Source of the DNA: a virus
Lineage: Duplodnaviria > Caudoviricetes
Strand: one strand, 5' to 3'
Virus record (IMG/VR): IMGVR_UViG_3300031825_000171
Location: 1-53,682 of that record
Length of the DNA stretch: 53,682 nucleotides
Shown here: in pieces, positions 1-53,682 of the stretch
How positions within the stretch are numbered: the stretch's first letter is position 1
How the letters are laid out: each line of letters opens with the position of its first letter
The notes under the pieces: generated by a model
Told to the model about the DNA's origin: nothing
Seen by the model: only the letters and a program-made list of their open reading frames with translations
Databases searched by the model: none
Made by a program: the position numbers and the translations under genes

Positions 1-126
1 AATACGGGAGCTTGCTTGTGTGCTAGGCTATCCATGCTGCGTACGCGGCGGGAGGGCCTTCGCTTGGCATCGCTCGTTGATGCTGGGGGCCGCGACGGTT
101 GCACCCGTTGCGGTCGCCCTCTCTTT
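1..126. repeat. Exact 126-nt repeat of 43310-43435
   Basis: Base-by-base comparison; first mismatch at 127 (a) vs 43436 (t). Confidence 0.95.
33..126 (+). ncRNA. Structured small RNA, sRNA-Xcc1-like
   Basis: Extended -10 TGcTAGGCT (21-29); three hairpins needing G-U pairs on + strand, the last followed by CTCTCTTT; family resemblance is from memory. Confidence 0.5.
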
Positions 127-137
127 ATTTCGGTTTC

Positions 138-146
138 TGGTAAAGT
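138..146 (+). promoter_or_regulatory. Extended -10 promoter for methyltransferase moron
   Basis: CTGGTAAAGT retained in both alleles (also 43452-43461) within otherwise diverged spacer. Confidence 0.45.
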
Positions 147-171
147 TCTCATTCACAAACAAGGATGACAA

Positions 172-1017
172 ATGGACTTGCGCCTGAACATTGAAACCAC
201 GGAGCAGATCAACCAAGCTGCGAACGTGCTGAACTACCAGCCGTTCATACTCTCAGACGATCTGCAAACAGGCGTTGCCTATTCGTGGCAGTACGCCAAA
301 GACCCGAGAGTTAGTCCACCGCTCGTCTTTCGCAGAAAAGACTATTTAGAGCAGGAATGGATCAGCGTGTCCCAGTCGAACGCGCGCCTGCGGTCGATGT
401 ATGAGGATTTGCTCGATGAGGTCTCTGCGCGCTTCACCGGGGGATCGCTGCTCGACGTTGCTTGCAACAACGGGTATTTCCCCGTAGGCGCTGAACTCCG
501 GGGCATGCGTGGCGTCGGCATGGACTTGGGCGACTATAGCGCCGCTGTCGCAACACTCAACACCATCCTCGGGACGAGGGCTAAGTTCCTACATCGCCAT
601 TACGACTCCATCACGCACGTCCTACCCATCGGTGAGCAATTCGATGTCGTCGTTGCGTCCGCGATCATGTGCCATCTGCCGGACCCGCTGCATTTCCTCG
701 CGGCGCTGGGAAAGATCGCTCACAAGGCGATTCTGTTCTGGGGCCAGATGGTCGATACCGACGAATTGCTTGTGGCCTACAGCCCGCCGCACGCCAACCT
801 TTCGTCCCTGACCGAATTCCCGGTGTGCTTTAATGACAACACTCGGATAAGTCGCGGGCTGTTCGAGCAGTCCATGAAGCTCATGGGATTTCGTGAGATC
901 ATCGAAATTCCGCCGCGCGACACTTGGGTGCTGGGGTTGCACGAGAGCCGAGGCATTCCACTCGACCAAGAGATTAAGACTGGGTCGCGTCATGTCGCGC
1001 TTCTCGCCATGCGTTGA
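172..1017 (+). CDS. Class I SAM-dependent methyltransferase (moron, allele A)
   Basis: LLDVACNNGYF motif I, FDVVV, CHLPDP; opposite strand to late operon. Confidence 0.85.
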   Translation: MDLRLNIETTEQINQAANVLNYQPFILSDDLQTGVAYSWQYAKDPRVSPPLVFRRKDYLEQEWISVSQSNARLRSMYEDLLDEVSARFTGGSLLDVACNNGYFPVGAELRGMRGVGMDLGDYSAAVATLNTILGTRAKFLHRHYDSITHVLPIGEQFDVVVASAIMCHLPDPLHFLAALGKIAHKAILFWGQMVDTDELLVAYSPPHANLSSLTEFPVCFNDNTRISRGLFEQSMKLMGFREIIEIPPRDTWVLGLHESRGIPLDQEIKTGSRHVALLAMR

Positions 1018-1470
1018 TCATATTATCAGCGTCGGAAGTTCCGCTATAAGGTCCGTTTCCGTGGGAATGGTTCTCGTCCCGGCCTGCACATCCGCGAGAA
1101 TCTGATAGCACGCATCCCAAACGAGGGAGCGCCATTTCCGCATTGCCCGCCCCTCTGTCTGGAACTTCGTCACCGCAGGCTCGTCGGCGTAGGTGACCGC
1201 AGTAAAGATGCTGTCGTAGCCCTTTTCTCTCGCCGCTGAATCGAGATGCGCTTGCACAACATCCATTAGTCGCGCCTGAACTTGAGCTTCGCTAGGCGGA
1301 TCGATCACAACGCTCCGAGCGGCGTCGAAGTGGCAATTCGGCTGATTGTCGATATAGGTCTGCCACGCCACGTTACTCACTTCCTCCGCGCCCTCGGGGA
1401 TGGACGATACATCGTCCGAGTAGAAGGCCGATGCCTTTCCGTTCGCGTCGATTACAGCGTATCGTTTCAT
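1018..1470 (-). CDS. Tail fibre assembly/chaperone protein
   Basis: Follows fibre; AFYSDD N-terminus; HLD..A.EKGYDSI..A.TYA and WRSLVW motifs. Confidence 0.75.
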   Translation of the reverse strand: MKRYAVIDANGKASAFYSDDVSSIPEGAEEVSNVAWQTYIDNQPNCHFDAARSVVIDPPSEAQVQARLMDVVQAHLDSAAREKGYDSIFTAVTYADEPAVTKFQTEGRAMRKWRSLVWDACYQILADVQAGTRTIPTETDLIAELPTLII

Positions 1471-1471
1471 G

Positions 1472-2320
1472 TTATTGGCCTATGGCGATGTAAAAAATGG
1501 CCGGGGTTCCTGAGGACACGGTAGCCGTGAATCCGGTCGTGGAAATCCCGGAGCATTGCGGAGACGACGGATTTGTCGAGTTGCTGCATACCGCGACAAC
1601 GGAATAACATGCCGATGCGAACGCTGTCGGGAATGTGATGACTACGCCGGTCGTGCCGGAGGTTCCAGTGCCCCACTGAATAATCAAGCCGCCCGGCAGT
1701 TTCATGTACCCGCTTGATGCGAGCGACTTGCTGGACGCCAGCCCTGAAGAAGTAACCGCCCGCGTCGCATCGCTTCCAGCAAGCGCTTCTGCTCCGGTCG
1801 CAATTTCGAGCAGTCCGCGAGACGTGTCAGTAGCCTGCACCGATACGTCTGCGATAGTGTTGTACCCATTCCCGGAAGCATTGACCGCGAAGGTCGCAGC
1901 AGACCCTGAAACTAGAGTTACGTTCGATGCCGCTCCGTCTATCGTGTCGCCCACAGTGACACGGCCTACAGTTATTGAGACGGCGGCGTTATTTCGTATC
2001 GTGACGATGTACCCATTCGCCATCGTCGCCGCATCGCCAAGGGAAATCGTAAACGTGGTCGTGACTGAGGATGGGACTTCAAGAGTCCTTTGATGATCGC
2101 CGGCTACCGTGGAATCGGTCGTGGTTACGAGGCGAGCGGTTGTATCGAGGGCGGTTACTAACTTTGAATTGATCCCCTCTATAGCAGCCTTGAACGGATC
2201 GGCTAGCTTGGTTTTTATCGTGCTCCACTTGACCTGATTGGATGCGGCTGTAGAGCCGTCATCTGCTGGGGGCGCGGAGTTATAACCGGAAATACTTGTT
2301 GAAGAATATTTAGTTCCCAT
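1472..2320 (-). CDS. Tail fibre (short allele) with gp53-like C-terminal domain
   Basis: GYMKLPGGLIIQWG..FPTAF motif; Ser/Thr rich. Confidence 0.85.
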   Translation of the reverse strand: MGTKYSSTSISGYNSAPPADDGSTAASNQVKWSTIKTKLADPFKAAIEGINSKLVTALDTTARLVTTTDSTVAGDHQRTLEVPSSVTTTFTISLGDAATMANGYIVTIRNNAAVSITVGRVTVGDTIDGAASNVTLVSGSAATFAVNASGNGYNTIADVSVQATDTSRGLLEIATGAEALAGSDATRAVTSSGLASSKSLASSGYMKLPGGLIIQWGTGTSGTTGVVITFPTAFASACYSVVAVCSNSTNPSSPQCSGISTTGFTATVSSGTPAIFYIAIGQ

Positions 2321-2343
2321 CTGTTATCCTTGTTATTGGGAAT

Positions 2344-2368
2344 AAAAAAACCGCCCGGAGGCGGCTTT
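2344..2368 (-). terminator. Rho-independent terminator after ejection genes
   Basis: Minus strand AAAGCCGCC-TCCG-GGCGG-TTTTTTT; identical at 45871-45895. Confidence 0.8.
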
Positions 2369-2518
2369 ATGAGATTTATTAAAGCTTTTATTGGTGCGGT
2401 GATACTTGCTGCGGTACTTACGGCACTGTTGCCGTTCCTGCCGTTCTGGCCGTGGGTAATTGTCCTGTTTCTTGTTCTCTTGATGCGAGTCCCGCCAAGT
2501 ACGAAGCAGCCCGAATAG
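2369..2518 (+). CDS. 49-aa membrane peptide antisense to ejection gene (allele A)
   Basis: GGAGG 7 nt before ATG; MRFIKAFIGAVILAAVLTALLPFLPFWPWVIVLFLVLLMR; positional counterpart at 45896. Confidence 0.7.
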   Translation: MRFIKAFIGAVILAAVLTALLPFLPFWPWVIVLFLVLLMRVPPSTKQPE

Positions 2519-4442
2519 TTGTTTCTGTGGGCTTGTCGTAACGCCCGAGAACGATCAAGGCTCTACGGCCTTCTGGCGTCAGTGATGCTTTTGCTACTGT
2601 TTTAGGGGCGATCATCGCGGCAGGTAGGCCGGCCATACCCCGTATCGTGAATACCCTTTTGACGGCGTCCCAAGCCATCAAAAGCGGAGCGGTAGGGGAG
2701 CCTTCCGTAAATCCCCTGTAGGCGATCCGCTCCAAAGCCTCACCTACCGCTTTTAGTTCCCCCCTCGCCTCACTGTTCCCGAAGATCACATTAAACTTTG
2801 CGCCTTCCGGCATGGCGTCTATGAACTTCGCGGCGGAGAAGTTAGGCGAACTAGGATTGCGCTTAGACGGAGCTATGATGGCGTTCTCTATGGCTCTCTC
2901 GATGAAATAACGCCGCGTCTGGGGTATAAGCTCAGGGTTGGCCCTATTGAGCATGTTCACCGTTTGCGATACTTCCGTGGGCTTGAGCTTTACTAGGAAG
3001 TCCGCGACACGTTCGGGCGAACGATCACCAGCGCCGAGGTACTTTCCTATTACAGAGTCCTCAAGCTTGTTAATCGCTGCGGAGTTTGCCCGGTAGTTAT
3101 CCCTAGCGGCTTTGAGCAGTTGTGCGGCATTTCCCTGACCACCGGCTACCGCTTCGTCCAAGTCAGACAAAACCCCCTTAACCAAGCGAGACGCAATCAT
3201 TCTCTGCTGCGCCTTGTCTATGTCCTTGAAGATTTGCCCCGTCCCGGCAGACGCTTTGCCGTAAACCTCAAGCAGCCTGCTCGCCTCATTGGCTGTCAGT
3301 GACGGAGCATCAGGGGCAATAGTCTTAAACCCGCCGTTCTCCCATCCCGCCCAAACCTGTTTAGCCTGCGGCTCTGTTTTTCCGTAGTGCGTCTTAACAA
3401 CACCCGCAAGGTTGTCCTTCATGCCCTTCAGCCGATTAACCAGGGAAGCGGTAGCATCCCCGCCGCCAGGAACGTCTAACTCCTGTATTAGCCCGTCTAT
3501 CGTGGATGTGAGATTCTTGGTTGGTATGACTTTCGCATTCCCAGCGGCCGCATCTACAGCATCGAAATCGGCCGCAGCCTGAGAGCGTCGAATCTTGACC
3601 GCTCCGTTTACAGCATCATCAAAGGCGCTTCCCAGAATTGTTCCCATGCGAACATCGCTCACCTTGTTGGGCGTGATGTCGTCCATGATCTTATTGAGAC
3701 GCTGAACAGAGGCTGATACCTGATTAGCGCCAAACTCCTGAAACTTTCTTGCAGAGAATGGGTTCTTCGCCGCCATTCCTTCCACCATCATCGTCGCCTC
3801 GTCTCCGGTCTGCTGCCCCAGTGAAAGCGGTATTTTGGTTTCTCTGGAAATCTCGGCACCGCGATTTGCGTAATCGGTCGCAAGGGTTTTTTGAGTGGAC
3901 CGAGCAACCATGTTTTTAGGAACATTCCGGCCGGCGGTTAATGCGAAATCCAGTACCGCAGGTAGAATGGCTCCGGTTGCCTTACCGACATCTCCGCCCG
4001 ACTGTTCGCCTATCGCTGAGCCAGCGGCAGAAAGGCCGGTCATTACGGCGTTTCTAACCGTTCCCAGCCCCCCGCTGACGGCACTGTTGCCCACAACCTC
4101 GCCAACGGTGCCTGCGGCCCTATCTGCCTCATTCTGAGGGCTTGCCTGCACTCTGGAGGTCGTAGGCCGTGAGAGACGTTCAGTTAATTGGCGAATGATC
4201 GGCGCAAAGGGACCGGCGAACATTCCGGTACCGAGGTTGTTGAACATTTCTCCGACTTGAGACGCGCCACGAAAAACACCCTTTGCGCCTTCTGCAACTA
4301 CGCCAGATACCGATGCTACCGGCTTCTCTTGCGGAGTTTCCTTTGCGATCTTGTAGGCTGCGGCTACGGTCTCAAACTCAGGCGTACCCTTCTTATCCTG
4401 ATTGCTGACAATCCATTGTGCGTATTCTTCAGCAGTCGCCAT
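2418..4442 (-). CDS. Internal virion/DNA ejection protein 3 (allele A)
   Basis: Third of three large Ala/Gly-rich helical proteins between nozzle and fibre (P22 gp7/20/16 synteny). Confidence 0.7.
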   Translation of the reverse strand: MATAEEYAQWIVSNQDKKGTPEFETVAAAYKIAKETPQEKPVASVSGVVAEGAKGVFRGASQVGEMFNNLGTGMFAGPFAPIIRQLTERLSRPTTSRVQASPQNEADRAAGTVGEVVGNSAVSGGLGTVRNAVMTGLSAAGSAIGEQSGGDVGKATGAILPAVLDFALTAGRNVPKNMVARSTQKTLATDYANRGAEISRETKIPLSLGQQTGDEATMMVEGMAAKNPFSARKFQEFGANQVSASVQRLNKIMDDITPNKVSDVRMGTILGSAFDDAVNGAVKIRRSQAAADFDAVDAAAGNAKVIPTKNLTSTIDGLIQELDVPGGGDATASLVNRLKGMKDNLAGVVKTHYGKTEPQAKQVWAGWENGGFKTIAPDAPSLTANEASRLLEVYGKASAGTGQIFKDIDKAQQRMIASRLVKGVLSDLDEAVAGGQGNAAQLLKAARDNYRANSAAINKLEDSVIGKYLGAGDRSPERVADFLVKLKPTEVSQTVNMLNRANPELIPQTRRYFIERAIENAIIAPSKRNPSSPNFSAAKFIDAMPEGAKFNVIFGNSEARGELKAVGEALERIAYRGFTEGSPTAPLLMAWDAVKRVFTIRGMAGLPAAMIAPKTVAKASLTPEGRRALIVLGRYDKPTETTIRAASYLAGLASREQETGQLPTARTAGTATVP

Positions 4443-5842
4443 TACTGCCCCCTTAGGATGGCGTCAGCTTGATCACGTATGGACCCGCTAGCCTGTGCGG
4501 GCTTAGAGCGAAACTCCCCTTTAAGTGATTTCTTCTCATCATCAAACGACTTCATGCGGTTGCCGGTTTCCTGACGGATTATCTCTATAACCTTCTTAAC
4601 CTGCTCTTTGGTCTGTGCAGATGCTAGCAATGCCTCAACCTTCTTAATCTCACCCTCTGCGGTTTGAGCGCCACCAGCGGTCGCACTGCTAAGAATCTTG
4701 GCGTATTCATTAACGACCGTCTTAATCGCGAGATCGAGCGCTGCCACGTCAGGATCGCCAAGAATGGTCTTCTTGCCGGCGAGAATCCATTTATTAAGAA
4801 TAGGAGAGCCTGTACGGTCTAGCTTGTCAGATAATTGCAACGCAAGATCGGCGTTCTTCTGCAGCGTTCGTTCAAACGCTCCGACCTGTGCGGCTTGGCG
4901 TGATATTTGAGAAAGTGCTACAGACGTAGCGCGTCCAGAGATTTGGCGTATGCGGGCTTCCTCTGCCGTGTTGCCTTGCGCTTTCGCCTGCTCCGCTGCA
5001 CGATTCAGAATCTTAGCCGTGTTTATAGACCCCTGCGTACCTCGCCCCAAGTTGGGAGGGAGCGTGCCGTCTATCGCATAGCGTTGTGCAGCAGCGTCTA
5101 TCGCTTCAGTCGAAAGCCCAGACTGCGTTACACCTTCAGCGCTCGGCACCTTCTCCATCTGCCCGGTGGACTTGTTGAGTCCTATAAAACCTCCGTTTCC
5201 GTCAGGCTGCACGTTCGTATATTTGCTAGCGCCGCCAGTAACGACTACGGGGGCCACTGAACGAGCAAACTTCGGTCCTTTCCCTATTTCTTTCCAAGTC
5301 CCATCTTGTACGTATTCCTGCGTTACCTCTTGGTCGCCTACCTGAATCTTACGAACAGTTCCAACCACCGGCTTTTTCATCTGCTCGGGCGCAGTAACCA
5401 AAGGAGTGCCGTCAGCGTTGTATCGTGTATTCCCAAGCGTAAATCCACCTTCTGTTTTCATCTTGAGCAAGTCGGCAGGGGATGCGAACTGCATAGCGAC
5501 TGCCCGTTGCTTTGCGGGATCGTTTCCAGCCGCCGTCATTGCGGACTCGAACGCTTGTTTCCTTCGCACCTCGCCAGCGGCCTTCTGAGCCGCCAGGCTG
5601 GGTCCGCCGAGCAATTCCGGGGGCACGTTAATACCACGAGCCGACAACGCAGCAGCGGCCTTCTCAGGGGCGATAGAGCCGCTTTCAACCTGCTTTGCCA
5701 GTTGCTGCACGAGGAGTTGTGCCTGTTGAGCTTGCAGGGTGCGGTTCTTTTGATCTTCTTCTATGTTGGCCGCTTGTATCTTGGGATTCAACACCCCAGC
5801 AGCCGAACGCAGTCCGCCGGCCAGTTCATCAAGGTAAGCCAT
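4442..5842 (-). CDS. Internal virion/DNA ejection protein 2 (allele A)
   Basis: Synteny, composition, TAATG coupling. Confidence 0.7.
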   Translation of the reverse strand: MAYLDELAGGLRSAAGVLNPKIQAANIEEDQKNRTLQAQQAQLLVQQLAKQVESGSIAPEKAAAALSARGINVPPELLGGPSLAAQKAAGEVRRKQAFESAMTAAGNDPAKQRAVAMQFASPADLLKMKTEGGFTLGNTRYNADGTPLVTAPEQMKKPVVGTVRKIQVGDQEVTQEYVQDGTWKEIGKGPKFARSVAPVVVTGGASKYTNVQPDGNGGFIGLNKSTGQMEKVPSAEGVTQSGLSTEAIDAAAQRYAIDGTLPPNLGRGTQGSINTAKILNRAAEQAKAQGNTAEEARIRQISGRATSVALSQISRQAAQVGAFERTLQKNADLALQLSDKLDRTGSPILNKWILAGKKTILGDPDVAALDLAIKTVVNEYAKILSSATAGGAQTAEGEIKKVEALLASAQTKEQVKKVIEIIRQETGNRMKSFDDEKKSLKGEFRSKPAQASGSIRDQADAILRGQ

Positions 5843-7257
5843 TAGCGCCCCAATACGTTGGTTTGTTGCGGACGAAGACCGCCGGCCAGAGCGTAAAGCG
5901 CGGAGCCATACAGATTGTTCTTGAGCTCGCGTTCCTTGGCCTGTGCGTCCAGCAGCTTGGAGGCAACGCCGGATTGCAGGGTGAGTTGGTTATTCATCCC
6001 CGTCCCGAGAATATCCGCCCTGCCCCTGTCCCTTACCGTGTTGTAGTTGGTCAGATCCATGTTGCCGAAGCTCGACCCCGATACGCCACGGTCTTGCAGG
6101 CTTTGAGTAAGCCGCCCGTAACCTTGAGCCGTCGTTTCGTCGTAAGGATCGGTGAGAGACTTGAGATAAGGGGACTGATTACCCTGAAGTCCGTTATAGA
6201 TGCTGTCCAGCTTGGAGGTATCGAACGGGCCTTGATTCTTGGCATAGTTGATCGCTGCGAGAGACGGGGCGACAGCGAGGGTGCTTCCTAATAGGTCTTT
6301 CCCGCTACCTAGCAGTCCGCTCAGAAAATTAGATGACCCGCCCGAGTTTAATTCCCCGCTTAAGAGAGACTTCAGTGAGGAAAGCCCGCCTGGCAAAGAC
6401 CCGCCATTCATTAATGTATTTATCTGATCGAGTATGGTTCCCGTTCCAGAGGCGGACGTGCCGAATGGAATAGCCCCGTAGTCTCCGCTAATAGCCCCCA
6501 TGCTTTGCAACGCAGGACTTGCATCGATCGCAGCCCAATTTATAGATCCGTCAGCGTTCAACCCACCGAGACTGTCCGCCCACTGCTGAACGTCAGTAAG
6601 CCCGGAATTTCCAACGCTGTTACCCAGAATGTCATCGAAGAATCCCACATTACCCCCACTGCCGGCTGCACCGCTAAGTGCCCCCGCATCAGCCGCCATT
6701 CCTCCGGCATAGCCCGCCCCACCCTCTGCGGACACCCATCCAGCACCGGCACCCTCACCACCAGCAGCACCACCAGCGGCCGCACCAGCCGCTGCACCAA
6801 ATCCAGCGAGAATAGCCCCAAGGGCAAGTTTGCTCGTCCAGTGATCGGGCTCAGCAGTACCGAAATCAAACGGGTTTTGCTGCGCAGTCGTCTCGCCTTT
6901 ATAGAAACGCTGTCCGGTTCTCGGGTCAGTTTCCCACTGACCGTTACCGTATTGATAACGGTAGTAGTCATCGAGTGTTCTAATGCCCCTGCGCTGCGCT
7001 TCCTGACTGCGATCTAAGACGCTCTGATTAAGCCCGTTCGTGAGCTCAGGGACGTATCCCGCCTGAGTAGCGGCATCAAGGAATGCTCGTTGTTGAGCTT
7101 GGTAAAGATCGAAATCTTCGGTATTGATGCGCTGGCGCCCTTCATCTGTCGGACTAAACCAGCGGCCGGATTCGTCCTGAAACGCGCCGGGATTGGCCAT
7201 AGCCAGTAGGTCTTGCATCGTGTACTGACTCGGGAGCCTAAGGTCTGAAAGAGCCAT
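5842..7257 (-). CDS. Internal virion/DNA ejection protein 1 (allele A)
   Basis: Gly/Ala-rich hydrophobic block, RGVSGSS motif; synteny. Confidence 0.7.
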   Translation of the reverse strand: MALSDLRLPSQYTMQDLLAMANPGAFQDESGRWFSPTDEGRQRINTEDFDLYQAQQRAFLDAATQAGYVPELTNGLNQSVLDRSQEAQRRGIRTLDDYYRYQYGNGQWETDPRTGQRFYKGETTAQQNPFDFGTAEPDHWTSKLALGAILAGFGAAAGAAAGGAAGGEGAGAGWVSAEGGAGYAGGMAADAGALSGAAGSGGNVGFFDDILGNSVGNSGLTDVQQWADSLGGLNADGSINWAAIDASPALQSMGAISGDYGAIPFGTSASGTGTILDQINTLMNGGSLPGGLSSLKSLLSGELNSGGSSNFLSGLLGSGKDLLGSTLAVAPSLAAINYAKNQGPFDTSKLDSIYNGLQGNQSPYLKSLTDPYDETTAQGYGRLTQSLQDRGVSGSSFGNMDLTNYNTVRDRGRADILGTGMNNQLTLQSGVASKLLDAQAKERELKNNLYGSALYALAGGLRPQQTNVLGR

Positions 7258-7778
7258 TAGTTCCCCCTCCCGCGGACGGAGTACAGGTATTCGCTCTCGT
7301 CAGACTGCCCGAGGAAATACAGCAGCTCATAGAGCTTGAGATGGTCAGGTAGTGTCATTTTTTCTTTTTGTGTCCTGACGAGGATGATTCCGGTTTTCTT
7401 GGAGCCGCGCAGCATGTTCAAAAACGCCACGCTCCCCCTGAGTGTGTTTCTCCTGCTCGCCCACTTGAAGAACACGCCCTTTACCTCAACGATCATCCCG
7501 ATCGTGTTCGTGCCCATTAATGCTATCGGTCCATGACCTGACGAAAAGCTTTTGTTCTTGTCGTCAATGATCCACGTCTGCTGATACGGACTTTCTTCTA
7601 TGGCTTTAACAAATTCCTCTTGTGAAAGACCTTGAGGAATGGGGAAGGAACCAGCCTTATAAGCGGCCCAGAGAATCCCCATGTCCTTCGAGTATTGCTC
7701 GCCATCGAGTATTTCCAGATGACGTATAACTGGCCTTCCTGACTTAAAAAGTCGTTCCCTGCGTTCCTTGGGCGTCAA
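7257..7778 (-). CDS. Virion assembly protein (position of GNAT-like T7 gp13/P22 gp14)
   Basis: Between nozzle and ejection genes; conserved in second allele. Confidence 0.5.
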   Translation of the reverse strand: MTPKERRERLFKSGRPVIRHLEILDGEQYSKDMGILWAAYKAGSFPIPQGLSQEEFVKAIEESPYQQTWIIDDKNKSFSSGHGPIALMGTNTIGMIVEVKGVFFKWASRRNTLRGSVAFLNMLRGSKKTGIILVRTQKEKMTLPDHLKLYELLYFLGQSDESEYLYSVRGRGN

Positions 7779-9346
7779 GCAAGCTCCACGTTATCCACCT
7801 GCCACGTCTTAGTCGTCAGCGCGCTAAACGTCGCCGAAGCAGCCGTACCCCTTCCAACTTGGGAGAAGTTTTGATGGCTGATCCGGTCAACGAACGAAAA
7901 GCCTTGATTGAAGTAATTAGCACCACCGAAATAGATCGGACCACCGAAGTAAACTCCGGTATCGCTAGACGGCGGACCCTTGAGCGTCACACTGGCCGCA
8001 CTCGTGTTGTATTCGTCAGCCCAGTCAACAGAGACGCTAAAGCTCACTTCATTCATGCGACGATACTGAACATTCCCACGGGTTATATGTCGGACGTTAC
8101 TCTCGTAAAGTCGGGTCTTTCTTATAAGCTGAATGGACGATGCCCCAGCATCTCCACTCGTTCCTGTTCCGTTCATATCGAACACGCGCCCATCGGAAGC
8201 GCCGAAATAAACGGTTGTCTCAGTCGTTCCCGGCCGGCGCATGAACTTAGCTGCGGAAGTATTAAACCCAGCCGAGTCTTCTGTTCTGTAAACCGACCAC
8301 GGAGAAAGCTTCGCCCTTTCTCCCTTCTCGCCTATCAACGCACCAGAAAATAAGATGTCCTTGAACAGCACCAAGACTTTAGAAGTCAGGAAGAAAAATA
8401 CCTTCTGGTTCTGCTGGTCATAAATCGCTATGCAACCCGTTAGATTCTTAACCGTCGTCGGTATCCAACGTGATAAATCGTCAGCAGCCACATCGCCATA
8501 GTTTTGCGTCGAGACGAGGCTATCTATGTTCCCGCCTTTTTTCATGTACACGATGTCGTTGCCGGTCGATACCATGGATTCGGTACCAACCGCCTGAGAG
8601 CCGGGGTAGAAGTTGTCCCACTTGTAAGTACTGGGACTCGTCCCCGAGAGCTTGAACAGCGACCCCTCGACGGTGGAGATAATCAAGTCACCAGCTAAAG
8701 TCTTAGCGACCCCGTTTATGGGTCTAAGGTCTGGCGAAAGCATGTAAAACGCTTCCAGACCTGTGCTGAAAGACCCGCCGCCGTCTGTAGTTGGACCGCC
8801 TCTTTTCGTCGTGTCGTAGGAAGTCGGGTCTTCAAACGCGCTCGCCACCATCAAATGCGGCGTGTCACTTCCAGCGGTTACATTGAACAGCCACACCCTA
8901 CCGTTATGCACAATCCCGTATTTCGCATACAGGGTAGAGCCCAATCCAGTTGTGATTGCGCTAAAGGTCGTGCCGTCCCACTTGGAAACTGCTGTTAGCT
9001 TGGCAAGGTCCGTAATGACCAGATAATCACCAAGCGACCAGTATGTGTCTCTTAACTGAGATGAGGCATCACAACTTCCTTTGCTCGTCCACGTCGTAGA
9101 GCCATCCCAGAGATAGACCGTGTTACCAGACTGAACAAGCGTAGTTTCAGAGTCATTACGCTTAACGAGCTGCATGAGCCCTCGTATATCACCCGCATTC
9201 GTAGCCGTGCCTTTGAGGTCGACCGGCGCTCGAGGTATGAGCTTGTTAGAGTCTTTGGAAAGATCGAAGTTATAAGACCCAGAGGCAGCTTCGTTGATGT
9301 CAGGCTGTTGCTGCTCGTTAATACCCCCACCAAAGAATACTTTCAC
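7775..9346 (-). CDS. Tail nozzle/packaged-DNA stabilisation protein
   Basis: FGGG.N start, beta-rich 523 aa, synteny. Confidence 0.75.
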   Translation of the reverse strand: MKVFFGGGINEQQQPDINEAASGSYNFDLSKDSNKLIPRAPVDLKGTATNAGDIRGLMQLVKRNDSETTLVQSGNTVYLWDGSTTWTSKGSCDASSQLRDTYWSLGDYLVITDLAKLTAVSKWDGTTFSAITTGLGSTLYAKYGIVHNGRVWLFNVTAGSDTPHLMVASAFEDPTSYDTTKRGGPTTDGGGSFSTGLEAFYMLSPDLRPINGVAKTLAGDLIISTVEGSLFKLSGTSPSTYKWDNFYPGSQAVGTESMVSTGNDIVYMKKGGNIDSLVSTQNYGDVAADDLSRWIPTTVKNLTGCIAIYDQQNQKVFFFLTSKVLVLFKDILFSGALIGEKGERAKLSPWSVYRTEDSAGFNTSAAKFMRRPGTTETTVYFGASDGRVFDMNGTGTSGDAGASSIQLIRKTRLYESNVRHITRGNVQYRRMNEVSFSVSVDWADEYNTSAASVTLKGPPSSDTGVYFGGPIYFGGANYFNQGFSFVDRISHQNFSQVGRGTAASATFSALTTKTWQVDNVELA

Positions 9347-10050
9347 CTGTACACTGCCCCGTATCTACGGCAAGGGTTTTGCCCCTTGATGAGCTTAAGC
9401 AGCGTGGCATACGCAGTTTGATAAGTACGATCCTTTTCCAGTACCGCAGCGATATCAATCTCGTTTTTCACATCCTCCCAAGCGAACTTGAACCGACGCG
9501 AGCACATTTCCGTGAATGAGTAATTCTCTTCGTCGTTATGAAAAGGCAGGGTATCCGAAGAAGCGGAAACCATGACGGAACCCTCGTAATCGTATGTCCA
9601 CTGATCGCCGTTTTCAGAAGACGAAGGAACTTGAAAAAATCCAACCTTTTTAGTACTGGTCGGCTCCCAATAGAACCAAAGAGGATCGCCATATTGCGTG
9701 GCATAGTCGTAGTACGTAATTTGCAGACCTTCAAGACCGCCGGCATATTCGTAAATCTGCCGATTATCCGCAGCTCTGTAGAAATGCGGATACCCGTAAA
9801 AGCGGGTGAAGTCCGCTGCTAGAGCATACGTTCTCTGCTCAGTGACAAAGGTTACTGAGCCAGTCGTCTTTCTCTCGGAAGGGATAAGACGCTCGGCAAT
9901 CAACTTCACGAGTTCATCCTGAATCGCCACTACAGCGAGATTCAGCGATGCGTTGTGCTGCGTATCCGACAGGGTCAGGACTAAATCGGTATCCCCCCTG
10001 ATAATGGCGTTCTTACGCAGAATTCTGTTGATTGCCTCTAGCAATGTCAT
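9343..10050 (-). CDS. Head-tail adaptor (tail tubular A-like)
   Basis: MTLLEAINRILR start; Y.L..DF motif. Confidence 0.75.
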   Translation of the reverse strand: MTLLEAINRILRKNAIIRGDTDLVLTLSDTQHNASLNLAVVAIQDELVKLIAERLIPSERKTTGSVTFVTEQRTYALAADFTRFYGYPHFYRAADNRQIYEYAGGLEGLQITYYDYATQYGDPLWFYWEPTSTKKVGFFQVPSSSENGDQWTYDYEGSVMVSASSDTLPFHNDEENYSFTEMCSRRFKFAWEDVKNEIDIAAVLEKDRTYQTAYATLLKLIKGQNPCRRYGAVYR

Positions 10051-10340
10051 ACCATCTCCACGGTCCCGAACTTAGCCCTTAGCGCATCCAATAGAAGATG
10101 CTGCATACCCTGCCTGTTCTGCTGAGAGCCGAGCATCGTCCCGGTTATGTTTGTCTTGAATGTGAAGCTGTATTCGTTGCCGTCGATCCAGACGGACACG
10201 GCGATTTCGTTGCTTCTTTTTCGTGGGGCTTTGGGTTGCTGCGGTAGCTTGATTTCAGTTGTGGCTACAGCCTCTTGAATATCAGTCCTGCGCCCCGCCT
10301 TTGCTTCGTACCGCAGCCTTGCCTTATCGAACTCGGACAT
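10047..10340 (-). CDS. Hypothetical protein after capsid
   Basis: Second copy differs at 7 of 97 residues. Confidence 0.75.
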   Translation of the reverse strand: MSEFDKARLRYEAKAGRRTDIQEAVATTEIKLPQQPKAPRKRSNEIAVSVWIDGNEYSFTFKTNITGTMLGSQQNRQGMQHLLLDALRAKFGTVEMV

Positions 10341-10351
10341 AAAGCCCCATG

Positions 10352-10378
10352 AAAAAGGGGCTTACCGAAGCCAGCCCC
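10352..10378 (-). terminator. Terminator after capsid gene
   Basis: GGGGCT-GGCTTCGGTA-AGCCCC-TTTTT. Confidence 0.7.
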
Positions 10379-10392
10379 AGTTGAACTACGGA

Positions 10393-11475
10393 TTACAGCT
10401 TGCTTGCGCCGCTGCGGATTTTGCTGAGCCAGTTTCCGTTGAGAATCTCGCCGATCCACCACGATTTCCACGCGAGCGAACCAAACTCATTAAACGGATC
10501 AGCCGCACCCGACGAACCCGGCTTGTGGTAGATGATTTCCACCGCAGGCGGGTTTTTCGGGTTGTACATCTCGGCAGAGGTTGTCGCATGCGTGTTACCC
10601 AGACCCACCGAGCCGACCGCTTCCTTGCCGTAGATATACGTGCTGTAAACGTCGTTGAGGATACTGGACGCACCACGCAGACCCGTCGCCGTGGTCGTAC
10701 CGGCAGACGTAGAGACCGGGATTATCTCAGTCGAACACCAGCGAACCCCACCAACTGCACCGAATTCAAACGGCATGGTATCGGTGTAACCGCCGTACTG
10801 TTCGACAGGGATAAAGCCCGTCAGACCGCGAATGTCCTCTTCCACGTCAACATGCGCGATACCGTAGTAGCTCGCCCGCACCGGAGACGTCCCGATGTTG
10901 GTAGAGCCGTAGGTATCAGACGTGAACTTCATGGCACTGTTGCGATTAAGCTGGTTAACGGCGTACTTGATGTCTGTCAGCGTTATGGCTGAAGTCACGT
11001 TCGTATCCGCCGTTCCGCCACCAACGGCACCATTGGCGTAACGCACCAGGGAGGCGCCGGAGTAGATGGTCTCCATCAGCACGTTCAGCGACTCGCCCGC
11101 ATTCGCCCCCAACGTGTCCAGGAACTTGGCGGCACGCATGTTCATCTGCAGGAGGTCGATTTCTTCCGACAGGGCGATTGCATTGCCCTTCTTCAGAATC
11201 GTCGCCGTAACCGTGCTAATAGTCGGAAGGACCGTGCTACGGGTGGGGAGGGTCGTTGCGCCCGTCAACTCGCTAAGAGTCGCAGTTGCAACCGCCAGAT
11301 TGTCGATGCGCTCCCACTTAACAGAGGCTGTCGAGCCGTTCTTTTCCAACGTCCCCGCGAGAGTCCCGTTGTAGAATGGGAGTTTCTTGCGAGCCGCCGA
11401 AAGCAGGCCCTTCATCAACTGGAAATTAACGCCAAGAGCGACGTTAGATGCAGTGCTAGAAACGAGGTAAGGCAT
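10393..11475 (-). CDS. Major capsid protein, N4-gp56 family
   Basis: FIPVEQYG, EFGAVGGVRW, G.ADPFNE.GSLAWK motifs. Confidence 0.9.
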   Translation of the reverse strand: MPYLVSSTASNVALGVNFQLMKGLLSAARKKLPFYNGTLAGTLEKNGSTASVKWERIDNLAVATATLSELTGATTLPTRSTVLPTISTVTATILKKGNAIALSEEIDLLQMNMRAAKFLDTLGANAGESLNVLMETIYSGASLVRYANGAVGGGTADTNVTSAITLTDIKYAVNQLNRNSAMKFTSDTYGSTNIGTSPVRASYYGIAHVDVEEDIRGLTGFIPVEQYGGYTDTMPFEFGAVGGVRWCSTEIIPVSTSAGTTTATGLRGASSILNDVYSTYIYGKEAVGSVGLGNTHATTSAEMYNPKNPPAVEIIYHKPGSSGAADPFNEFGSLAWKSWWIGEILNGNWLSKIRSGASKL

Positions 11476-11509
11476 TATTATTTTTCCTTATGAGCCTACC
11501 GCAAAACTT

Positions 11510-12208
11510 TTAGAGCGTGCCGCGTCCTATGTAGGATTGCCATTCCTTGTCGAAAGCCGCGCCGGTTTTACCCGCAAAGCGGTCTTCTTCTGGATTGGTC
11601 TGTTTTGTGGTGGCCGATGATTGTTGTGCTTGTTTTAAGGCCTTCTGATTCTCTGCAAGCTGCGGGTCGACACGGACAGAAAACTTCTTCTGTAGCTGCT
11701 CGCCCATCGCCTTCGTCGCCGCATTCCACGCCTTCTGGTTTTGATGACGTTTTTGGTAAATCGCGGCAAACTTCGGGTCGTAACGAACCTGCTTCGCCAG
11801 TGCAAACTCGATCAAGTCCGCATCGGCTTCTGGTAGACCAACAACCTTATTGATATAAGAGACCAGCGTTTTGACTTCTTCAGCTTCGCGCCGGTTGATT
11901 TCCGCGACCGCTAATTGCCGCTGGAAAGCCTCCATACTCGCGAGCTTCTTCTGAATTTCGCCGGATTGCGCCGCTTGCCACGTCTTGAACCCCGCAGGGT
12001 CTAGAACGGGATCGGGAATAGCAGGCATCGCTTGCGCCGCTTGTTGCGGCTGTTGGTACTGCTGTTGCGGTGCTTGCTGCGGCTGGAACGACTGCGCCTC
12101 CGCTTCTACGTTGAACTCGCTGTAAACCTGCTCCAGCGTGTTTTCTGTCTGCGGGGCTTCGGTGCTAGCGGGTTGCTCAGTGCTAACCTGCTGCTCTTGC
12201 TCTGCCAT
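11510..12208 (-). CDS. Scaffolding protein
   Basis: Acidic Gln-rich helical protein upstream of capsid. Confidence 0.7.
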   Translation of the reverse strand: MAEQEQQVSTEQPASTEAPQTENTLEQVYSEFNVEAEAQSFQPQQAPQQQYQQPQQAAQAMPAIPDPVLDPAGFKTWQAAQSGEIQKKLASMEAFQRQLAVAEINRREAEEVKTLVSYINKVVGLPEADADLIEFALAKQVRYDPKFAAIYQKRHQNQKAWNAATKAMGEQLQKKFSVRVDPQLAENQKALKQAQQSSATTKQTNPEEDRFAGKTGAAFDKEWQSYIGRGTL

Positions 12209-12220
12209 GTGAACTCCAAT

Positions 12221-12242
12221 AAAAAAGGCCCCGAAGGGCCTT
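12221..12242 (-). terminator. Rho-independent terminator
   Basis: AAGGCCC-TTCG-GGGCC-TTTTTT. Confidence 0.75.
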
Positions 12243-12261
12243 GTGGTTGGGTAAAGCTGTG

Positions 12262-12465
12262 TTACTTGCCGGTTAGCAACTTAAAGAGAAGGTCGAAACC
12301 ATCCTGCCGGCCGGATTGATATTTAAGTTCCTCGATAACAGCGTTGTTCGCCTCTATTGAACCAGCGGGGCGGTAGGCTGGAACCACCGGACGGCTTTTG
12401 TGCATTGCGTCCATGATTTCCTGAAACTCCCTCGTTTCCCGCAACTGCTTTAACAGTTCCTTCAA
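12262..12465 (-). CDS. Small head-module protein
   Basis: Coupled to portal; Y.SGRQ.G motif typical of post-portal genes. Confidence 0.65.
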   Translation of the reverse strand: MKELLKQLRETREFQEIMDAMHKSRPVVPAYRPAGSIEANNAVIEELKYQSGRQDGFDLLFKLLTGK

Positions 12466-14492
12466 GCGGTCTCCTTGCTAGTGGCGGCTTCCTGCATCGC
12501 CTGTTCCGGTATCTGTTGAGCTTCAATGAGTGTCTTAACGGTCTGCGCTTCGATAAGGTCAATCTCAGCAGCGGCTTTCTTTGCAGCTAAAACTTGCTCG
12601 CGACTCTGACCGGCCATGTCCGATTGCATCTCAACAGAACTCTTACGGGCGTCTACTTGCAATTCAGCAACCGCAAGTTTCTCCGTGGATTGCAACTCGG
12701 CTGCAGCGATCCTCTCTCTCGACTGAATCTCTGCGGCCTTCACCTGAGCGCCCGACTTAAGCTGCTGGTTCTCAGTCTGCAATTGCTGCATCGCCTGCTG
12801 CATCTGCTGCAATTGCTGTTGAACCTCAGGCGGTATCTGCGGGCCTTCGTCCACTTGAACGAACTGCTCCGGATTTTTAAGCCCCGCGTCCCGATAAGTC
12901 TGGAGCATGATGTCAGTGGCTTTAAGCTTCGGCGCAAACAGCGGGCTTCCCGAGAAAAACGCAGTAGCAGCCCCGACTCGCTGAGTCCTCTGTTCTTCAC
13001 CCAGGAGACCGCGAGAGCCGACGACATCGAAGTGCGCGTTAGCCTGAATGTCCTTATTCGTCGCCCGTATGAAGTCAGGCGTAGACATTTCGGAGTTATA
13101 GAACGTGTACTCCGTCATGTTCTTTCGGTTAAGCTCGTGCTGCATATAAAGCCACGGCCTTAACCCGCCTTCTTCCAGCATTCCAACAAACCCAACCGTG
13201 CGAACCTCCGCGCCTTGCTGAGTCTTGTTAACTTCTGTGGCCGTCTGCCGATCGGAATTCACAACCCCGGTACGCAGGGAAGAAACGCCGGTTCCCTCCT
13301 GCATCTGGCGCAAGCCCATTTGCAACGCCTCAAGCGCCCATTTCGGATCACCTATATCAAGAACGGTCATACCCTTGCCCATACTTTTGGTCGGCGTCTT
13401 TGCTCCGGGGGCAATCGTCGGTCCATCGTTAGCAACATAATCAGGATCATTACCGTCATACTCAACAGGCGGCTGGACTTTGAGGGCAGAAGCGTCAATA
13501 AAGTTATTGGCAGAGATAGTCGTTATCTTCTGCATCGGAGACTGCTTAATGATAGGCGACGTATAGTATGGGTCGCGGATATCCTGCCTCTCATAGCCTC
13601 CGTATATTATGGAAGGGTAAGGAAGCTCATTCGGAGCCATGTAGACAATGACGCCGTTCGCAAGGATCGCAAACGAGTTGGGGAAATACATATCCCCGTC
13701 GTCTCGATCGATGTTCAGATCGCCGTACCACTTCGTCAGCTTTACGTCTTTGGTCTGAACCTCCCCGTTCTTGTGTTCCTCGTCGGGGATCTTGGAAAGG
13801 CGGTTGGGCATCCAACCGTTACCCTTTGCAATCCTCTTCAGTTTCCACAGCGGCATGTACTCATTGATAAGCATCGACCCCGTATAGAACAGGTTCGTTC
13901 CGATCACCGATGGAGATTGATCGGGGTAGGCATTCCACATCGAGACGGGTTGCCATACTGGAGCAGAGACTTGCTTAAGCTTCTGCCCGTCATACACCAT
14001 CATCTCTTTGGCGAACTTAGCTTCCGCCACAAACCCGCCGTGGTGCAGGGCTTCTTTAACCGAAAGACGAAAGCGCCCCTTAAAGCCGAAGTCCTTGTGT
14101 TGCTGCACCATGAGAGAACGCAACAGACCATCGGCAATACGCTGCTTCTGCTCGGGTACGCGGGTCTGCCCCATTTCCTTGTTTAGTTCTACGTGCGGCT
14201 CGAACCAGTTCTCATCCGGGAACGTAATACGCATTACGTCATCGGTTATGATTTCCGAAGCCTTGGAGAGCTCACCAAGCTCAAAAGCAGACTGCCACGC
14301 AGCCTCTACAGGCATACCCGGCGTGACCTTCTGCAACGGGTTCATGGCGATTTGGCGGTCAACCTCCCTCCACTTTTCTTCGTGGTTTTTGCGGAATTGC
14401 GACTTCGACCGCGTGGAAAGCTCGTCGTTGATATACGTTTCGAGCTTCTTCCAGTCCGCAGAAACGATCCGCCTATTTTTAGGTTCAGCCAA
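12462..14492 (-). CDS. Portal protein (P22-like)
   Basis: Follows terL; RQTATEV motif; Gln-rich C-terminal coiled coil. Confidence 0.88.
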   Translation of the reverse strand: MAEPKNRRIVSADWKKLETYINDELSTRSKSQFRKNHEEKWREVDRQIAMNPLQKVTPGMPVEAAWQSAFELGELSKASEIITDDVMRITFPDENWFEPHVELNKEMGQTRVPEQKQRIADGLLRSLMVQQHKDFGFKGRFRLSVKEALHHGGFVAEAKFAKEMMVYDGQKLKQVSAPVWQPVSMWNAYPDQSPSVIGTNLFYTGSMLINEYMPLWKLKRIAKGNGWMPNRLSKIPDEEHKNGEVQTKDVKLTKWYGDLNIDRDDGDMYFPNSFAILANGVIVYMAPNELPYPSIIYGGYERQDIRDPYYTSPIIKQSPMQKITTISANNFIDASALKVQPPVEYDGNDPDYVANDGPTIAPGAKTPTKSMGKGMTVLDIGDPKWALEALQMGLRQMQEGTGVSSLRTGVVNSDRQTATEVNKTQQGAEVRTVGFVGMLEEGGLRPWLYMQHELNRKNMTEYTFYNSEMSTPDFIRATNKDIQANAHFDVVGSRGLLGEEQRTQRVGAATAFFSGSPLFAPKLKATDIMLQTYRDAGLKNPEQFVQVDEGPQIPPEVQQQLQQMQQAMQQLQTENQQLKSGAQVKAAEIQSRERIAAAELQSTEKLAVAELQVDARKSSVEMQSDMAGQSREQVLAAKKAAAEIDLIEAQTVKTLIEAQQIPEQAMQEAATSKETA

Positions 14493-14494
14493 AT

Positions 14495-15955
14495 TTAGCC
14501 CCAGTTCGTAGCGCCTCTAGCAACGTGGCGTTTTGGTCTTTTTATTGTTTCGGTGCGCGCGTGACGCAGCATCATATGGGCGTAGCGGGATGCGCTTATC
14601 AAGTCGTCCCTGAGCTTCACGAGCCTCATTTGCTCGTCACGGTGATACGTCCTCTGCTCCTGCAGCCATTGCCGACAGGTGCTAAAAACCTTCCATCGCC
14701 CCGTCTCCATACGCTCAAACATGGCAAGAATGGAGGCCTCTACAGAATTCCCGCCCTCCCCCTCTTTTTGCCCCTGCTTGGGGTCCGGAGGGTTGGTCGC
14801 CTTGGCGGGAAGCATGTTCAGGCCCTCTTTCGAGTACGCCTTTACTAATTCGTCGCCGGTGCCCTTCTCTGTGTTCAATCCGTCGTGCGGCCAGGCGGTC
14901 GGAATCCACGCCCCCCAAGGCTGTATAGCGGCAGCGTGTATAGCCGGTATCGCCCTTGATTCCCGATACTCCGCGACAAGATAAACAACGTCTGCGTCAC
15001 GGTCCCACGCGAGGCTCGCCGCGGCTGCGGGATGGTCCCAACCAAAGTCGATACCGTTGATGCGCGGCCAGTGCCTTGGAATTTCGAAAGGATCGATAAC
15101 GAGCGATTCTTCGGTAAACGGGAACACCAGACCCCTTCCGTAAGAGGGAACGCCCCTGCGCCGCATTTCTCGTTCGTGAGCAGGGAAACCAGACTCCAAT
15201 TGCTTAGCTTCTTCGGTTAACTGACCGTCCTTAACCAAGTGCCCCGCGTCATCCCAGGAAGCTTGTATAAGCGCCTGCCCGGGGCCGATGTGGTTCATGA
15301 AGTTGTTCACCACTTCGGTTAATCCAGACTCCGGCGTGAACGTGATGTAGAGAATCCCGTTCATGGAAATCGTCGCCCGCAAGTACTGCGACCAAATATC
15401 CTGCGGCGGCTCTTCGTCTAGCCATCCAAGGTGAATACGATGGCCCATGTGTTTCTTCGCCCCCTGCTCATAAGCGCGAAACATGAGCTTCGACCACCCA
15501 CCGGAGACATGCTTAACCAGCACCGTGTCGTAAGCATTCGGCACCCCGGGCTTTGAAGTCCGCTTGCCGATGCAATCAACAGGGATCGTTCCAGATCCCA
15601 AAGCTTGGGGTTCGTTAGGGTCGCCAAATAGCGTTTTCTGGCAGATGTCCCTAACCGCTTCGTTCGTCATGCCCCCGATCATTGCGACTATCGGATGCTT
15701 AAATCTGTGACCGTCCCACCAATCCGGATATCTTCCAGTTGCGTGTATCGCCGTCTCGAAACCGCCGCACCAGGTCTTGCCAGTACCATTCCCCGCCATC
15801 AAAACCCGTTGCGCAGCGGGCTTGTCTGTCTGGTGACCCTTAGCGTTGTGAAACTGCTTCTGATACTGATAGGGCGCGTAATATTCGAGACGGTGATACT
15901 TTCGTCGCCTCTCCATCAATAGGACTAGGCGGGCTAATTCCTCTTGGGGATTCAA
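14495..15955 (-). CDS. terL: Terminase large subunit
   Basis: AGNGTGKT Walker A, WLDEEPP Walker B, GIDFGWDHP, DDLISASRY. Confidence 0.95.
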   Translation of the reverse strand: MNPQEELARLVLLMERRRKYHRLEYYAPYQYQKQFHNAKGHQTDKPAAQRVLMAGNGTGKTWCGGFETAIHATGRYPDWWDGHRFKHPIVAMIGGMTNEAVRDICQKTLFGDPNEPQALGSGTIPVDCIGKRTSKPGVPNAYDTVLVKHVSGGWSKLMFRAYEQGAKKHMGHRIHLGWLDEEPPQDIWSQYLRATISMNGILYITFTPESGLTEVVNNFMNHIGPGQALIQASWDDAGHLVKDGQLTEEAKQLESGFPAHEREMRRRGVPSYGRGLVFPFTEESLVIDPFEIPRHWPRINGIDFGWDHPAAAASLAWDRDADVVYLVAEYRESRAIPAIHAAAIQPWGAWIPTAWPHDGLNTEKGTGDELVKAYSKEGLNMLPAKATNPPDPKQGQKEGEGGNSVEASILAMFERMETGRWKVFSTCRQWLQEQRTYHRDEQMRLVKLRDDLISASRYAHMMLRHARTETIKRPKRHVARGATNWG

Positions 15956-16033
15956 TCTTTTCCAATTCCAGGATTACAGGGCGCAACATCGGGTCCAAGT
16001 CGGGAAACTGCACGATTAGGCTGTAGAGCATGC

Positions 16034-16567
16034 CTATCGCAGCTTGCAGCGGTGTCCCTTGGGCTTGTTGTGCATAACGAGCGGGCAAATCATTTCTCCC
16101 TCTACCTTGTCCCGAATGTCGCAAATAATCGTTTTCGCTTTGACTCGGTAAGTCTCTAGCGGGTAATGCCAGCCCCAGGACAATAGAGAGATAACCAAAT
16201 CCGCCTCTATGTCCTGAGTGCCGATGTCATACCAGCGGTCTACCGTCACACCGTTGGAAGCAAGGAACGCGGTAGCAACCTCTCGATTGCTAAACGGCTT
16301 CATGTCCTTCTCGAAACCTCCGCGCCAATCCTCTTTTGGGCCGTCACCATCAAGCAGGTATAACTTCGCGTCGGGATATTTCCGCTTGAGCAGAATGTCT
16401 ATCCCCGCCATGCCGCATCCGATGTCCAGGATGCTTTCGCACGATTCGGGCAAGTGCGGCTCTATGCCGGCAAAGTCATCCCGCAGGCTTTTTATGTACT
16501 CGTCACCGTCTTTGGTGTGCGTGCGGTGTAACGCGACCCACTCAAGAACCTCGGGCGATAGCTTCAA
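16034..16567 (-). CDS. Class I SAM-dependent methyltransferase
   Basis: ILDIGCGMAGID; DLVISLLSWGWHYP. Confidence 0.85.
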   Translation of the reverse strand: MKLSPEVLEWVALHRTHTKDGDEYIKSLRDDFAGIEPHLPESCESILDIGCGMAGIDILLKRKYPDAKLYLLDGDGPKEDWRGGFEKDMKPFSNREVATAFLASNGVTVDRWYDIGTQDIEADLVISLLSWGWHYPLETYRVKAKTIICDIRDKVEGEMICPLVMHNKPKGHRCKLR

Positions 16568-17192
16568 GGATGATGTCTGCGTGCTGTTGTTGAATATGCG
16601 ACGTGTCAGACAAAAGCTTCATTGCTTTAGCGCCGGCTCCGTTCACCCTTGCTCTTTGGTACGTCTCGTCGGACTCCGACTTCCCGTACTTGAAATGCAA
16701 ATGTTCTACTTCCACGTCTTTAACCTGGATCAGCCGGCCGCACTTTTTTGCAACCTCAGAAACCCAGCCATCAGGCCCGAAGTGAGCAAAGATGTCAGGC
16801 CATGGACCGATAAGCTTTACCCACTTCATCGACATAACGAAGTGATTGCAATTCTGCTTCGCGTGGTCCGTGCCGTAGACGATAGCCAGATCATCCTTCG
16901 GCATCTCGTTTAGAAGCTTTTCATCCCAATCCCGAGTTCTAAACTCGATGTCATCCGACCCGATCATGAAATAGGGCGTCTCGACCTTCGCAATCATGGA
17001 CAGGAGAGCTTTAGAACTCCCCACCGATAGTCCTATCGTGACGCCCTCGTATTCATCCTTCTTCGGGTCGTCCTCATCCACATACGACATCAGGTGAAAC
17101 GGATTGCGAGCGGTCCTTAGAGCGGAATCCACAGCGTTTCTAAACCGCTTCGGTCGTCCTCTTGTCGCAATGAGTAGCGATAGCCTCAACAA
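16542..17192 (-). CDS. Glycosyltransferase, GT2/GT-A-like
   Basis: SLLIATRGRP, VDEDD, MIGSDD, HLH. Confidence 0.8.
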   Translation of the reverse strand: MLRLSLLIATRGRPKRFRNAVDSALRTARNPFHLMSYVDEDDPKKDEYEGVTIGLSVGSSKALLSMIAKVETPYFMIGSDDIEFRTRDWDEKLLNEMPKDDLAIVYGTDHAKQNCNHFVMSMKWVKLIGPWPDIFAHFGPDGWVSEVAKKCGRLIQVKDVEVEHLHFKYGKSESDETYQRARVNGAGAKAMKLLSDTSHIQQQHADIILEAIARGS

Positions 17193-17892
17193 CCATCTCC
17201 GGGGTTATGCGCTCCAAAGCCTGTCTACAATGAAGGCAGGGTGTTATGGATCCGCAGAAGTAAGATGCTTTGCACAGGTTGGTATGCGAGTCGTAGCCCA
17301 AGGTGTTAGGTCCGACCAATCCGCCCCACACCACGACAGCCGGCTTTCCTAAAGCAGCCGCCGCGTGGTGCATCCCTCCGTCCGTGCCTACAAATAAAAA
17401 AGCCCTCGATAAGAGGGCACAGGCGTCGCGGAATGACCGCGTTTCAAGCTGTCGGACGTTTCTTAGTCGCCGTCCTTTACCTTGAATCCACCTAATATCT
17501 GGAAGTGAATCGACAACCTTTTGCCAGTTGTCGAAGCCCCAATCCTTGTTTCCACCGAACGAGCCTTTAGTGTTCGGCTCGATATAAACGAAATCTGACT
17601 CAGACCATCGAAGCTCACCGGGAGAAAAGTAAATCTCTCCAGGTTCAGCCTTAAACGGCTTCCACGCCATACGTTCTCTCGTCGTCTTGGCATAGTCGAT
17701 ATACGGTCTGTTTCCCTTAATCGTCTTGACCCACACCCCATCGGGAACAATCTTCTTCGATATACGAGGGTTGTGGTCAAAGACTTCCGACCACTTGATC
17801 GAACCACCGTCCCCGACCATGACGGGCTTTCCGGTCTTTAAATGCGCCTTCCTGACAATCGCCGTAACTAGGATTTCGTCGCCGTATCCGAT
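17140..17892 (-). CDS. Glycosyltransferase, GT9-like; probable ATC start
   Basis: GYGDEIL at extended N-terminus; NKDW, FVGTDGGMHHAAAALGKPAVVVWG. Confidence 0.85.
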   Translation of the reverse strand: MGYGDEILVTAIVRKAHLKTGKPVMVGDGGSIKWSEVFDHNPRISKKIVPDGVWVKTIKGNRPYIDYAKTTRERMAWKPFKAEPGEIYFSPGELRWSESDFVYIEPNTKGSFGGNKDWGFDNWQKVVDSLPDIRWIQGKGRRLRNVRQLETRSFRDACALLSRAFLFVGTDGGMHHAAAALGKPAVVVWGGLVGPNTLGYDSHTNLCKASYFCGSITPCLHCRQALERITPEMVVEAIATHCDKRTTEAV

Positions 17893-17949
17893 GGCTTAAC
17901 CTCTAACTTCGTTCCGCAAAACGGGTTCCTGCTTTCCATTTTCGACCCC

Positions 17950-17984
17950 AAAAATGAAACACCCCCTTTTTACGGGGGGTGTTT
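17950..17984 (-). terminator. Terminator-like hairpin inside GT cluster
   Basis: AAACACCCCCC-GTAAAAA-GGGGGTGTTT-CATTTTT. Confidence 0.6.
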
Positions 17985-18111
17985 TGCGGAGGGCCGAGTC
18001 ACCCATTACCCGCATTCTCAGCGATAGACTTATCCGCGACGCGCCTTCACCAACTAAGCCACCCCGCCGCCCGGCGGGAACTGTCATTGGGTTGCAACGC
18101 AAGAGTTTCTA

Positions 18112-18684
18112 TCACGGCTCGAATCCACCTATTGTAACGCCGCATTCCCGCTCGATGACAGGAAGCATCCTGTTTTCCGCCTTCCAGTCATGACGGGATA
18201 CCCAGCGCCCCTTGTTCGCCTTGTGATACTCCAGCCGGGCAGGCTCCAGCAGATTATCGAAGCCGACCAATCGTATTTCTTCGGGCTTCAAAAACTCCGC
18301 TGCGCAGATAATCGCAAACATGCCTAGCGAGAAATTCGGAACCTCGTCACCGCTCAGTTCCTTAAAAATCGCGTTCCAAGTCAAAAACAGTTGCAGCGGT
18401 ATAGCCAACGGCGCTTGGGCGCGACTTCTAAAGCTCGCCTCGGTCGCCGGGTTCCAAGTGCCTTTTTTCGGCTGGCCCCAATATTCTTTGGGAACTCTCC
18501 TGTCATCCAGCATCACCGGTAGAGTCTCGGTAGAACTCGCCATGTAGTCACAGCGCTTACCGTAGTCCTCTGGGGCTTGCCACGATGGTTCCTTGAGGCG
18601 CACAACAATGTTCTTATCAATCTCCGCGCCCCATTTTTTTCCAACCGGGCTAGTGCCGTGTCCTATTATCGTCACGACTGACAA
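18112..18684 (-). CDS. Sialyltransferase-like (GT29/Maf-like) glycosyltransferase
   Basis: L-motif-like IIGHG..G.EID...VVR..DYGKR; S-motif-like SLGMFAI..IRLVGFD; H-x4-E (HDWKAE). Confidence 0.7.
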   Translation of the reverse strand: MSVVTIIGHGTSPVGKKWGAEIDKNIVVRLKEPSWQAPEDYGKRCDYMASSTETLPVMLDDRRVPKEYWGQPKKGTWNPATEASFRSRAQAPLAIPLQLFLTWNAIFKELSGDEVPNFSLGMFAIICAAEFLKPEEIRLVGFDNLLEPARLEYHKANKGRWVSRHDWKAENRMLPVIERECGVTIGGFEP

Positions 18685-19414
18685 GCTTGTAATCCTTCAA
18701 AAGCAGCCCGCGTGACTTGTCTCCAACAATAGCCGCGCTTATCCAAAATTCTTTATCAAAACGCCGCCTGAAGTGGCCGCGCCTCATGTGCACACGCGGG
18801 CTGGCATGAGTTCCGCCAACATGGGATGATTCATCGACCAGATTCGGCTTTAACACCGCTAAAGTCTTGTATCCAATAAGCGGGAAACGCCCCGAGCGAA
18901 TTCGCTTATCGTTCAGTTTGCGTGATGGGGCGTTTTCTATAATCCGCTGATCTGGATGGTTCAGTGTGCACAAGAACCACGATAGAGATTCTGCAACTCG
19001 CTCGCAAATACGATCACCGGAGAAACCGCCGCCCGCAAGCTTTGGCAATGACACCGCGCCGTCTTCCGTTAGATAGAAGGCGCGGAAATGCACTTGATCT
19101 GTGATCACGTACGCGGCAACAAATATGCCGGTGCCAATCGTTGAGCAAAAACAAAAAGCGTCTCCGCTATCATCGTATAGCCGCACAAGTAACGCGTCGT
19201 AAGGAAGGCGCAAATAAGATGTGTGGTAATCGTGATCGGATCGCGGCAAGCGAGAGCTAAACTTTACGCATTCATCGAACAGGCTTACGCACGCATTATG
19301 CAGATCGGCGACTGCATCTGTTCTGGCTGGAACTGATGTAATAACGTGCCTGAATGTATGAAACTCCACCAGAATCTCCCTAGAAAATCCAGCTACGGGA
19401 TTATTCTGCCTCAC
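18650..19414 (-). CDS. Hypothetical phage protein
   Basis: C-terminal THASPRVHMRRGHFRR..W motif; start uncertain. Confidence 0.65.
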   Translation of the reverse strand: MRQNNPVAGFSREILVEFHTFRHVITSVPARTDAVADLHNACVSLFDECVKFSSRLPRSDHDYHTSYLRLPYDALLVRLYDDSGDAFCFCSTIGTGIFVAAYVITDQVHFRAFYLTEDGAVSLPKLAGGGFSGDRICERVAESLSWFLCTLNHPDQRIIENAPSRKLNDKRIRSGRFPLIGYKTLAVLKPNLVDESSHVGGTHASPRVHMRRGHFRRRFDKEFWISAAIVGDKSRGLLLKDYKLVSRDDNRTRH

Positions 19415-19490
19415 GGCATGACTAGGGGCGGGACAAAATTGTCCGAATTACTTTGCTACCAACTTAGGAACGCACTTGTCCAACATCCGC

Positions 19491-20588
19491 TTAATTACCT
19501 CGATTTGCTCCGGCGTAAGCATTCCAAGTGTCATATACCCTCACAGAACCATACCAAGGCGTACGACCCGGAGTCGCCTTGCAAATCCACTTCCACGGTA
19601 AAAGTGAGCGACGATCCGGCAACGCCGTCATCGGGTCCGCAATAATCACATCCACAGGAACCCCTAGAGCGCCCGCAAAATGCGCGACGGAGGTTGAGAC
19701 GGACACAACCCCATCCAGATTCGACAACAGCCCCAAAACGCCTTCTATGTCGTCTCTGAGGTCGAGTCCTTCGGGACCGTCAGGGGCTTCTTCATCGTAT
19801 TCTCGGTCGTACTGCAAAGACACCGCACGAATTCCGCTTGCATAGCGGCCAAGGATTCGCCTTTCAACCCCCTGAGCGCCGCGCCAACTAATTCCCGTAT
19901 AGCCTCTGTACTCTCGGAAACGCTCAACTTGCTCACTATCGGCCCTTAAATAAGGTGTCCCGGGGAAATGACGCAAATCGTGCCGGAAGTTCCGCGGGAG
20001 ATCCACCAACGGCGTCCACGCATCGCAACCTTCCGGGACTTCCTGGATTTTCCGTTCCCCACCTTCAATCTGAGCGGACCGCGTCTCAACACCAAAGGAC
20101 CGCGCAAAAATTCTCTGTAATCTCGGATCACACTCGATGACGACGGAATCCACCAACCTTTGAACGTCAGGGACACACGACGCGAAGAAAACCTCGTCCC
20201 CTATCCCCTGGTCTCCGATGATCCAAAGCTTCTTGACCCTAGACCCATCCCACCGGGGAATGGGGAATGGGTTCTTATCCATCCAGTGCCACATCGCCGC
20301 GTGGTAAGCAGACTGATACTCCCAGCCCGACCAGTCCGAATAATCCCCCAAATAAAAACGGGCCTGACAACGCGCCCACTTCGCATTAGGCGGCTCGTCA
20401 TGGACTAGATGCAGCTCACCCCTGCGGTATGCCTTCTCAAGCTTCCTAATCGCGTTCTGGCGCTTTAGATGGCTGGCACCAGTGGCTTTCTCAAGGACCA
20501 GGCGAATGGAACGGTAGTCAATCTCTCGAAACTGCGACCCCTGCGTGCTTTGAGTCCCGAAAGGGAGGAGGTGGGCACCTTTGTTCAT
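19491..20588 (-). CDS. GT-B glycosyltransferase of the TPR-associated (FlmG/GT9-like) type
   Basis: WDG..K.WI.GDQGIGDEVFF, ECDPRL..F.RSF, GISWRG, SLQY, VSVSTSVAHFAGALGVP. Confidence 0.8.
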   Translation of the reverse strand: MNKGAHLLPFGTQSTQGSQFREIDYRSIRLVLEKATGASHLKRQNAIRKLEKAYRRGELHLVHDEPPNAKWARCQARFYLGDYSDWSGWEYQSAYHAAMWHWMDKNPFPIPRWDGSRVKKLWIIGDQGIGDEVFFASCVPDVQRLVDSVVIECDPRLQRIFARSFGVETRSAQIEGGERKIQEVPEGCDAWTPLVDLPRNFRHDLRHFPGTPYLRADSEQVERFREYRGYTGISWRGAQGVERRILGRYASGIRAVSLQYDREYDEEAPDGPEGLDLRDDIEGVLGLLSNLDGVVSVSTSVAHFAGALGVPVDVIIADPMTALPDRRSLLPWKWICKATPGRTPWYGSVRVYDTWNAYAGANRGN

Positions 20589-20630
20589 GGTCGCTTGCCA
20601 GCGTTACAACGCCACTCGGCTGGCTCTGGC

Positions 20631-20843
20631 TTATTCACTATTCAGCTTGAACATCGCGTGCGACAAAAACCCGATGATCGTCCAACGGTCTTTGAGTCCG
20701 GCGCATGCATAACTACACCCACTCACATCCTGCTCAAGCAGCAATATCCCAGTCGTCTCGCCACAACGAACGCGCGCCAATGCATCCTCCAAAACTCGCG
20801 CAACATCCGGGTCACGAGCTTTTTCAACCAGACTAACCAGCAC
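20631..20843 (-). CDS. Hypothetical protein
   Basis: ORF in late orientation, protein-like composition. Confidence 0.55.
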   Translation of the reverse strand: MLVSLVEKARDPDVARVLEDALARVRCGETTGILLLEQDVSGCSYACAGLKDRWTIIGFLSHAMFKLNSE

Positions 20844-20939
20844 GCCGCTTCCTCATGTAGTCCCGCATGTAGGCTCGATACTTGGAGGGATTCTTCGCCC
20901 TCCAGCGATTAACACGCTTGCGATTCCCGTCTCTAGCTC

Positions 20940-21200
20940 TCGGCGTCATGTGTTAATACAGGAGTTATACTTCCGTCGAAAATTCGGGAAGGGCTATACG
21001 TCCCCGCTCACCGCCACGTTGGGGGGGGGTGCCACCCACCCGGCCCACTCCCCAGCCCATCAATCCACCCATTTGCTGCAACGCAGTTCGCGTAACGCTC
21101 ATTATGTTAAGTGAAATGCGATGCAATACAGCCTTTAATCAACCGCTTACGTGTTGCATGCGCCTTTGTGCGCTCGCACATGGCATTTCAGGGTGATTAT
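20940..21200. promoter_or_regulatory. Candidate packaging/terminus region
   Basis: Non-coding, G9 run at 21021, IHF consensus AATCAACCGCTTA 21137-21149, next to putative terS. Confidence 0.4.
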
Positions 21201-21212
21201 TGCTGCTCTGCG

Positions 21213-21572
21213 TCACGCGGACTTGATGCCTGGGTCTTGCTTGGCCCGATCAGCCAGTAGCTTGGCGAGCAGGTCCGGGTATGCGTCGATAAGCTGCTGA
21301 AATCGTTGCAGAATATCGGCTTCCGTCAGTTTATCGTCGGGATTGACGTTAGTTTGCTCGACCGCGGACAAGGACGGGCGCAACTTGTCGTATCTCGCCT
21401 TTATGAGCGCAACCGCTCCACTGCTTATCTCTTTGATTTGCGCTTTCTCTTGGCAGGTAGGACATTGGAAGTGGCCGACGATCACAGCATCCATGTATGA
21501 CTCTATCCGCCCCAGCGATATTCGGTCTCTTTCCTGCTGAGTCTGGCCCGCTGGTTTCTTACGAGCGGCCAT
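21213..21572 (-). CDS. Putative terminase small subunit
   Basis: MAARK start, K..P.LSAVE motif, size and position. Confidence 0.5.
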   Translation of the reverse strand: MAARKKPAGQTQQERDRISLGRIESYMDAVIVGHFQCPTCQEKAQIKEISSGAVALIKARYDKLRPSLSAVEQTNVNPDDKLTEADILQRFQQLIDAYPDLLAKLLADRAKQDPGIKSA

Positions 21573-21636
21573 CTTTAGTATCCTGGCACTCGCTTACCCG
21601 GCTTTGCCTTGCTGGGCTTCGTGGTTTTCTTCTGTT

Positions 21637-21987
21637 TCATTTCGCATCCTTCTCTATGTTCGTCAGCATCTGGCCTGCGATCTCCCGGCTATATTCGGAT
21701 CTCACGGCATCGATCACAGCCTGCCAGCCATGCGTTCTGCGTTTCATCTCGTCTAACGGCTCTCGTCCGTTCCAGCGGTAATCTTGCAGGGCTCGGTAGT
21801 AGATGGATTCCGCTTGCTCGGGCGTCATTCCCCACCCATACGCAATCCGCTCATCTTTCCTCTCGTCCCACAGCTCCACAACACACTCCTCCTTCAGCCG
21901 GCATACCTTTCCCCGATATTCGATTAGCTCGCCCTCGGGAATCAGCAATATCTCAGGCGTTTCAGTCGTGTAAGTCGTTGATTCCAT
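21637..21987 (-). CDS. Hypothetical protein
   Basis: 116-aa ORF in late orientation. Confidence 0.6.
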   Translation of the reverse strand: MESTTYTTETPEILLIPEGELIEYRGKVCRLKEECVVELWDERKDERIAYGWGMTPEQAESIYYRALQDYRWNGREPLDEMKRRTHGWQAVIDAVRSEYSREIAGQMLTNIEKDAK

Positions 21988-22024
21988 GGCCTAGGAAATA
22001 TTTATGCGTCCGGCATCAAATAGT

Positions 22025-22055
22025 TGTTGACACGCAACGGTTAACATGGTCTAAT
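22025..22055 (+). promoter_or_regulatory. Strong sigma70 promoter with overlapping inverted-repeat operator
   Basis: TTGACA-17-TCTAAT with extended TG; TGTTGAC-N8-GTTAACA. Confidence 0.75.
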
Positions 22056-22113
22056 GCACTCGTCATCACCGATGACACACCCACCGCCGGTGAGTAGGCG
22101 GAAGGAGAATGAG

Positions 22114-22359
22114 ATGAGCGACCATTTTTTTGCACTGCATACCGGACACCTCACCGCGAAGGCCGACAAGATCGCGCAGAGGCACGATGCATGGCACGTC
22201 AACTACACAGAGCCCAACGGACAACGCCGCGGCTGGTTTGCCTGCCGCAACCGCGGTAATCCATTTGATCAGGCGACAGCGAACGCCGTGATGTCCGACA
22301 TCGACCGCGCAGGCGGCATCGACGCGCTGCGCCACCAGCGTGATCGCGAGGAGGCGTAA
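22114..22359 (+). CDS. Small hypothetical protein (anti-defence candidate 1)
   Basis: AAGGAG RBS; first gene after promoter. Confidence 0.8.
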   Translation: MSDHFFALHTGHLTAKADKIAQRHDAWHVNYTEPNGQRRGWFACRNRGNPFDQATANAVMSDIDRAGGIDALRHQRDREEA

Positions 22360-22497
22360 ATGACGACGCCACTCTCTACGACTCTCGGCGGCACGCTCGA
22401 GCGCCATACCGATGGCTGGCGCTGGCGGGACTGCGGCGCACCCGGTGCGGTAGATCATCGTGGTCTCGGCATCTCATGCGGCTGTGCCGCAGAATAA
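22360..22497 (+). CDS. 45-aa hypothetical (candidate 2)
   Basis: GGAGG RBS, abuts previous stop; translated by hand. Confidence 0.6.
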   Translation: MTTPLSTTLGGTLERHTDGWRWRDCGAPGAVDHRGLGISCGCAAE

Positions 22498-22499
22498 TC

Positions 22500-22727
22500 A
22501 TGGAAAAGACCAAAGCCCGCATGTCCATCGCCGTAGTCCGCGACGCCGCCGACAATATCGTGGGCTATCAGGCGACGGCTTACCCGGTTGGCGGCGGCGC
22601 ACTGCCACTGGGACCCGTATGCGCCTCTCGGGACTCGGCAAGCGCCTACATGAGCGCTCGCACCATCCCACCGACGACCGAGGGCGGATTCCGCGTATCC
22701 GGCACTGAGCTTGAGCGCATCTACTAG
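22500..22727 (+). CDS. 75-aa hypothetical (candidate 3)
   Basis: Tight operon spacing. Confidence 0.65.
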   Translation: MEKTKARMSIAVVRDAADNIVGYQATAYPVGGGALPLGPVCASRDSASAYMSARTIPPTTEGGFRVSGTELERIY

Positions 22728-22730
22728 CCA

Positions 22731-22982
22731 ATGCCTCAATTCCCCCGCCGCAATACGCAGCCGATGCGACCCGACAGCTACCACCGGATCGCTCGGCTGC
22801 TCCGTCATGCCGCCGACCGGATCGAGGCATGCGCCGAGCAGCAGGGCGCGCAGGAGAAGCGCACCCTCACCATGCTCCTGCACTCGCTCATCCGTCAGGC
22901 GCGGCACTGGTCCGACCGGCATCGTGCGACGGTGGACGGGTCGCTCAACGTGCCGATACATCTCACTCACCGCGAGGACTAG
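22731..22982 (+). CDS. 83-aa hypothetical (candidate 4)
   Basis: Tight operon spacing. Confidence 0.6.
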   Translation: MPQFPRRNTQPMRPDSYHRIARLLRHAADRIEACAEQQGAQEKRTLTMLLHSLIRQARHWSDRHRATVDGSLNVPIHLTHRED

Positions 22983-22985
22983 ACC

Positions 22986-23111
22986 ATGATCTACCGCTAC
23001 TACCAGGACGAATCCAGGGCACTCACCGCCATCGCAATCGCTCGTGCGCAGGGCAAGCAGGCCTACATGATCCGCTACCGCGCCGGCACAATCGAGGTAA
23101 GAGTCTGGTGA
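22986..23111 (+). CDS. 41-aa hypothetical (candidate 5)
   Basis: GAGGA RBS; MIYRYYQDESRALTAIAIARAQGKQAYMIRYRAGTIEVRVW; GTGA overlap with next gene. Confidence 0.65.
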   Translation: MIYRYYQDESRALTAIAIARAQGKQAYMIRYRAGTIEVRVW

Positions 23112-23308
23112 CCCTCGCTGAATTCCGCAGCCTCGCAGATGCCCACGGCATCACCGGACGTACGCGCGAGGCGCTGCAGCTCGTCTACGTGGACGGCCTC
23201 ACGGGCTCCGAGGCATCACGCGAGGTCGGTATAGACCGTGCGGCCGTCAGTCGTGCCCGGAAACGACTGGAGCGGCCCCTGTGCCCTTCCTGCGGGCGTC
23301 CTGAGTAA
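23108..23308 (+). CDS. TrfB/KorA/Aca4-like HTH regulator with C-terminal CxxC
   Basis: MTLAEFRSLA..ALQLVYVDGL..EASREVGIDRAAVSRA. Confidence 0.75.
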   Translation: MTLAEFRSLADAHGITGRTREALQLVYVDGLTGSEASREVGIDRAAVSRARKRLERPLCPSCGRPE

Positions 23309-23725
23309 GCCTCTGGTGAAAGCCCTCGCCCGAATAGATAAGGTTGACCGGACACGAGCCGGTACTGGTTAGGTGTCGGGACTGAGGACTTTCGCCGGAA
23401 GAATACCCACCGGGGGTATATTTTAAAGGTTATAACTCCCCAACCCATATCCCTGCACCCCTACCAAGGGGGTGTCTGCGCTTCTGCGGGGTATGAGTCA
23501 ATGCCTGCCGTTTATCACCCGCCCGGTATCGAGGGCTAAGCGCCTGCCCCACCGTTGGCTTTCGCCTGCCGTGGTCGCCATGCTGTGCAGATCGTAGGGT
23601 GTTTCGCGCGCCCTTGGCTTGATTCAGAGCGCTGGATGGGGTTGGGGGTTCATCCCGGCATATCTCGCTTTTCTTCCAGACCGGCGCGAGGTTAGGACCG
23701 TCATGCTTATGGCGTGGAGTGCCAA

Positions 23726-23748
23726 TAAAAATGCCCCATTGCGGGGCC
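23726..23748 (-). terminator. tR'-like terminator
   Basis: GCCCC-GCAAT-GGGGC-ATTTTT about 180 nt after late promoter. Confidence 0.65.
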
Positions 23749-23909
23749 TGTGCGTTTTTTGAGGGCGAGCAGAAGCAAAGGAGGCGGCTTGTTGCTTGCC
23801 CCTGGGTGTGCTGCACGGCTCGTCACCGCCTTTATCACCCACCGGTTTGCTTGGCGCTGCTGCCTTACCGGCTGGCATCTCTGCTATGGACGCATTGCGT
23901 CCGACTTTC

Positions 23910-23938
23910 CTTATACGCCTGCCTTATGACGGCGTCAA
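23910..23938 (-). promoter_or_regulatory. Late promoter (pR'-like)
   Basis: TTGACG-17-TATAAG directly after Q-like gene. Confidence 0.75.
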
Positions 23939-24447
23939 TACCTTTCCAGCTCAAAATTCACAATCTCATTAACCGACTTATCCATTGAGCCTATTTCGTC
24001 CATTAGCCACATCATTTTGTGAGCTAGCGACTTAACCCGACCATAGCTCAGTTTCATGCGACCTGCTCGCTCGATGTCCGTGTAATGCTTCAGTCCGGTT
24101 CCTCGGCACGTATCGCACATCACACGCAATTCCTCAACCACCAACTCCCGAGCGCCGTTACATGTCGTGCATGACGGACCCATAAACTCGCTCAGAATCT
24201 CCTCCGCGAGCCTACGAGCCATGTCTGGGCGCTCTGCCTTATACCGGCAGAGGTAATGCGCTGTGAGCCCTTTTATCGCGTCCTGATAGGCTTTGCTTTC
24301 GAGCATGTACCGCGCCTTCCAGATTTGCAGGCCCAGCGTGGAGGCGCGACCGGAAGCGGCTACCCGATCCACGGCTTTTTCCTGCTCGGGCGACCAGCCC
24401 AGACCCGCTAAGGCGGTTGCTGCTACGGCTTCTCGAAGGTTGGCTAT
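23935..24447 (-). CDS. Late antiterminator Q-like protein; probable ATA start
   Basis: CxxCxG..CxxCxGTG zinc finger, position; AGGAG 7 nt before in-frame ATA. Confidence 0.75.
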   Translation of the reverse strand: MANLREAVAATALAGLGWSPEQEKAVDRVAASGRASTLGLQIWKARYMLESKAYQDAIKGLTAHYLCRYKAERPDMARRLAEEILSEFMGPSCTTCNGARELVVEELRVMCDTCRGTGLKHYTDIERAGRMKLSYGRVKSLAHKMMWLMDEIGSMDKSVNEIVNFELERY

Positions 24448-24461
24448 GGCGGCTCTCCTGG

Positions 24462-24794
24462 TTACTCAGCGACGAGCCATTGATACGTTGCAAATAGCGT
24501 CGTCAGGTGTATCGCTTGGTCGAATCCGATGGTCACGAAGAACCAGTGCCGCTTGTCGTTTCGGTAACACCATGAGGCCGTGCGGGACGTTACCCAATCC
24601 GTCGCGAAATGGGCGATCTGGTTAACGATCACGAACTGCCATCCGAGCCAGATAAACGGTAGGATGTAGAGCGAGACATGCAGCGCGAGAATGTCGTTCC
24701 GCTTACTCTTGTTGATCGCGACCTTATCCGTCTGCAACAGGAAATCGGCCACGAAGTGCAGCCAAACTAAAACGAGTGCCATTGTTAGCGTCAT
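24462..24794 (-). CDS. DUF3307-like membrane protein
   Basis: HFVADFLLQT, HF.TD, IGFDQAIH. Confidence 0.8.
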   Translation of the reverse strand: MTLTMALVLVWLHFVADFLLQTDKVAINKSKRNDILALHVSLYILPFIWLGWQFVIVNQIAHFATDWVTSRTASWCYRNDKRHWFFVTIGFDQAIHLTTLFATYQWLVAE

Positions 24795-24990
24795 CCCGCC
24801 TCCTATCGTTTCTCGATTTCCTGCGCTATCTGCTCGCCAGCCGTCTTTCCGCATTCGCCTATGTTGCGGGCTATGGAGGCGTCGAATTTTTGGCGAGCGG
24901 TCCAGCCCAGCCTGAAAGATTGGCACTCTCGAGAGGTCATTGAACCGCACATTTTTTCTACGAACGTCTTAAATGTCTCGACTTCATCCA

Positions 24991-25389
24991 TCACTCTCTC
25001 CCATCCCTCGTTATCGCCGCATGCCGCACAGAACGGACCTGATTTACCGTGCGCCACTGACACACCACCACTTCGACTTTCCCGCCCTTTACGGGCTCTT
25101 GCTTGTTCACATGCAGGGTGCGTATCTGGCAATCATCGTCGTAGCATCCCGCGTGCTGTAGCGCGTCCAGAATGGCTTTGTTGATGTTGTCGATGTCCCT
25201 GCGTCTGCGGTCGGGCGGGTAGGCGTCTACGAATACGGCTAAATCGCCTTCCTGCTTGGTCACCCCCTCACATATCCGCACCACGTCACCGCGGAATGCC
25301 ACACCCTCTTTTTTGACGAAGCGGCGATTACCGCGAGCGCCCCAATAGTGATTCACAGTGGGCGGATATGGGAGAGTGACGCGGATCAT
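24991..25389 (-). CDS. rusA: RusA Holliday junction resolvase
   Basis: LPYPPTVNHYW, PPDRRRRDIDNINK.ILDAL, DDD.QI. Confidence 0.92.
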   Translation of the reverse strand: MIRVTLPYPPTVNHYWGARGNRRFVKKEGVAFRGDVVRICEGVTKQEGDLAVFVDAYPPDRRRRDIDNINKAILDALQHAGCYDDDCQIRTLHVNKQEPVKGGKVEVVVCQWRTVNQVRSVRHAAITRDGRE

Positions 25390-25414
25390 TGGTCAGCTTT
25401 GGCTATGCGGCGCA

Positions 25415-25762
25415 TTAGACAGGACGCGCAGCAGTCAACTTGCTACGCAGCTCATAGCCCATCAACGGCCACACCTTCGCCACCGCGTTTTGCCGGGCGA
25501 TCTTGCGGCCTAGTTCGGCGTCGAAGTTCTCCGGACTGGCGCACGCGCTTTCACCCGTGACGGTGAAGCCGTTGCGCAAGACGAGGACGCAGAACGTGAG
25601 CAGCGACAGCGCCTCATGCCGTGGGCATCCATGCATCGCCTGCGCGGCCGTGAAGCTGTATTCTGCGACGATGTTGTCCTCGATGTCCGCCGGCTTGACG
25701 CGCGGCGCGGTGAGGCCTTTCGACTGAATCTCCCCCTCGATTGCTACGTTGCTCATTCCCAT
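25415..25762 (-). CDS. Phage gp49/66-family protein
   Basis: LTFCVLVLRNGFTVTGESACASPENFDAELG. Confidence 0.85.
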   Translation of the reverse strand: MGMSNVAIEGEIQSKGLTAPRVKPADIEDNIVAEYSFTAAQAMHGCPRHEALSLLTFCVLVLRNGFTVTGESACASPENFDAELGRKIARQNAVAKVWPLMGYELRSKLTAARPV

Positions 25763-25780
25763 CTCCTTTCGTTGATTGAC

Positions 25781-26047
25781 CTACGACAAAACAATTTCAC
25801 GCCTAAACATCGCAGACTGGCGCTTTGCGTTCTTTCCAGTGAGTCGTATCGACCCCGGCTTCATGCCACGCTTGAGCGCAAGCACTTCACCACCCCTCTC
25901 GTTCCACCTGTGTCCGTTGTCGCATTCATAGCGGGTGTATTCGGGCTTGGATTTGAGCCAAGACCCACGCCCACCACACTCAGGGCAGACATGAAGGACG
26001 GACTGACAGTGAGAGCAGATCACGCCTTTCCTCTGTAGCTGTCCCAA
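25781..26047 (-). CDS. Hypothetical zinc-ribbon protein
   Basis: CxxC pairs; start uncertain. Confidence 0.5.
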   Translation of the reverse strand: MGQLQRKGVICSHCQSVLHVCPECGGRGSWLKSKPEYTRYECDNGHRWNERGGEVLALKRGMKPGSIRLTGKNAKRQSAMFRREIVLS

Positions 26048-26796
26048 TCAAACACAACGAGCCTTCCGCCGTTCTCGCGCAAGCGGTCGAACGCGCGCTC
26101 CCCCAAGTATTCTTGCAACCCCTCCTTCGCCAGATTCGAGATAACAACCGTGGGTTTCATTTGCTCATATCGACCATTGATGATCTCGAAAAGGATCAGC
26201 TTTTCGGCATCGGTTCCGAATTGAACACCGACCTCATCCAAAACAAGTAGGTGTGGTCCAGTGAATTTTCTAATTGCCTCCCGCTCGCTAGTCTCGGAGT
26301 CTCTGCGGTATGTTTCCTTAACCTCTCTGACCGCCCGCATGACGCTGGTGAACAACGCCCCATACCCACGATTAATTGCCTCTTTTGCGATAGCTATTGC
26401 GAGGTGCGTCTTTCCGGTGCCGGCCTTCCCACAAAGGGCCAAACAAGCCCCCTTCTCGAAATTTTCTACAATGCCGTCCACGTACGCTTGCGCGGCCTCT
26501 AATGCGCGCCTCTTATCCGCTGTATCGGACACGAAATCCGAAAAGCTTTTGGAGCAAAACCTTGGCGGTATGCAGGCATAGGTGAGACGGTTGGCACGCG
26601 CCTCTTCTTCTAGCCGCGCTCGCGCCTCCTCTTCGCGCTTTTTCGCCCGCTCCTCATCACATTGCGGGCAGCGCGTCCAGAAGTTGGCCGTGATTTTTCG
26701 AGCGATGTAATCTCCATGCCGCTCGCAGTGACGGGCCTCAGAAGCTCCCGTCCGGTCCAACACCTGTCCGATAGTCTTGGCTTGCGAAGTTTCCAT
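26020..26796 (-). CDS. DnaC/IstB-like helicase loader ATPase
   Basis: GKAGTGKTHLA, LLVLDEVG, ISNL, DRLRE. Confidence 0.9.
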   Translation of the reverse strand: METSQAKTIGQVLDRTGASEARHCERHGDYIARKITANFWTRCPQCDEERAKKREEEARARLEEEARANRLTYACIPPRFCSKSFSDFVSDTADKRRALEAAQAYVDGIVENFEKGACLALCGKAGTGKTHLAIAIAKEAINRGYGALFTSVMRAVREVKETYRRDSETSEREAIRKFTGPHLLVLDEVGVQFGTDAEKLILFEIINGRYEQMKPTVVISNLAKEGLQEYLGERAFDRLRENGGRLVVFDWDSYRGKA

Positions 26797-27493
26797 GTTT
26801 CGCGTCCTTTCGATTGGCGGAACGTGCTTGAATCGCCTTGTTGATCCACGGGATCGGTTTGCTCACGTCTTCCTTGCGGGCGGCGTCCACAACCTCGAAT
26901 ACGAGAGTGTCCGGGTACTGCTTCCGCAGCAGTCCCAGGAACGAGCGCCCATGTGGCTCGTCTACGCCCTTGCCGGTGAGGAATTGCAGGCACGTGCCGA
27001 AAATCGGGTCTGGGTCCGTTTTCGTCGCCCCGTCGCCCGTTTTTGACGTACCTTGGCTATTGGCTAGTGGAGTAGTGGCTAATGGCTTAATGGCTAAGGT
27101 TTCCAAACGTAACCCACCATCATTCCCACCAGAAACCGACTGGGTTTTTTCTGGGTTATTGTTGGGTTTCTTTTTGGGCCTTCCTCCGCCCTTCCCGTTT
27201 TCCCGGTTGGTTTGTGCTTTTTCCATCATCGCGGCGATTTCTTCATCGCATCGCTTGTGGTGCCAACCGTCATCTTTCAAGTTGAAGAAGTCAGCCAATA
27301 CGGCATCCACAGCAGCTTGATCCTGCTTTCCGCGTGCTCTGACGCGGCGATAGATTTCTGCCCTCTCCAAGGGAAGCGGTCTCTCGGCGGCGTAGTAAAA
27401 ATCGAGCAGACGGTTATAAGCGCCGTCCTCTGCCATCGACAGGTGCGCCGTGTCCCTCGCGTAATCGCCTAAATGCCGTTTGTAGTAATTCAA
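26738..27493 (-). CDS. Replication initiator, YdaU/DUF1376 family
   Basis: MNYYKRHLGDYARDTAHLS..E.GAY..LLD.YY. Confidence 0.88.
   Translation of the reverse strand: MNYYKRHLGDYARDTAHLSMAEDGAYNRLLDFYYAAERPLPLERAEIYRRVRARGKQDQAAVDAVLADFFNLKDDGWHHKRCDEEIAAMMEKAQTNRENGKGGGRPKKKPNNNPEKTQSVSGGNDGGLRLETLAIKPLATTPLANSQGTSKTGDGATKTDPDPIFGTCLQFLTGKGVDEPHGRSFLGLLRKQYPDTLVFEVVDAARKEDVSKPIPWINKAIQARSANRKDAKHGNFASQDYRTGVGPDGSF
27054..27097. repeat. Iteron-like TGGCTA repeats (probable origin)
   Basis: Five TGGCT(A/T) copies in initiator linker, next to T-rich tracts. Confidence 0.55.
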
Positions 27494-27536
27494 CCTGCTT
27501 CGCCTCTTTCGTTCTCGTCGCTATCTGGCCACTTGC

Positions 27537-27737
27537 TTATCTACCTGCACACTGGTTCTGCGGAACTGCGGTCGAATGAACATCAAGTCCCAACCGCTTT
27601 TCCATTTCCGCTACTCTCTCTGGTCCGTAGTGCAATGACACAAACCGTCTCCAGTAGGCACTAGCCGCATCTCTGTCGTGGTTGTCCCAGGCTTCGCACA
27701 TGGCGGCTAGGGCGGCTTCCTCGGCTTGGGCGTTCAC
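27537..27737 (-). CDS. Hypothetical protein
   Basis: GTGA coupling. Confidence 0.55.
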   Translation of the reverse strand: MNAQAEEAALAAMCEAWDNHDRDAASAYWRRFVSLHYGPERVAEMEKRLGLDVHSTAVPQNQCAGR

Positions 27738-27994
27738 GGTTGAGCAGAGCCCCTCACGAGGCGCGGTTGCCCCGGCTGCGGCGCTGCTGGTTCGGCTTGT
27801 GGCAGGAATGCGCTCGCAGTCGGCCGTCCGGTAGCGCGCACCATGTCCACTTCGACCTTCGCGCTGTCCACGATCACCTTCGCCACATCGGCCACGGCTT
27901 TTGCACGCTCGATGTCCATCGGCTTGTCCTCGTCGCGCAGCGCTTCCAGTGTTGCGAAAAGGTGATTGCGCAAGTCCTCGATCTTGTTCTTCAC
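27734..27994 (-). CDS. Conserved phage protein following HNH gene
   Basis: DLRNHLF.TLE.L..ERAKAV. Confidence 0.75.
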   Translation of the reverse strand: MKNKIEDLRNHLFATLEALRDEDKPMDIERAKAVADVAKVIVDSAKVEVDMVRATGRPTASAFLPQAEPAAPQPGQPRLVRGSAQP

Positions 27995-28641
27995 GTGCGG
28001 ACCCTCCGGTTAATTTGGCGTTGAAGCGCCCCGCGCAGTTGAATCAGTTGTGGTATCGGCTGCGGGTAGTGGTGATAGGTGTTGCGCCGCATGTTCTCGG
28101 CAAGGCTGATGCACTCCACGCGGTCAACGGTGATTTCCTCGAGTTTCGCTGTGCGCATGCCGGGTTTGAATACGCAGATGTGACCGGCCGGAACGGGGCC
28201 ATTAGCCTCGATCCATACAAGCTCATGCACGCCGCGCCAGCGCTTGCTATTGCTGCCCTTTGCGGTCCCGATCTTGCGTTGCAGGGTGCCGTCCTTGGTG
28301 AGCCTGTAGCTACCGACCGGATGGGCGTTGTGCGGCTGCAACCCCTTTTTAAATCGTGTCTCGTGTGACCGGCCACCAGAGTCCCACTTGATACCTGTAT
28401 TCCACGGCTTCATGCCCTTCGAGAAACGATGCGCGATGCCCGCCAGAGACAGCTTCGTGAGCCGCCCCGATTCGACGCTCGCCAGATAGCCTTCTGTTTT
28501 CCGCAACCCCATGCCGAGCGCCTTCTGATATGTCGGCCTTTCGGCGCGACCTATGAATTCTGCGATGCGTGCGGTCTTGGCGTGCGGATAAAGCTCTCGG
28601 AGTAGCACAAGCTCTACCTCTGTCCAAGGTATCCGTCTCAC
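27991..28641 (-). CDS. HNH-type endonuclease-domain protein
   Basis: RF.KG..PWN repeats; VH.LVW...NGPVP.GH...F; AENMRRN. Confidence 0.8.
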   Translation of the reverse strand: MRRIPWTEVELVLLRELYPHAKTARIAEFIGRAERPTYQKALGMGLRKTEGYLASVESGRLTKLSLAGIAHRFSKGMKPWNTGIKWDSGGRSHETRFKKGLQPHNAHPVGSYRLTKDGTLQRKIGTAKGSNSKRWRGVHELVWIEANGPVPAGHICVFKPGMRTAKLEEITVDRVECISLAENMRRNTYHHYPQPIPQLIQLRGALQRQINRRVRT

Positions 28642-29030
28642 TCGACTACCGCCCGCGCCAGCTCTTCGGCGCTCTCCTGCATTGCGAGCGCGTCCATTAG
28701 CTCTTCATTGCTCTCAAATCCCTCCACGTTCGACCGTATAGCGGCCCGGAGCAGCTTCCCGGATGCGACAAGATGCTGTAGCGCTTTCTTGGTCACGGTG
28801 GGCCTGTCGAGCTTGGAACGGTCGCAGACCTTCTTGCTCGGCGCGTAATCGGGATTGAGTGTGTATTTGTGCGGCCTGTCGCCGTGGCGGATCGTTTCGC
28901 CCTTCCGCGATGAATACGTGAAGAACTGGCAGACGTTCTTGGCATTGATGCCCGTTGCGGCGACGATCTCGCCTGAGCCTCTTGGCTCCGTCGCGCTGAG
29001 TGCAGCGCGAATGCAATCGGCGTGAGTCAT
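28638..29030 (-). CDS. Hypothetical winged-helix protein
   Basis: wHTH-like N-terminus; GTGA coupling. Confidence 0.55.
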   Translation of the reverse strand: MTHADCIRAALSATEPRGSGEIVAATGINAKNVCQFFTYSSRKGETIRHGDRPHKYTLNPDYAPSKKVCDRSKLDRPTVTKKALQHLVASGKLLRAAIRSNVEGFESNEELMDALAMQESAEELARAVVE

Positions 29031-29198
29031 ACCCTCTTTACCCGCGCCTTGAACGTGCCTTCAGGCAATCGCTCAATACACGCGCGGCGCAGGGATCGCC
29101 AGTTGTCCACGGTGGGCGATAGCAGGAATCGGATCATGAGCATCATCGGTTTCATTCTTGCCCCTTCTGATCGTAGTTATGGGCGAGTGCGGCGGGTG

Positions 29199-29603
29199 CT
29201 ACGCTGCGCGAGTTATCAGCCCTCGCAGCAGCTTGTTCTCTGCCTCTATGCGCTCGTTCCTCTCCCGCTCCAGCCGCAGCCGCCGCTCTAGCTCGGATTC
29301 CTTCGGCGTGAGCACATAGCCGCGACGATCCGCGAGCCAGATCAGCGGCGCCTCGTTGCCGAATTCGTCCATCAGTGTTTCGTAGCGGTCATGCGGGAAT
29401 GCGCGCTTCCCGTCCTTGATGAGCGACCACGTGGTTGCGTCGAGGCTGAGCACCCGCGCTTGGTCCTTGTCGTTCTCCAATCCAGCAAGCTCGGCGCAGA
29501 GCACGATTGCCTTCGTCATGCTTGGCTGCCGCGAGACGATGCCCGTGTCGATGGCGACAGGTTGGCGAGGCAGGCGCAGGGACAACTGTGCAGAAACGTC
29601 CAT
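29199..29603 (-). CDS. CII-like transcriptional regulator
   Basis: After cro; HTH; GNEAPLIWLA..GY. Confidence 0.65.
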   Translation of the reverse strand: MDVSAQLSLRLPRQPVAIDTGIVSRQPSMTKAIVLCAELAGLENDKDQARVLSLDATTWSLIKDGKRAFPHDRYETLMDEFGNEAPLIWLADRRGYVLTPKESELERRLRLERERNERIEAENKLLRGLITRAA

Positions 29604-30005
29604 CACGATGCTTTGCTCACGTTTGCGGACGTGTTTGAGGCAAAATTTTGCCCATGGACACGACACGAGAAAGAAAAACCCCCGACCCGAAGGCCGAGGG
29701 CCGCGCACCGGAGGAGGTAGTGCGCGCAAAGGGTGAGAAGCGTCCGCTGCGGCCGCAGGCTACCGCCGATGACAGTCGGGTTTGGTGCCCCATTCCCGGG
29801 CCAGCATCGGACTCGCCACGGACGCTCCTCGTAGTGGGTGAGCGGCGGCAGGCTGCCCGCATATTGTCATCGCCTGCATTGTTCAGTAGCGAGCCGAAAG
29901 CGGGCGCGCCGCTCGTAGAACCTGTCGAATTCTTTGACGAAATCACCCAGCGGACCGTCGGATACGACGCGCTGCTCCGGGGGATGCTGGGGGCTGAGGA
30001 GTGAG

Positions 30006-30206
30006 TCATGCCGCAGAATCGAGAAATAGGTCTGGGCGCAGAACAGAACGAGATACGCCAGTGACGCGCTCTACATCCAGCACTCGTTCTGCAGGGATTT
30101 TTTTCCACTGCTGAATCGATTGCACTTTTATTCCAAGCGCACGCGCTAAGGCGGATGCGCTACCAGCGGCATTCACCGCCTCCTTGATTCCACGTAAGGT
30201 GTCCAT
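30006..30206 (-). CDS. cro: Cro/YdaS-like regulator
   Basis: GSASALARALGI..QSIQQW, IPAER, LRPDLF. Confidence 0.9.
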   Translation of the reverse strand: MDTLRGIKEAVNAAGSASALARALGIKVQSIQQWKKIPAERVLDVERVTGVSRSVLRPDLFLDSAA

Positions 30207-30214
30207 GAAAAGAA

Positions 30215-30287
30215 ACGATACAGGAAATTCCTGTGCTATGCAAGTTAAACCTGCGGTGCCACCTATTGGCCCGCAGGTTATCCTTGT
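30215..30287. promoter_or_regulatory. OR: three operators and pR
   Basis: ACAGGAAATTCCTGT 30220, GCAAGTTAAACCTGC 30240, GCAGGTTATCCTTGT 30273; minus TTGCAT-17-TATCGT. Confidence 0.85.
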
Positions 30288-30291
30288 AGCT

Positions 30292-30765
30292 ATGGAATCA
30301 ATTCATGCGCGAATAAAGCGCCTCCGAATGGCGAAAGGCATGAGCCTAGAGACCTTTGCGGAAAAGGTCGGTATTAAGTGGCAGTCGGTGCAGCAGTGGG
30401 AAAAAGAGGACCACGAAGGGGGTACCGCACCATCGCGGAAGAGACAGGCACAAGTAGCCGCTATTCTTGGCGTGTCGCTCAACGAGCTCATGTCTGGGAA
30501 CCAGACGGGTTCGGAGGTTGTACGAGCCGATGCGGTACGTCCGATCATCGCATCGATACGTCAGAAACTGGAGCAGCTAGAAATGCTCCTAGGGCCGACT
30601 GTGACAGATCGGCGGTTAGAGGCTAACGGCTTTGTAAAGCTAAACCCGGATGGTATAAGCGGGACCGGTCACTCTACGGATGACCCAGTTAGCAAGCCGC
30701 TACGGCAGGCCGCCAGAGAGGAAGTTGAGCAGGTTGTGTCTGAAACGAAACAACGAAGAAAGTAG
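30292..30765 (+). CDS. cI: CI-like Xre repressor without evident S24 peptidase domain
   Basis: RIKRLR..GMS...AE.VG....V.QWE; divergent from cro. Confidence 0.85.
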   Translation: MESIHARIKRLRMAKGMSLETFAEKVGIKWQSVQQWEKEDHEGGTAPSRKRQAQVAAILGVSLNELMSGNQTGSEVVRADAVRPIIASIRQKLEQLEMLLGPTVTDRRLEANGFVKLNPDGISGTGHSTDDPVSKPLRQAAREEVEQVVSETKQRRK

Positions 30766-30779
30766 TGCCTCGAGAACCT

Positions 30780-30803
30780 GACACTGATTTTAAAATAAGT
30801 GTC
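30780..30803. promoter_or_regulatory. 24-bp palindrome
   Basis: GACACTGATTTTAAAATAAGTGTC, one mismatched pair. Confidence 0.5.
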
Positions 30804-30828
30804 CGATTTAAATTTTGGTCAGAAGATC

Positions 30829-31061
30829 AACAATCCGGCCCCAGGTGGAAGGTAAATGACAGACGACCCGGATGAACTTCAATATGAATACGCAGTGGCG
30901 CGGAAGGATCCGGCAGTGGCAATTGCGGCCGTCGAGGAAATTGAGACCCAAGTCCGGCATGCCATTCCAAGCTTAAAGCTAATAGGTTGGGTAATCGCTG
31001 GCTTGTTAGCCTTGATCCTTTGGCGTATCTGGTAAAAAACAATCCGGCCCTAGGCGGGAGG
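30829..31061 (+). repeat. 24-bp direct repeats (30829-30852, 31038-31061) flanking a small gene
   Basis: AACAATCCGGCCCCAGGTGGAAGG vs AACAATCCGGCCCTAGGCGGGAGG, 21/24. Confidence 0.8.
30856..31035 (+). CDS. 59-aa C-terminally anchored membrane protein
   Basis: GGAAGG upstream; ends SLKLIGWVIAGLLALILWRIW; below ORF-track cutoff. Confidence 0.75.
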   Translation: MTDDPDELQYEYAVARKDPAVAIAAVEEIETQVRHAIPSLKLIGWVIAGLLALILWRIW

Positions 31062-31102
31062 CCGGTGAACACAACAGCCGCCAATCGAACGGGAGTATGA
31101 CA

Positions 31103-31228
31103 ATGAAGAAGATCGTGCTTATCCTGGCATTGCTCATTGCGGCGCCGGCCGCGCTAGCCCACTCTGGCGGCACCGATCGCTCAGGATGCCACCTCGACCA
31201 CAGAACCGGCGTGTACCACTGTCACTGA
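31103..31228 (+). CDS. 41-aa secreted His-rich (YHYH-type) peptide
   Basis: GGGAG RBS; signal peptide ending ALA then HSGGTDRSGCHLDHRTGVYHCH. Confidence 0.85.
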   Translation: MKKIVLILALLIAAPAALAHSGGTDRSGCHLDHRTGVYHCH

Positions 31229-31426
31229 GTTGGGAGACCCGTCCGACCACGGCAATTTGTGACCCGGCGGGGCACTCCCCGGTAGCGACTGGCCTCGCTA
31301 CCGCGCCTCACCATCCCGCCGCCCATGCTTCTCTGATAGTGCACTAACCCGGAGGCGAAAGCCTCCCACTCCGACTCAATTCAAGCAATCGAAGTAAGCC
31401 CGGTTTATCCCGTTTCGTCCGCCTAT

Positions 31427-31466
31427 GCAGGTTTTTCTTGCATACCACAGTTTTTTCCTGTATCGT
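31427..31466 (+). promoter_or_regulatory. OL: two operators and pL
   Basis: GCAGGTTTTTCTTGC, ACAGTTTTTTCCTGT; TTGCAT-17-TATCGT, same hexamers as pR. Confidence 0.85.
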
Positions 31467-31506
31467 CTCTCCAACGCTCACCACACGAGCGGCACAGGAG
31501 ACGGGG

Positions 31507-32541
31507 ATGAAGGTCGCCATCAAATGCAGATTCAGCGGGAACGTTCTGTTCGAGGCCGAGGTAGGCGATACAGATGAGCGGTATCGCGTTCGCGTCGCGT
31601 TAGAGATGGGCGTGAAGGCCCGAGCCGACCTCGACGGAGCCGACCTCGCCGGAGCCTACCTCGCCCGAGCCAACCTCGACGGAGCCAACCTCGACGGAGC
31701 CTACCTCGCCGGAGCCTACCTCGCCGGAGCCTACCTCGACGGAGCCGACCTCGCCGGAGCCAACCTCGCCGGAGCCAACCTCGACGGAGCCGACCTCGCC
31801 GGAGCCGACCTCGCCAGAGCCAACCTCGACGGAGCCAACCTCGCCGGAGCCAAGCTCGCCAGAGCCAACCTCGACGGAGCCTACCTCGCCCGAGCCAACC
31901 TCGACGGAGCCAACCTCGACGGAGCCTACCTCGCCGGAGCCGACCTCGCCGGAGCCAAGCTCGCCAGAGCCAACCTCGACGGAGCCTACCTCGCCCGAGC
32001 CTACCTCGCCGGAGCCAACCTCGCCGGAGCCGACCTCGCCGGAGCCAACCTCGACGGAGCCGACCTCGCCGGAGCCAACCTCGACGGAGCCGACCTCGCC
32101 GGAGCCAACCTCGACGGAGCCTACCTCGCCGGAGCCGACCTCGCCGGAGCCAACCTCGCCCGAGCCGACCTCGCCGGAGCCGACCTCGCCAGAGCCAACC
32201 TCGACGGAGCCAACCTCGCCGGAGCCGACCTCGCCAGAGCCAACCTCGACGGAGCCTACCTCGCCCGAGCCAACCTCGACGGAGCCAAGCTGATCGGCAG
32301 GCGCCCCATTCTGCAGATAGGTCCGCTCGGCTCACGTTGCGCGTATCTCGTCTCATACATGACGGATGCGGGTATCAAGGTCCGCGCCGGTTGCTTCTTC
32401 GGCTCATTGCCAGAATTCGTCTCAAGGGTTCGCGAGACGCACGGCATGAACCAGTACGGGCGCGAGTATGAAGCGGCTATCGACATGATAGAGGCGCATG
32501 CGGCTATTTGGACGCCCGCAGAGCAGCAGCAGGCGGCATAG
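31507..32541 (+). CDS. Pentapeptide-repeat protein
   Basis: About 44 A(D/N/Y)L(A/D)(G/R) units; C-terminal GPLGSR..GCF.G domain. Confidence 0.92.
31621..32280 (+). repeat. 44 tandem 15-nt coding repeats
   Basis: Consensus VGAGCCDACCTCGMC. Confidence 0.95.
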
Positions 32542-32575
32542 GCCACGCAGATTAACGAGCGATAGGAGAGAGACG

Positions 32576-32778
32576 ATGACGACGTACCGCAATCCCTGGC
32601 ACGAGCCGCACGACGCGAAATACGGTCCGGCGTTCTTCAGCACTGAAGCTCGTGCGGTCGAGTATCGCGGCTTCCTGATCTATGAGCGCATCAAGGGTGT
32701 TGTTTGGGATGTCGCGTCACGCAGAGAGCCGGGGCGAACGGCGCTCGTGAAGCAATCGACAACCTCCTCGCCGCCTAG
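32576..32778 (+). pseudogene. Small early gene with probable internal deletion/frameshift
   Basis: After WDV the shifted frame reads VTQRAGANGAREAIDNLLAA-stop. Confidence 0.4.
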
Positions 32779-32829
32779 CACACCGGCCCCCACCGAATAA
32801 CCGAACGCAACGTAGATAAGGAGAGGGTG

Positions 32830-33009
32830 ATGACTACCGTGAATGAAATGGATGCGGATATTGAATCTCAATCTCGAATCGACGCGCTGGAAACGCAGAT
32901 CGCGAATCTGACCTTACGGGCTGAGACCGGCGCGGACCACGCGAAACTGTGCGAGCTATATGAACGACTGGAAGCCGCTCATGCGCTGGCGACGATGATC
33001 ACCCTCTAA
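32830..33009 (+). CDS. Hypothetical acidic protein
   Basis: AAGGAG RBS. Confidence 0.6.
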   Translation: MTTVNEMDADIESQSRIDALETQIANLTLRAETGADHAKLCELYERLEAAHALATMITL

Positions 33010-33061
33010 CGCCTCCTGCGGGCGCTATGGAGTGGTAATGCCAACACACACGGAGGACGAG

Positions 33062-33763
33062 ATGGGTAAAAAGTTTGAACTGGTCGCAGATCAAAGCATC
33101 GAGGTATTCGGGCGCAAGCTGTTCCGCATTCGCGCGCTCGTGTCGTTTGGCGTCGTCAAGGCCGGAGAGCTTGGCGGCTATGTCGAGAAAGAGGAAAACG
33201 TCGCGCAGGGCGGCAATGCGTGGGTCTACGGCAATGCGCGGGTCTCCGGCGATGCGCTGGTCTCCGGCGATGCGCAGGTCTACGGCAATGCGCGGGTCTC
33301 CGGCGATGCGCTGGTCTACGGCAATGCGCGGGTCTACGGCGATGCGCAGGTCTACGGCGATGCGCAGGTCTCCGGCAATGCGCGGGTCTCCGGCAATGCG
33401 CGGGTCTCCGGCAATGCGCAGGTCTACGGCAATGCGTGGGTCTACGGCAATGCGCAGGTCTACGGCAATGCGCAGGTCTCCGGCGATGCGCGGGTCTACG
33501 GCGATGCGCGGGTCTCCGGCGATGCCGATTTCATGCTCGCCGGACCGCTCGGCTCGCGTCGCGCATTCCTGACCGTTCACGCCGATGCCAAGCTGGGCGT
33601 TCGCTTTTCTACGGGCTGTTTCTCTGGCTCCGAGTACGAGTTCAAAGCCGCAATCCAGGAGACGCACGGCGACAACGAATATGCGCGCCAGTATCTCGCC
33701 GCCATCGAGCTTGCGGCCTTGGTCGTGAAGCCCGCGAAGATCGAAGCGGAAGCCGCAGCGTAA
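33062..33763 (+). CDS. Hexapeptide-repeat (left-handed beta-helix) protein
   Basis: LFRIRAL.SFG.V..G.LGGYVE.E.N; 17 G(N/D)A.V(Y/S) units; GCFSG C-domain. Confidence 0.92.
   Translation: MGKKFELVADQSIEVFGRKLFRIRALVSFGVVKAGELGGYVEKEENVAQGGNAWVYGNARVSGDALVSGDAQVYGNARVSGDALVYGNARVYGDAQVYGDAQVSGNARVSGNARVSGNAQVYGNAWVYGNAQVYGNAQVSGDARVYGDARVSGDADFMLAGPLGSRRAFLTVHADAKLGVRFSTGCFSGSEYEFKAAIQETHGDNEYARQYLAAIELAALVVKPAKIEAEAAA
33212..33517 (+). repeat. 17 tandem 18-nt coding repeats
   Basis: Consensus GGCRATGCGYDGGTCTMC. Confidence 0.95.
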
Positions 33764-33786
33764 CCCGACGAGTCAAGGAGGACGAG

Positions 33787-34101
33787 ATGGGACAGGAAGC
33801 GCAGCACACGCCGGAGCGCATGACCGGCGACGAGTTCGCCGAGATGCGGCGCGTTATAGATGACGAACACGGAAACCCCCTGGGCACGGTTTACCTGCTG
33901 CGCATGCCCGGCGGATCTCGGGAGTGCCCGTTTGTTGCGCAGGACAGCTACCACCAGCTCGAGCGCGAGAACGCGGAACTGCGGGAGGCGCTGAATGCTC
34001 TTCTTACGCAACTCGACAACGCCTGCGCGACCGCACTTCCCCCTACGTCATTTAAAGGTGCGCGTGATAAAGCTCGCGCCGTCCTTGCGAGGCAACCATG
34101 A
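33787..34101 (+). CDS. Hypothetical early protein
   Basis: GGAGG RBS. Confidence 0.7.
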   Translation: MGQEAQHTPERMTGDEFAEMRRVIDDEHGNPLGTVYLLRMPGGSRECPFVAQDSYHQLERENAELREALNALLTQLDNACATALPPTSFKGARDKARAVLARQP

Positions 34102-34352
34102 GCGCCCTACCCGTCTGCCCCGACAAGATAGCCGACAAGCCCGCATTGCTCGCCGCCATGCTGCTGCAGAAGGACGAAGAGATACGGGAACTAGTGGGGG
34201 CGCTGCAAGAGACTCGCGAAGTCCTCGCGATGTTGACCGACCCGGAGCGCATCAAACAATCGCGGGTTCAAATCGCGTGGGCTCAAGCGGTCGCGGCTGA
34301 GGCAAAAGTCCGCGCCCTTCTCGCCAAGCACACAGAGGTAAGCCATGAATAG
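34098..34352 (+). CDS. Hypothetical early protein
   Basis: ATGA coupling. Confidence 0.65.
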   Translation: MSALPVCPDKIADKPALLAAMLLQKDEEIRELVGALQETREVLAMLTDPERIKQSRVQIAWAQAVAAEAKVRALLAKHTEVSHE

Positions 34353-34605
34353 CCTAGCCGATGGTGATGTCCTTGAGGCTGTCCGCGAATACTTGGACCA
34401 CGCCCACATAGCCTCTCTCCTGAATCACGAGCGCAACGCGGAGCGAGACGAAGTAACGATGGAACTCGGTCTGCTCGTGCGCTCAGCAGTAGGCATCTAC
34501 GAGGAAGTAAACGCAGCGACGCCGGATGCTGATGCGATAGAAGCGGAGCGCAGTGATATTCGGCATGACCGGAAGGTGGACGACAGACTGACGGAGGCAG
34601 CATGA
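34345..34605 (+). CDS. Hypothetical early protein
   Basis: GAGG RBS, coupling. Confidence 0.65.
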   Translation: MNSLADGDVLEAVREYLDHAHIASLLNHERNAERDEVTMELGLLVRSAVGIYEEVNAATPDADAIEAERSDIRHDRKVDDRLTEAA

Positions 34606-34895
34606 AAGTCACGCTGAAGATGTTCTTGCACTGGTCGCACACCGATTATTCCGGCCCTCAATGGCAGCTGTGGAGTACCGACATGAGCGCGCATTTCAAG
34701 GATACGGTCTGCATCGGCGAGCGCGAAATCGAGATCGATGCCCCGGATGACTTCGATCCGCGCCCCGGCATGGTGGACTCGCTGCGCAAGCAGAAGGCGC
34801 AGGTACTGGCCGACGCGCAGCTCAAGGCGACTCAGATCGAAGGGCGCATTCAGCAGCTCCTGTGCATCGAGCATAAGCCGGAGGTGACGGCATGA
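34602..34895 (+). CDS. Hypothetical early protein
   Basis: GGAGG RBS, ATGA coupling. Confidence 0.75.
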   Translation: MKVTLKMFLHWSHTDYSGPQWQLWSTDMSAHFKDTVCIGEREIEIDAPDDFDPRPGMVDSLRKQKAQVLADAQLKATQIEGRIQQLLCIEHKPEVTA

Positions 34896-35272
34896 AGTCG
34901 AACGGGAAATTGAAAGATTCAGAGATTAGGCGCTTGCGTAATGCTGTGCGTCGCCTCCAGCGCGAGCGCAAGAAACTTCGTGAATTCGTCCGCGATATGC
35001 AATGGGTCCAGCCAACGTCTAATAGCTCACCTTCTTGCGCTTACTGTGGTTTTGCCGAACGCATGACAACAGCACAAAGCGTAGGCGAGTTTGATCCGAA
35101 TCTCGCAGCCGAGATCGAGACGGCGACCGCCATCTGCTACGCGAATCTGCAAGCGCACTTTCCGCGGGGTTTTATGGATCAACTGACGCCCGAGCAGATC
35201 AGCGGCGTTTTCAAGTGCGGCTTCGCAGATGGTGTGCAGTGGGCCATGGACAAGGTGGAGGCGCAATCGTGA
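34892..35272 (+). CDS. Hypothetical early protein
   Basis: GGAGG RBS, ATGA coupling. Confidence 0.6.
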   Translation: MKSNGKLKDSEIRRLRNAVRRLQRERKKLREFVRDMQWVQPTSNSSPSCAYCGFAERMTTAQSVGEFDPNLAAEIETATAICYANLQAHFPRGFMDQLTPEQISGVFKCGFADGVQWAMDKVEAQS

Positions 35273-35626
35273 CCGCCCGCCTCCAGCACATCACCATCCG
35301 CGACGAGCTGCCCCGCGTGCGGATGCTGGCTGCACGACGCGCCAACAAGGAGCGCCGCGCGCAAACGTGGGCGACGGTGAAACGATGGGCCGACAGGCTC
35401 GTGACGGCTGCACTGTTCGTCGGATCGGCTTGGGCGCTGTGGGCGATTCTGGGGAGGATGTGATGAATATCTGCGATAGACGATTCCGGTACGTTTCGGC
35501 TGCAGCAACGAATGTCGCGGCCACATTTCAGAAGCACGGTTTCCGCGTTCGTTCATACGAGGAGCAGAAAGCCGCAGCTCAGGAACGGATGCGCAAGGAT
35601 AACGTAACGCAGCTACGGAGGGCGAA

Positions 35627-36142
35627 ATGAGCGACAAGACACATTACCGCAAGGCATTCGATAGTCCGTATCTGTCCAGTGCGGACATCGTGGAGCCTAC
35701 GGTTTTGACGATCCGGTGCGTAAAGCTGGAAATCGACCGGACGAAGAAAACCAAGGATTTATTCAATACCGCGTATTTCGCGGAGAAGGAGATACGGGTC
35801 GGCGAAGCACTGAAGCCGATGATCCTCAACGCCTCCAATAGCAAGATGATGAAAGCGTTGACCGGGACGCCGTTCATTGACGACTGGAACAACGTGCGGG
35901 TGACGATCTACGTGGACCATAACGTGCGTTTCGGGAAAGAGACTGTTGAGGGCTTGCGCATCAGCCCGCACCAGCCGGAGGCTACGCAGAAGGTACTTAC
36001 GCCCACGATGACTAAGGCGTGGGAAAACGCCAAGGCAGCATACAAGCGGGACGGCAATCTGAAAAGCGTGCTGGCGCGAGTCGCCATGTCCGAAGAACAC
36101 CAGAAGCAGTTGATTGATGAATGCGCCGAGCGGACCACATGA
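35627..36142 (+). CDS. Probable ssDNA-annealing/binding partner of exonuclease
   Basis: KTHYRKAF.S.YL, KPMILN..N, GLRI; directly upstream of YqaJ-type exonuclease. Confidence 0.6.
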   Translation: MSDKTHYRKAFDSPYLSSADIVEPTVLTIRCVKLEIDRTKKTKDLFNTAYFAEKEIRVGEALKPMILNASNSKMMKALTGTPFIDDWNNVRVTIYVDHNVRFGKETVEGLRISPHQPEATQKVLTPTMTKAWENAKAAYKRDGNLKSVLARVAMSEEHQKQLIDECAERTT

Positions 36143-36768
36143 TCTTCCATGACGTTCCGCAGAACACGGACGCATGGGACGCCCTGCGTCTTGGCAAAGC
36201 CACTGCCTCGCAATTCGGTACGTTCATGGCGAACTACGGCAAGGACTTTGGGGAACCCGCAAAGCGGTATGCCCTGCAAATTGCCCTGGAACGACTGAGC
36301 GGGAAGAAAGCGGAGCATGGTTTCTCCAATGAACACATGGAGCGCGGGCACGAGCAGGAGCCTGTTGCTCGGATGCTGTATGCGGATGAGCACTTTGCCG
36401 AGGTATTGAACGGCGGATTCTTCGATTGCGGCGAGTACGGCGATTCCCCGGACGGTCGGGTTGGCGACTCTGGACTGGTCGAAATCAAGTCGGTCATTGC
36501 CTCGACCCATTACGCCACGATCCAGCGCGGCTCCTATGACCCGTCCTATAAATGGCAGCTTGTGGGGCACTTGGACTGCACCGGTCGGAAGTGGGTGGAT
36601 TTCATCAGCTATTGCTCCGACTTTCCCATCGGCGCGCAGCTATGCGTTTACCGGCTGCACCGTGAGGAATGCGAGGACGAGTTGGGAATGCTCCACGAGC
36701 GCAGAGAGCAGTTTTTGGTGCTGGTGGACAAGACCATGAACAACATAGCCGAAAGGATCGCCGCATGA
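36139..36768 (+). CDS. YqaJ/lambda-exonuclease family nuclease
   Basis: W...RLGK.TAS, M.RG...EP.AR..Y, SPDG, EIK, WVDFISY. Confidence 0.92.
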   Translation: MIFHDVPQNTDAWDALRLGKATASQFGTFMANYGKDFGEPAKRYALQIALERLSGKKAEHGFSNEHMERGHEQEPVARMLYADEHFAEVLNGGFFDCGEYGDSPDGRVGDSGLVEIKSVIASTHYATIQRGSYDPSYKWQLVGHLDCTGRKWVDFISYCSDFPIGAQLCVYRLHREECEDELGMLHERREQFLVLVDKTMNNIAERIAA

Positions 36769-37085
36769 GCATTCCCCTGCGCTGCTACGCGGTCCTGCGG
36801 GCGCACGCCGTAGGCTCGGACAAGGCGATGGACTGCCATGAAATAGCGCCGCTCATAGGGCTTCCTGCGCGCCGCCTAGGGGCATACCTGCACCGGCTGC
36901 ATAAGCAGGCTTACGGCGTCCATCGTATTCAGAAGGGCCGCAGGATCACGAAGCAGGGAAAGGTGAGAAAGACCTATGCCTACTACCTTGAGACAGCGGA
37001 AGACGTTGAGGCAGTTCTTCGCCAGAAGGCGGCTAGACCGGCTGCGCCTCAATTTGATGCGTCGGCGCTGGCGGGGGCGTGGTGA
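36765..37085 (+). CDS. Hypothetical winged-helix protein
   Basis: ATGA coupling, basic HTH-like. Confidence 0.6.
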   Translation: MSIPLRCYAVLRAHAVGSDKAMDCHEIAPLIGLPARRLGAYLHRLHKQAYGVHRIQKGRRITKQGKVRKTYAYYLETAEDVEAVLRQKAARPAAPQFDASALAGAW

Positions 37086-37570
37086 GGCCTAAATTCGCTA
37101 CTCGCACGATACGGCTCGACACACCGGCCAGAGTGGAGTTATTCGTCGCGGCCGTCCGAAGCGCGCCAGTTGATCCAGACAAGCCGCTGGAGGGTTTGAT
37201 CCGCGAGGAACAGAAGGTGCGTAAGCAGACGCAGAACGAGGCGATGTGGGCGGGACCGCTCAAGGATATAGCCGAGCAGGCATGGGTTAAGGACGAGGAA
37301 ACCGGACGCTCCCGGCTATATTCCGCGCCTGCGTGGCATGAGTACTTTAAGGAAAAATATCTGCCAGAGGACGATGACCCGGATTTGGAGACTCTGGTGA
37401 AAGAAGGCTATCGCAAGTGGGACATCACGCCAGCCGGAAAGCGCGTGTTGATCGGCAGCACTACGCAGTTACTTGTGCGAGGCATGGCACTCTACATGCA
37501 GCAGGTAGAGGCAGAAGGCGCGAGCATGGGCGTCATGTTCCACGCAGCGCCGATGAGGAATGCGGCATGA
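37082..37570 (+). CDS. NinB/Orf-family recombination protein
   Basis: R...QN..MW...L.DIAEQ, WHEYFK, GSTT.L. Confidence 0.8.
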   Translation: MRPKFATRTIRLDTPARVELFVAAVRSAPVDPDKPLEGLIREEQKVRKQTQNEAMWAGPLKDIAEQAWVKDEETGRSRLYSAPAWHEYFKEKYLPEDDDPDLETLVKEGYRKWDITPAGKRVLIGSTTQLLVRGMALYMQQVEAEGASMGVMFHAAPMRNAA

Positions 37571-37899
37571 GACCGATCATCCAAAAATCCCCGCGCTACG
37601 AGAATCGCAAGCTGCTCGATCTATGCCGCGGCGCACCGTGCATGCTGAATTTCCCCGGCTGCACAGGTGGCGAAGGACCGGATGCGCCGAGTGTTCCCTG
37701 TCATTCCAACTGGCAGAGTGATGGACGCGGAACGGGCTACAAAACGCACGATCATACCGCTGTGCCGGGATGCCCGTCCTGTCATCACCAACTCGACTAC
37801 GGCCCGTATACGCGAGAGCAGAAGGAAGAGACGTTTCGCAATGCTCAGCGCAGATGGTGGGGATATTTATGGACGCACAATCGAATAAAGGTGGCGTGA
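37567..37899 (+). CDS. DUF1364-like His/Cys nuclease-fold protein
   Basis: RG.PC.L..PG.C, HSN, G.G.K.HD, CxxCH. Confidence 0.8.
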   Translation: MRPIIQKSPRYENRKLLDLCRGAPCMLNFPGCTGGEGPDAPSVPCHSNWQSDGRGTGYKTHDHTAVPGCPSCHHQLDYGPYTREQKEETFRNAQRRWWGYLWTHNRIKVA

Positions 37900-38047
37900 T
37901 GACGACGCAGGCGGAAGATGACTATTTCGATTCTGACGACTACGAAGATCGAATCTGCGACTACTGCTCAGGCACCGGTGGCAATCCATGGGATGACGGG
38001 ATTACGCCATGCCCTGAGTGCGACGGAGAGGGATATAGGTGGTTTGA

Positions 38048-38773
38048 ATGAGCGAGACGCAGACGGAAGGGTCGCCGGGCACACGCACACCGCTGGACGG
38101 CATGACGGAGACGCTGATGGAGTGGGTTGAAGTCGGCGGCATTCAATACGCGACGCAGCAGGAAGTGGCTCACGAGATCGAACGCCTGCGCAAACCGCCC
38201 GAGGAGACATTGAGCGATGAGCCGGGGTGCGCGCACTGCATGAGGGCGGGCACGCCGGTTCGGCTCGGCGAGGTATGTCCGAAATGCGGCGACCGTTTGC
38301 CAACTCGCACCGAGACAGAGCAGCGCGAGAAGATAGCGCAACTCACATCCGCCCTGGCCGCCGAGACTGCTGCGCGCGAGCGAGCGGAGCGTCGTTGGCA
38401 TCTACTTCGGATATGCTTAAGGAGCCGAGATTGGCATCAAACACTATCACGATTTGCTCGAAACAATCGCCAGTCAGTCGGCGTGATGACGGAAGACCGG
38501 ATACGGGAGATTGCGTTAGATAACGCGGCGTATTGGGAAATCGGTAAGCAAGTGACCGGACCCAATGGCAACATGAAGCTGAATAAGCAGATCGAGCGCG
38601 CCATCCGCCAAGCCCTCTCCGAGTCCTCGCTGTGCGCGGAGACGGTCGAGCGATGCGCGAAGGTGTGCGAATCGACAAAACAGCAGATGAGATTTGGTGA
38701 CATGGAGAGAGCCGCAGACATCTGTGCCGACGCCATCCGCTCCCTCCCCGCAGACAAAGGAGATCGGGGATGA
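38048..38773 (+). CDS. Hypothetical mosaic protein
   Basis: CxxC pairs; E.CAKVCE..A..CA.AIR C-terminal motif. Confidence 0.6.
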   Translation: MSETQTEGSPGTRTPLDGMTETLMEWVEVGGIQYATQQEVAHEIERLRKPPEETLSDEPGCAHCMRAGTPVRLGEVCPKCGDRLPTRTETEQREKIAQLTSALAAETAARERAERRWHLLRICLRSRDWHQTLSRFARNNRQSVGVMTEDRIREIALDNAAYWEIGKQVTGPNGNMKLNKQIERAIRQALSESSLCAETVERCAKVCESTKQQMRFGDMERAADICADAIRSLPADKGDRG

Positions 38774-39015
38774 GCATGCATTGCTGGTGGTTTGGCTGCG
38801 AGATGAACCCACAAGATCCATCGCCAGTAGAAGAGGCAACATGCATGCATTGCGGAGAACTGATTTCTTACGCCGACATGGTTGGCGATACCCGCCACGG
38901 TCGAATGATGGACCGGCTACATCGCGCGCTGCGCCTCCTCTGGCCGAAACGATGCACTGATTGCGGACGGAAGTGGCGCGCATGCGATGAGAACGTAGAT
39001 CACATACCGTTTTAG
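38770..39015 (+). CDS. Cys-rich hypothetical protein
   Basis: ATGA coupling. Confidence 0.6.
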   Translation: MSMHCWWFGCEMNPQDPSPVEEATCMHCGELISYADMVGDTRHGRMMDRLHRALRLLWPKRCTDCGRKWRACDENVDHIPF

Positions 39016-39030
39016 TGTGAGGAGTGAGCG

Positions 39031-39402
39031 ATGAGGGAATTGATACGACGGTTGCGCGTTATATACGCGCAGAAGCAGCTGATCCACGGCGTTGGAGGAC
39101 AGCAGCTGGGGCAGGAACGATATAGGATCGTAGCGCCGGGATATATCTTAGAGGACTTGATGAACGCCGCAGACGCGCTGGAGCGCATGCAGAAGGATGC
39201 GGCGAGGCTGCGTTACGCGATGGAGGATATAGACGGCTTCGTCCATGTCGGCAAGGACAAATACGACTATGCCATGGAAATAGCGGCCAAGAATGGGCGA
39301 GACGCGCCAAGCGAAGATGATGAAATGGATGGAATCCGCGCACTTATCGACGCCGCCATCGACCACGAGCAGCCCGCACGCATCGGGACGGGGGACGCAT
39401 GA
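39031..39402 (+). CDS. Hypothetical protein
   Basis: GAGGAG RBS; KDAAR..IDAAI motif. Confidence 0.7.
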   Translation: MRELIRRLRVIYAQKQLIHGVGGQQLGQERYRIVAPGYILEDLMNAADALERMQKDAARLRYAMEDIDGFVHVGKDKYDYAMEIAAKNGRDAPSEDDEMDGIRALIDAAIDHEQPARIGTGDA

Positions 39403-40124
39403 GCAAACAGAGGGAGCGGCCAATACTCTTCTCTGGCGCGATGGTTCGCGCAATCCTCGAAGGCCGCAAGAAGATGACGAGGCGCGTGGTGAAGCATCGC
39501 ATTTACAGTAACGGCTTTCACTTCGACGGTCGCGACATCCTGTGTCATTGCGACGAATTGCCGCCGAGCGCGATGCTCATGGAAGTGAAGCGCGGGAAGA
39601 TCGCTTACACAACGTCAAATCTCGAAGGCTGGGAATCGGAGTGCCCCTACGGCGCGCCCGGCGATCGGCTGTGGGTGCGGGAGGCGTGGGCGCGCGACTT
39701 CGAGATGTCCAGTCGGGTATTCTATCGCGCCGACGCGGACGAGGACGGAACCATTCCCTATCTGGTCGCAGGCGAGGGGATGGGGGGTGGCGTTGGAAAC
39801 GCGCGCATCGACCGCTGGCGTCCCTCCATCCACATGCCCCGCTGGGCCTCCCGGATCACGCTGGAGGTGACCGGCGTCCGCGTCGAGCGGGTGCAGGATA
39901 TTAGCGAGGAAGATGCGATTGCCGAGGGCGTCGAGCGCCGTGTCATCGGCTCGGGGTGGCGGGAATACGGCCTCGATGATGCAACGGAGCTTGCGGGCAC
40001 GCCACCGCTCGCCACAGCACGCGAGTCATTCCGCTCCCTCTGGGACAGCATCAACGCCAAGCGCGCACCGTGGGCGTCTAATCCGTACGTGTGGGTCGTG
40101 GCTTTCAGGCGGGTGCAGTCATGA
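39399..40124 (+). CDS. Conserved phage ASCH-like protein
   Basis: ERPILFS..MVRAIL.GRK..TRR, GDRLWVRE, W.PSIHMPRWASRI, NP.VWV. Confidence 0.85.
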   Translation: MSKQRERPILFSGAMVRAILEGRKKMTRRVVKHRIYSNGFHFDGRDILCHCDELPPSAMLMEVKRGKIAYTTSNLEGWESECPYGAPGDRLWVREAWARDFEMSSRVFYRADADEDGTIPYLVAGEGMGGGVGNARIDRWRPSIHMPRWASRITLEVTGVRVERVQDISEEDAIAEGVERRVIGSGWREYGLDDATELAGTPPLATARESFRSLWDSINAKRAPWASNPYVWVVAFRRVQS

Positions 40125-40321
40125 GCGCCGTCCTCGGCACCCGCATCGACGGCGACCAGCTCGCCCTGCTCTGCTTCCAGCACGGCATCCAGATCGGCTA
40201 CGTGCATCACGCCTACGACCACGGGCCGGAGATCATAGTCACCGGCGAGCCACGCGGTGAGCACGACTGCGAGGCGATGGGCTGCGGGCAGGGGCATGTC
40301 ATTCAACGAGTGAGGAAGTGA
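40121..40321 (+). CDS. Hypothetical His/Cys protein
   Basis: ATGA coupling. Confidence 0.55.
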   Translation: MSAVLGTRIDGDQLALLCFQHGIQIGYVHHAYDHGPEIIVTGEPRGEHDCEAMGCGQGHVIQRVRK

Positions 40322-40394
40322 TGAAGCACATCCCCGAAGCAGCGCTCGCGCAGCGCCAGGGCGGCATGCTGCGCGCGAGCGAGGAGTTCTTCGA

Positions 40395-40724
40395 GTGAGC
40401 GAACCGGCCGACATGCTGACGGCGAAGCAGGCGGCAGCCATCCTGGGCGTGCCGGTCCGCTCCTTTTACGACCTGGGCATCCCGTGCTATAAACTGAGCC
40501 CGCGGCGTACCCGCTGGGCGCGGGCTGACATCGAGGAATACAAGGCATCATGCCGGTTTACTGGAGCAAAGCCGACGGCTGCTTCCGCTACGAGTTCGAC
40601 CGTCGTATTGAAGGCCGCCGTTACCGACTTACGAAGCTGCTTCCGAAAGGCTGGAGCCGAACCCAAGCCGACGCCTTCGAGCGCACGGAAAGCGCCCGTC
40701 TATACGCTGAGTCCAAAGGCTTAG
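40395..40724 (+). CDS. xis: Excisionase-like HTH protein overlapping int
   Basis: LTAKQAA.ILGV...FY, RW..ADI. Confidence 0.75.
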   Translation: MSEPADMLTAKQAAAILGVPVRSFYDLGIPCYKLSPRRTRWARADIEEYKASCRFTGAKPTAASATSSTVVLKAAVTDLRSCFRKAGAEPKPTPSSARKAPVYTLSPKA

Positions 40725-41593
40725 AGCAAGGCCGGCTCCCGCTCGCCGGCGCCGTGAAGCTCTACCTCGAGCACCGCATCCCACAACTGAAGAACGGCAA
40801 GAAAGCCGCGCAGGATCTTGCCCACCTCGTCGACCTGATCGAGCACGCGTTTCTCGACGAAGTGAGCGATATCGCGAACGCCTACAAGACAGATCACGCC
40901 GGCAAGCTTGCGCCGGCGACGATCCGCAATCGCCTGTCGTACCTGAAAGCCGCCGTGCGCTACGCCTACCGCGAGCATAGCTACGGCGACCGCGACTACA
41001 GCGACCGGATGAGCCTGCCAGCCGCGAACAACGAGCGCCAGGTATATGCACGCATGGTCGAGCTCAATCGGCTGTGGAAGGCGCTGAAGGACCCGGAGGC
41101 GCGCGCGCTCTTCAAGCTCGTCTTCTACATGGGGCTGCGCTGGCGTGCCGAGCTGCTGACGAGGACGCGTGCGCACATCGTGAAGAACGGTGCCGACGTG
41201 TGGCTCGAGATCGGCATCACGAAGAACGGCCAGCCGGTGATGAAGCCGGTGAATCCCGCGGCCGTTGAATGCCTGAAGTTCATCCCGTTCCAGTACGCCG
41301 ACCGGTGGTACTACGACCGCTGGCACGAGGCTGTCGAGAAGATCGGCCGCCCCGACCTGCGCCCGCACGATCTGCGGCACTCGTTGGGTTCTGAAGTGCT
41401 CAACCGACCGGGCGCGTCATTGGACGATGTTCGGGCCGCCCTGCACCATCAAAGCCTGCAGGCCGCGAAACGCTACGCTCACCTGTACCCCGAGAAGATG
41501 AGGGCTATTCTGATGGCAACCGGGCAGAAAATTCCACAGACGCGGCGGCTTAAGTCGCGGGCGAAAAGCGGGCGGCGTGCGATAAGTAGTTGA
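40550..41593 (+). CDS. int: Tyrosine integrase
   Basis: GLR..EL, K, HDLRH, L.H, RYAH catalytic motifs. Confidence 0.95.
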   Translation: MPVYWSKADGCFRYEFDRRIEGRRYRLTKLLPKGWSRTQADAFERTESARLYAESKGLEQGRLPLAGAVKLYLEHRIPQLKNGKKAAQDLAHLVDLIEHAFLDEVSDIANAYKTDHAGKLAPATIRNRLSYLKAAVRYAYREHSYGDRDYSDRMSLPAANNERQVYARMVELNRLWKALKDPEARALFKLVFYMGLRWRAELLTRTRAHIVKNGADVWLEIGITKNGQPVMKPVNPAAVECLKFIPFQYADRWYYDRWHEAVEKIGRPDLRPHDLRHSLGSEVLNRPGASLDDVRAALHHQSLQAAKRYAHLYPEKMRAILMATGQKIPQTRRLKSRAKSGRRAISS

Positions 41594-41760
41594 TATTGCT
41601 GGTGCCCGGAGCCGGAATCGAACCGGCATGACCGGTTAAGGTCGAGGGATTTTAAGCACGTTGCCCTTACTGCGCGAAACCTCGCTTCATAGGGGAATCA
41701 ACGGGCAAGGAGCGCCACGAAGGCCTGAAAACGCAACCAGATGGGCAGAAAACTCCACAG
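41522..41760. other. attP: attP: core 41600-41656 = 3' half of tRNA-Leu(UAA), with arm repeats and IHF site
   Basis: Minus strand CTTAAAATCCCT..GGTTCGATTCC..GGGCACCA; GGGCAGAAAA(T/C)TCCACAG at 41522 and 41743; IHF consensus 41583-41595. Confidence 0.88.
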
Positions 41761-42034
41761 TCTGCCCCGCCAGCACGCCACGCTTGCGCCCGCCTTCACC
41801 AACCGCCTTCGGACATGCCACCATAGCCGAATCGCGGCACGACGCCGCAAATCGCGTTCTAGGCCGATTTCACGGGGTGGGGGCAAACTGGAAAAAATCG
41901 AAACTACAACTCGCTCGGCATTTAGCGACGACTGCGACGCGCGGGAAGTCGCCAATCACCCGTCAGCAACCAACGAGGAGCGCATCGCCGCAGCTCACAT
42001 CATGGCTGCTACGACCTGCCGCGCCGCGAGCCGC

Positions 42035-42145
42035 TTAGTGCGGCATCTGCGAGAAGAACCACGCCATAGCGCCATAGAGCGCGGCGACGACGAGCACGGC
42101 GACCGCGACGAGCGCGCCGATGATCTGCAGCAGTCGACGGATCAT
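42035..42145 (-). CDS. 36-aa membrane peptide after endolysin
   Basis: ATGA coupling; single hydrophobic helix. Confidence 0.5.
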   Translation of the reverse strand: MIRRLLQIIGALVAVAVLVVAALYGAMAWFFSQMPH

Positions 42146-42570
42146 GGCGACAGCAGCGCGGCTTCCGCCTCGCGCCTCAGCATCAGGCCGGGCAGCCTCC
42201 TGCCGCCACCCCAGACCCACTTCCGCAGTTCGTCCTGCGCTTCCTCCCACTCCTTCGCTTGGACCTTCCGGCGCAGCGTGCTCGCCTTGTAGCGGGTCGT
42301 TCCGAGGTTGAAGCAGAAGTCCGCGATCGCGGCGTGCCTGTCTGGCTCAGTGATCAGATTCGGGGACAGCTTCACCGCGGCGCGCGCGAAACGCTGGCCG
42401 TCATCGTGGGCCATGTCCTCGGCAAGATCGGGCGTAATCGGCGGGCTCTCCATCGTAACGTCTGGCCCGGTGTGGCCGTAGCCCACAGTCGGAACGCCCG
42501 CTGGGCAGCGGTATGGCTTCAGCCGCAGTCCTTCGAAGCGCCGGATCAGGGCGAGCAGAGTGTCGAGCAT
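42142..42570 (-). CDS. Endolysin, GH24 lysozyme
   Basis: FEGLRL.PY.CPAGVPTVGYGHT, FNLG, LPGL..RR..E. Confidence 0.93.
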   Translation of the reverse strand: MLDTLLALIRRFEGLRLKPYRCPAGVPTVGYGHTGPDVTMESPPITPDLAEDMAHDDGQRFARAAVKLSPNLITEPDRHAAIADFCFNLGTTRYKASTLRRKVQAKEWEEAQDELRKWVWGGGRRLPGLMLRREAEAALLSP

Positions 42571-43046
42571 CACCGCTGCTTGCGCAGTGCTCTATCGACG
42601 AACCAAAACGAGATAATCGACGCCGCAATGGCTTTCTCGTCCTGCCCCCAGATATTCAGAATTGCTTCGACGTTCGTCTGATGGAGCACGACGACGTAGG
42701 TATAGAACTCGGCAACCAGGGCAACGGTATAGAGGAAGATCGCCCACCAGAACGTCAGGATCGGACGCACCAGCGCGTTGATGCCATCCACCCACCGGAT
42801 GCCCGTCTTGATGGCCTGCGCCTGCGTGGCGGCGATCATGGCCTGAATGTCGGACAGGTTGAGCGCATTCTCGCCCCGCGTTTCCTCGAGCTGCTGCGCG
42901 GCGGCGACCTTGAGCTTGTCGGCCTCCAACTGCTTGTCGAACATCGCGAGCTCGTGCTTGCGCTCGTCTTTCTTGTCCAGCCACTTGAGGAATTCCGGGG
43001 CGAGACGGAACAGGCCGCCGAACAGCGTGCCGAGTAGCGTTAACAT
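42570..43046 (-). CDS. Putative holin
   Basis: VRP.LT, hydrophobic helices, FWF..R terminus; coupled to endolysin. Confidence 0.7.
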   Translation of the reverse strand: MLTLLGTLFGGLFRLAPEFLKWLDKKDERKHELAMFDKQLEADKLKVAAAQQLEETRGENALNLSDIQAMIAATQAQAIKTGIRWVDGINALVRPILTFWWAIFLYTVALVAEFYTYVVVLHQTNVEAILNIWGQDEKAIAASIISFWFVDRALRKQR

Positions 43047-43097
43047 GTCATTCTCCTATGTCAAAACTCCGTTCATGGGCGAAGCGGTCGAGGAGTT

Positions 43098-43286
43098 TCA
43101 TTTATGCCAACCGTTTAGAGACAAGATAAAGTAGACCAGGGCGAACAGCCCAGCGGCCCCGAGGCTGGCGAGAGACCACTTGCCGAACGCGGCGAACTTG
43201 TCATCGAGCCACTCCCGCATCGCCTCTTTGAGCGCCCGCTTGATCTGCTCGTCCCGGATCGCCGCTCGTATCTCTTCCTGTGACAT
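43098..43286 (-). CDS. Small membrane lysis-region protein (holin/antiholin-like)
   Basis: GGGAG RBS; KEA..EWLD.KF..FGKW then TM helix. Confidence 0.7.
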   Translation of the reverse strand: MSQEEIRAAIRDEQIKRALKEAMREWLDDKFAAFGKWSLASLGAAGLFALVYFILSLNGWHK

Positions 43287-43341
43287 ACTGCACACTCCCA
43301 TGCTGGTGGAATACGGGAGCTTGCTTGTGTGCTAGGCTATC

Positions 43342-43435
43342 CATGCTGCGTACGCGGCGGGAGGGCCTTCGCTTGGCATCGCTCGTTGATGCTGGGGGCC
43401 GCGACGGTTGCACCCGTTGCGGTCGCCCTCTCTTT
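43342..43435 (+). ncRNA. Structured small RNA (same sequence as 33-126)
   Basis: Identical copy. Confidence 0.5.
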
Positions 43436-43488
43436 TCTTGCATCCCCTGTGCTGGTAAAGTCCGGTGCAAATTTCAGCTGGGGGACGT

Positions 43489-44328
43489 ATGGACTTGCGC
43501 CGAAATATTCAATCGCAGAAGCAGATCGACCAAGCCGCGAAGGTACTGAGCTATCAGCCGTTCATCATTTCAGACGACATGCAGACCGGCGTCGCTTATT
43601 CGTGGCTGCATAGCGATGACCCCCGCGTATCCCCTCCGCTCCTGTTCACCAAGGGGGACGGGCACGATTGGGATAAAGTCACGGACGCCAACCGCAGGCT
43701 GGCAGCGGTTTACGACGATCTGCTCGACGCGGTTGCGGAGCGCTTCCCTGGCGGATCGCTCATCGACATCGCATGCAATAACGGCTATTTCCCCGTTGGA
43801 GCCGAACTGCGGGGGATGAAAGCGCACGGCGTAGATGGAAACCGCAGATATGGGCATTCCATCTCGTTTCTCAATTCCGTCCTTGGAACAAAGGCCACGT
43901 TCTCCAGACTGCTCTACCACCCGGAAACGCACAAGCTCAGGGTGTGGAAGAGATACGATGTGGCCGTCGTCTCCGAGTTCATGTGCCACCTGCCTGACCC
44001 GCTCAACTTTCTTTCGACTGTCGGCAGAGTTGCCAAAAAAGGGATTCTCTTTTGGGGCCAGCTCGTGGATACGGATAAGTTTTTGATCTCCTACCAGCCC
44101 CGCCATCCGAATCTGTCGAAGCTGACGCAGTTCCCGGTTTGCTTCAACGACAACACCAGATTGAGCGTCGGGCTGTTCAAGGAATCCATGCGGCTCATGG
44201 GATTCAATAACATCATGGAAATACCGGCGAGAGACGCATGGATACCGGAGCTTCTTAAACCCGCAGAGTCGCTGGACGATGAGCTTTTGCGCGGGTCGCG
44301 TCATTTCGCAATGCTAGCTACCCGATAA
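43489..44328 (+). CDS. Class I SAM-dependent methyltransferase (allele C)
   Basis: DIACNNGYFP; colinear homolog of 172-1017. Confidence 0.85.
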   Translation: MDLRRNIQSQKQIDQAAKVLSYQPFIISDDMQTGVAYSWLHSDDPRVSPPLLFTKGDGHDWDKVTDANRRLAAVYDDLLDAVAERFPGGSLIDIACNNGYFPVGAELRGMKAHGVDGNRRYGHSISFLNSVLGTKATFSRLLYHPETHKLRVWKRYDVAVVSEFMCHLPDPLNFLSTVGRVAKKGILFWGQLVDTDKFLISYQPRHPNLSKLTQFPVCFNDNTRLSVGLFKESMRLMGFNNIMEIPARDAWIPELLKPAESLDDELLRGSRHFAMLATR

Positions 44329-44330
44329 AC

Positions 44331-44525
44331 TCACGCAGGAACAACCTCTCCGTTTTGCGCGATGTACGTGCCGGGGAACGTCAACTCCTCAAGCCACTGG
44401 TCATCGGTCAATGGCACAGCGCCTTGAGGGATCATGCAGCCCTCGCTTCCCGGATCACCGTGAATTTCAGTAGAGTAGAAAGCGCAAAAATTCCCATTGC
44501 TAAACACGCCGTATTTCTGAGCCAT
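44331..44525 (-). CDS. Short tail fibre assembly protein
   Basis: AFYSTEIHG, IP.GAV.LT..QW. Confidence 0.7.
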   Translation of the reverse strand: MAQKYGVFSNGNFCAFYSTEIHGDPGSEGCMIPQGAVPLTDDQWLEELTFPGTYIAQNGEVVPA

Positions 44526-44526
44526 G

Positions 44527-45846
44527 TTAGAACCCCAAAGTGATGTAATATGCCTGCGGCGTCCCGGAAGTCGATGTGAGCGAGACTTGAGACGTGTTGA
44601 CCACGCTGGCCTGAATAGCTGAAAGCCCGTTATTAGTAGTGGCGACCACTGAGAACACTTGGGTCGGGAACGTTATGGGGAGGCCATTTACAGAGCCGCC
44701 GGGCGAGGTCGCACCATTTCCCCACTGCACAATCAACCCGCCCGAAAACTTCATATAACCGGCGGATGACAGCGACTTGCCGGACGCCAACCCGGAAGAC
44801 GTGACTGCGCGCGCTGTATCAACACCCGCCAACGCCTCCGCATTGGTTGCGAGCTCTACGAGGCCTGGAGAAATTTCTGTAGCTTGGACACCGAACGACA
44901 GGGACCTCCAGTTCGCCCCGTCGCTTTGCAGTACTGCAATATCACCCCCGGCGGCGAGTGTGATGTTGTTTGCATTAAACGCTTGGGGTGAATGAAAATT
45001 TGCTGACGCCGTAGAATCGTCAATTATGGTCGTGCCAGCCGCAGCGTTGATGAGCTGCACAGCAAATACAAACCCAGCCCCCAACCCGGAAGCATCCGCA
45101 TCTATCGTGAGATTCCCGCCGCTATCCGCATTCGAGAGAATCAAGTTTCCACGGTGCGCCGAGGTAACAGTAAACGTCGCACCCGCCGATCGAAGTGCCG
45201 TTACCGAAGGCCAATGCTGCGCACTCCCCCACTTCATCCCGCCCGTTTGCGACGAGTCCGCAACGAGAGCGAGATTGTTTGATCCGACGGCCAGCGTTCC
45301 CGCAACACCAGGAGCCGTGCCGACGATTAGATCGCCTTTGGCGTCGATGAGGGACGATATAGAATAACCAGCCTCGGATATGGCGTAATAACCATTCCCG
45401 GCCTCGTTTACCGCGAACGCAGCGGATGCGCCAGCAGGAAGCGTCTTGTTTGCCGCGGAGCCGTCTATGGTGTCGCCAACAGTAGCGCGACCTATGGTTA
45501 TCGAGACTCCTGAGCTATTGCGTATCCTAACGATGTAGCCATTAGCCATCGAAGCCGCGTCGCCCAGAGAAATCGTGAACGTGGACGTAACAGACGAAGG
45601 CACTTCCAGCGTCCGCATGTGGTCACTGGCAACGGTGGAATCCGCAGACGTTACGGATCGCGCGGAGTAATCGAACGCGGTGACGAGCTTGGAATTGATA
45701 CCCTCAATGGCGGTCTTGAGGGGATCGGGAAGCTTCTCCTTGATCGTCGCCCATTTGACCTTATTCGATTCAGAGGTCGAGCCGTCGTCACTCGGGGGGG
45801 TGGCGTTATAGCCTGAGACGGTCTCTGTTGCGTACTTCGTTCCCAT
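44527..45846 (-). CDS. Tail fibre (long allele)
   Basis: Same N- and C-terminal domains as 1472-2320 plus central insertion. Confidence 0.85.
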   Translation of the reverse strand: MGTKYATETVSGYNATPPSDDGSTSESNKVKWATIKEKLPDPLKTAIEGINSKLVTAFDYSARSVTSADSTVASDHMRTLEVPSSVTSTFTISLGDAASMANGYIVRIRNSSGVSITIGRATVGDTIDGSAANKTLPAGASAAFAVNEAGNGYYAISEAGYSISSLIDAKGDLIVGTAPGVAGTLAVGSNNLALVADSSQTGGMKWGSAQHWPSVTALRSAGATFTVTSAHRGNLILSNADSGGNLTIDADASGLGAGFVFAVQLINAAAGTTIIDDSTASANFHSPQAFNANNITLAAGGDIAVLQSDGANWRSLSFGVQATEISPGLVELATNAEALAGVDTARAVTSSGLASGKSLSSAGYMKFSGGLIVQWGNGATSPGGSVNGLPITFPTQVFSVVATTNNGLSAIQASVVNTSQVSLTSTSGTPQAYYITLGF

Positions 45847-45870
45847 GTTGTTATCCTTGTTATTGGGAAT

Positions 45871-45895
45871 AAAAAAACCGCCCGGAGGCGGCTTT
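45871..45895 (-). terminator. Rho-independent terminator
   Basis: Identical to 2344-2368. Confidence 0.8.
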
Positions 45896-46000
45896 ATGGA
45901 CAAATTGCTAAGCGAGTTACAGCAGATTAAGTTTTCGCTTAAGGCTATTGGATGGCTGCTGGTGCTGATTGCGCTGATACTGACTTGGAAACTGAGTTAA
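45896..46000 (+). CDS. 34-aa membrane peptide antisense to ejection gene (allele C)
   Basis: MDKLLSELQQIKFSLKAIGWLLVLIALILTWKLS; same RBS/ATG as 2369; resembles 30856-31035. Confidence 0.7.
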   Translation: MDKLLSELQQIKFSLKAIGWLLVLIALILTWKLS

Positions 46001-47855
46001 CGTACTGCGTCAGCTCATCCCGCAAAGCATCGTCTTTAGTTTCATTGGCAATCACGCCAAGCCGGGCAAGATAAGCCGCCGCGTTCTCAGGCTTCACCTT
46101 TGGGGCCTGCGACAGCCAATCAACAATCTTCGGGCTGGTGAGCATCTTTGAGCCTATGAAGGAGCCTGCTATCAGCGTTGCCGCCTGCCCGACCTGACCG
46201 GATGCCGCGAGATAGCCAAGACCATAGGGCGCAACAGCCCCCGCAGTCCCCGACGGATTCGCAAACACCTTTCCTCCAGAGCGTATGTCGTCGGCAACCG
46301 TGGCCAGCGCAGTCAGGTTCTTGCGTTGCGTCGCATTGGGGAATAACTGGCTCTTTGCTTCAGGCGAGAGGCGGTTCCAGTTGGTTAGAAATGTCTCGCT
46401 AGAGAATACGTCGCCTACATCGTTCTGACGACCCGGAGTTGCACGCCCTAGCCTCTGCACTACTGCATCCGTGACCACCTGGCGTTCCGAGGGCTCAAGG
46501 CTGCGCATAACAGCACGAAGCTTGTTAGACTGATTCGGGTCCGTGGGATTGACGGCTTTAAATATGTCCTCAGGCTGCCTTCCCTTTCCCAATACACGCT
46601 CAAGCACCGTTTCTACACGGTCCATACGAGCGCGATAATAATTAGACTGGCGTGCGAATTCTTGCCCAGCGCCAGAGGCGTTAGCTGTGGCTTCCAGGTC
46701 TTTGGAAAGCGCCCCGTAAACGCGTTTCAGCTCTCCACCGGGTATTCCAGAAACCAGGCTGTCATCGAGCATGGAGCCGACCTTCGACCGAAGCTGCCGC
46801 ATGGCATCGAACGGAAGAGCGCCATTATTCGCTTTCAGATCCGCCGCGAGGTTCGCTTTAATTTCAGCCAGTTTCGGGTTGACTAAAGCGCCCGTCGTTT
46901 TCTCGGCACCACGTACCGGAGTCGTCAGAGCGTCCAACGCTTGAACGGTGTTCGTGGGCGTAGCTGATGCGTTCCCGACCTTCTGGGCTAACTTGTCGTC
47001 TAGTTGCTGCCAAGTAGCTTTCGTGCGGTCAAGAAATCCGCCTACGCCCTTCTCTATCGTTCTGCCCGCATCCTCTGCCGAAACCCCGGTAGCCGTATTC
47101 TTGGACAAGTCCTTTTGCTGCGTTTCGACAAACTTACGGAACACGCCCTGCCCACCGGGGAACTTGGAGAGCAGATTTTCAAAACCTTGAATGAAGTTGA
47201 GCCGAGCGGCCTGACCGACAGACGGTTGTGCCCCGGCCTCCTTAAAGGCTTCCATCTGCGGTTTCATGCGATTCGCAACAGACTGGCGCGCAGCGGTCGC
47301 AACCTGACCCGCAACAGCAGGCACCATAGAGCCAAGTGCTGGAGCCAATGGATTGTCCGAGACTTCCCCACCAACAGCCGCGCCCGCTCCAGAGGCTAGA
47401 ACGGCCCCAGGATTGCGAATCGCAGCAGGACCGGCACCGCCAGCCACGACGCCGCCCCGGTAAAGCATCCGGCTTACCGCATCATCGGGACGAGGATTAT
47501 CTACGCCAATGCCATACTTGCGGAGCTTGTTGGCTATCCATTCAGACGTGCCGATATTGCCGCTGGAAAGCTCCGGGGCAAGATCAGGTCTGCCCGCTGC
47601 CGTGGCAATGGTCCCAACGCCCGCTTTGGCGAGGTTATAGACGTTCTGAGCCGTGTCCATAGGCAACCCTACCAATCCGGCAATACCCCTGTTAGCTCCC
47701 GTTATGACAGCATTTACGCGGTCCGTAGCCGTTGCCTCGGGCTTGGGCGCGGAGCGGACCTTTACAAGCTCGTTTGCCAGCGCCGTAGCTGCTGCCGTAT
47801 CCCCAGCTTTGTCCGCGTTTACGAGTGCGGCCTCTAGTTCTTGTGTGGTCGCCAT
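45945..47855 (-). CDS. Ejection protein 3 (allele C)
   Basis: Synteny; only distant similarity to allele A. Confidence 0.7.
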   Translation of the reverse strand: MATTQELEAALVNADKAGDTAAATALANELVKVRSAPKPEATATDRVNAVITGANRGIAGLVGLPMDTAQNVYNLAKAGVGTIATAAGRPDLAPELSSGNIGTSEWIANKLRKYGIGVDNPRPDDAVSRMLYRGGVVAGGAGPAAIRNPGAVLASGAGAAVGGEVSDNPLAPALGSMVPAVAGQVATAARQSVANRMKPQMEAFKEAGAQPSVGQAARLNFIQGFENLLSKFPGGQGVFRKFVETQQKDLSKNTATGVSAEDAGRTIEKGVGGFLDRTKATWQQLDDKLAQKVGNASATPTNTVQALDALTTPVRGAEKTTGALVNPKLAEIKANLAADLKANNGALPFDAMRQLRSKVGSMLDDSLVSGIPGGELKRVYGALSKDLEATANASGAGQEFARQSNYYRARMDRVETVLERVLGKGRQPEDIFKAVNPTDPNQSNKLRAVMRSLEPSERQVVTDAVVQRLGRATPGRQNDVGDVFSSETFLTNWNRLSPEAKSQLFPNATQRKNLTALATVADDIRSGGKVFANPSGTAGAVAPYGLGYLAASGQVGQAATLIAGSFIGSKMLTSPKIVDWLSQAPKVKPENAAAYLARLGVIANETKDDALRDELTQYVNSVSKSVSAQSAPAAIQ

Positions 47856-49018
47856 TACGACGTGTATTTCTTAACGAGATCGTCAATGTTAGGTCCGGTA
47901 TTTACCCCGGACGGCTGTAGAACATTGGGCACCTTGTAGCCGGATTCCTTGTAAAAGTCCTTAGTTTCCTGAACCTGTTTCTGGTATTCGGACACGAAGC
48001 GGGACAGCTTGCGTTTTGCCACGTCAGGCGAATCAGTGACGAGCGGGATAAACGGACGCAGGCGTGGAAACTCAGCTGCGGTTACAGCCGCACCGGAGCG
48101 GTCATGTATGACCAAGCTTCCAAGATCCCCAATAGCAGCCCGAGTCGATACGCCATTAGGGTCAGTGCGCTGCAATATCGCATCCGGGGCATAAGCCTTC
48201 ACGCCGGTAGCATTCGGGTCGCCCTGCACGTCGCCAACCTTTTGCCCGCTAATTAGGGCTAGTGCTTGCTCTGCCCTGCGGAGATTTTGCTGATTCTCCA
48301 TGAGCTTTTGAGCGGCAGAGACCGGAAGCGCCTTTTCTGCCGCAGCTTTTGGCGGAGCATCGCCTATCTTCGATCCCGTTCTGGCGTCGATGACAATGGC
48401 TTTAGTCGGGTCGTTAGGGTCTGCAACCGTGGTAGTCGATACCGCATGCGCGGGGCGCATGGAAGCGGTCAGGCGGGCAAGCTCCATCCTGCCATCCTGA
48501 ACGATCTTCGCTATGGAGCGCTGATCTTCCCCGCGTTGCCGGGCTGCTTCCACTTGAGCCGCTATGCGCTCTCTCGCTGCTGTTAGAGTCGCCTCACGTG
48601 TCGCCTGACGATCTATAGAGGACTGCTGAGTCTTGAGAACATCAGCGGGAGAGCCATATCTAGCCGCCACCCCCGCAAGCTGTTCTTGGGTCGCGTCCGG
48701 CCCCAACTGTTGAAGTTCACCCCGAAACGCCTGCTCTCGTTGAGCTTCCGCCGCAGCCTTCTGAGCGGCTAGGCTGGGTCCGCCAAGCAATTCCGTGGGC
48801 ACGTTAATCCCACGAGCAGACAACGCCGCAGCGGCCTTCTCAGGGGCAATAGCACCGCTCTCCACCTGTCGGGCCAGTTGCTGAACGAGCATTTGCGCTT
48901 GCTGGGCTTGCAAAACACGGTTGCGCTGATCTTCTTCCATGTTCGCAGATTGAATGCGAGGGTTAAGAACACCCGCCGCCCTTTGAAGTCCGCCGGCCAA
49001 GTCATCCAGGTAAGCCAT
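47855..49018 (-). CDS. Ejection protein 2 (allele C)
   Basis: First ~95 aa match allele A, remainder not alignable by eye. Confidence 0.7.
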   Translation of the reverse strand: MAYLDDLAGGLQRAAGVLNPRIQSANMEEDQRNRVLQAQQAQMLVQQLARQVESGAIAPEKAAAALSARGINVPTELLGGPSLAAQKAAAEAQREQAFRGELQQLGPDATQEQLAGVAARYGSPADVLKTQQSSIDRQATREATLTAARERIAAQVEAARQRGEDQRSIAKIVQDGRMELARLTASMRPAHAVSTTTVADPNDPTKAIVIDARTGSKIGDAPPKAAAEKALPVSAAQKLMENQQNLRRAEQALALISGQKVGDVQGDPNATGVKAYAPDAILQRTDPNGVSTRAAIGDLGSLVIHDRSGAAVTAAEFPRLRPFIPLVTDSPDVAKRKLSRFVSEYQKQVQETKDFYKESGYKVPNVLQPSGVNTGPNIDDLVKKYTS

Positions 49019-50517
49019 TAGCGCCCCAATACGTTGGTTTGTTGCGGACGAAGACCGCCGGCCAGAGCGTAAAGCGCGGAGCCATACAGATTGTTCTTGA
49101 GCTCGCGTTCCTTGGCCTGTGCGTCCAGCAGCTTGGAGGCAACACCTGATTGCAGAGTCAGTTGGTTATTCATCCCCGTTCCGAGAATATCCGCCCTGCC
49201 CCTGTCCCTGACCGTGTTGTAGTTGGTCAGATCCATGTTGCCGAAGCTCGACCCCGATACGCCACGGTCTTGCAGACTTTGAGTAAGCCTCCCGTAACCT
49301 TGGGCGGTCGTTTCGTCATAAGGATCGGTAAGAGACTTGAGATAAGGGGATTGATTACCCTGGAGTCCGTTATAGATGCTGTCCAGCTTGGATGTATCGA
49401 ACGGGCCTTGATTCTTGGCATAATTGATCGCCGCAAGAGAAGGTCCTAGGGCGAGGGCACCACCAAGAGCGCCGTTCCCGCCGAACAGGCCATTTTTACC
49501 TAAGAGTTGATCTAACCCATTCGGCTGTCCGTTGGCCTGACTGCCCAACAGAAGCTTTTGCAGCGTGGAACTATTCGGGAGAAAGTTAAACCCGCCAGAG
49601 GAAAGCGACGAACCCAGCGAGCTCCCCGGAGCGGAGGCGACTTGCGCTATCTGCTGAGGAGACAACCCCTGTCCCGCAAGTTGAGCAAGGTCCGCCGCCG
49701 CCAAAGCATCGAAACCGTAAGACTGAGAAAGTATCGTCTCTATCTGCGCTTGCGGTATGCCTTGAGCGGCTAGTTGAGCAGCATCGGCAGCAGCGAAATC
49801 CGCGAGACTCGTGTCAGCGCCAGTTCCAAACAGGTTTTGAACACCGCTAGAAATGTTACCCAGAATGTCATCGAAGAATCCCACATTACCTCCACTACCG
49901 GCTGCACCGCTAAGTGCCCCCGCATCAGCCGCCATTCCTCCGGCATAGCCCGCCCCGCCTTCGGCAGAAACCCATCCAGCACCGGCACCTTCACCGGCAG
50001 CTGCGCCACCACCAAGGGCCGCACCGCCCGCCGCACCAAATCCAGCGAGAATAGCCCCAAGGGCGAGTTTGCTCGTCCAGTGATCGGGTTCAGCGGTACC
50101 AAAGTCAAACGGGTTGCGTTGGTCTGTAGTTTCTCCCTTGTAATATTCCTTACCCGTGCGCGGGTCGATCTCGAATTGCCCCGTCCCGTTCTGTGAACTG
50201 TAGTAATCCTCGACGGTCCTGATGCCGCGCCGTTGCGCCTCTGCGCTACGATCAATCACAGATTGAAGCCCGGAGCGCCCGCCAGTGTTCGCTCCAACTT
50301 CGACATAGCCGGCTTTTCGCAGCTCATTATTGAACTGTTCCGCTTGCCACGCATTGAAGTCGAAGTTCTCCCCTATATAACCGTCCTCCAAGAGTCGGCG
50401 CTCTGGGCGCGACAGTTCATCGCCCTGCTGCATGCGCGCTTGTAGCGGTGCTCGCATGGACGCGAGGACATCTTCTAGCGTGTACTGACCGGGAAGCCTG
50501 AGGTCTGAAAGAGCCAT
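49018..50517 (-). CDS. Ejection protein 1 (allele C)
   Basis: Block-wise identity to allele A. Confidence 0.7.
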   Translation of the reverse strand: MALSDLRLPGQYTLEDVLASMRAPLQARMQQGDELSRPERRLLEDGYIGENFDFNAWQAEQFNNELRKAGYVEVGANTGGRSGLQSVIDRSAEAQRRGIRTVEDYYSSQNGTGQFEIDPRTGKEYYKGETTDQRNPFDFGTAEPDHWTSKLALGAILAGFGAAGGAALGGGAAAGEGAGAGWVSAEGGAGYAGGMAADAGALSGAAGSGGNVGFFDDILGNISSGVQNLFGTGADTSLADFAAADAAQLAAQGIPQAQIETILSQSYGFDALAAADLAQLAGQGLSPQQIAQVASAPGSSLGSSLSSGGFNFLPNSSTLQKLLLGSQANGQPNGLDQLLGKNGLFGGNGALGGALALGPSLAAINYAKNQGPFDTSKLDSIYNGLQGNQSPYLKSLTDPYDETTAQGYGRLTQSLQDRGVSGSSFGNMDLTNYNTVRDRGRADILGTGMNNQLTLQSGVASKLLDAQAKERELKNNLYGSALYALAGGLRPQQTNVLGR

Positions 50518-51038
50518 TAGCTCCCCCTCCCACGGACGGAGTACAGGTATTCGCTCTCGTCAGATTGCCCGAGGAAATACAGCAGCTCATAGAGCTTGAG
50601 ATGGTCAGGTAGTGTCATTTTTTCTTTTTGTGTCCTGACGAGGATGATTCCGGTTTTCTTGGAGCCGCGCAGCATGTTCAAAAACGCTACGCTCCCCCTG
50701 AGTGTGTTTCGCCTGCTCGCCCACTTGAAGAACACGCCCTTTACCTCAACGATCATCCCGGCTGTGTTCGTGCCCATTAACGCGATAGGCCCATGTCCGG
50801 ACGAAAAGCTCTTACTTTTGTCGTCCACAATCCACGTCTGCTGATACGGACTGTCCTCTATCGTCTTGACGAAATCGGCTTGCGACATACCGTCTGGAAT
50901 AGGGAAAGATCCTGCCTTATACGCAGCCCAAAGAATCCCCATGTCTTTCGAGTACTGCTCACCGTCCAGTATTTCCAGCCTGCGGATAACGGGCCTTCCG
51001 CCCCTAAACAGCCGTTCCCTGCGTTCCCTGGGCGTCAA
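50517..51038 (-). CDS. Virion assembly protein (allele C)
   Basis: Close homolog of 7257-7778. Confidence 0.55.
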   Translation of the reverse strand: MTPRERRERLFRGGRPVIRRLEILDGEQYSKDMGILWAAYKAGSFPIPDGMSQADFVKTIEDSPYQQTWIVDDKSKSFSSGHGPIALMGTNTAGMIVEVKGVFFKWASRRNTLRGSVAFLNMLRGSKKTGIILVRTQKEKMTLPDHLKLYELLYFLGQSDESEYLYSVRGRGS

Positions 51039-52606
51039 GCCAGCTCCACGTTATCCACCTGCCACGTCTTAGTCGTCAGCGCGGTAAACGTCGCAGAAGC
51101 GGCCGTACCTCGACCCACCTGCGAAAAGTTCTGATGGCTCACCTTGTCCGCGAACGAGAATCCTTGATTGAAATAAGCCTCGCCACCAAAGTAGACGGAG
51201 CCACCGAAATACCCGCCAGTGTCACCGGGCGGCGGGCCTTTGAGCGTCACGCTTGCAGTGCTCGTGTTGTACTCGTCCGCCCAATCAACGCTAATGCCAA
51301 AACTGACCTCATTGAAGCGTCGGTACTGAACGCTGCCCCTCGTAATACGTCGTATGTTGGTATCGTAAAGGCGCGTCTTTCTGATGAGCTGAATGGATGA
51401 CCCCCCTGCGTCTCCGCTCGTACCTGTTCCATTCATATCGAATACCCGACCATCGGACGCCCCAAAGTAAACCGTTGTTTCCGTCGTTCCTGGGCGGCGC
51501 ATGAACTTCGCTGCTGAGGTATTGAATCCTGCGGAATCATCCGTTCGATAAATAGACCACGGCGAGAGCTTCGCCCGCTCACCCTTCTCCCCTATCAATG
51601 CACCGGAAAATAAGATGTCCTTGAACAGGACTAGAACCTTAGAGGTCAGGAAGAAAAACACCTTCTGGTTCTGCTGGTCATATATTGCTATGCAACCCGT
51701 CAGGTTCTTAACCGTCGTCGGTATCCATCGTGATAAATCATCTGCCGCAACGTCACCATAATTCTGGGTCGAGATAAGGCTATCGATGTTTCCGCCTTTT
51801 CTCATGTACGTGATGTCATTGCCCGTCGATACCATCGACTCCGTACCAACCGCCTGCGAACCGGGATAGAAGTTGTCCCACTTGTAAGTACTCGGACTGG
51901 TACCCGACAACTTGAACAGCGACCCTTCTACCGTGGAGATGATCAGATCACCGGCTAGCGTCTTTGCAACACCATTAATCGATCTAAGGTCCGGCGTAAG
52001 CATGTAAAACGCCTCGAGACCCGTGCTAAATGAGCCGCCGCCGTCTGTAGTGGGGCCGCCTCTTTTCGTTGTGTCGTATGAAGTCGGGTCTTCAAACGCG
52101 CTCGCCACCATCAAATGCGGCGTATCACTCCCCGCGGTGACGTTGAACAGCCACACACGACCGTTATGCACAATCCCATATTTCGCATACAGGGTGGACC
52201 CTAACCCGGTCGTAATGGCGCTAAAGGTCGTGCCGTCCCATTTGGAAACGGCCGTCAGCTTTGCGAGGTCCGTGATGACCAGGTGATCGTGCAATGACCA
52301 GTAAGTGTCCCTGAGTTGAGACGAGGCATCACAGCTTCCCTTGCTCGTCCATGTCGTAGAGCCATCCCACAGGTAAACGGCATTGCCGGATTGAACCAGA
52401 GTTGTTTCCGAGTCATCGCGCTTGACGAGCTGCATGAATCCGCGGATATCTCCCGCATTCGGGGCGGTTCCTTTAAGGTCGAACGGCATACGCGGAATGA
52501 GTTTGTTCGAGTCCTTAGAAAGATCGAAGTTATACGACCCCGCAGCGGCTTCGTTGATGTCTGGCTGCTGCTGCTCGTTAAGACCGCCGCCGAAATAGAG
52601 CTTCAA
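51035..52606 (-). CDS. Tail nozzle protein (allele C)
   Basis: Close homolog of 7775-9346, same length. Confidence 0.75.
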   Translation of the reverse strand: MKLYFGGGLNEQQQPDINEAAAGSYNFDLSKDSNKLIPRMPFDLKGTAPNAGDIRGFMQLVKRDDSETTLVQSGNAVYLWDGSTTWTSKGSCDASSQLRDTYWSLHDHLVITDLAKLTAVSKWDGTTFSAITTGLGSTLYAKYGIVHNGRVWLFNVTAGSDTPHLMVASAFEDPTSYDTTKRGGPTTDGGGSFSTGLEAFYMLTPDLRSINGVAKTLAGDLIISTVEGSLFKLSGTSPSTYKWDNFYPGSQAVGTESMVSTGNDITYMRKGGNIDSLISTQNYGDVAADDLSRWIPTTVKNLTGCIAIYDQQNQKVFFFLTSKVLVLFKDILFSGALIGEKGERAKLSPWSIYRTDDSAGFNTSAAKFMRRPGTTETTVYFGASDGRVFDMNGTGTSGDAGGSSIQLIRKTRLYDTNIRRITRGSVQYRRFNEVSFGISVDWADEYNTSTASVTLKGPPPGDTGGYFGGSVYFGGEAYFNQGFSFADKVSHQNFSQVGRGTAASATFTALTTKTWQVDNVELA

Positions 52607-53310
52607 CGGTAGATCGCTCCATAAGAGCGTCGCGGATTTTCACCCTTTATCAGCTTCAGCAGCGTGGCATACGCCGTCGTATAGGTGCGGTCCTTGTCCA
52701 GGACTGCAACTATATCCATCTCGTTTTTTACGTCCTCGTACGCGAACTTGAAGCGCCGCGAACACATCTCCGTGAACGAGTAGTTTTCTTCGTCGTTGTG
52801 GAAAGGCAAGGTGTCCGAGACCGCACTGACCATCACCGACCCCTCGTACTCGTAGGTCCACGCATCCCCATTTTCGGCAGAGGATGGAACTTGGAAGAAT
52901 CCCACCTTCTTGGTGCTGGTCGGCTCCCAATAGAACCAGATCGGATCACCGTATTGCGTCGCGTAGTCGTAATACCCTATCTGCAACCTTTCGAGCCCAC
53001 CGGGAAACTCGTAAATCTGCCGATTGTCCGTAGCGCGATAGAAATGAGGGAGGCCGAAAAATCGAGTAAAGTCGGTCGCCAGAGAATACGTGCGCTGCTC
53101 CGTGACGAACGTAATGGTTCCCGTCGTCTTTCTCTCGGAGGGAATGAGCCTTTCGGCAATCAACTTGACCAACTCATCCTGAATCGCCACGACGGCGAGA
53201 TTCAGCGAGGCGTTATGCTGCGTATCGGACAGAGTCACCACCAGGTCCGTATCGCCCCTGATAATGGCGTTCTTACGCAAGATTCTGTTGATTGTCTCTA
53301 TCAGCGTCAT
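52603..53310 (-). CDS. Head-tail adaptor (allele C)
   Basis: Close homolog of 9343-10050. Confidence 0.75.
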   Translation of the reverse strand: MTLIETINRILRKNAIIRGDTDLVVTLSDTQHNASLNLAVVAIQDELVKLIAERLIPSERKTTGTITFVTEQRTYSLATDFTRFFGLPHFYRATDNRQIYEFPGGLERLQIGYYDYATQYGDPIWFYWEPTSTKKVGFFQVPSSAENGDAWTYEYEGSVMVSAVSDTLPFHNDEENYSFTEMCSRRFKFAYEDVKNEMDIVAVLDKDRTYTTAYATLLKLIKGENPRRSYGAIYR

Positions 53311-53600
53311 ACGAGCTCCACAGCTCCGAACTTGGACCGCAGCGCATCCAGTAGAAGATGCTGCATACCCTGCCTGTTCTGCTGAGAGCCGAGCATCGTC
53401 CCGGTTATATTTGTTTTGAATGTAAAGCTATACACGTTTCCGTCTATCCACACGGAGACGGAGATTTCGTTGCTTCTTTTTCGTGGGGCTTTGGGTTGCT
53501 GCGGTAGCTTGATTTCAGTTGTGGCGACAGCCTCTTGAATATCAGTCTTGCGCGACGCCTTTGCTTCGTACCGCAGCCTTGCCTTATCGAACTCGGACAT
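53307..53600 (-). CDS. Hypothetical protein (allele C)
   Basis: Homolog of 10047-10340. Confidence 0.75.
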   Translation of the reverse strand: MSEFDKARLRYEAKASRKTDIQEAVATTEIKLPQQPKAPRKRSNEISVSVWIDGNVYSFTFKTNITGTMLGSQQNRQGMQHLLLDALRSKFGAVELV

Positions 53601-53682
53601 AAAGCCCCATGAAAAAGGGGCTTACCGAAGCCAGCCCCAGTTGAACTACGGATTACAGCTTGCTTGCGCCGCTGCGGATTTT
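53556..53682. repeat. Exact 127-nt repeat of 10296-10422 (includes capsid 3' end)
   Basis: Base-by-base comparison; mismatches resume at 53554-53555. Confidence 0.95.

Follow-up and report, generated by a model that had tools for sequence, protein, structure and literature searches.

The closest described counterpart of the locus reported here is the sieA (superinfection exclusion A) gene of phage P22, whose inner-membrane product blocks genome entry and which is encoded on the complement strand, 23 nt after the injection gene 16 and before the tailspike gene 9 (BK000583). According to the sections on sieA in the survey of Leavitt et al. (2024, PMC10883804), this gene is present in 22 of 66 P22-like phages, always between genes 16 and 9. 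The same sections place genes 16 and 20 among the most variable virion genes of the P22-like phages, and describe two SieA types that are just 24% identical and give an indistinguishable exclusion against divergent ejection proteins. The slot in which sieA lies corresponds to the "ant moron" of P22-like phages; in the account of this region by Villafane et al. (2008, PMC2629481) its content is variable, it is absent in some phages, and the virion gene cluster of the group has no other moron site. A second precedent is gp15 of the long-tailed phage HK97, presented in the part of Cumby et al. (2012, PMC3594210) devoted to it as a small inner-membrane moron product whose gene adjoins that of the tape measure; made from the prophage, it belongs to the YebO family and blocks genome entry in a manner that depends on features of the incoming tail.

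The DNA analyzed here, an IMG/VR stretch of 53,682 bases that we call the window, is an entire virus record. Its two ends (1-10422 and 43310-53682) are diverged copies of one stretch of genome, each ~10.4 kb in length and lying ~43.3 kb apart. They begin with an exact match (positions 1-126 and 43310-43435) and contain blocks that are 70-88% identical, with the third large protein unrelated between the copies. Because the record ends are diverged copies, the modules A and C of an initial annotation are, judged by their sequence, two alleles of one locus. Both alleles occur, as contigs only, in a soil metagenome run (X1), the one public run with the sequence; this is a DNA run, and the run search gave no RNA run. 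The contig pieces (unitigs) of X1 break precisely at 43435 and at 45898, where a 126-nt and a 50-nt segment shared by the alleles end; the word depth is ~100 over 43406-45898 versus ~144 over the shared core, with ~123 also seen, contig depth being a poor measure. This suggests two or more co-occurring mosaic variants, not a tandem duplication, and we infer that the record traces a path through these variants that exceeds one genome length. A DNA near-identity search of both alleles against 50,697 phage records gave no match. The features on which the following depends are:

14495-15955, minus strand: large terminase
12462-14492, minus strand: portal
10393-11475, minus strand: major head protein
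5842-7257, minus strand: first large virion protein, a putative ejection protein
4442-5842, minus strand: second large virion protein of allele A, a putative ejection protein
47855-49018: second large virion protein of allele C
2418-4442, minus strand: third large virion protein of allele A (674 aa), at the position of P22 gene 16, a probable ejection protein
45945-47855, minus strand: third large virion protein of allele C (636 aa)
1472-2320, minus strand: tail fiber of allele A (Pfam Gp53-like_C and a PHROG tail fiber match)
44527-45846, minus strand: tail fiber of allele C, its true start being the ATG at 45846, from alignment
2369-2518, plus strand: peptide A gene (49 aa plus stop), overlapping the 674-aa gene by 101 nt
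45896-46000, plus strand: peptide C gene (34 aa plus stop), overlapping the 636-aa gene by 56 nt
2347-2368, minus strand: intrinsic terminator of the late operon, allele A
45874-45895, minus strand: the same intrinsic terminator, allele C
40550-41593, plus strand: integrase
30184-30765, plus strand: repressor

Several further virion proteins are encoded, and all of the late virion genes are on the minus strand. By its gene content the phage is temperate, since both an integrase and a repressor gene are present. Beyond the tail-fiber genes, on the strand opposite to the late genes, there is a SAM-methyltransferase-like gene (Pfam Methyltransf_23/11; 172-1017 and 43465-44328, both on the plus strand) with alleles that are ~70% identical.

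The three large proteins are probably ejection proteins, judging by the gene order and by the annotations that others have given to weak homologues. The third protein of allele C has weak matches to an "ejection protein" (Pseudanabaena phage Pan3) and a "putative injection protein" (Rhizobium phage RHph_Y1_10), and it also matches a gene of Sphingopyxis phage VSN-002 located after annotated P22-type DNA transfer protein genes. The allele A counterpart has no match among phage records and viral-contig searches gave no close relatives of it; in a large protein library it has 783 homologues, the closest being P0002 (64% identical across the whole length) and P0044 (78% across the final 129 residues). 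BLASTP finds no match between the third proteins of the two alleles, and the second large proteins have just their first ~130 residues in common. What has been swapped between the alleles is a cassette that comprises two-thirds of the second protein (its C-terminal part), the third protein in full and the peptide.

Peptides A and C are encoded in the same slot and on the same strand as P22 sieA, convergent with the ejection gene and before the tailspike or tail-fiber gene; the appeal of the initial annotation to SieA as a precedent is thus well founded with respect to both slot and orientation. As with P22 SieA, the products are predicted to be membrane-embedded, the phage is temperate and the presence of the gene is patchy among relatives. 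The differences are just as clear. P22 SieA has 164 aa and several helices, whereas the peptides, with 34 and 49 aa, are 3-5 times shorter and have one helix or at most two, so that neither has the multi-helix character and size (~160-200 aa) of the SieA inner-membrane proteins. In BLASTP comparisons with P22 SieA (type A), peptide C did not align and peptide A had an E value of 9.5. A promoter has been mapped for P22 sieA, which stays clear of gene 16; for the present ORFs the promoter scans gave nothing, and they overlap the ejection gene. Moreover, the phages considered here are uncultivated inhabitants of soil and water that carry a fiber, whereas P22 has a tailspike. The resemblance to HK97 gp15, as far as the published description of that protein extends (PMC3594210), is that of a small membrane protein encoded by an insert in the virion cluster beside a DNA-conduit gene; in contrast to the YebO-family gp15 of a long-tailed phage, these peptides are without a family. 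If they act at all in this way, the peptides would do so in the manner of SieA or gp15 by analogy, not as members of the SieA family. Two traits of morons are found at the locus. Some relatives have the peptide gene and others (L008 and most of the gap-free loci discussed below) do not, and its composition is odd, the G+C of the peptide ORFs being 0.49 and 0.43 versus 0.55-0.58 for the flanking genes, a difference due in part to the coding of hydrophobic residues. As to a promoter and terminator of its own, no promoter-like site near the ORFs reached the threshold of the scan, and no plus-strand terminator was seen after them.

Both ORFs have the coordinates, lengths and overlaps (101 and 56 nt) originally claimed for them, and their products are, as claimed, unrelated (local score z 1.5). 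Peptide A is hydrophobic over residues ~3-39, corresponding to one long or two short helices, and then has a polar C-terminal tail. As for its description as a two-helix peptide, the hydropathy profile does peak twice and falls in between, where the sequence is rich in proline, but single-sequence AlphaFold2 gives one continuous helix over residues 2-40 (mean pLDDT 84.9). Peptide C is predicted to have an amphipathic N-terminal half and one C-terminal transmembrane helix. A protein identical to its 34 aa has been called once in the protein collection (P0001). Peptide A is not called as a gene there, and neither viral-contig nor protein searches gave it a close DNA relative: the protein search yielded no candidate, the best ESM Atlas score (0.79) was under the meaningful level, and a degenerate DNA pattern for the middle of the peptide had 0 matches in viral contigs. 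When the peptides and the other slot proteins described below were compared with Pfam, PHROGs and PADLOC, nothing was under an E value of 0.01. We also considered a single "two-helix family" uniting peptide A with the peptides of loci L031 and L007; it was dropped, since z scores of 0.3-0.4 reflect composition only.

Between the tail-fiber and peptide genes the two alleles have a 50-nt junction (2322-2371 and 45849-45898) that is 100% identical and contains the tail-fiber ribosome-binding site, the terminator and the peptide start codon, its last three bases being the shared ATG of both ORFs. In allele A the tail-fiber gene is divergent from the peptide gene, their start codons being 49 nt apart. 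On the minus strand the terminator has a 9-pair stem and a run of seven T, with the tail-fiber ribosome-binding site coming after it. The ORFs had been said to start from the same ribosome-binding site and ATG. The shared ATG is confirmed, but the supposed ribosome-binding site, a GGAGG 7 nt before the ATG of peptide A, belongs to the late-operon terminator, forming the loop and 3' stem of the minus-strand hairpin; it is thus partly paired in a stable structure. A 26-nt string comprising the terminator and the ATG recurs, letter for letter, in 10 unrelated viral contigs (L035-L044) from two unrelated phage groups, in which the ATG opens just 5-7 codons. Because the combination recurs there without an ORF, the start signal alone proves nothing. 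The recurrence itself could mean that a strong terminator arose by convergence or that one terminator cassette is widely shared; the 26-nt pattern was also tried as a search anchor and rejected, since it led to unrelated phages only.

This recurrence is one argument for regarding the two ORFs as no genes at all, but chance frames produced by a GGAGG-bearing terminator, the ATG after it and the low-complexity 3' ends of the ejection genes. Promoter scans point the same way, having found none within 350 nt upstream of either ORF and a total number of sites not above that in shuffled sequences, as does the lack of a homologue or a gene call for peptide A. A first answer can be sought in the hydrophobicity of the frames. 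The best 17-residue Kyte-Doolittle means are 2.57 for peptide A and 2.41 for peptide C, respectively. Of 899 antisense ORFs taken from the late genes of 67 related loci, 13 attain at least 2.4, as do 4 of the window's 220 short ATG ORFs. A threshold of 1.88, the minimum for the slot peptides, is less discriminating, since 77 of the 899 control antisense ORFs reach it, but both of the unrelated alleles of the window are at the level attained by only the 13.

We then fixed the amino acids of the ejection-protein tail and redrew its codons from the gene's own usage in 20,000 resamples. The observed hydrophobicity of the peptide frame was reached 5 times for allele A and 0 times for allele C. As recoding almost never reproduces them, the hydrophobic frames are not a by-product of coding for the ejection protein; apart from hydropathy, this is the sole test that bears directly on allele A. 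The codon usage of the tails is distinctive as well: the third codon position is A in 16/33 codons of the allele A tail versus 131/641 in the gene body, and in 10/18 versus 99/618 for allele C. The original claim that two hydrophobic ORFs would be unlikely by chance is supported by these two analyses.

For allele C there is also a natural comparison. Locus L045, from another metagenome, has an allele C ejection gene that is 93.7% identical to that of the window over the last 600 nt before the junction (36 differences) and an identical peptide. Outside the overlap, 25 of 33 substitutions are silent for the ejection protein; inside it, 3 of 3 change the ejection protein and 3 of 3 are silent for peptide C (Fisher p 0.023, from three substitutions in one pair of loci and for allele C alone). 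To judge from this pair of sequences, the constrained reading frame of allele C switches at the overlap, which again argues against a chance frame.

To place the two alleles among their relatives, we surveyed 76 entries, including 9 near-duplicates, that were anchored on the conserved N-terminus of the tail fiber. The slot was taken as the space from the upstream gene to the tail-fiber start, with a cut-off of at least 90 nt. The survey omits L080, L087 and L094, where the match begins at the edge of the locus or off residue 1, L034 (18 residues matched) and L003-L006 (the same contigs as L007-L010), and the control counts omit the near-duplicates L026, L049, L061, L063, L064, L073, L079, L084 and L091. 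The majority of the anchored loci have no space at the slot; at least 90 nt are found there in 14 distinct loci (L027 having been read by hand). A reverse-strand ORF with a predicted transmembrane helix or signal peptide is present in 11 of these 14, and these ORFs are of many unrelated kinds. Small peptides of 28-50 aa are encoded by the two alleles of the window (winA and winC) and by L045, L007, L009, L031, L092 and L027. Larger products of the slot are encoded in three other loci:

708-1073 of L053, minus strand: lipoprotein of 121 aa, with a lipobox after the signal peptide
2782-2991 of L054, minus strand: lipoprotein of 69 aa, with a lipobox after the signal peptide
1304-1633 of L057, minus strand: predicted secreted cysteine-containing protein of 109 aa

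The three exceptions among the 14 are L065, which has a reverse gene for a soluble protein of 211 aa, L060/L061, with a small basic ORF on the same strand, and L067, with an AT-rich, promoter-like spacer. In L007, L009 and L027 the peptide ORF takes up an intergenic space of its own, and its overlap with the upstream gene is just 4-11 nt. Of the 11 slot ORFs tested, 8 have a GGAGG 4-16 nt ahead of the ATG, versus 2 of 393 control antisense ORFs, and in L007, L053, L054 and L057 it is outside any terminator; no Shine-Dalgarno sequence precedes the slot ORFs of L031, L027 and L065. The GGAGG of L053, L054 and L057 is also within a few bases of the opposite-strand tail-fiber start codon. During a first pass over L007-L034, the gap-free loci L015, L019 and L024 showed a hydrophobic antisense ORF inside coding DNA, at about the control rate. 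Four distant loci reached through the allele A protein family had no clear peptide, there being two doubtful ORFs without a Shine-Dalgarno sequence, in L099 and L100. The one in L099 (2094-2315, minus strand) encodes 73 aa, rich in glycine and with two helices, and is convergent with the ejection gene, which it overlaps by 65 nt; this locus encodes a distant relative of the allele A protein, and an integrase-like gene adjoins the 73-aa ORF. Similar slot genes for proteins of 204-211 aa, rich in cysteine pairs, are found in L027 (2833-3447, minus strand) and L065 (1172-1807, minus strand). That of L065 has no Pfam match, and that of L027 lies beside a gene for a 48-aa membrane peptide which abuts the ejection gene.

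A chance origin has difficulty in accounting for such ORFs in 11 of 14 spaced loci, several of which have their own Shine-Dalgarno sequence and almost no overlap, in addition to the hydropathy, recoding and substitution results above, and we consider it improbable. Each ORF in the window is likely to be a real, translated gene. On these several lines of sequence evidence, both are very probably genuine genes for small membrane peptides that have been overlooked; this is in keeping with the earlier remark that gene callers easily miss them, peptide C having been called once in the protein collection and peptide A not at all.

The overlap with the ejection gene, which covers its last 33 codons in allele A and its last 18 in allele C, was originally interpreted as tying each peptide to its ejection allele. 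Several observations suggest otherwise. In L008 a protein 55-57% identical to that of allele C is ~12 residues shorter and ends directly before the terminator, and there is no peptide. The extra tail of allele C covers the peptide helix and is the fastest-changing part of the ejection protein in the pair formed by allele C and L045. In the allele A family the conserved domain ends ~20 residues before the stop and is followed by a variable, low-complexity tail that differs even in the two closest homologues. The hydrophobic core of peptide A lies over this variable tail and the 49-nt spacer, with only its polar C-terminal end over conserved codons. Because all three overlap substitutions in the allele C/L045 pair change the ejection tail while none of them changes the peptide, the overlapped tail looks like unconstrained read-through and not like a functional tie. 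The overlap would then be incidental: the stop codon was shifted by a convergent insert, into which the ejection frame now continues, an interpretation that is fairly direct for allele C and a matter of inference for allele A. The supposed tie between peptide and allele accordingly fares badly, as the tail both tolerates three amino-acid changes out of three and is absent in L008.

The larger proposal built on this overlap was that of an allele-matched, effector/immunity-like pair, in which each peptide specifically blocks the membrane channel of its own ejection allele and is held to it by the overlap. There are features that would fit: the swapped cassette takes in the C-terminal two-thirds of the second protein, the third protein and the peptide together; and P22 mutants that escape SieA map, according to the passages on escape in PMC10883804, to the C-terminal regions of gp16 and gp20. 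In L045, too, peptide C stays with a C-type ejection cassette while the tail fiber has been exchanged for an A-like one. The sequence there is 93.7% C-like before the junction, whereas the fiber start is 86.7% A-like versus 70.1% C-like, and the crossover is, as read from these identities, within the 50-nt junction; this segment acts as a recombination joint. However, the peptide travels with the ejection cassette in L045 because the two are physically adjacent, and adjacency alone accounts for the linkage. The co-variation of peptide and ejection families among relatives, which had been proposed as a check, has exceptions: the C-type protein of L008 is without a peptide; in L031 a C-family ejection protein (26%) stands beside an unrelated 49-aa peptide; and L009 has a weakly C-like peptide (z 4.4; 1 of 500 shuffles, with 15 pairs tested) beside a protein without detectable similarity. 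To these can be added the rapid change of the overlapped tail in the allele C/L045 pair and its absence from L008. Nor does the SieA precedent entail type-matching: in the comparison reported in PMC10883804, SieA of P22 and that of HS1 (24% identical) are alike in target range. A complex prediction for peptide C with its ejection protein scored 0.00 in both runs, which, with a 4-row alignment and without controls, weighs neither way. Taken together, these exceptions make a matched pair very unlikely, and the terms "allele-matched" and "effector/immunity pair" are not borne out. The same low standing must be given to a wider version that treats the cassette as one functional unit: the inner-membrane conduit built by ejection proteins of a given cassette type would be jammed by the peptide of that type, and the co-occurring soil variants would be exclusion groups kept by recombination at the 50-nt junction. 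We regard this as highly doubtful.

The explanation that we favor, although tentatively, is that each ORF is an accessory, moron-type gene for a small inner-membrane peptide which would hinder the genome entry of related phages with no specificity for its own ejection allele. The components of this reading are not of equal strength. The peptide gene is probably an accessory insert, because the C-type protein of L008 has neither peptide nor tail and because the G+C of the ORFs is below that of their flanks. That its function might be an entry block is a more guarded suggestion, made by analogy from position, lifestyle and membrane character. Since the phage is temperate, a DNA-entry block expressed from the prophage is nevertheless a fair hypothesis.

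Such a peptide might be expressed as follows. Transcription would originate within the first part of the tail-fiber gene, or farther upstream on the plus strand; there is no plus-strand terminator-like site between the methyltransferase gene and the peptide A ORF, so a long plus-strand transcript could reach the peptide A gene. The minus-strand terminator before the peptide start codon would end the ejection-gene transcript and, read on the plus strand, the same sequence would supply the GGAGG and the ATG, with translation once the hairpin opens. The peptide would be made from the prophage and inserted in the inner membrane, where it would hinder genome delivery by incoming related phages, whatever their ejection allele; during lytic growth, the convergent late transcript would silence its gene. 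The promoter, of which the scans found none, is the weakest link of this mechanism.

Type I toxins such as Hok, TisB and Ldr are small and have a single hydrophobic helix. The peptides could be real and have another role, either as a membrane-damaging toxin of this type or as a small modulator of a host membrane protein (lysogenic conversion). In the toxin version two things would silence the peptide: the late-operon RNA, which is convergent, and the hairpin that covers its ribosome-binding site. The likeness is one of layout: products of fewer than 60 aa (28-50 aa) with a hydrophobic helix, a ribosome-binding site partly paired in a hairpin, and a late-operon transcript that is antisense to the entire ORF. 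In addition, the L027 peptide has a weak match to the PADLOC "2TM effector" model (E 0.017). Unlike the type I systems, however, the locus has no dedicated small antisense RNA gene, the late-operon mRNA being the only antisense; Rfam gave no family in the window, and there is no match to a toxin or other protein family. The lipoproteins and the secreted protein that occupy the slot in relatives also fit envelope-modifying morons better than toxins. We consider such another role to be rather unlikely, and return to the accessory entry-blocking peptide as the preferred reading.

Should the peptides be made, use of the moron slot behind the last ejection gene, known from the enterobacterial P22-like phages, would extend to distant and uncultivated temperate phages living in soil and water, and there it would be filled by a changing set of envelope proteins, down to 28-50 residues in size, most of which gene callers have missed. 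Among candidates for an inner-membrane block of phage genome entry they would also be the smallest to date; peptides of this kind are easily synthesized and tested. There is in addition a caution here for the functional reading of gene overlaps, as a convergent insert can add a meaningless tail to a structural protein.

Elsewhere in the window, two neighboring genes of the early region (31438-32541 and 33032-33763, both on the plus strand) are built of long tandem repeats, one with a 15-nt period (pentapeptide repeats) and the other with an 18-nt period (hexapeptide repeats). They apparently have in common a similar non-repeat C-terminal domain of ~80 residues.
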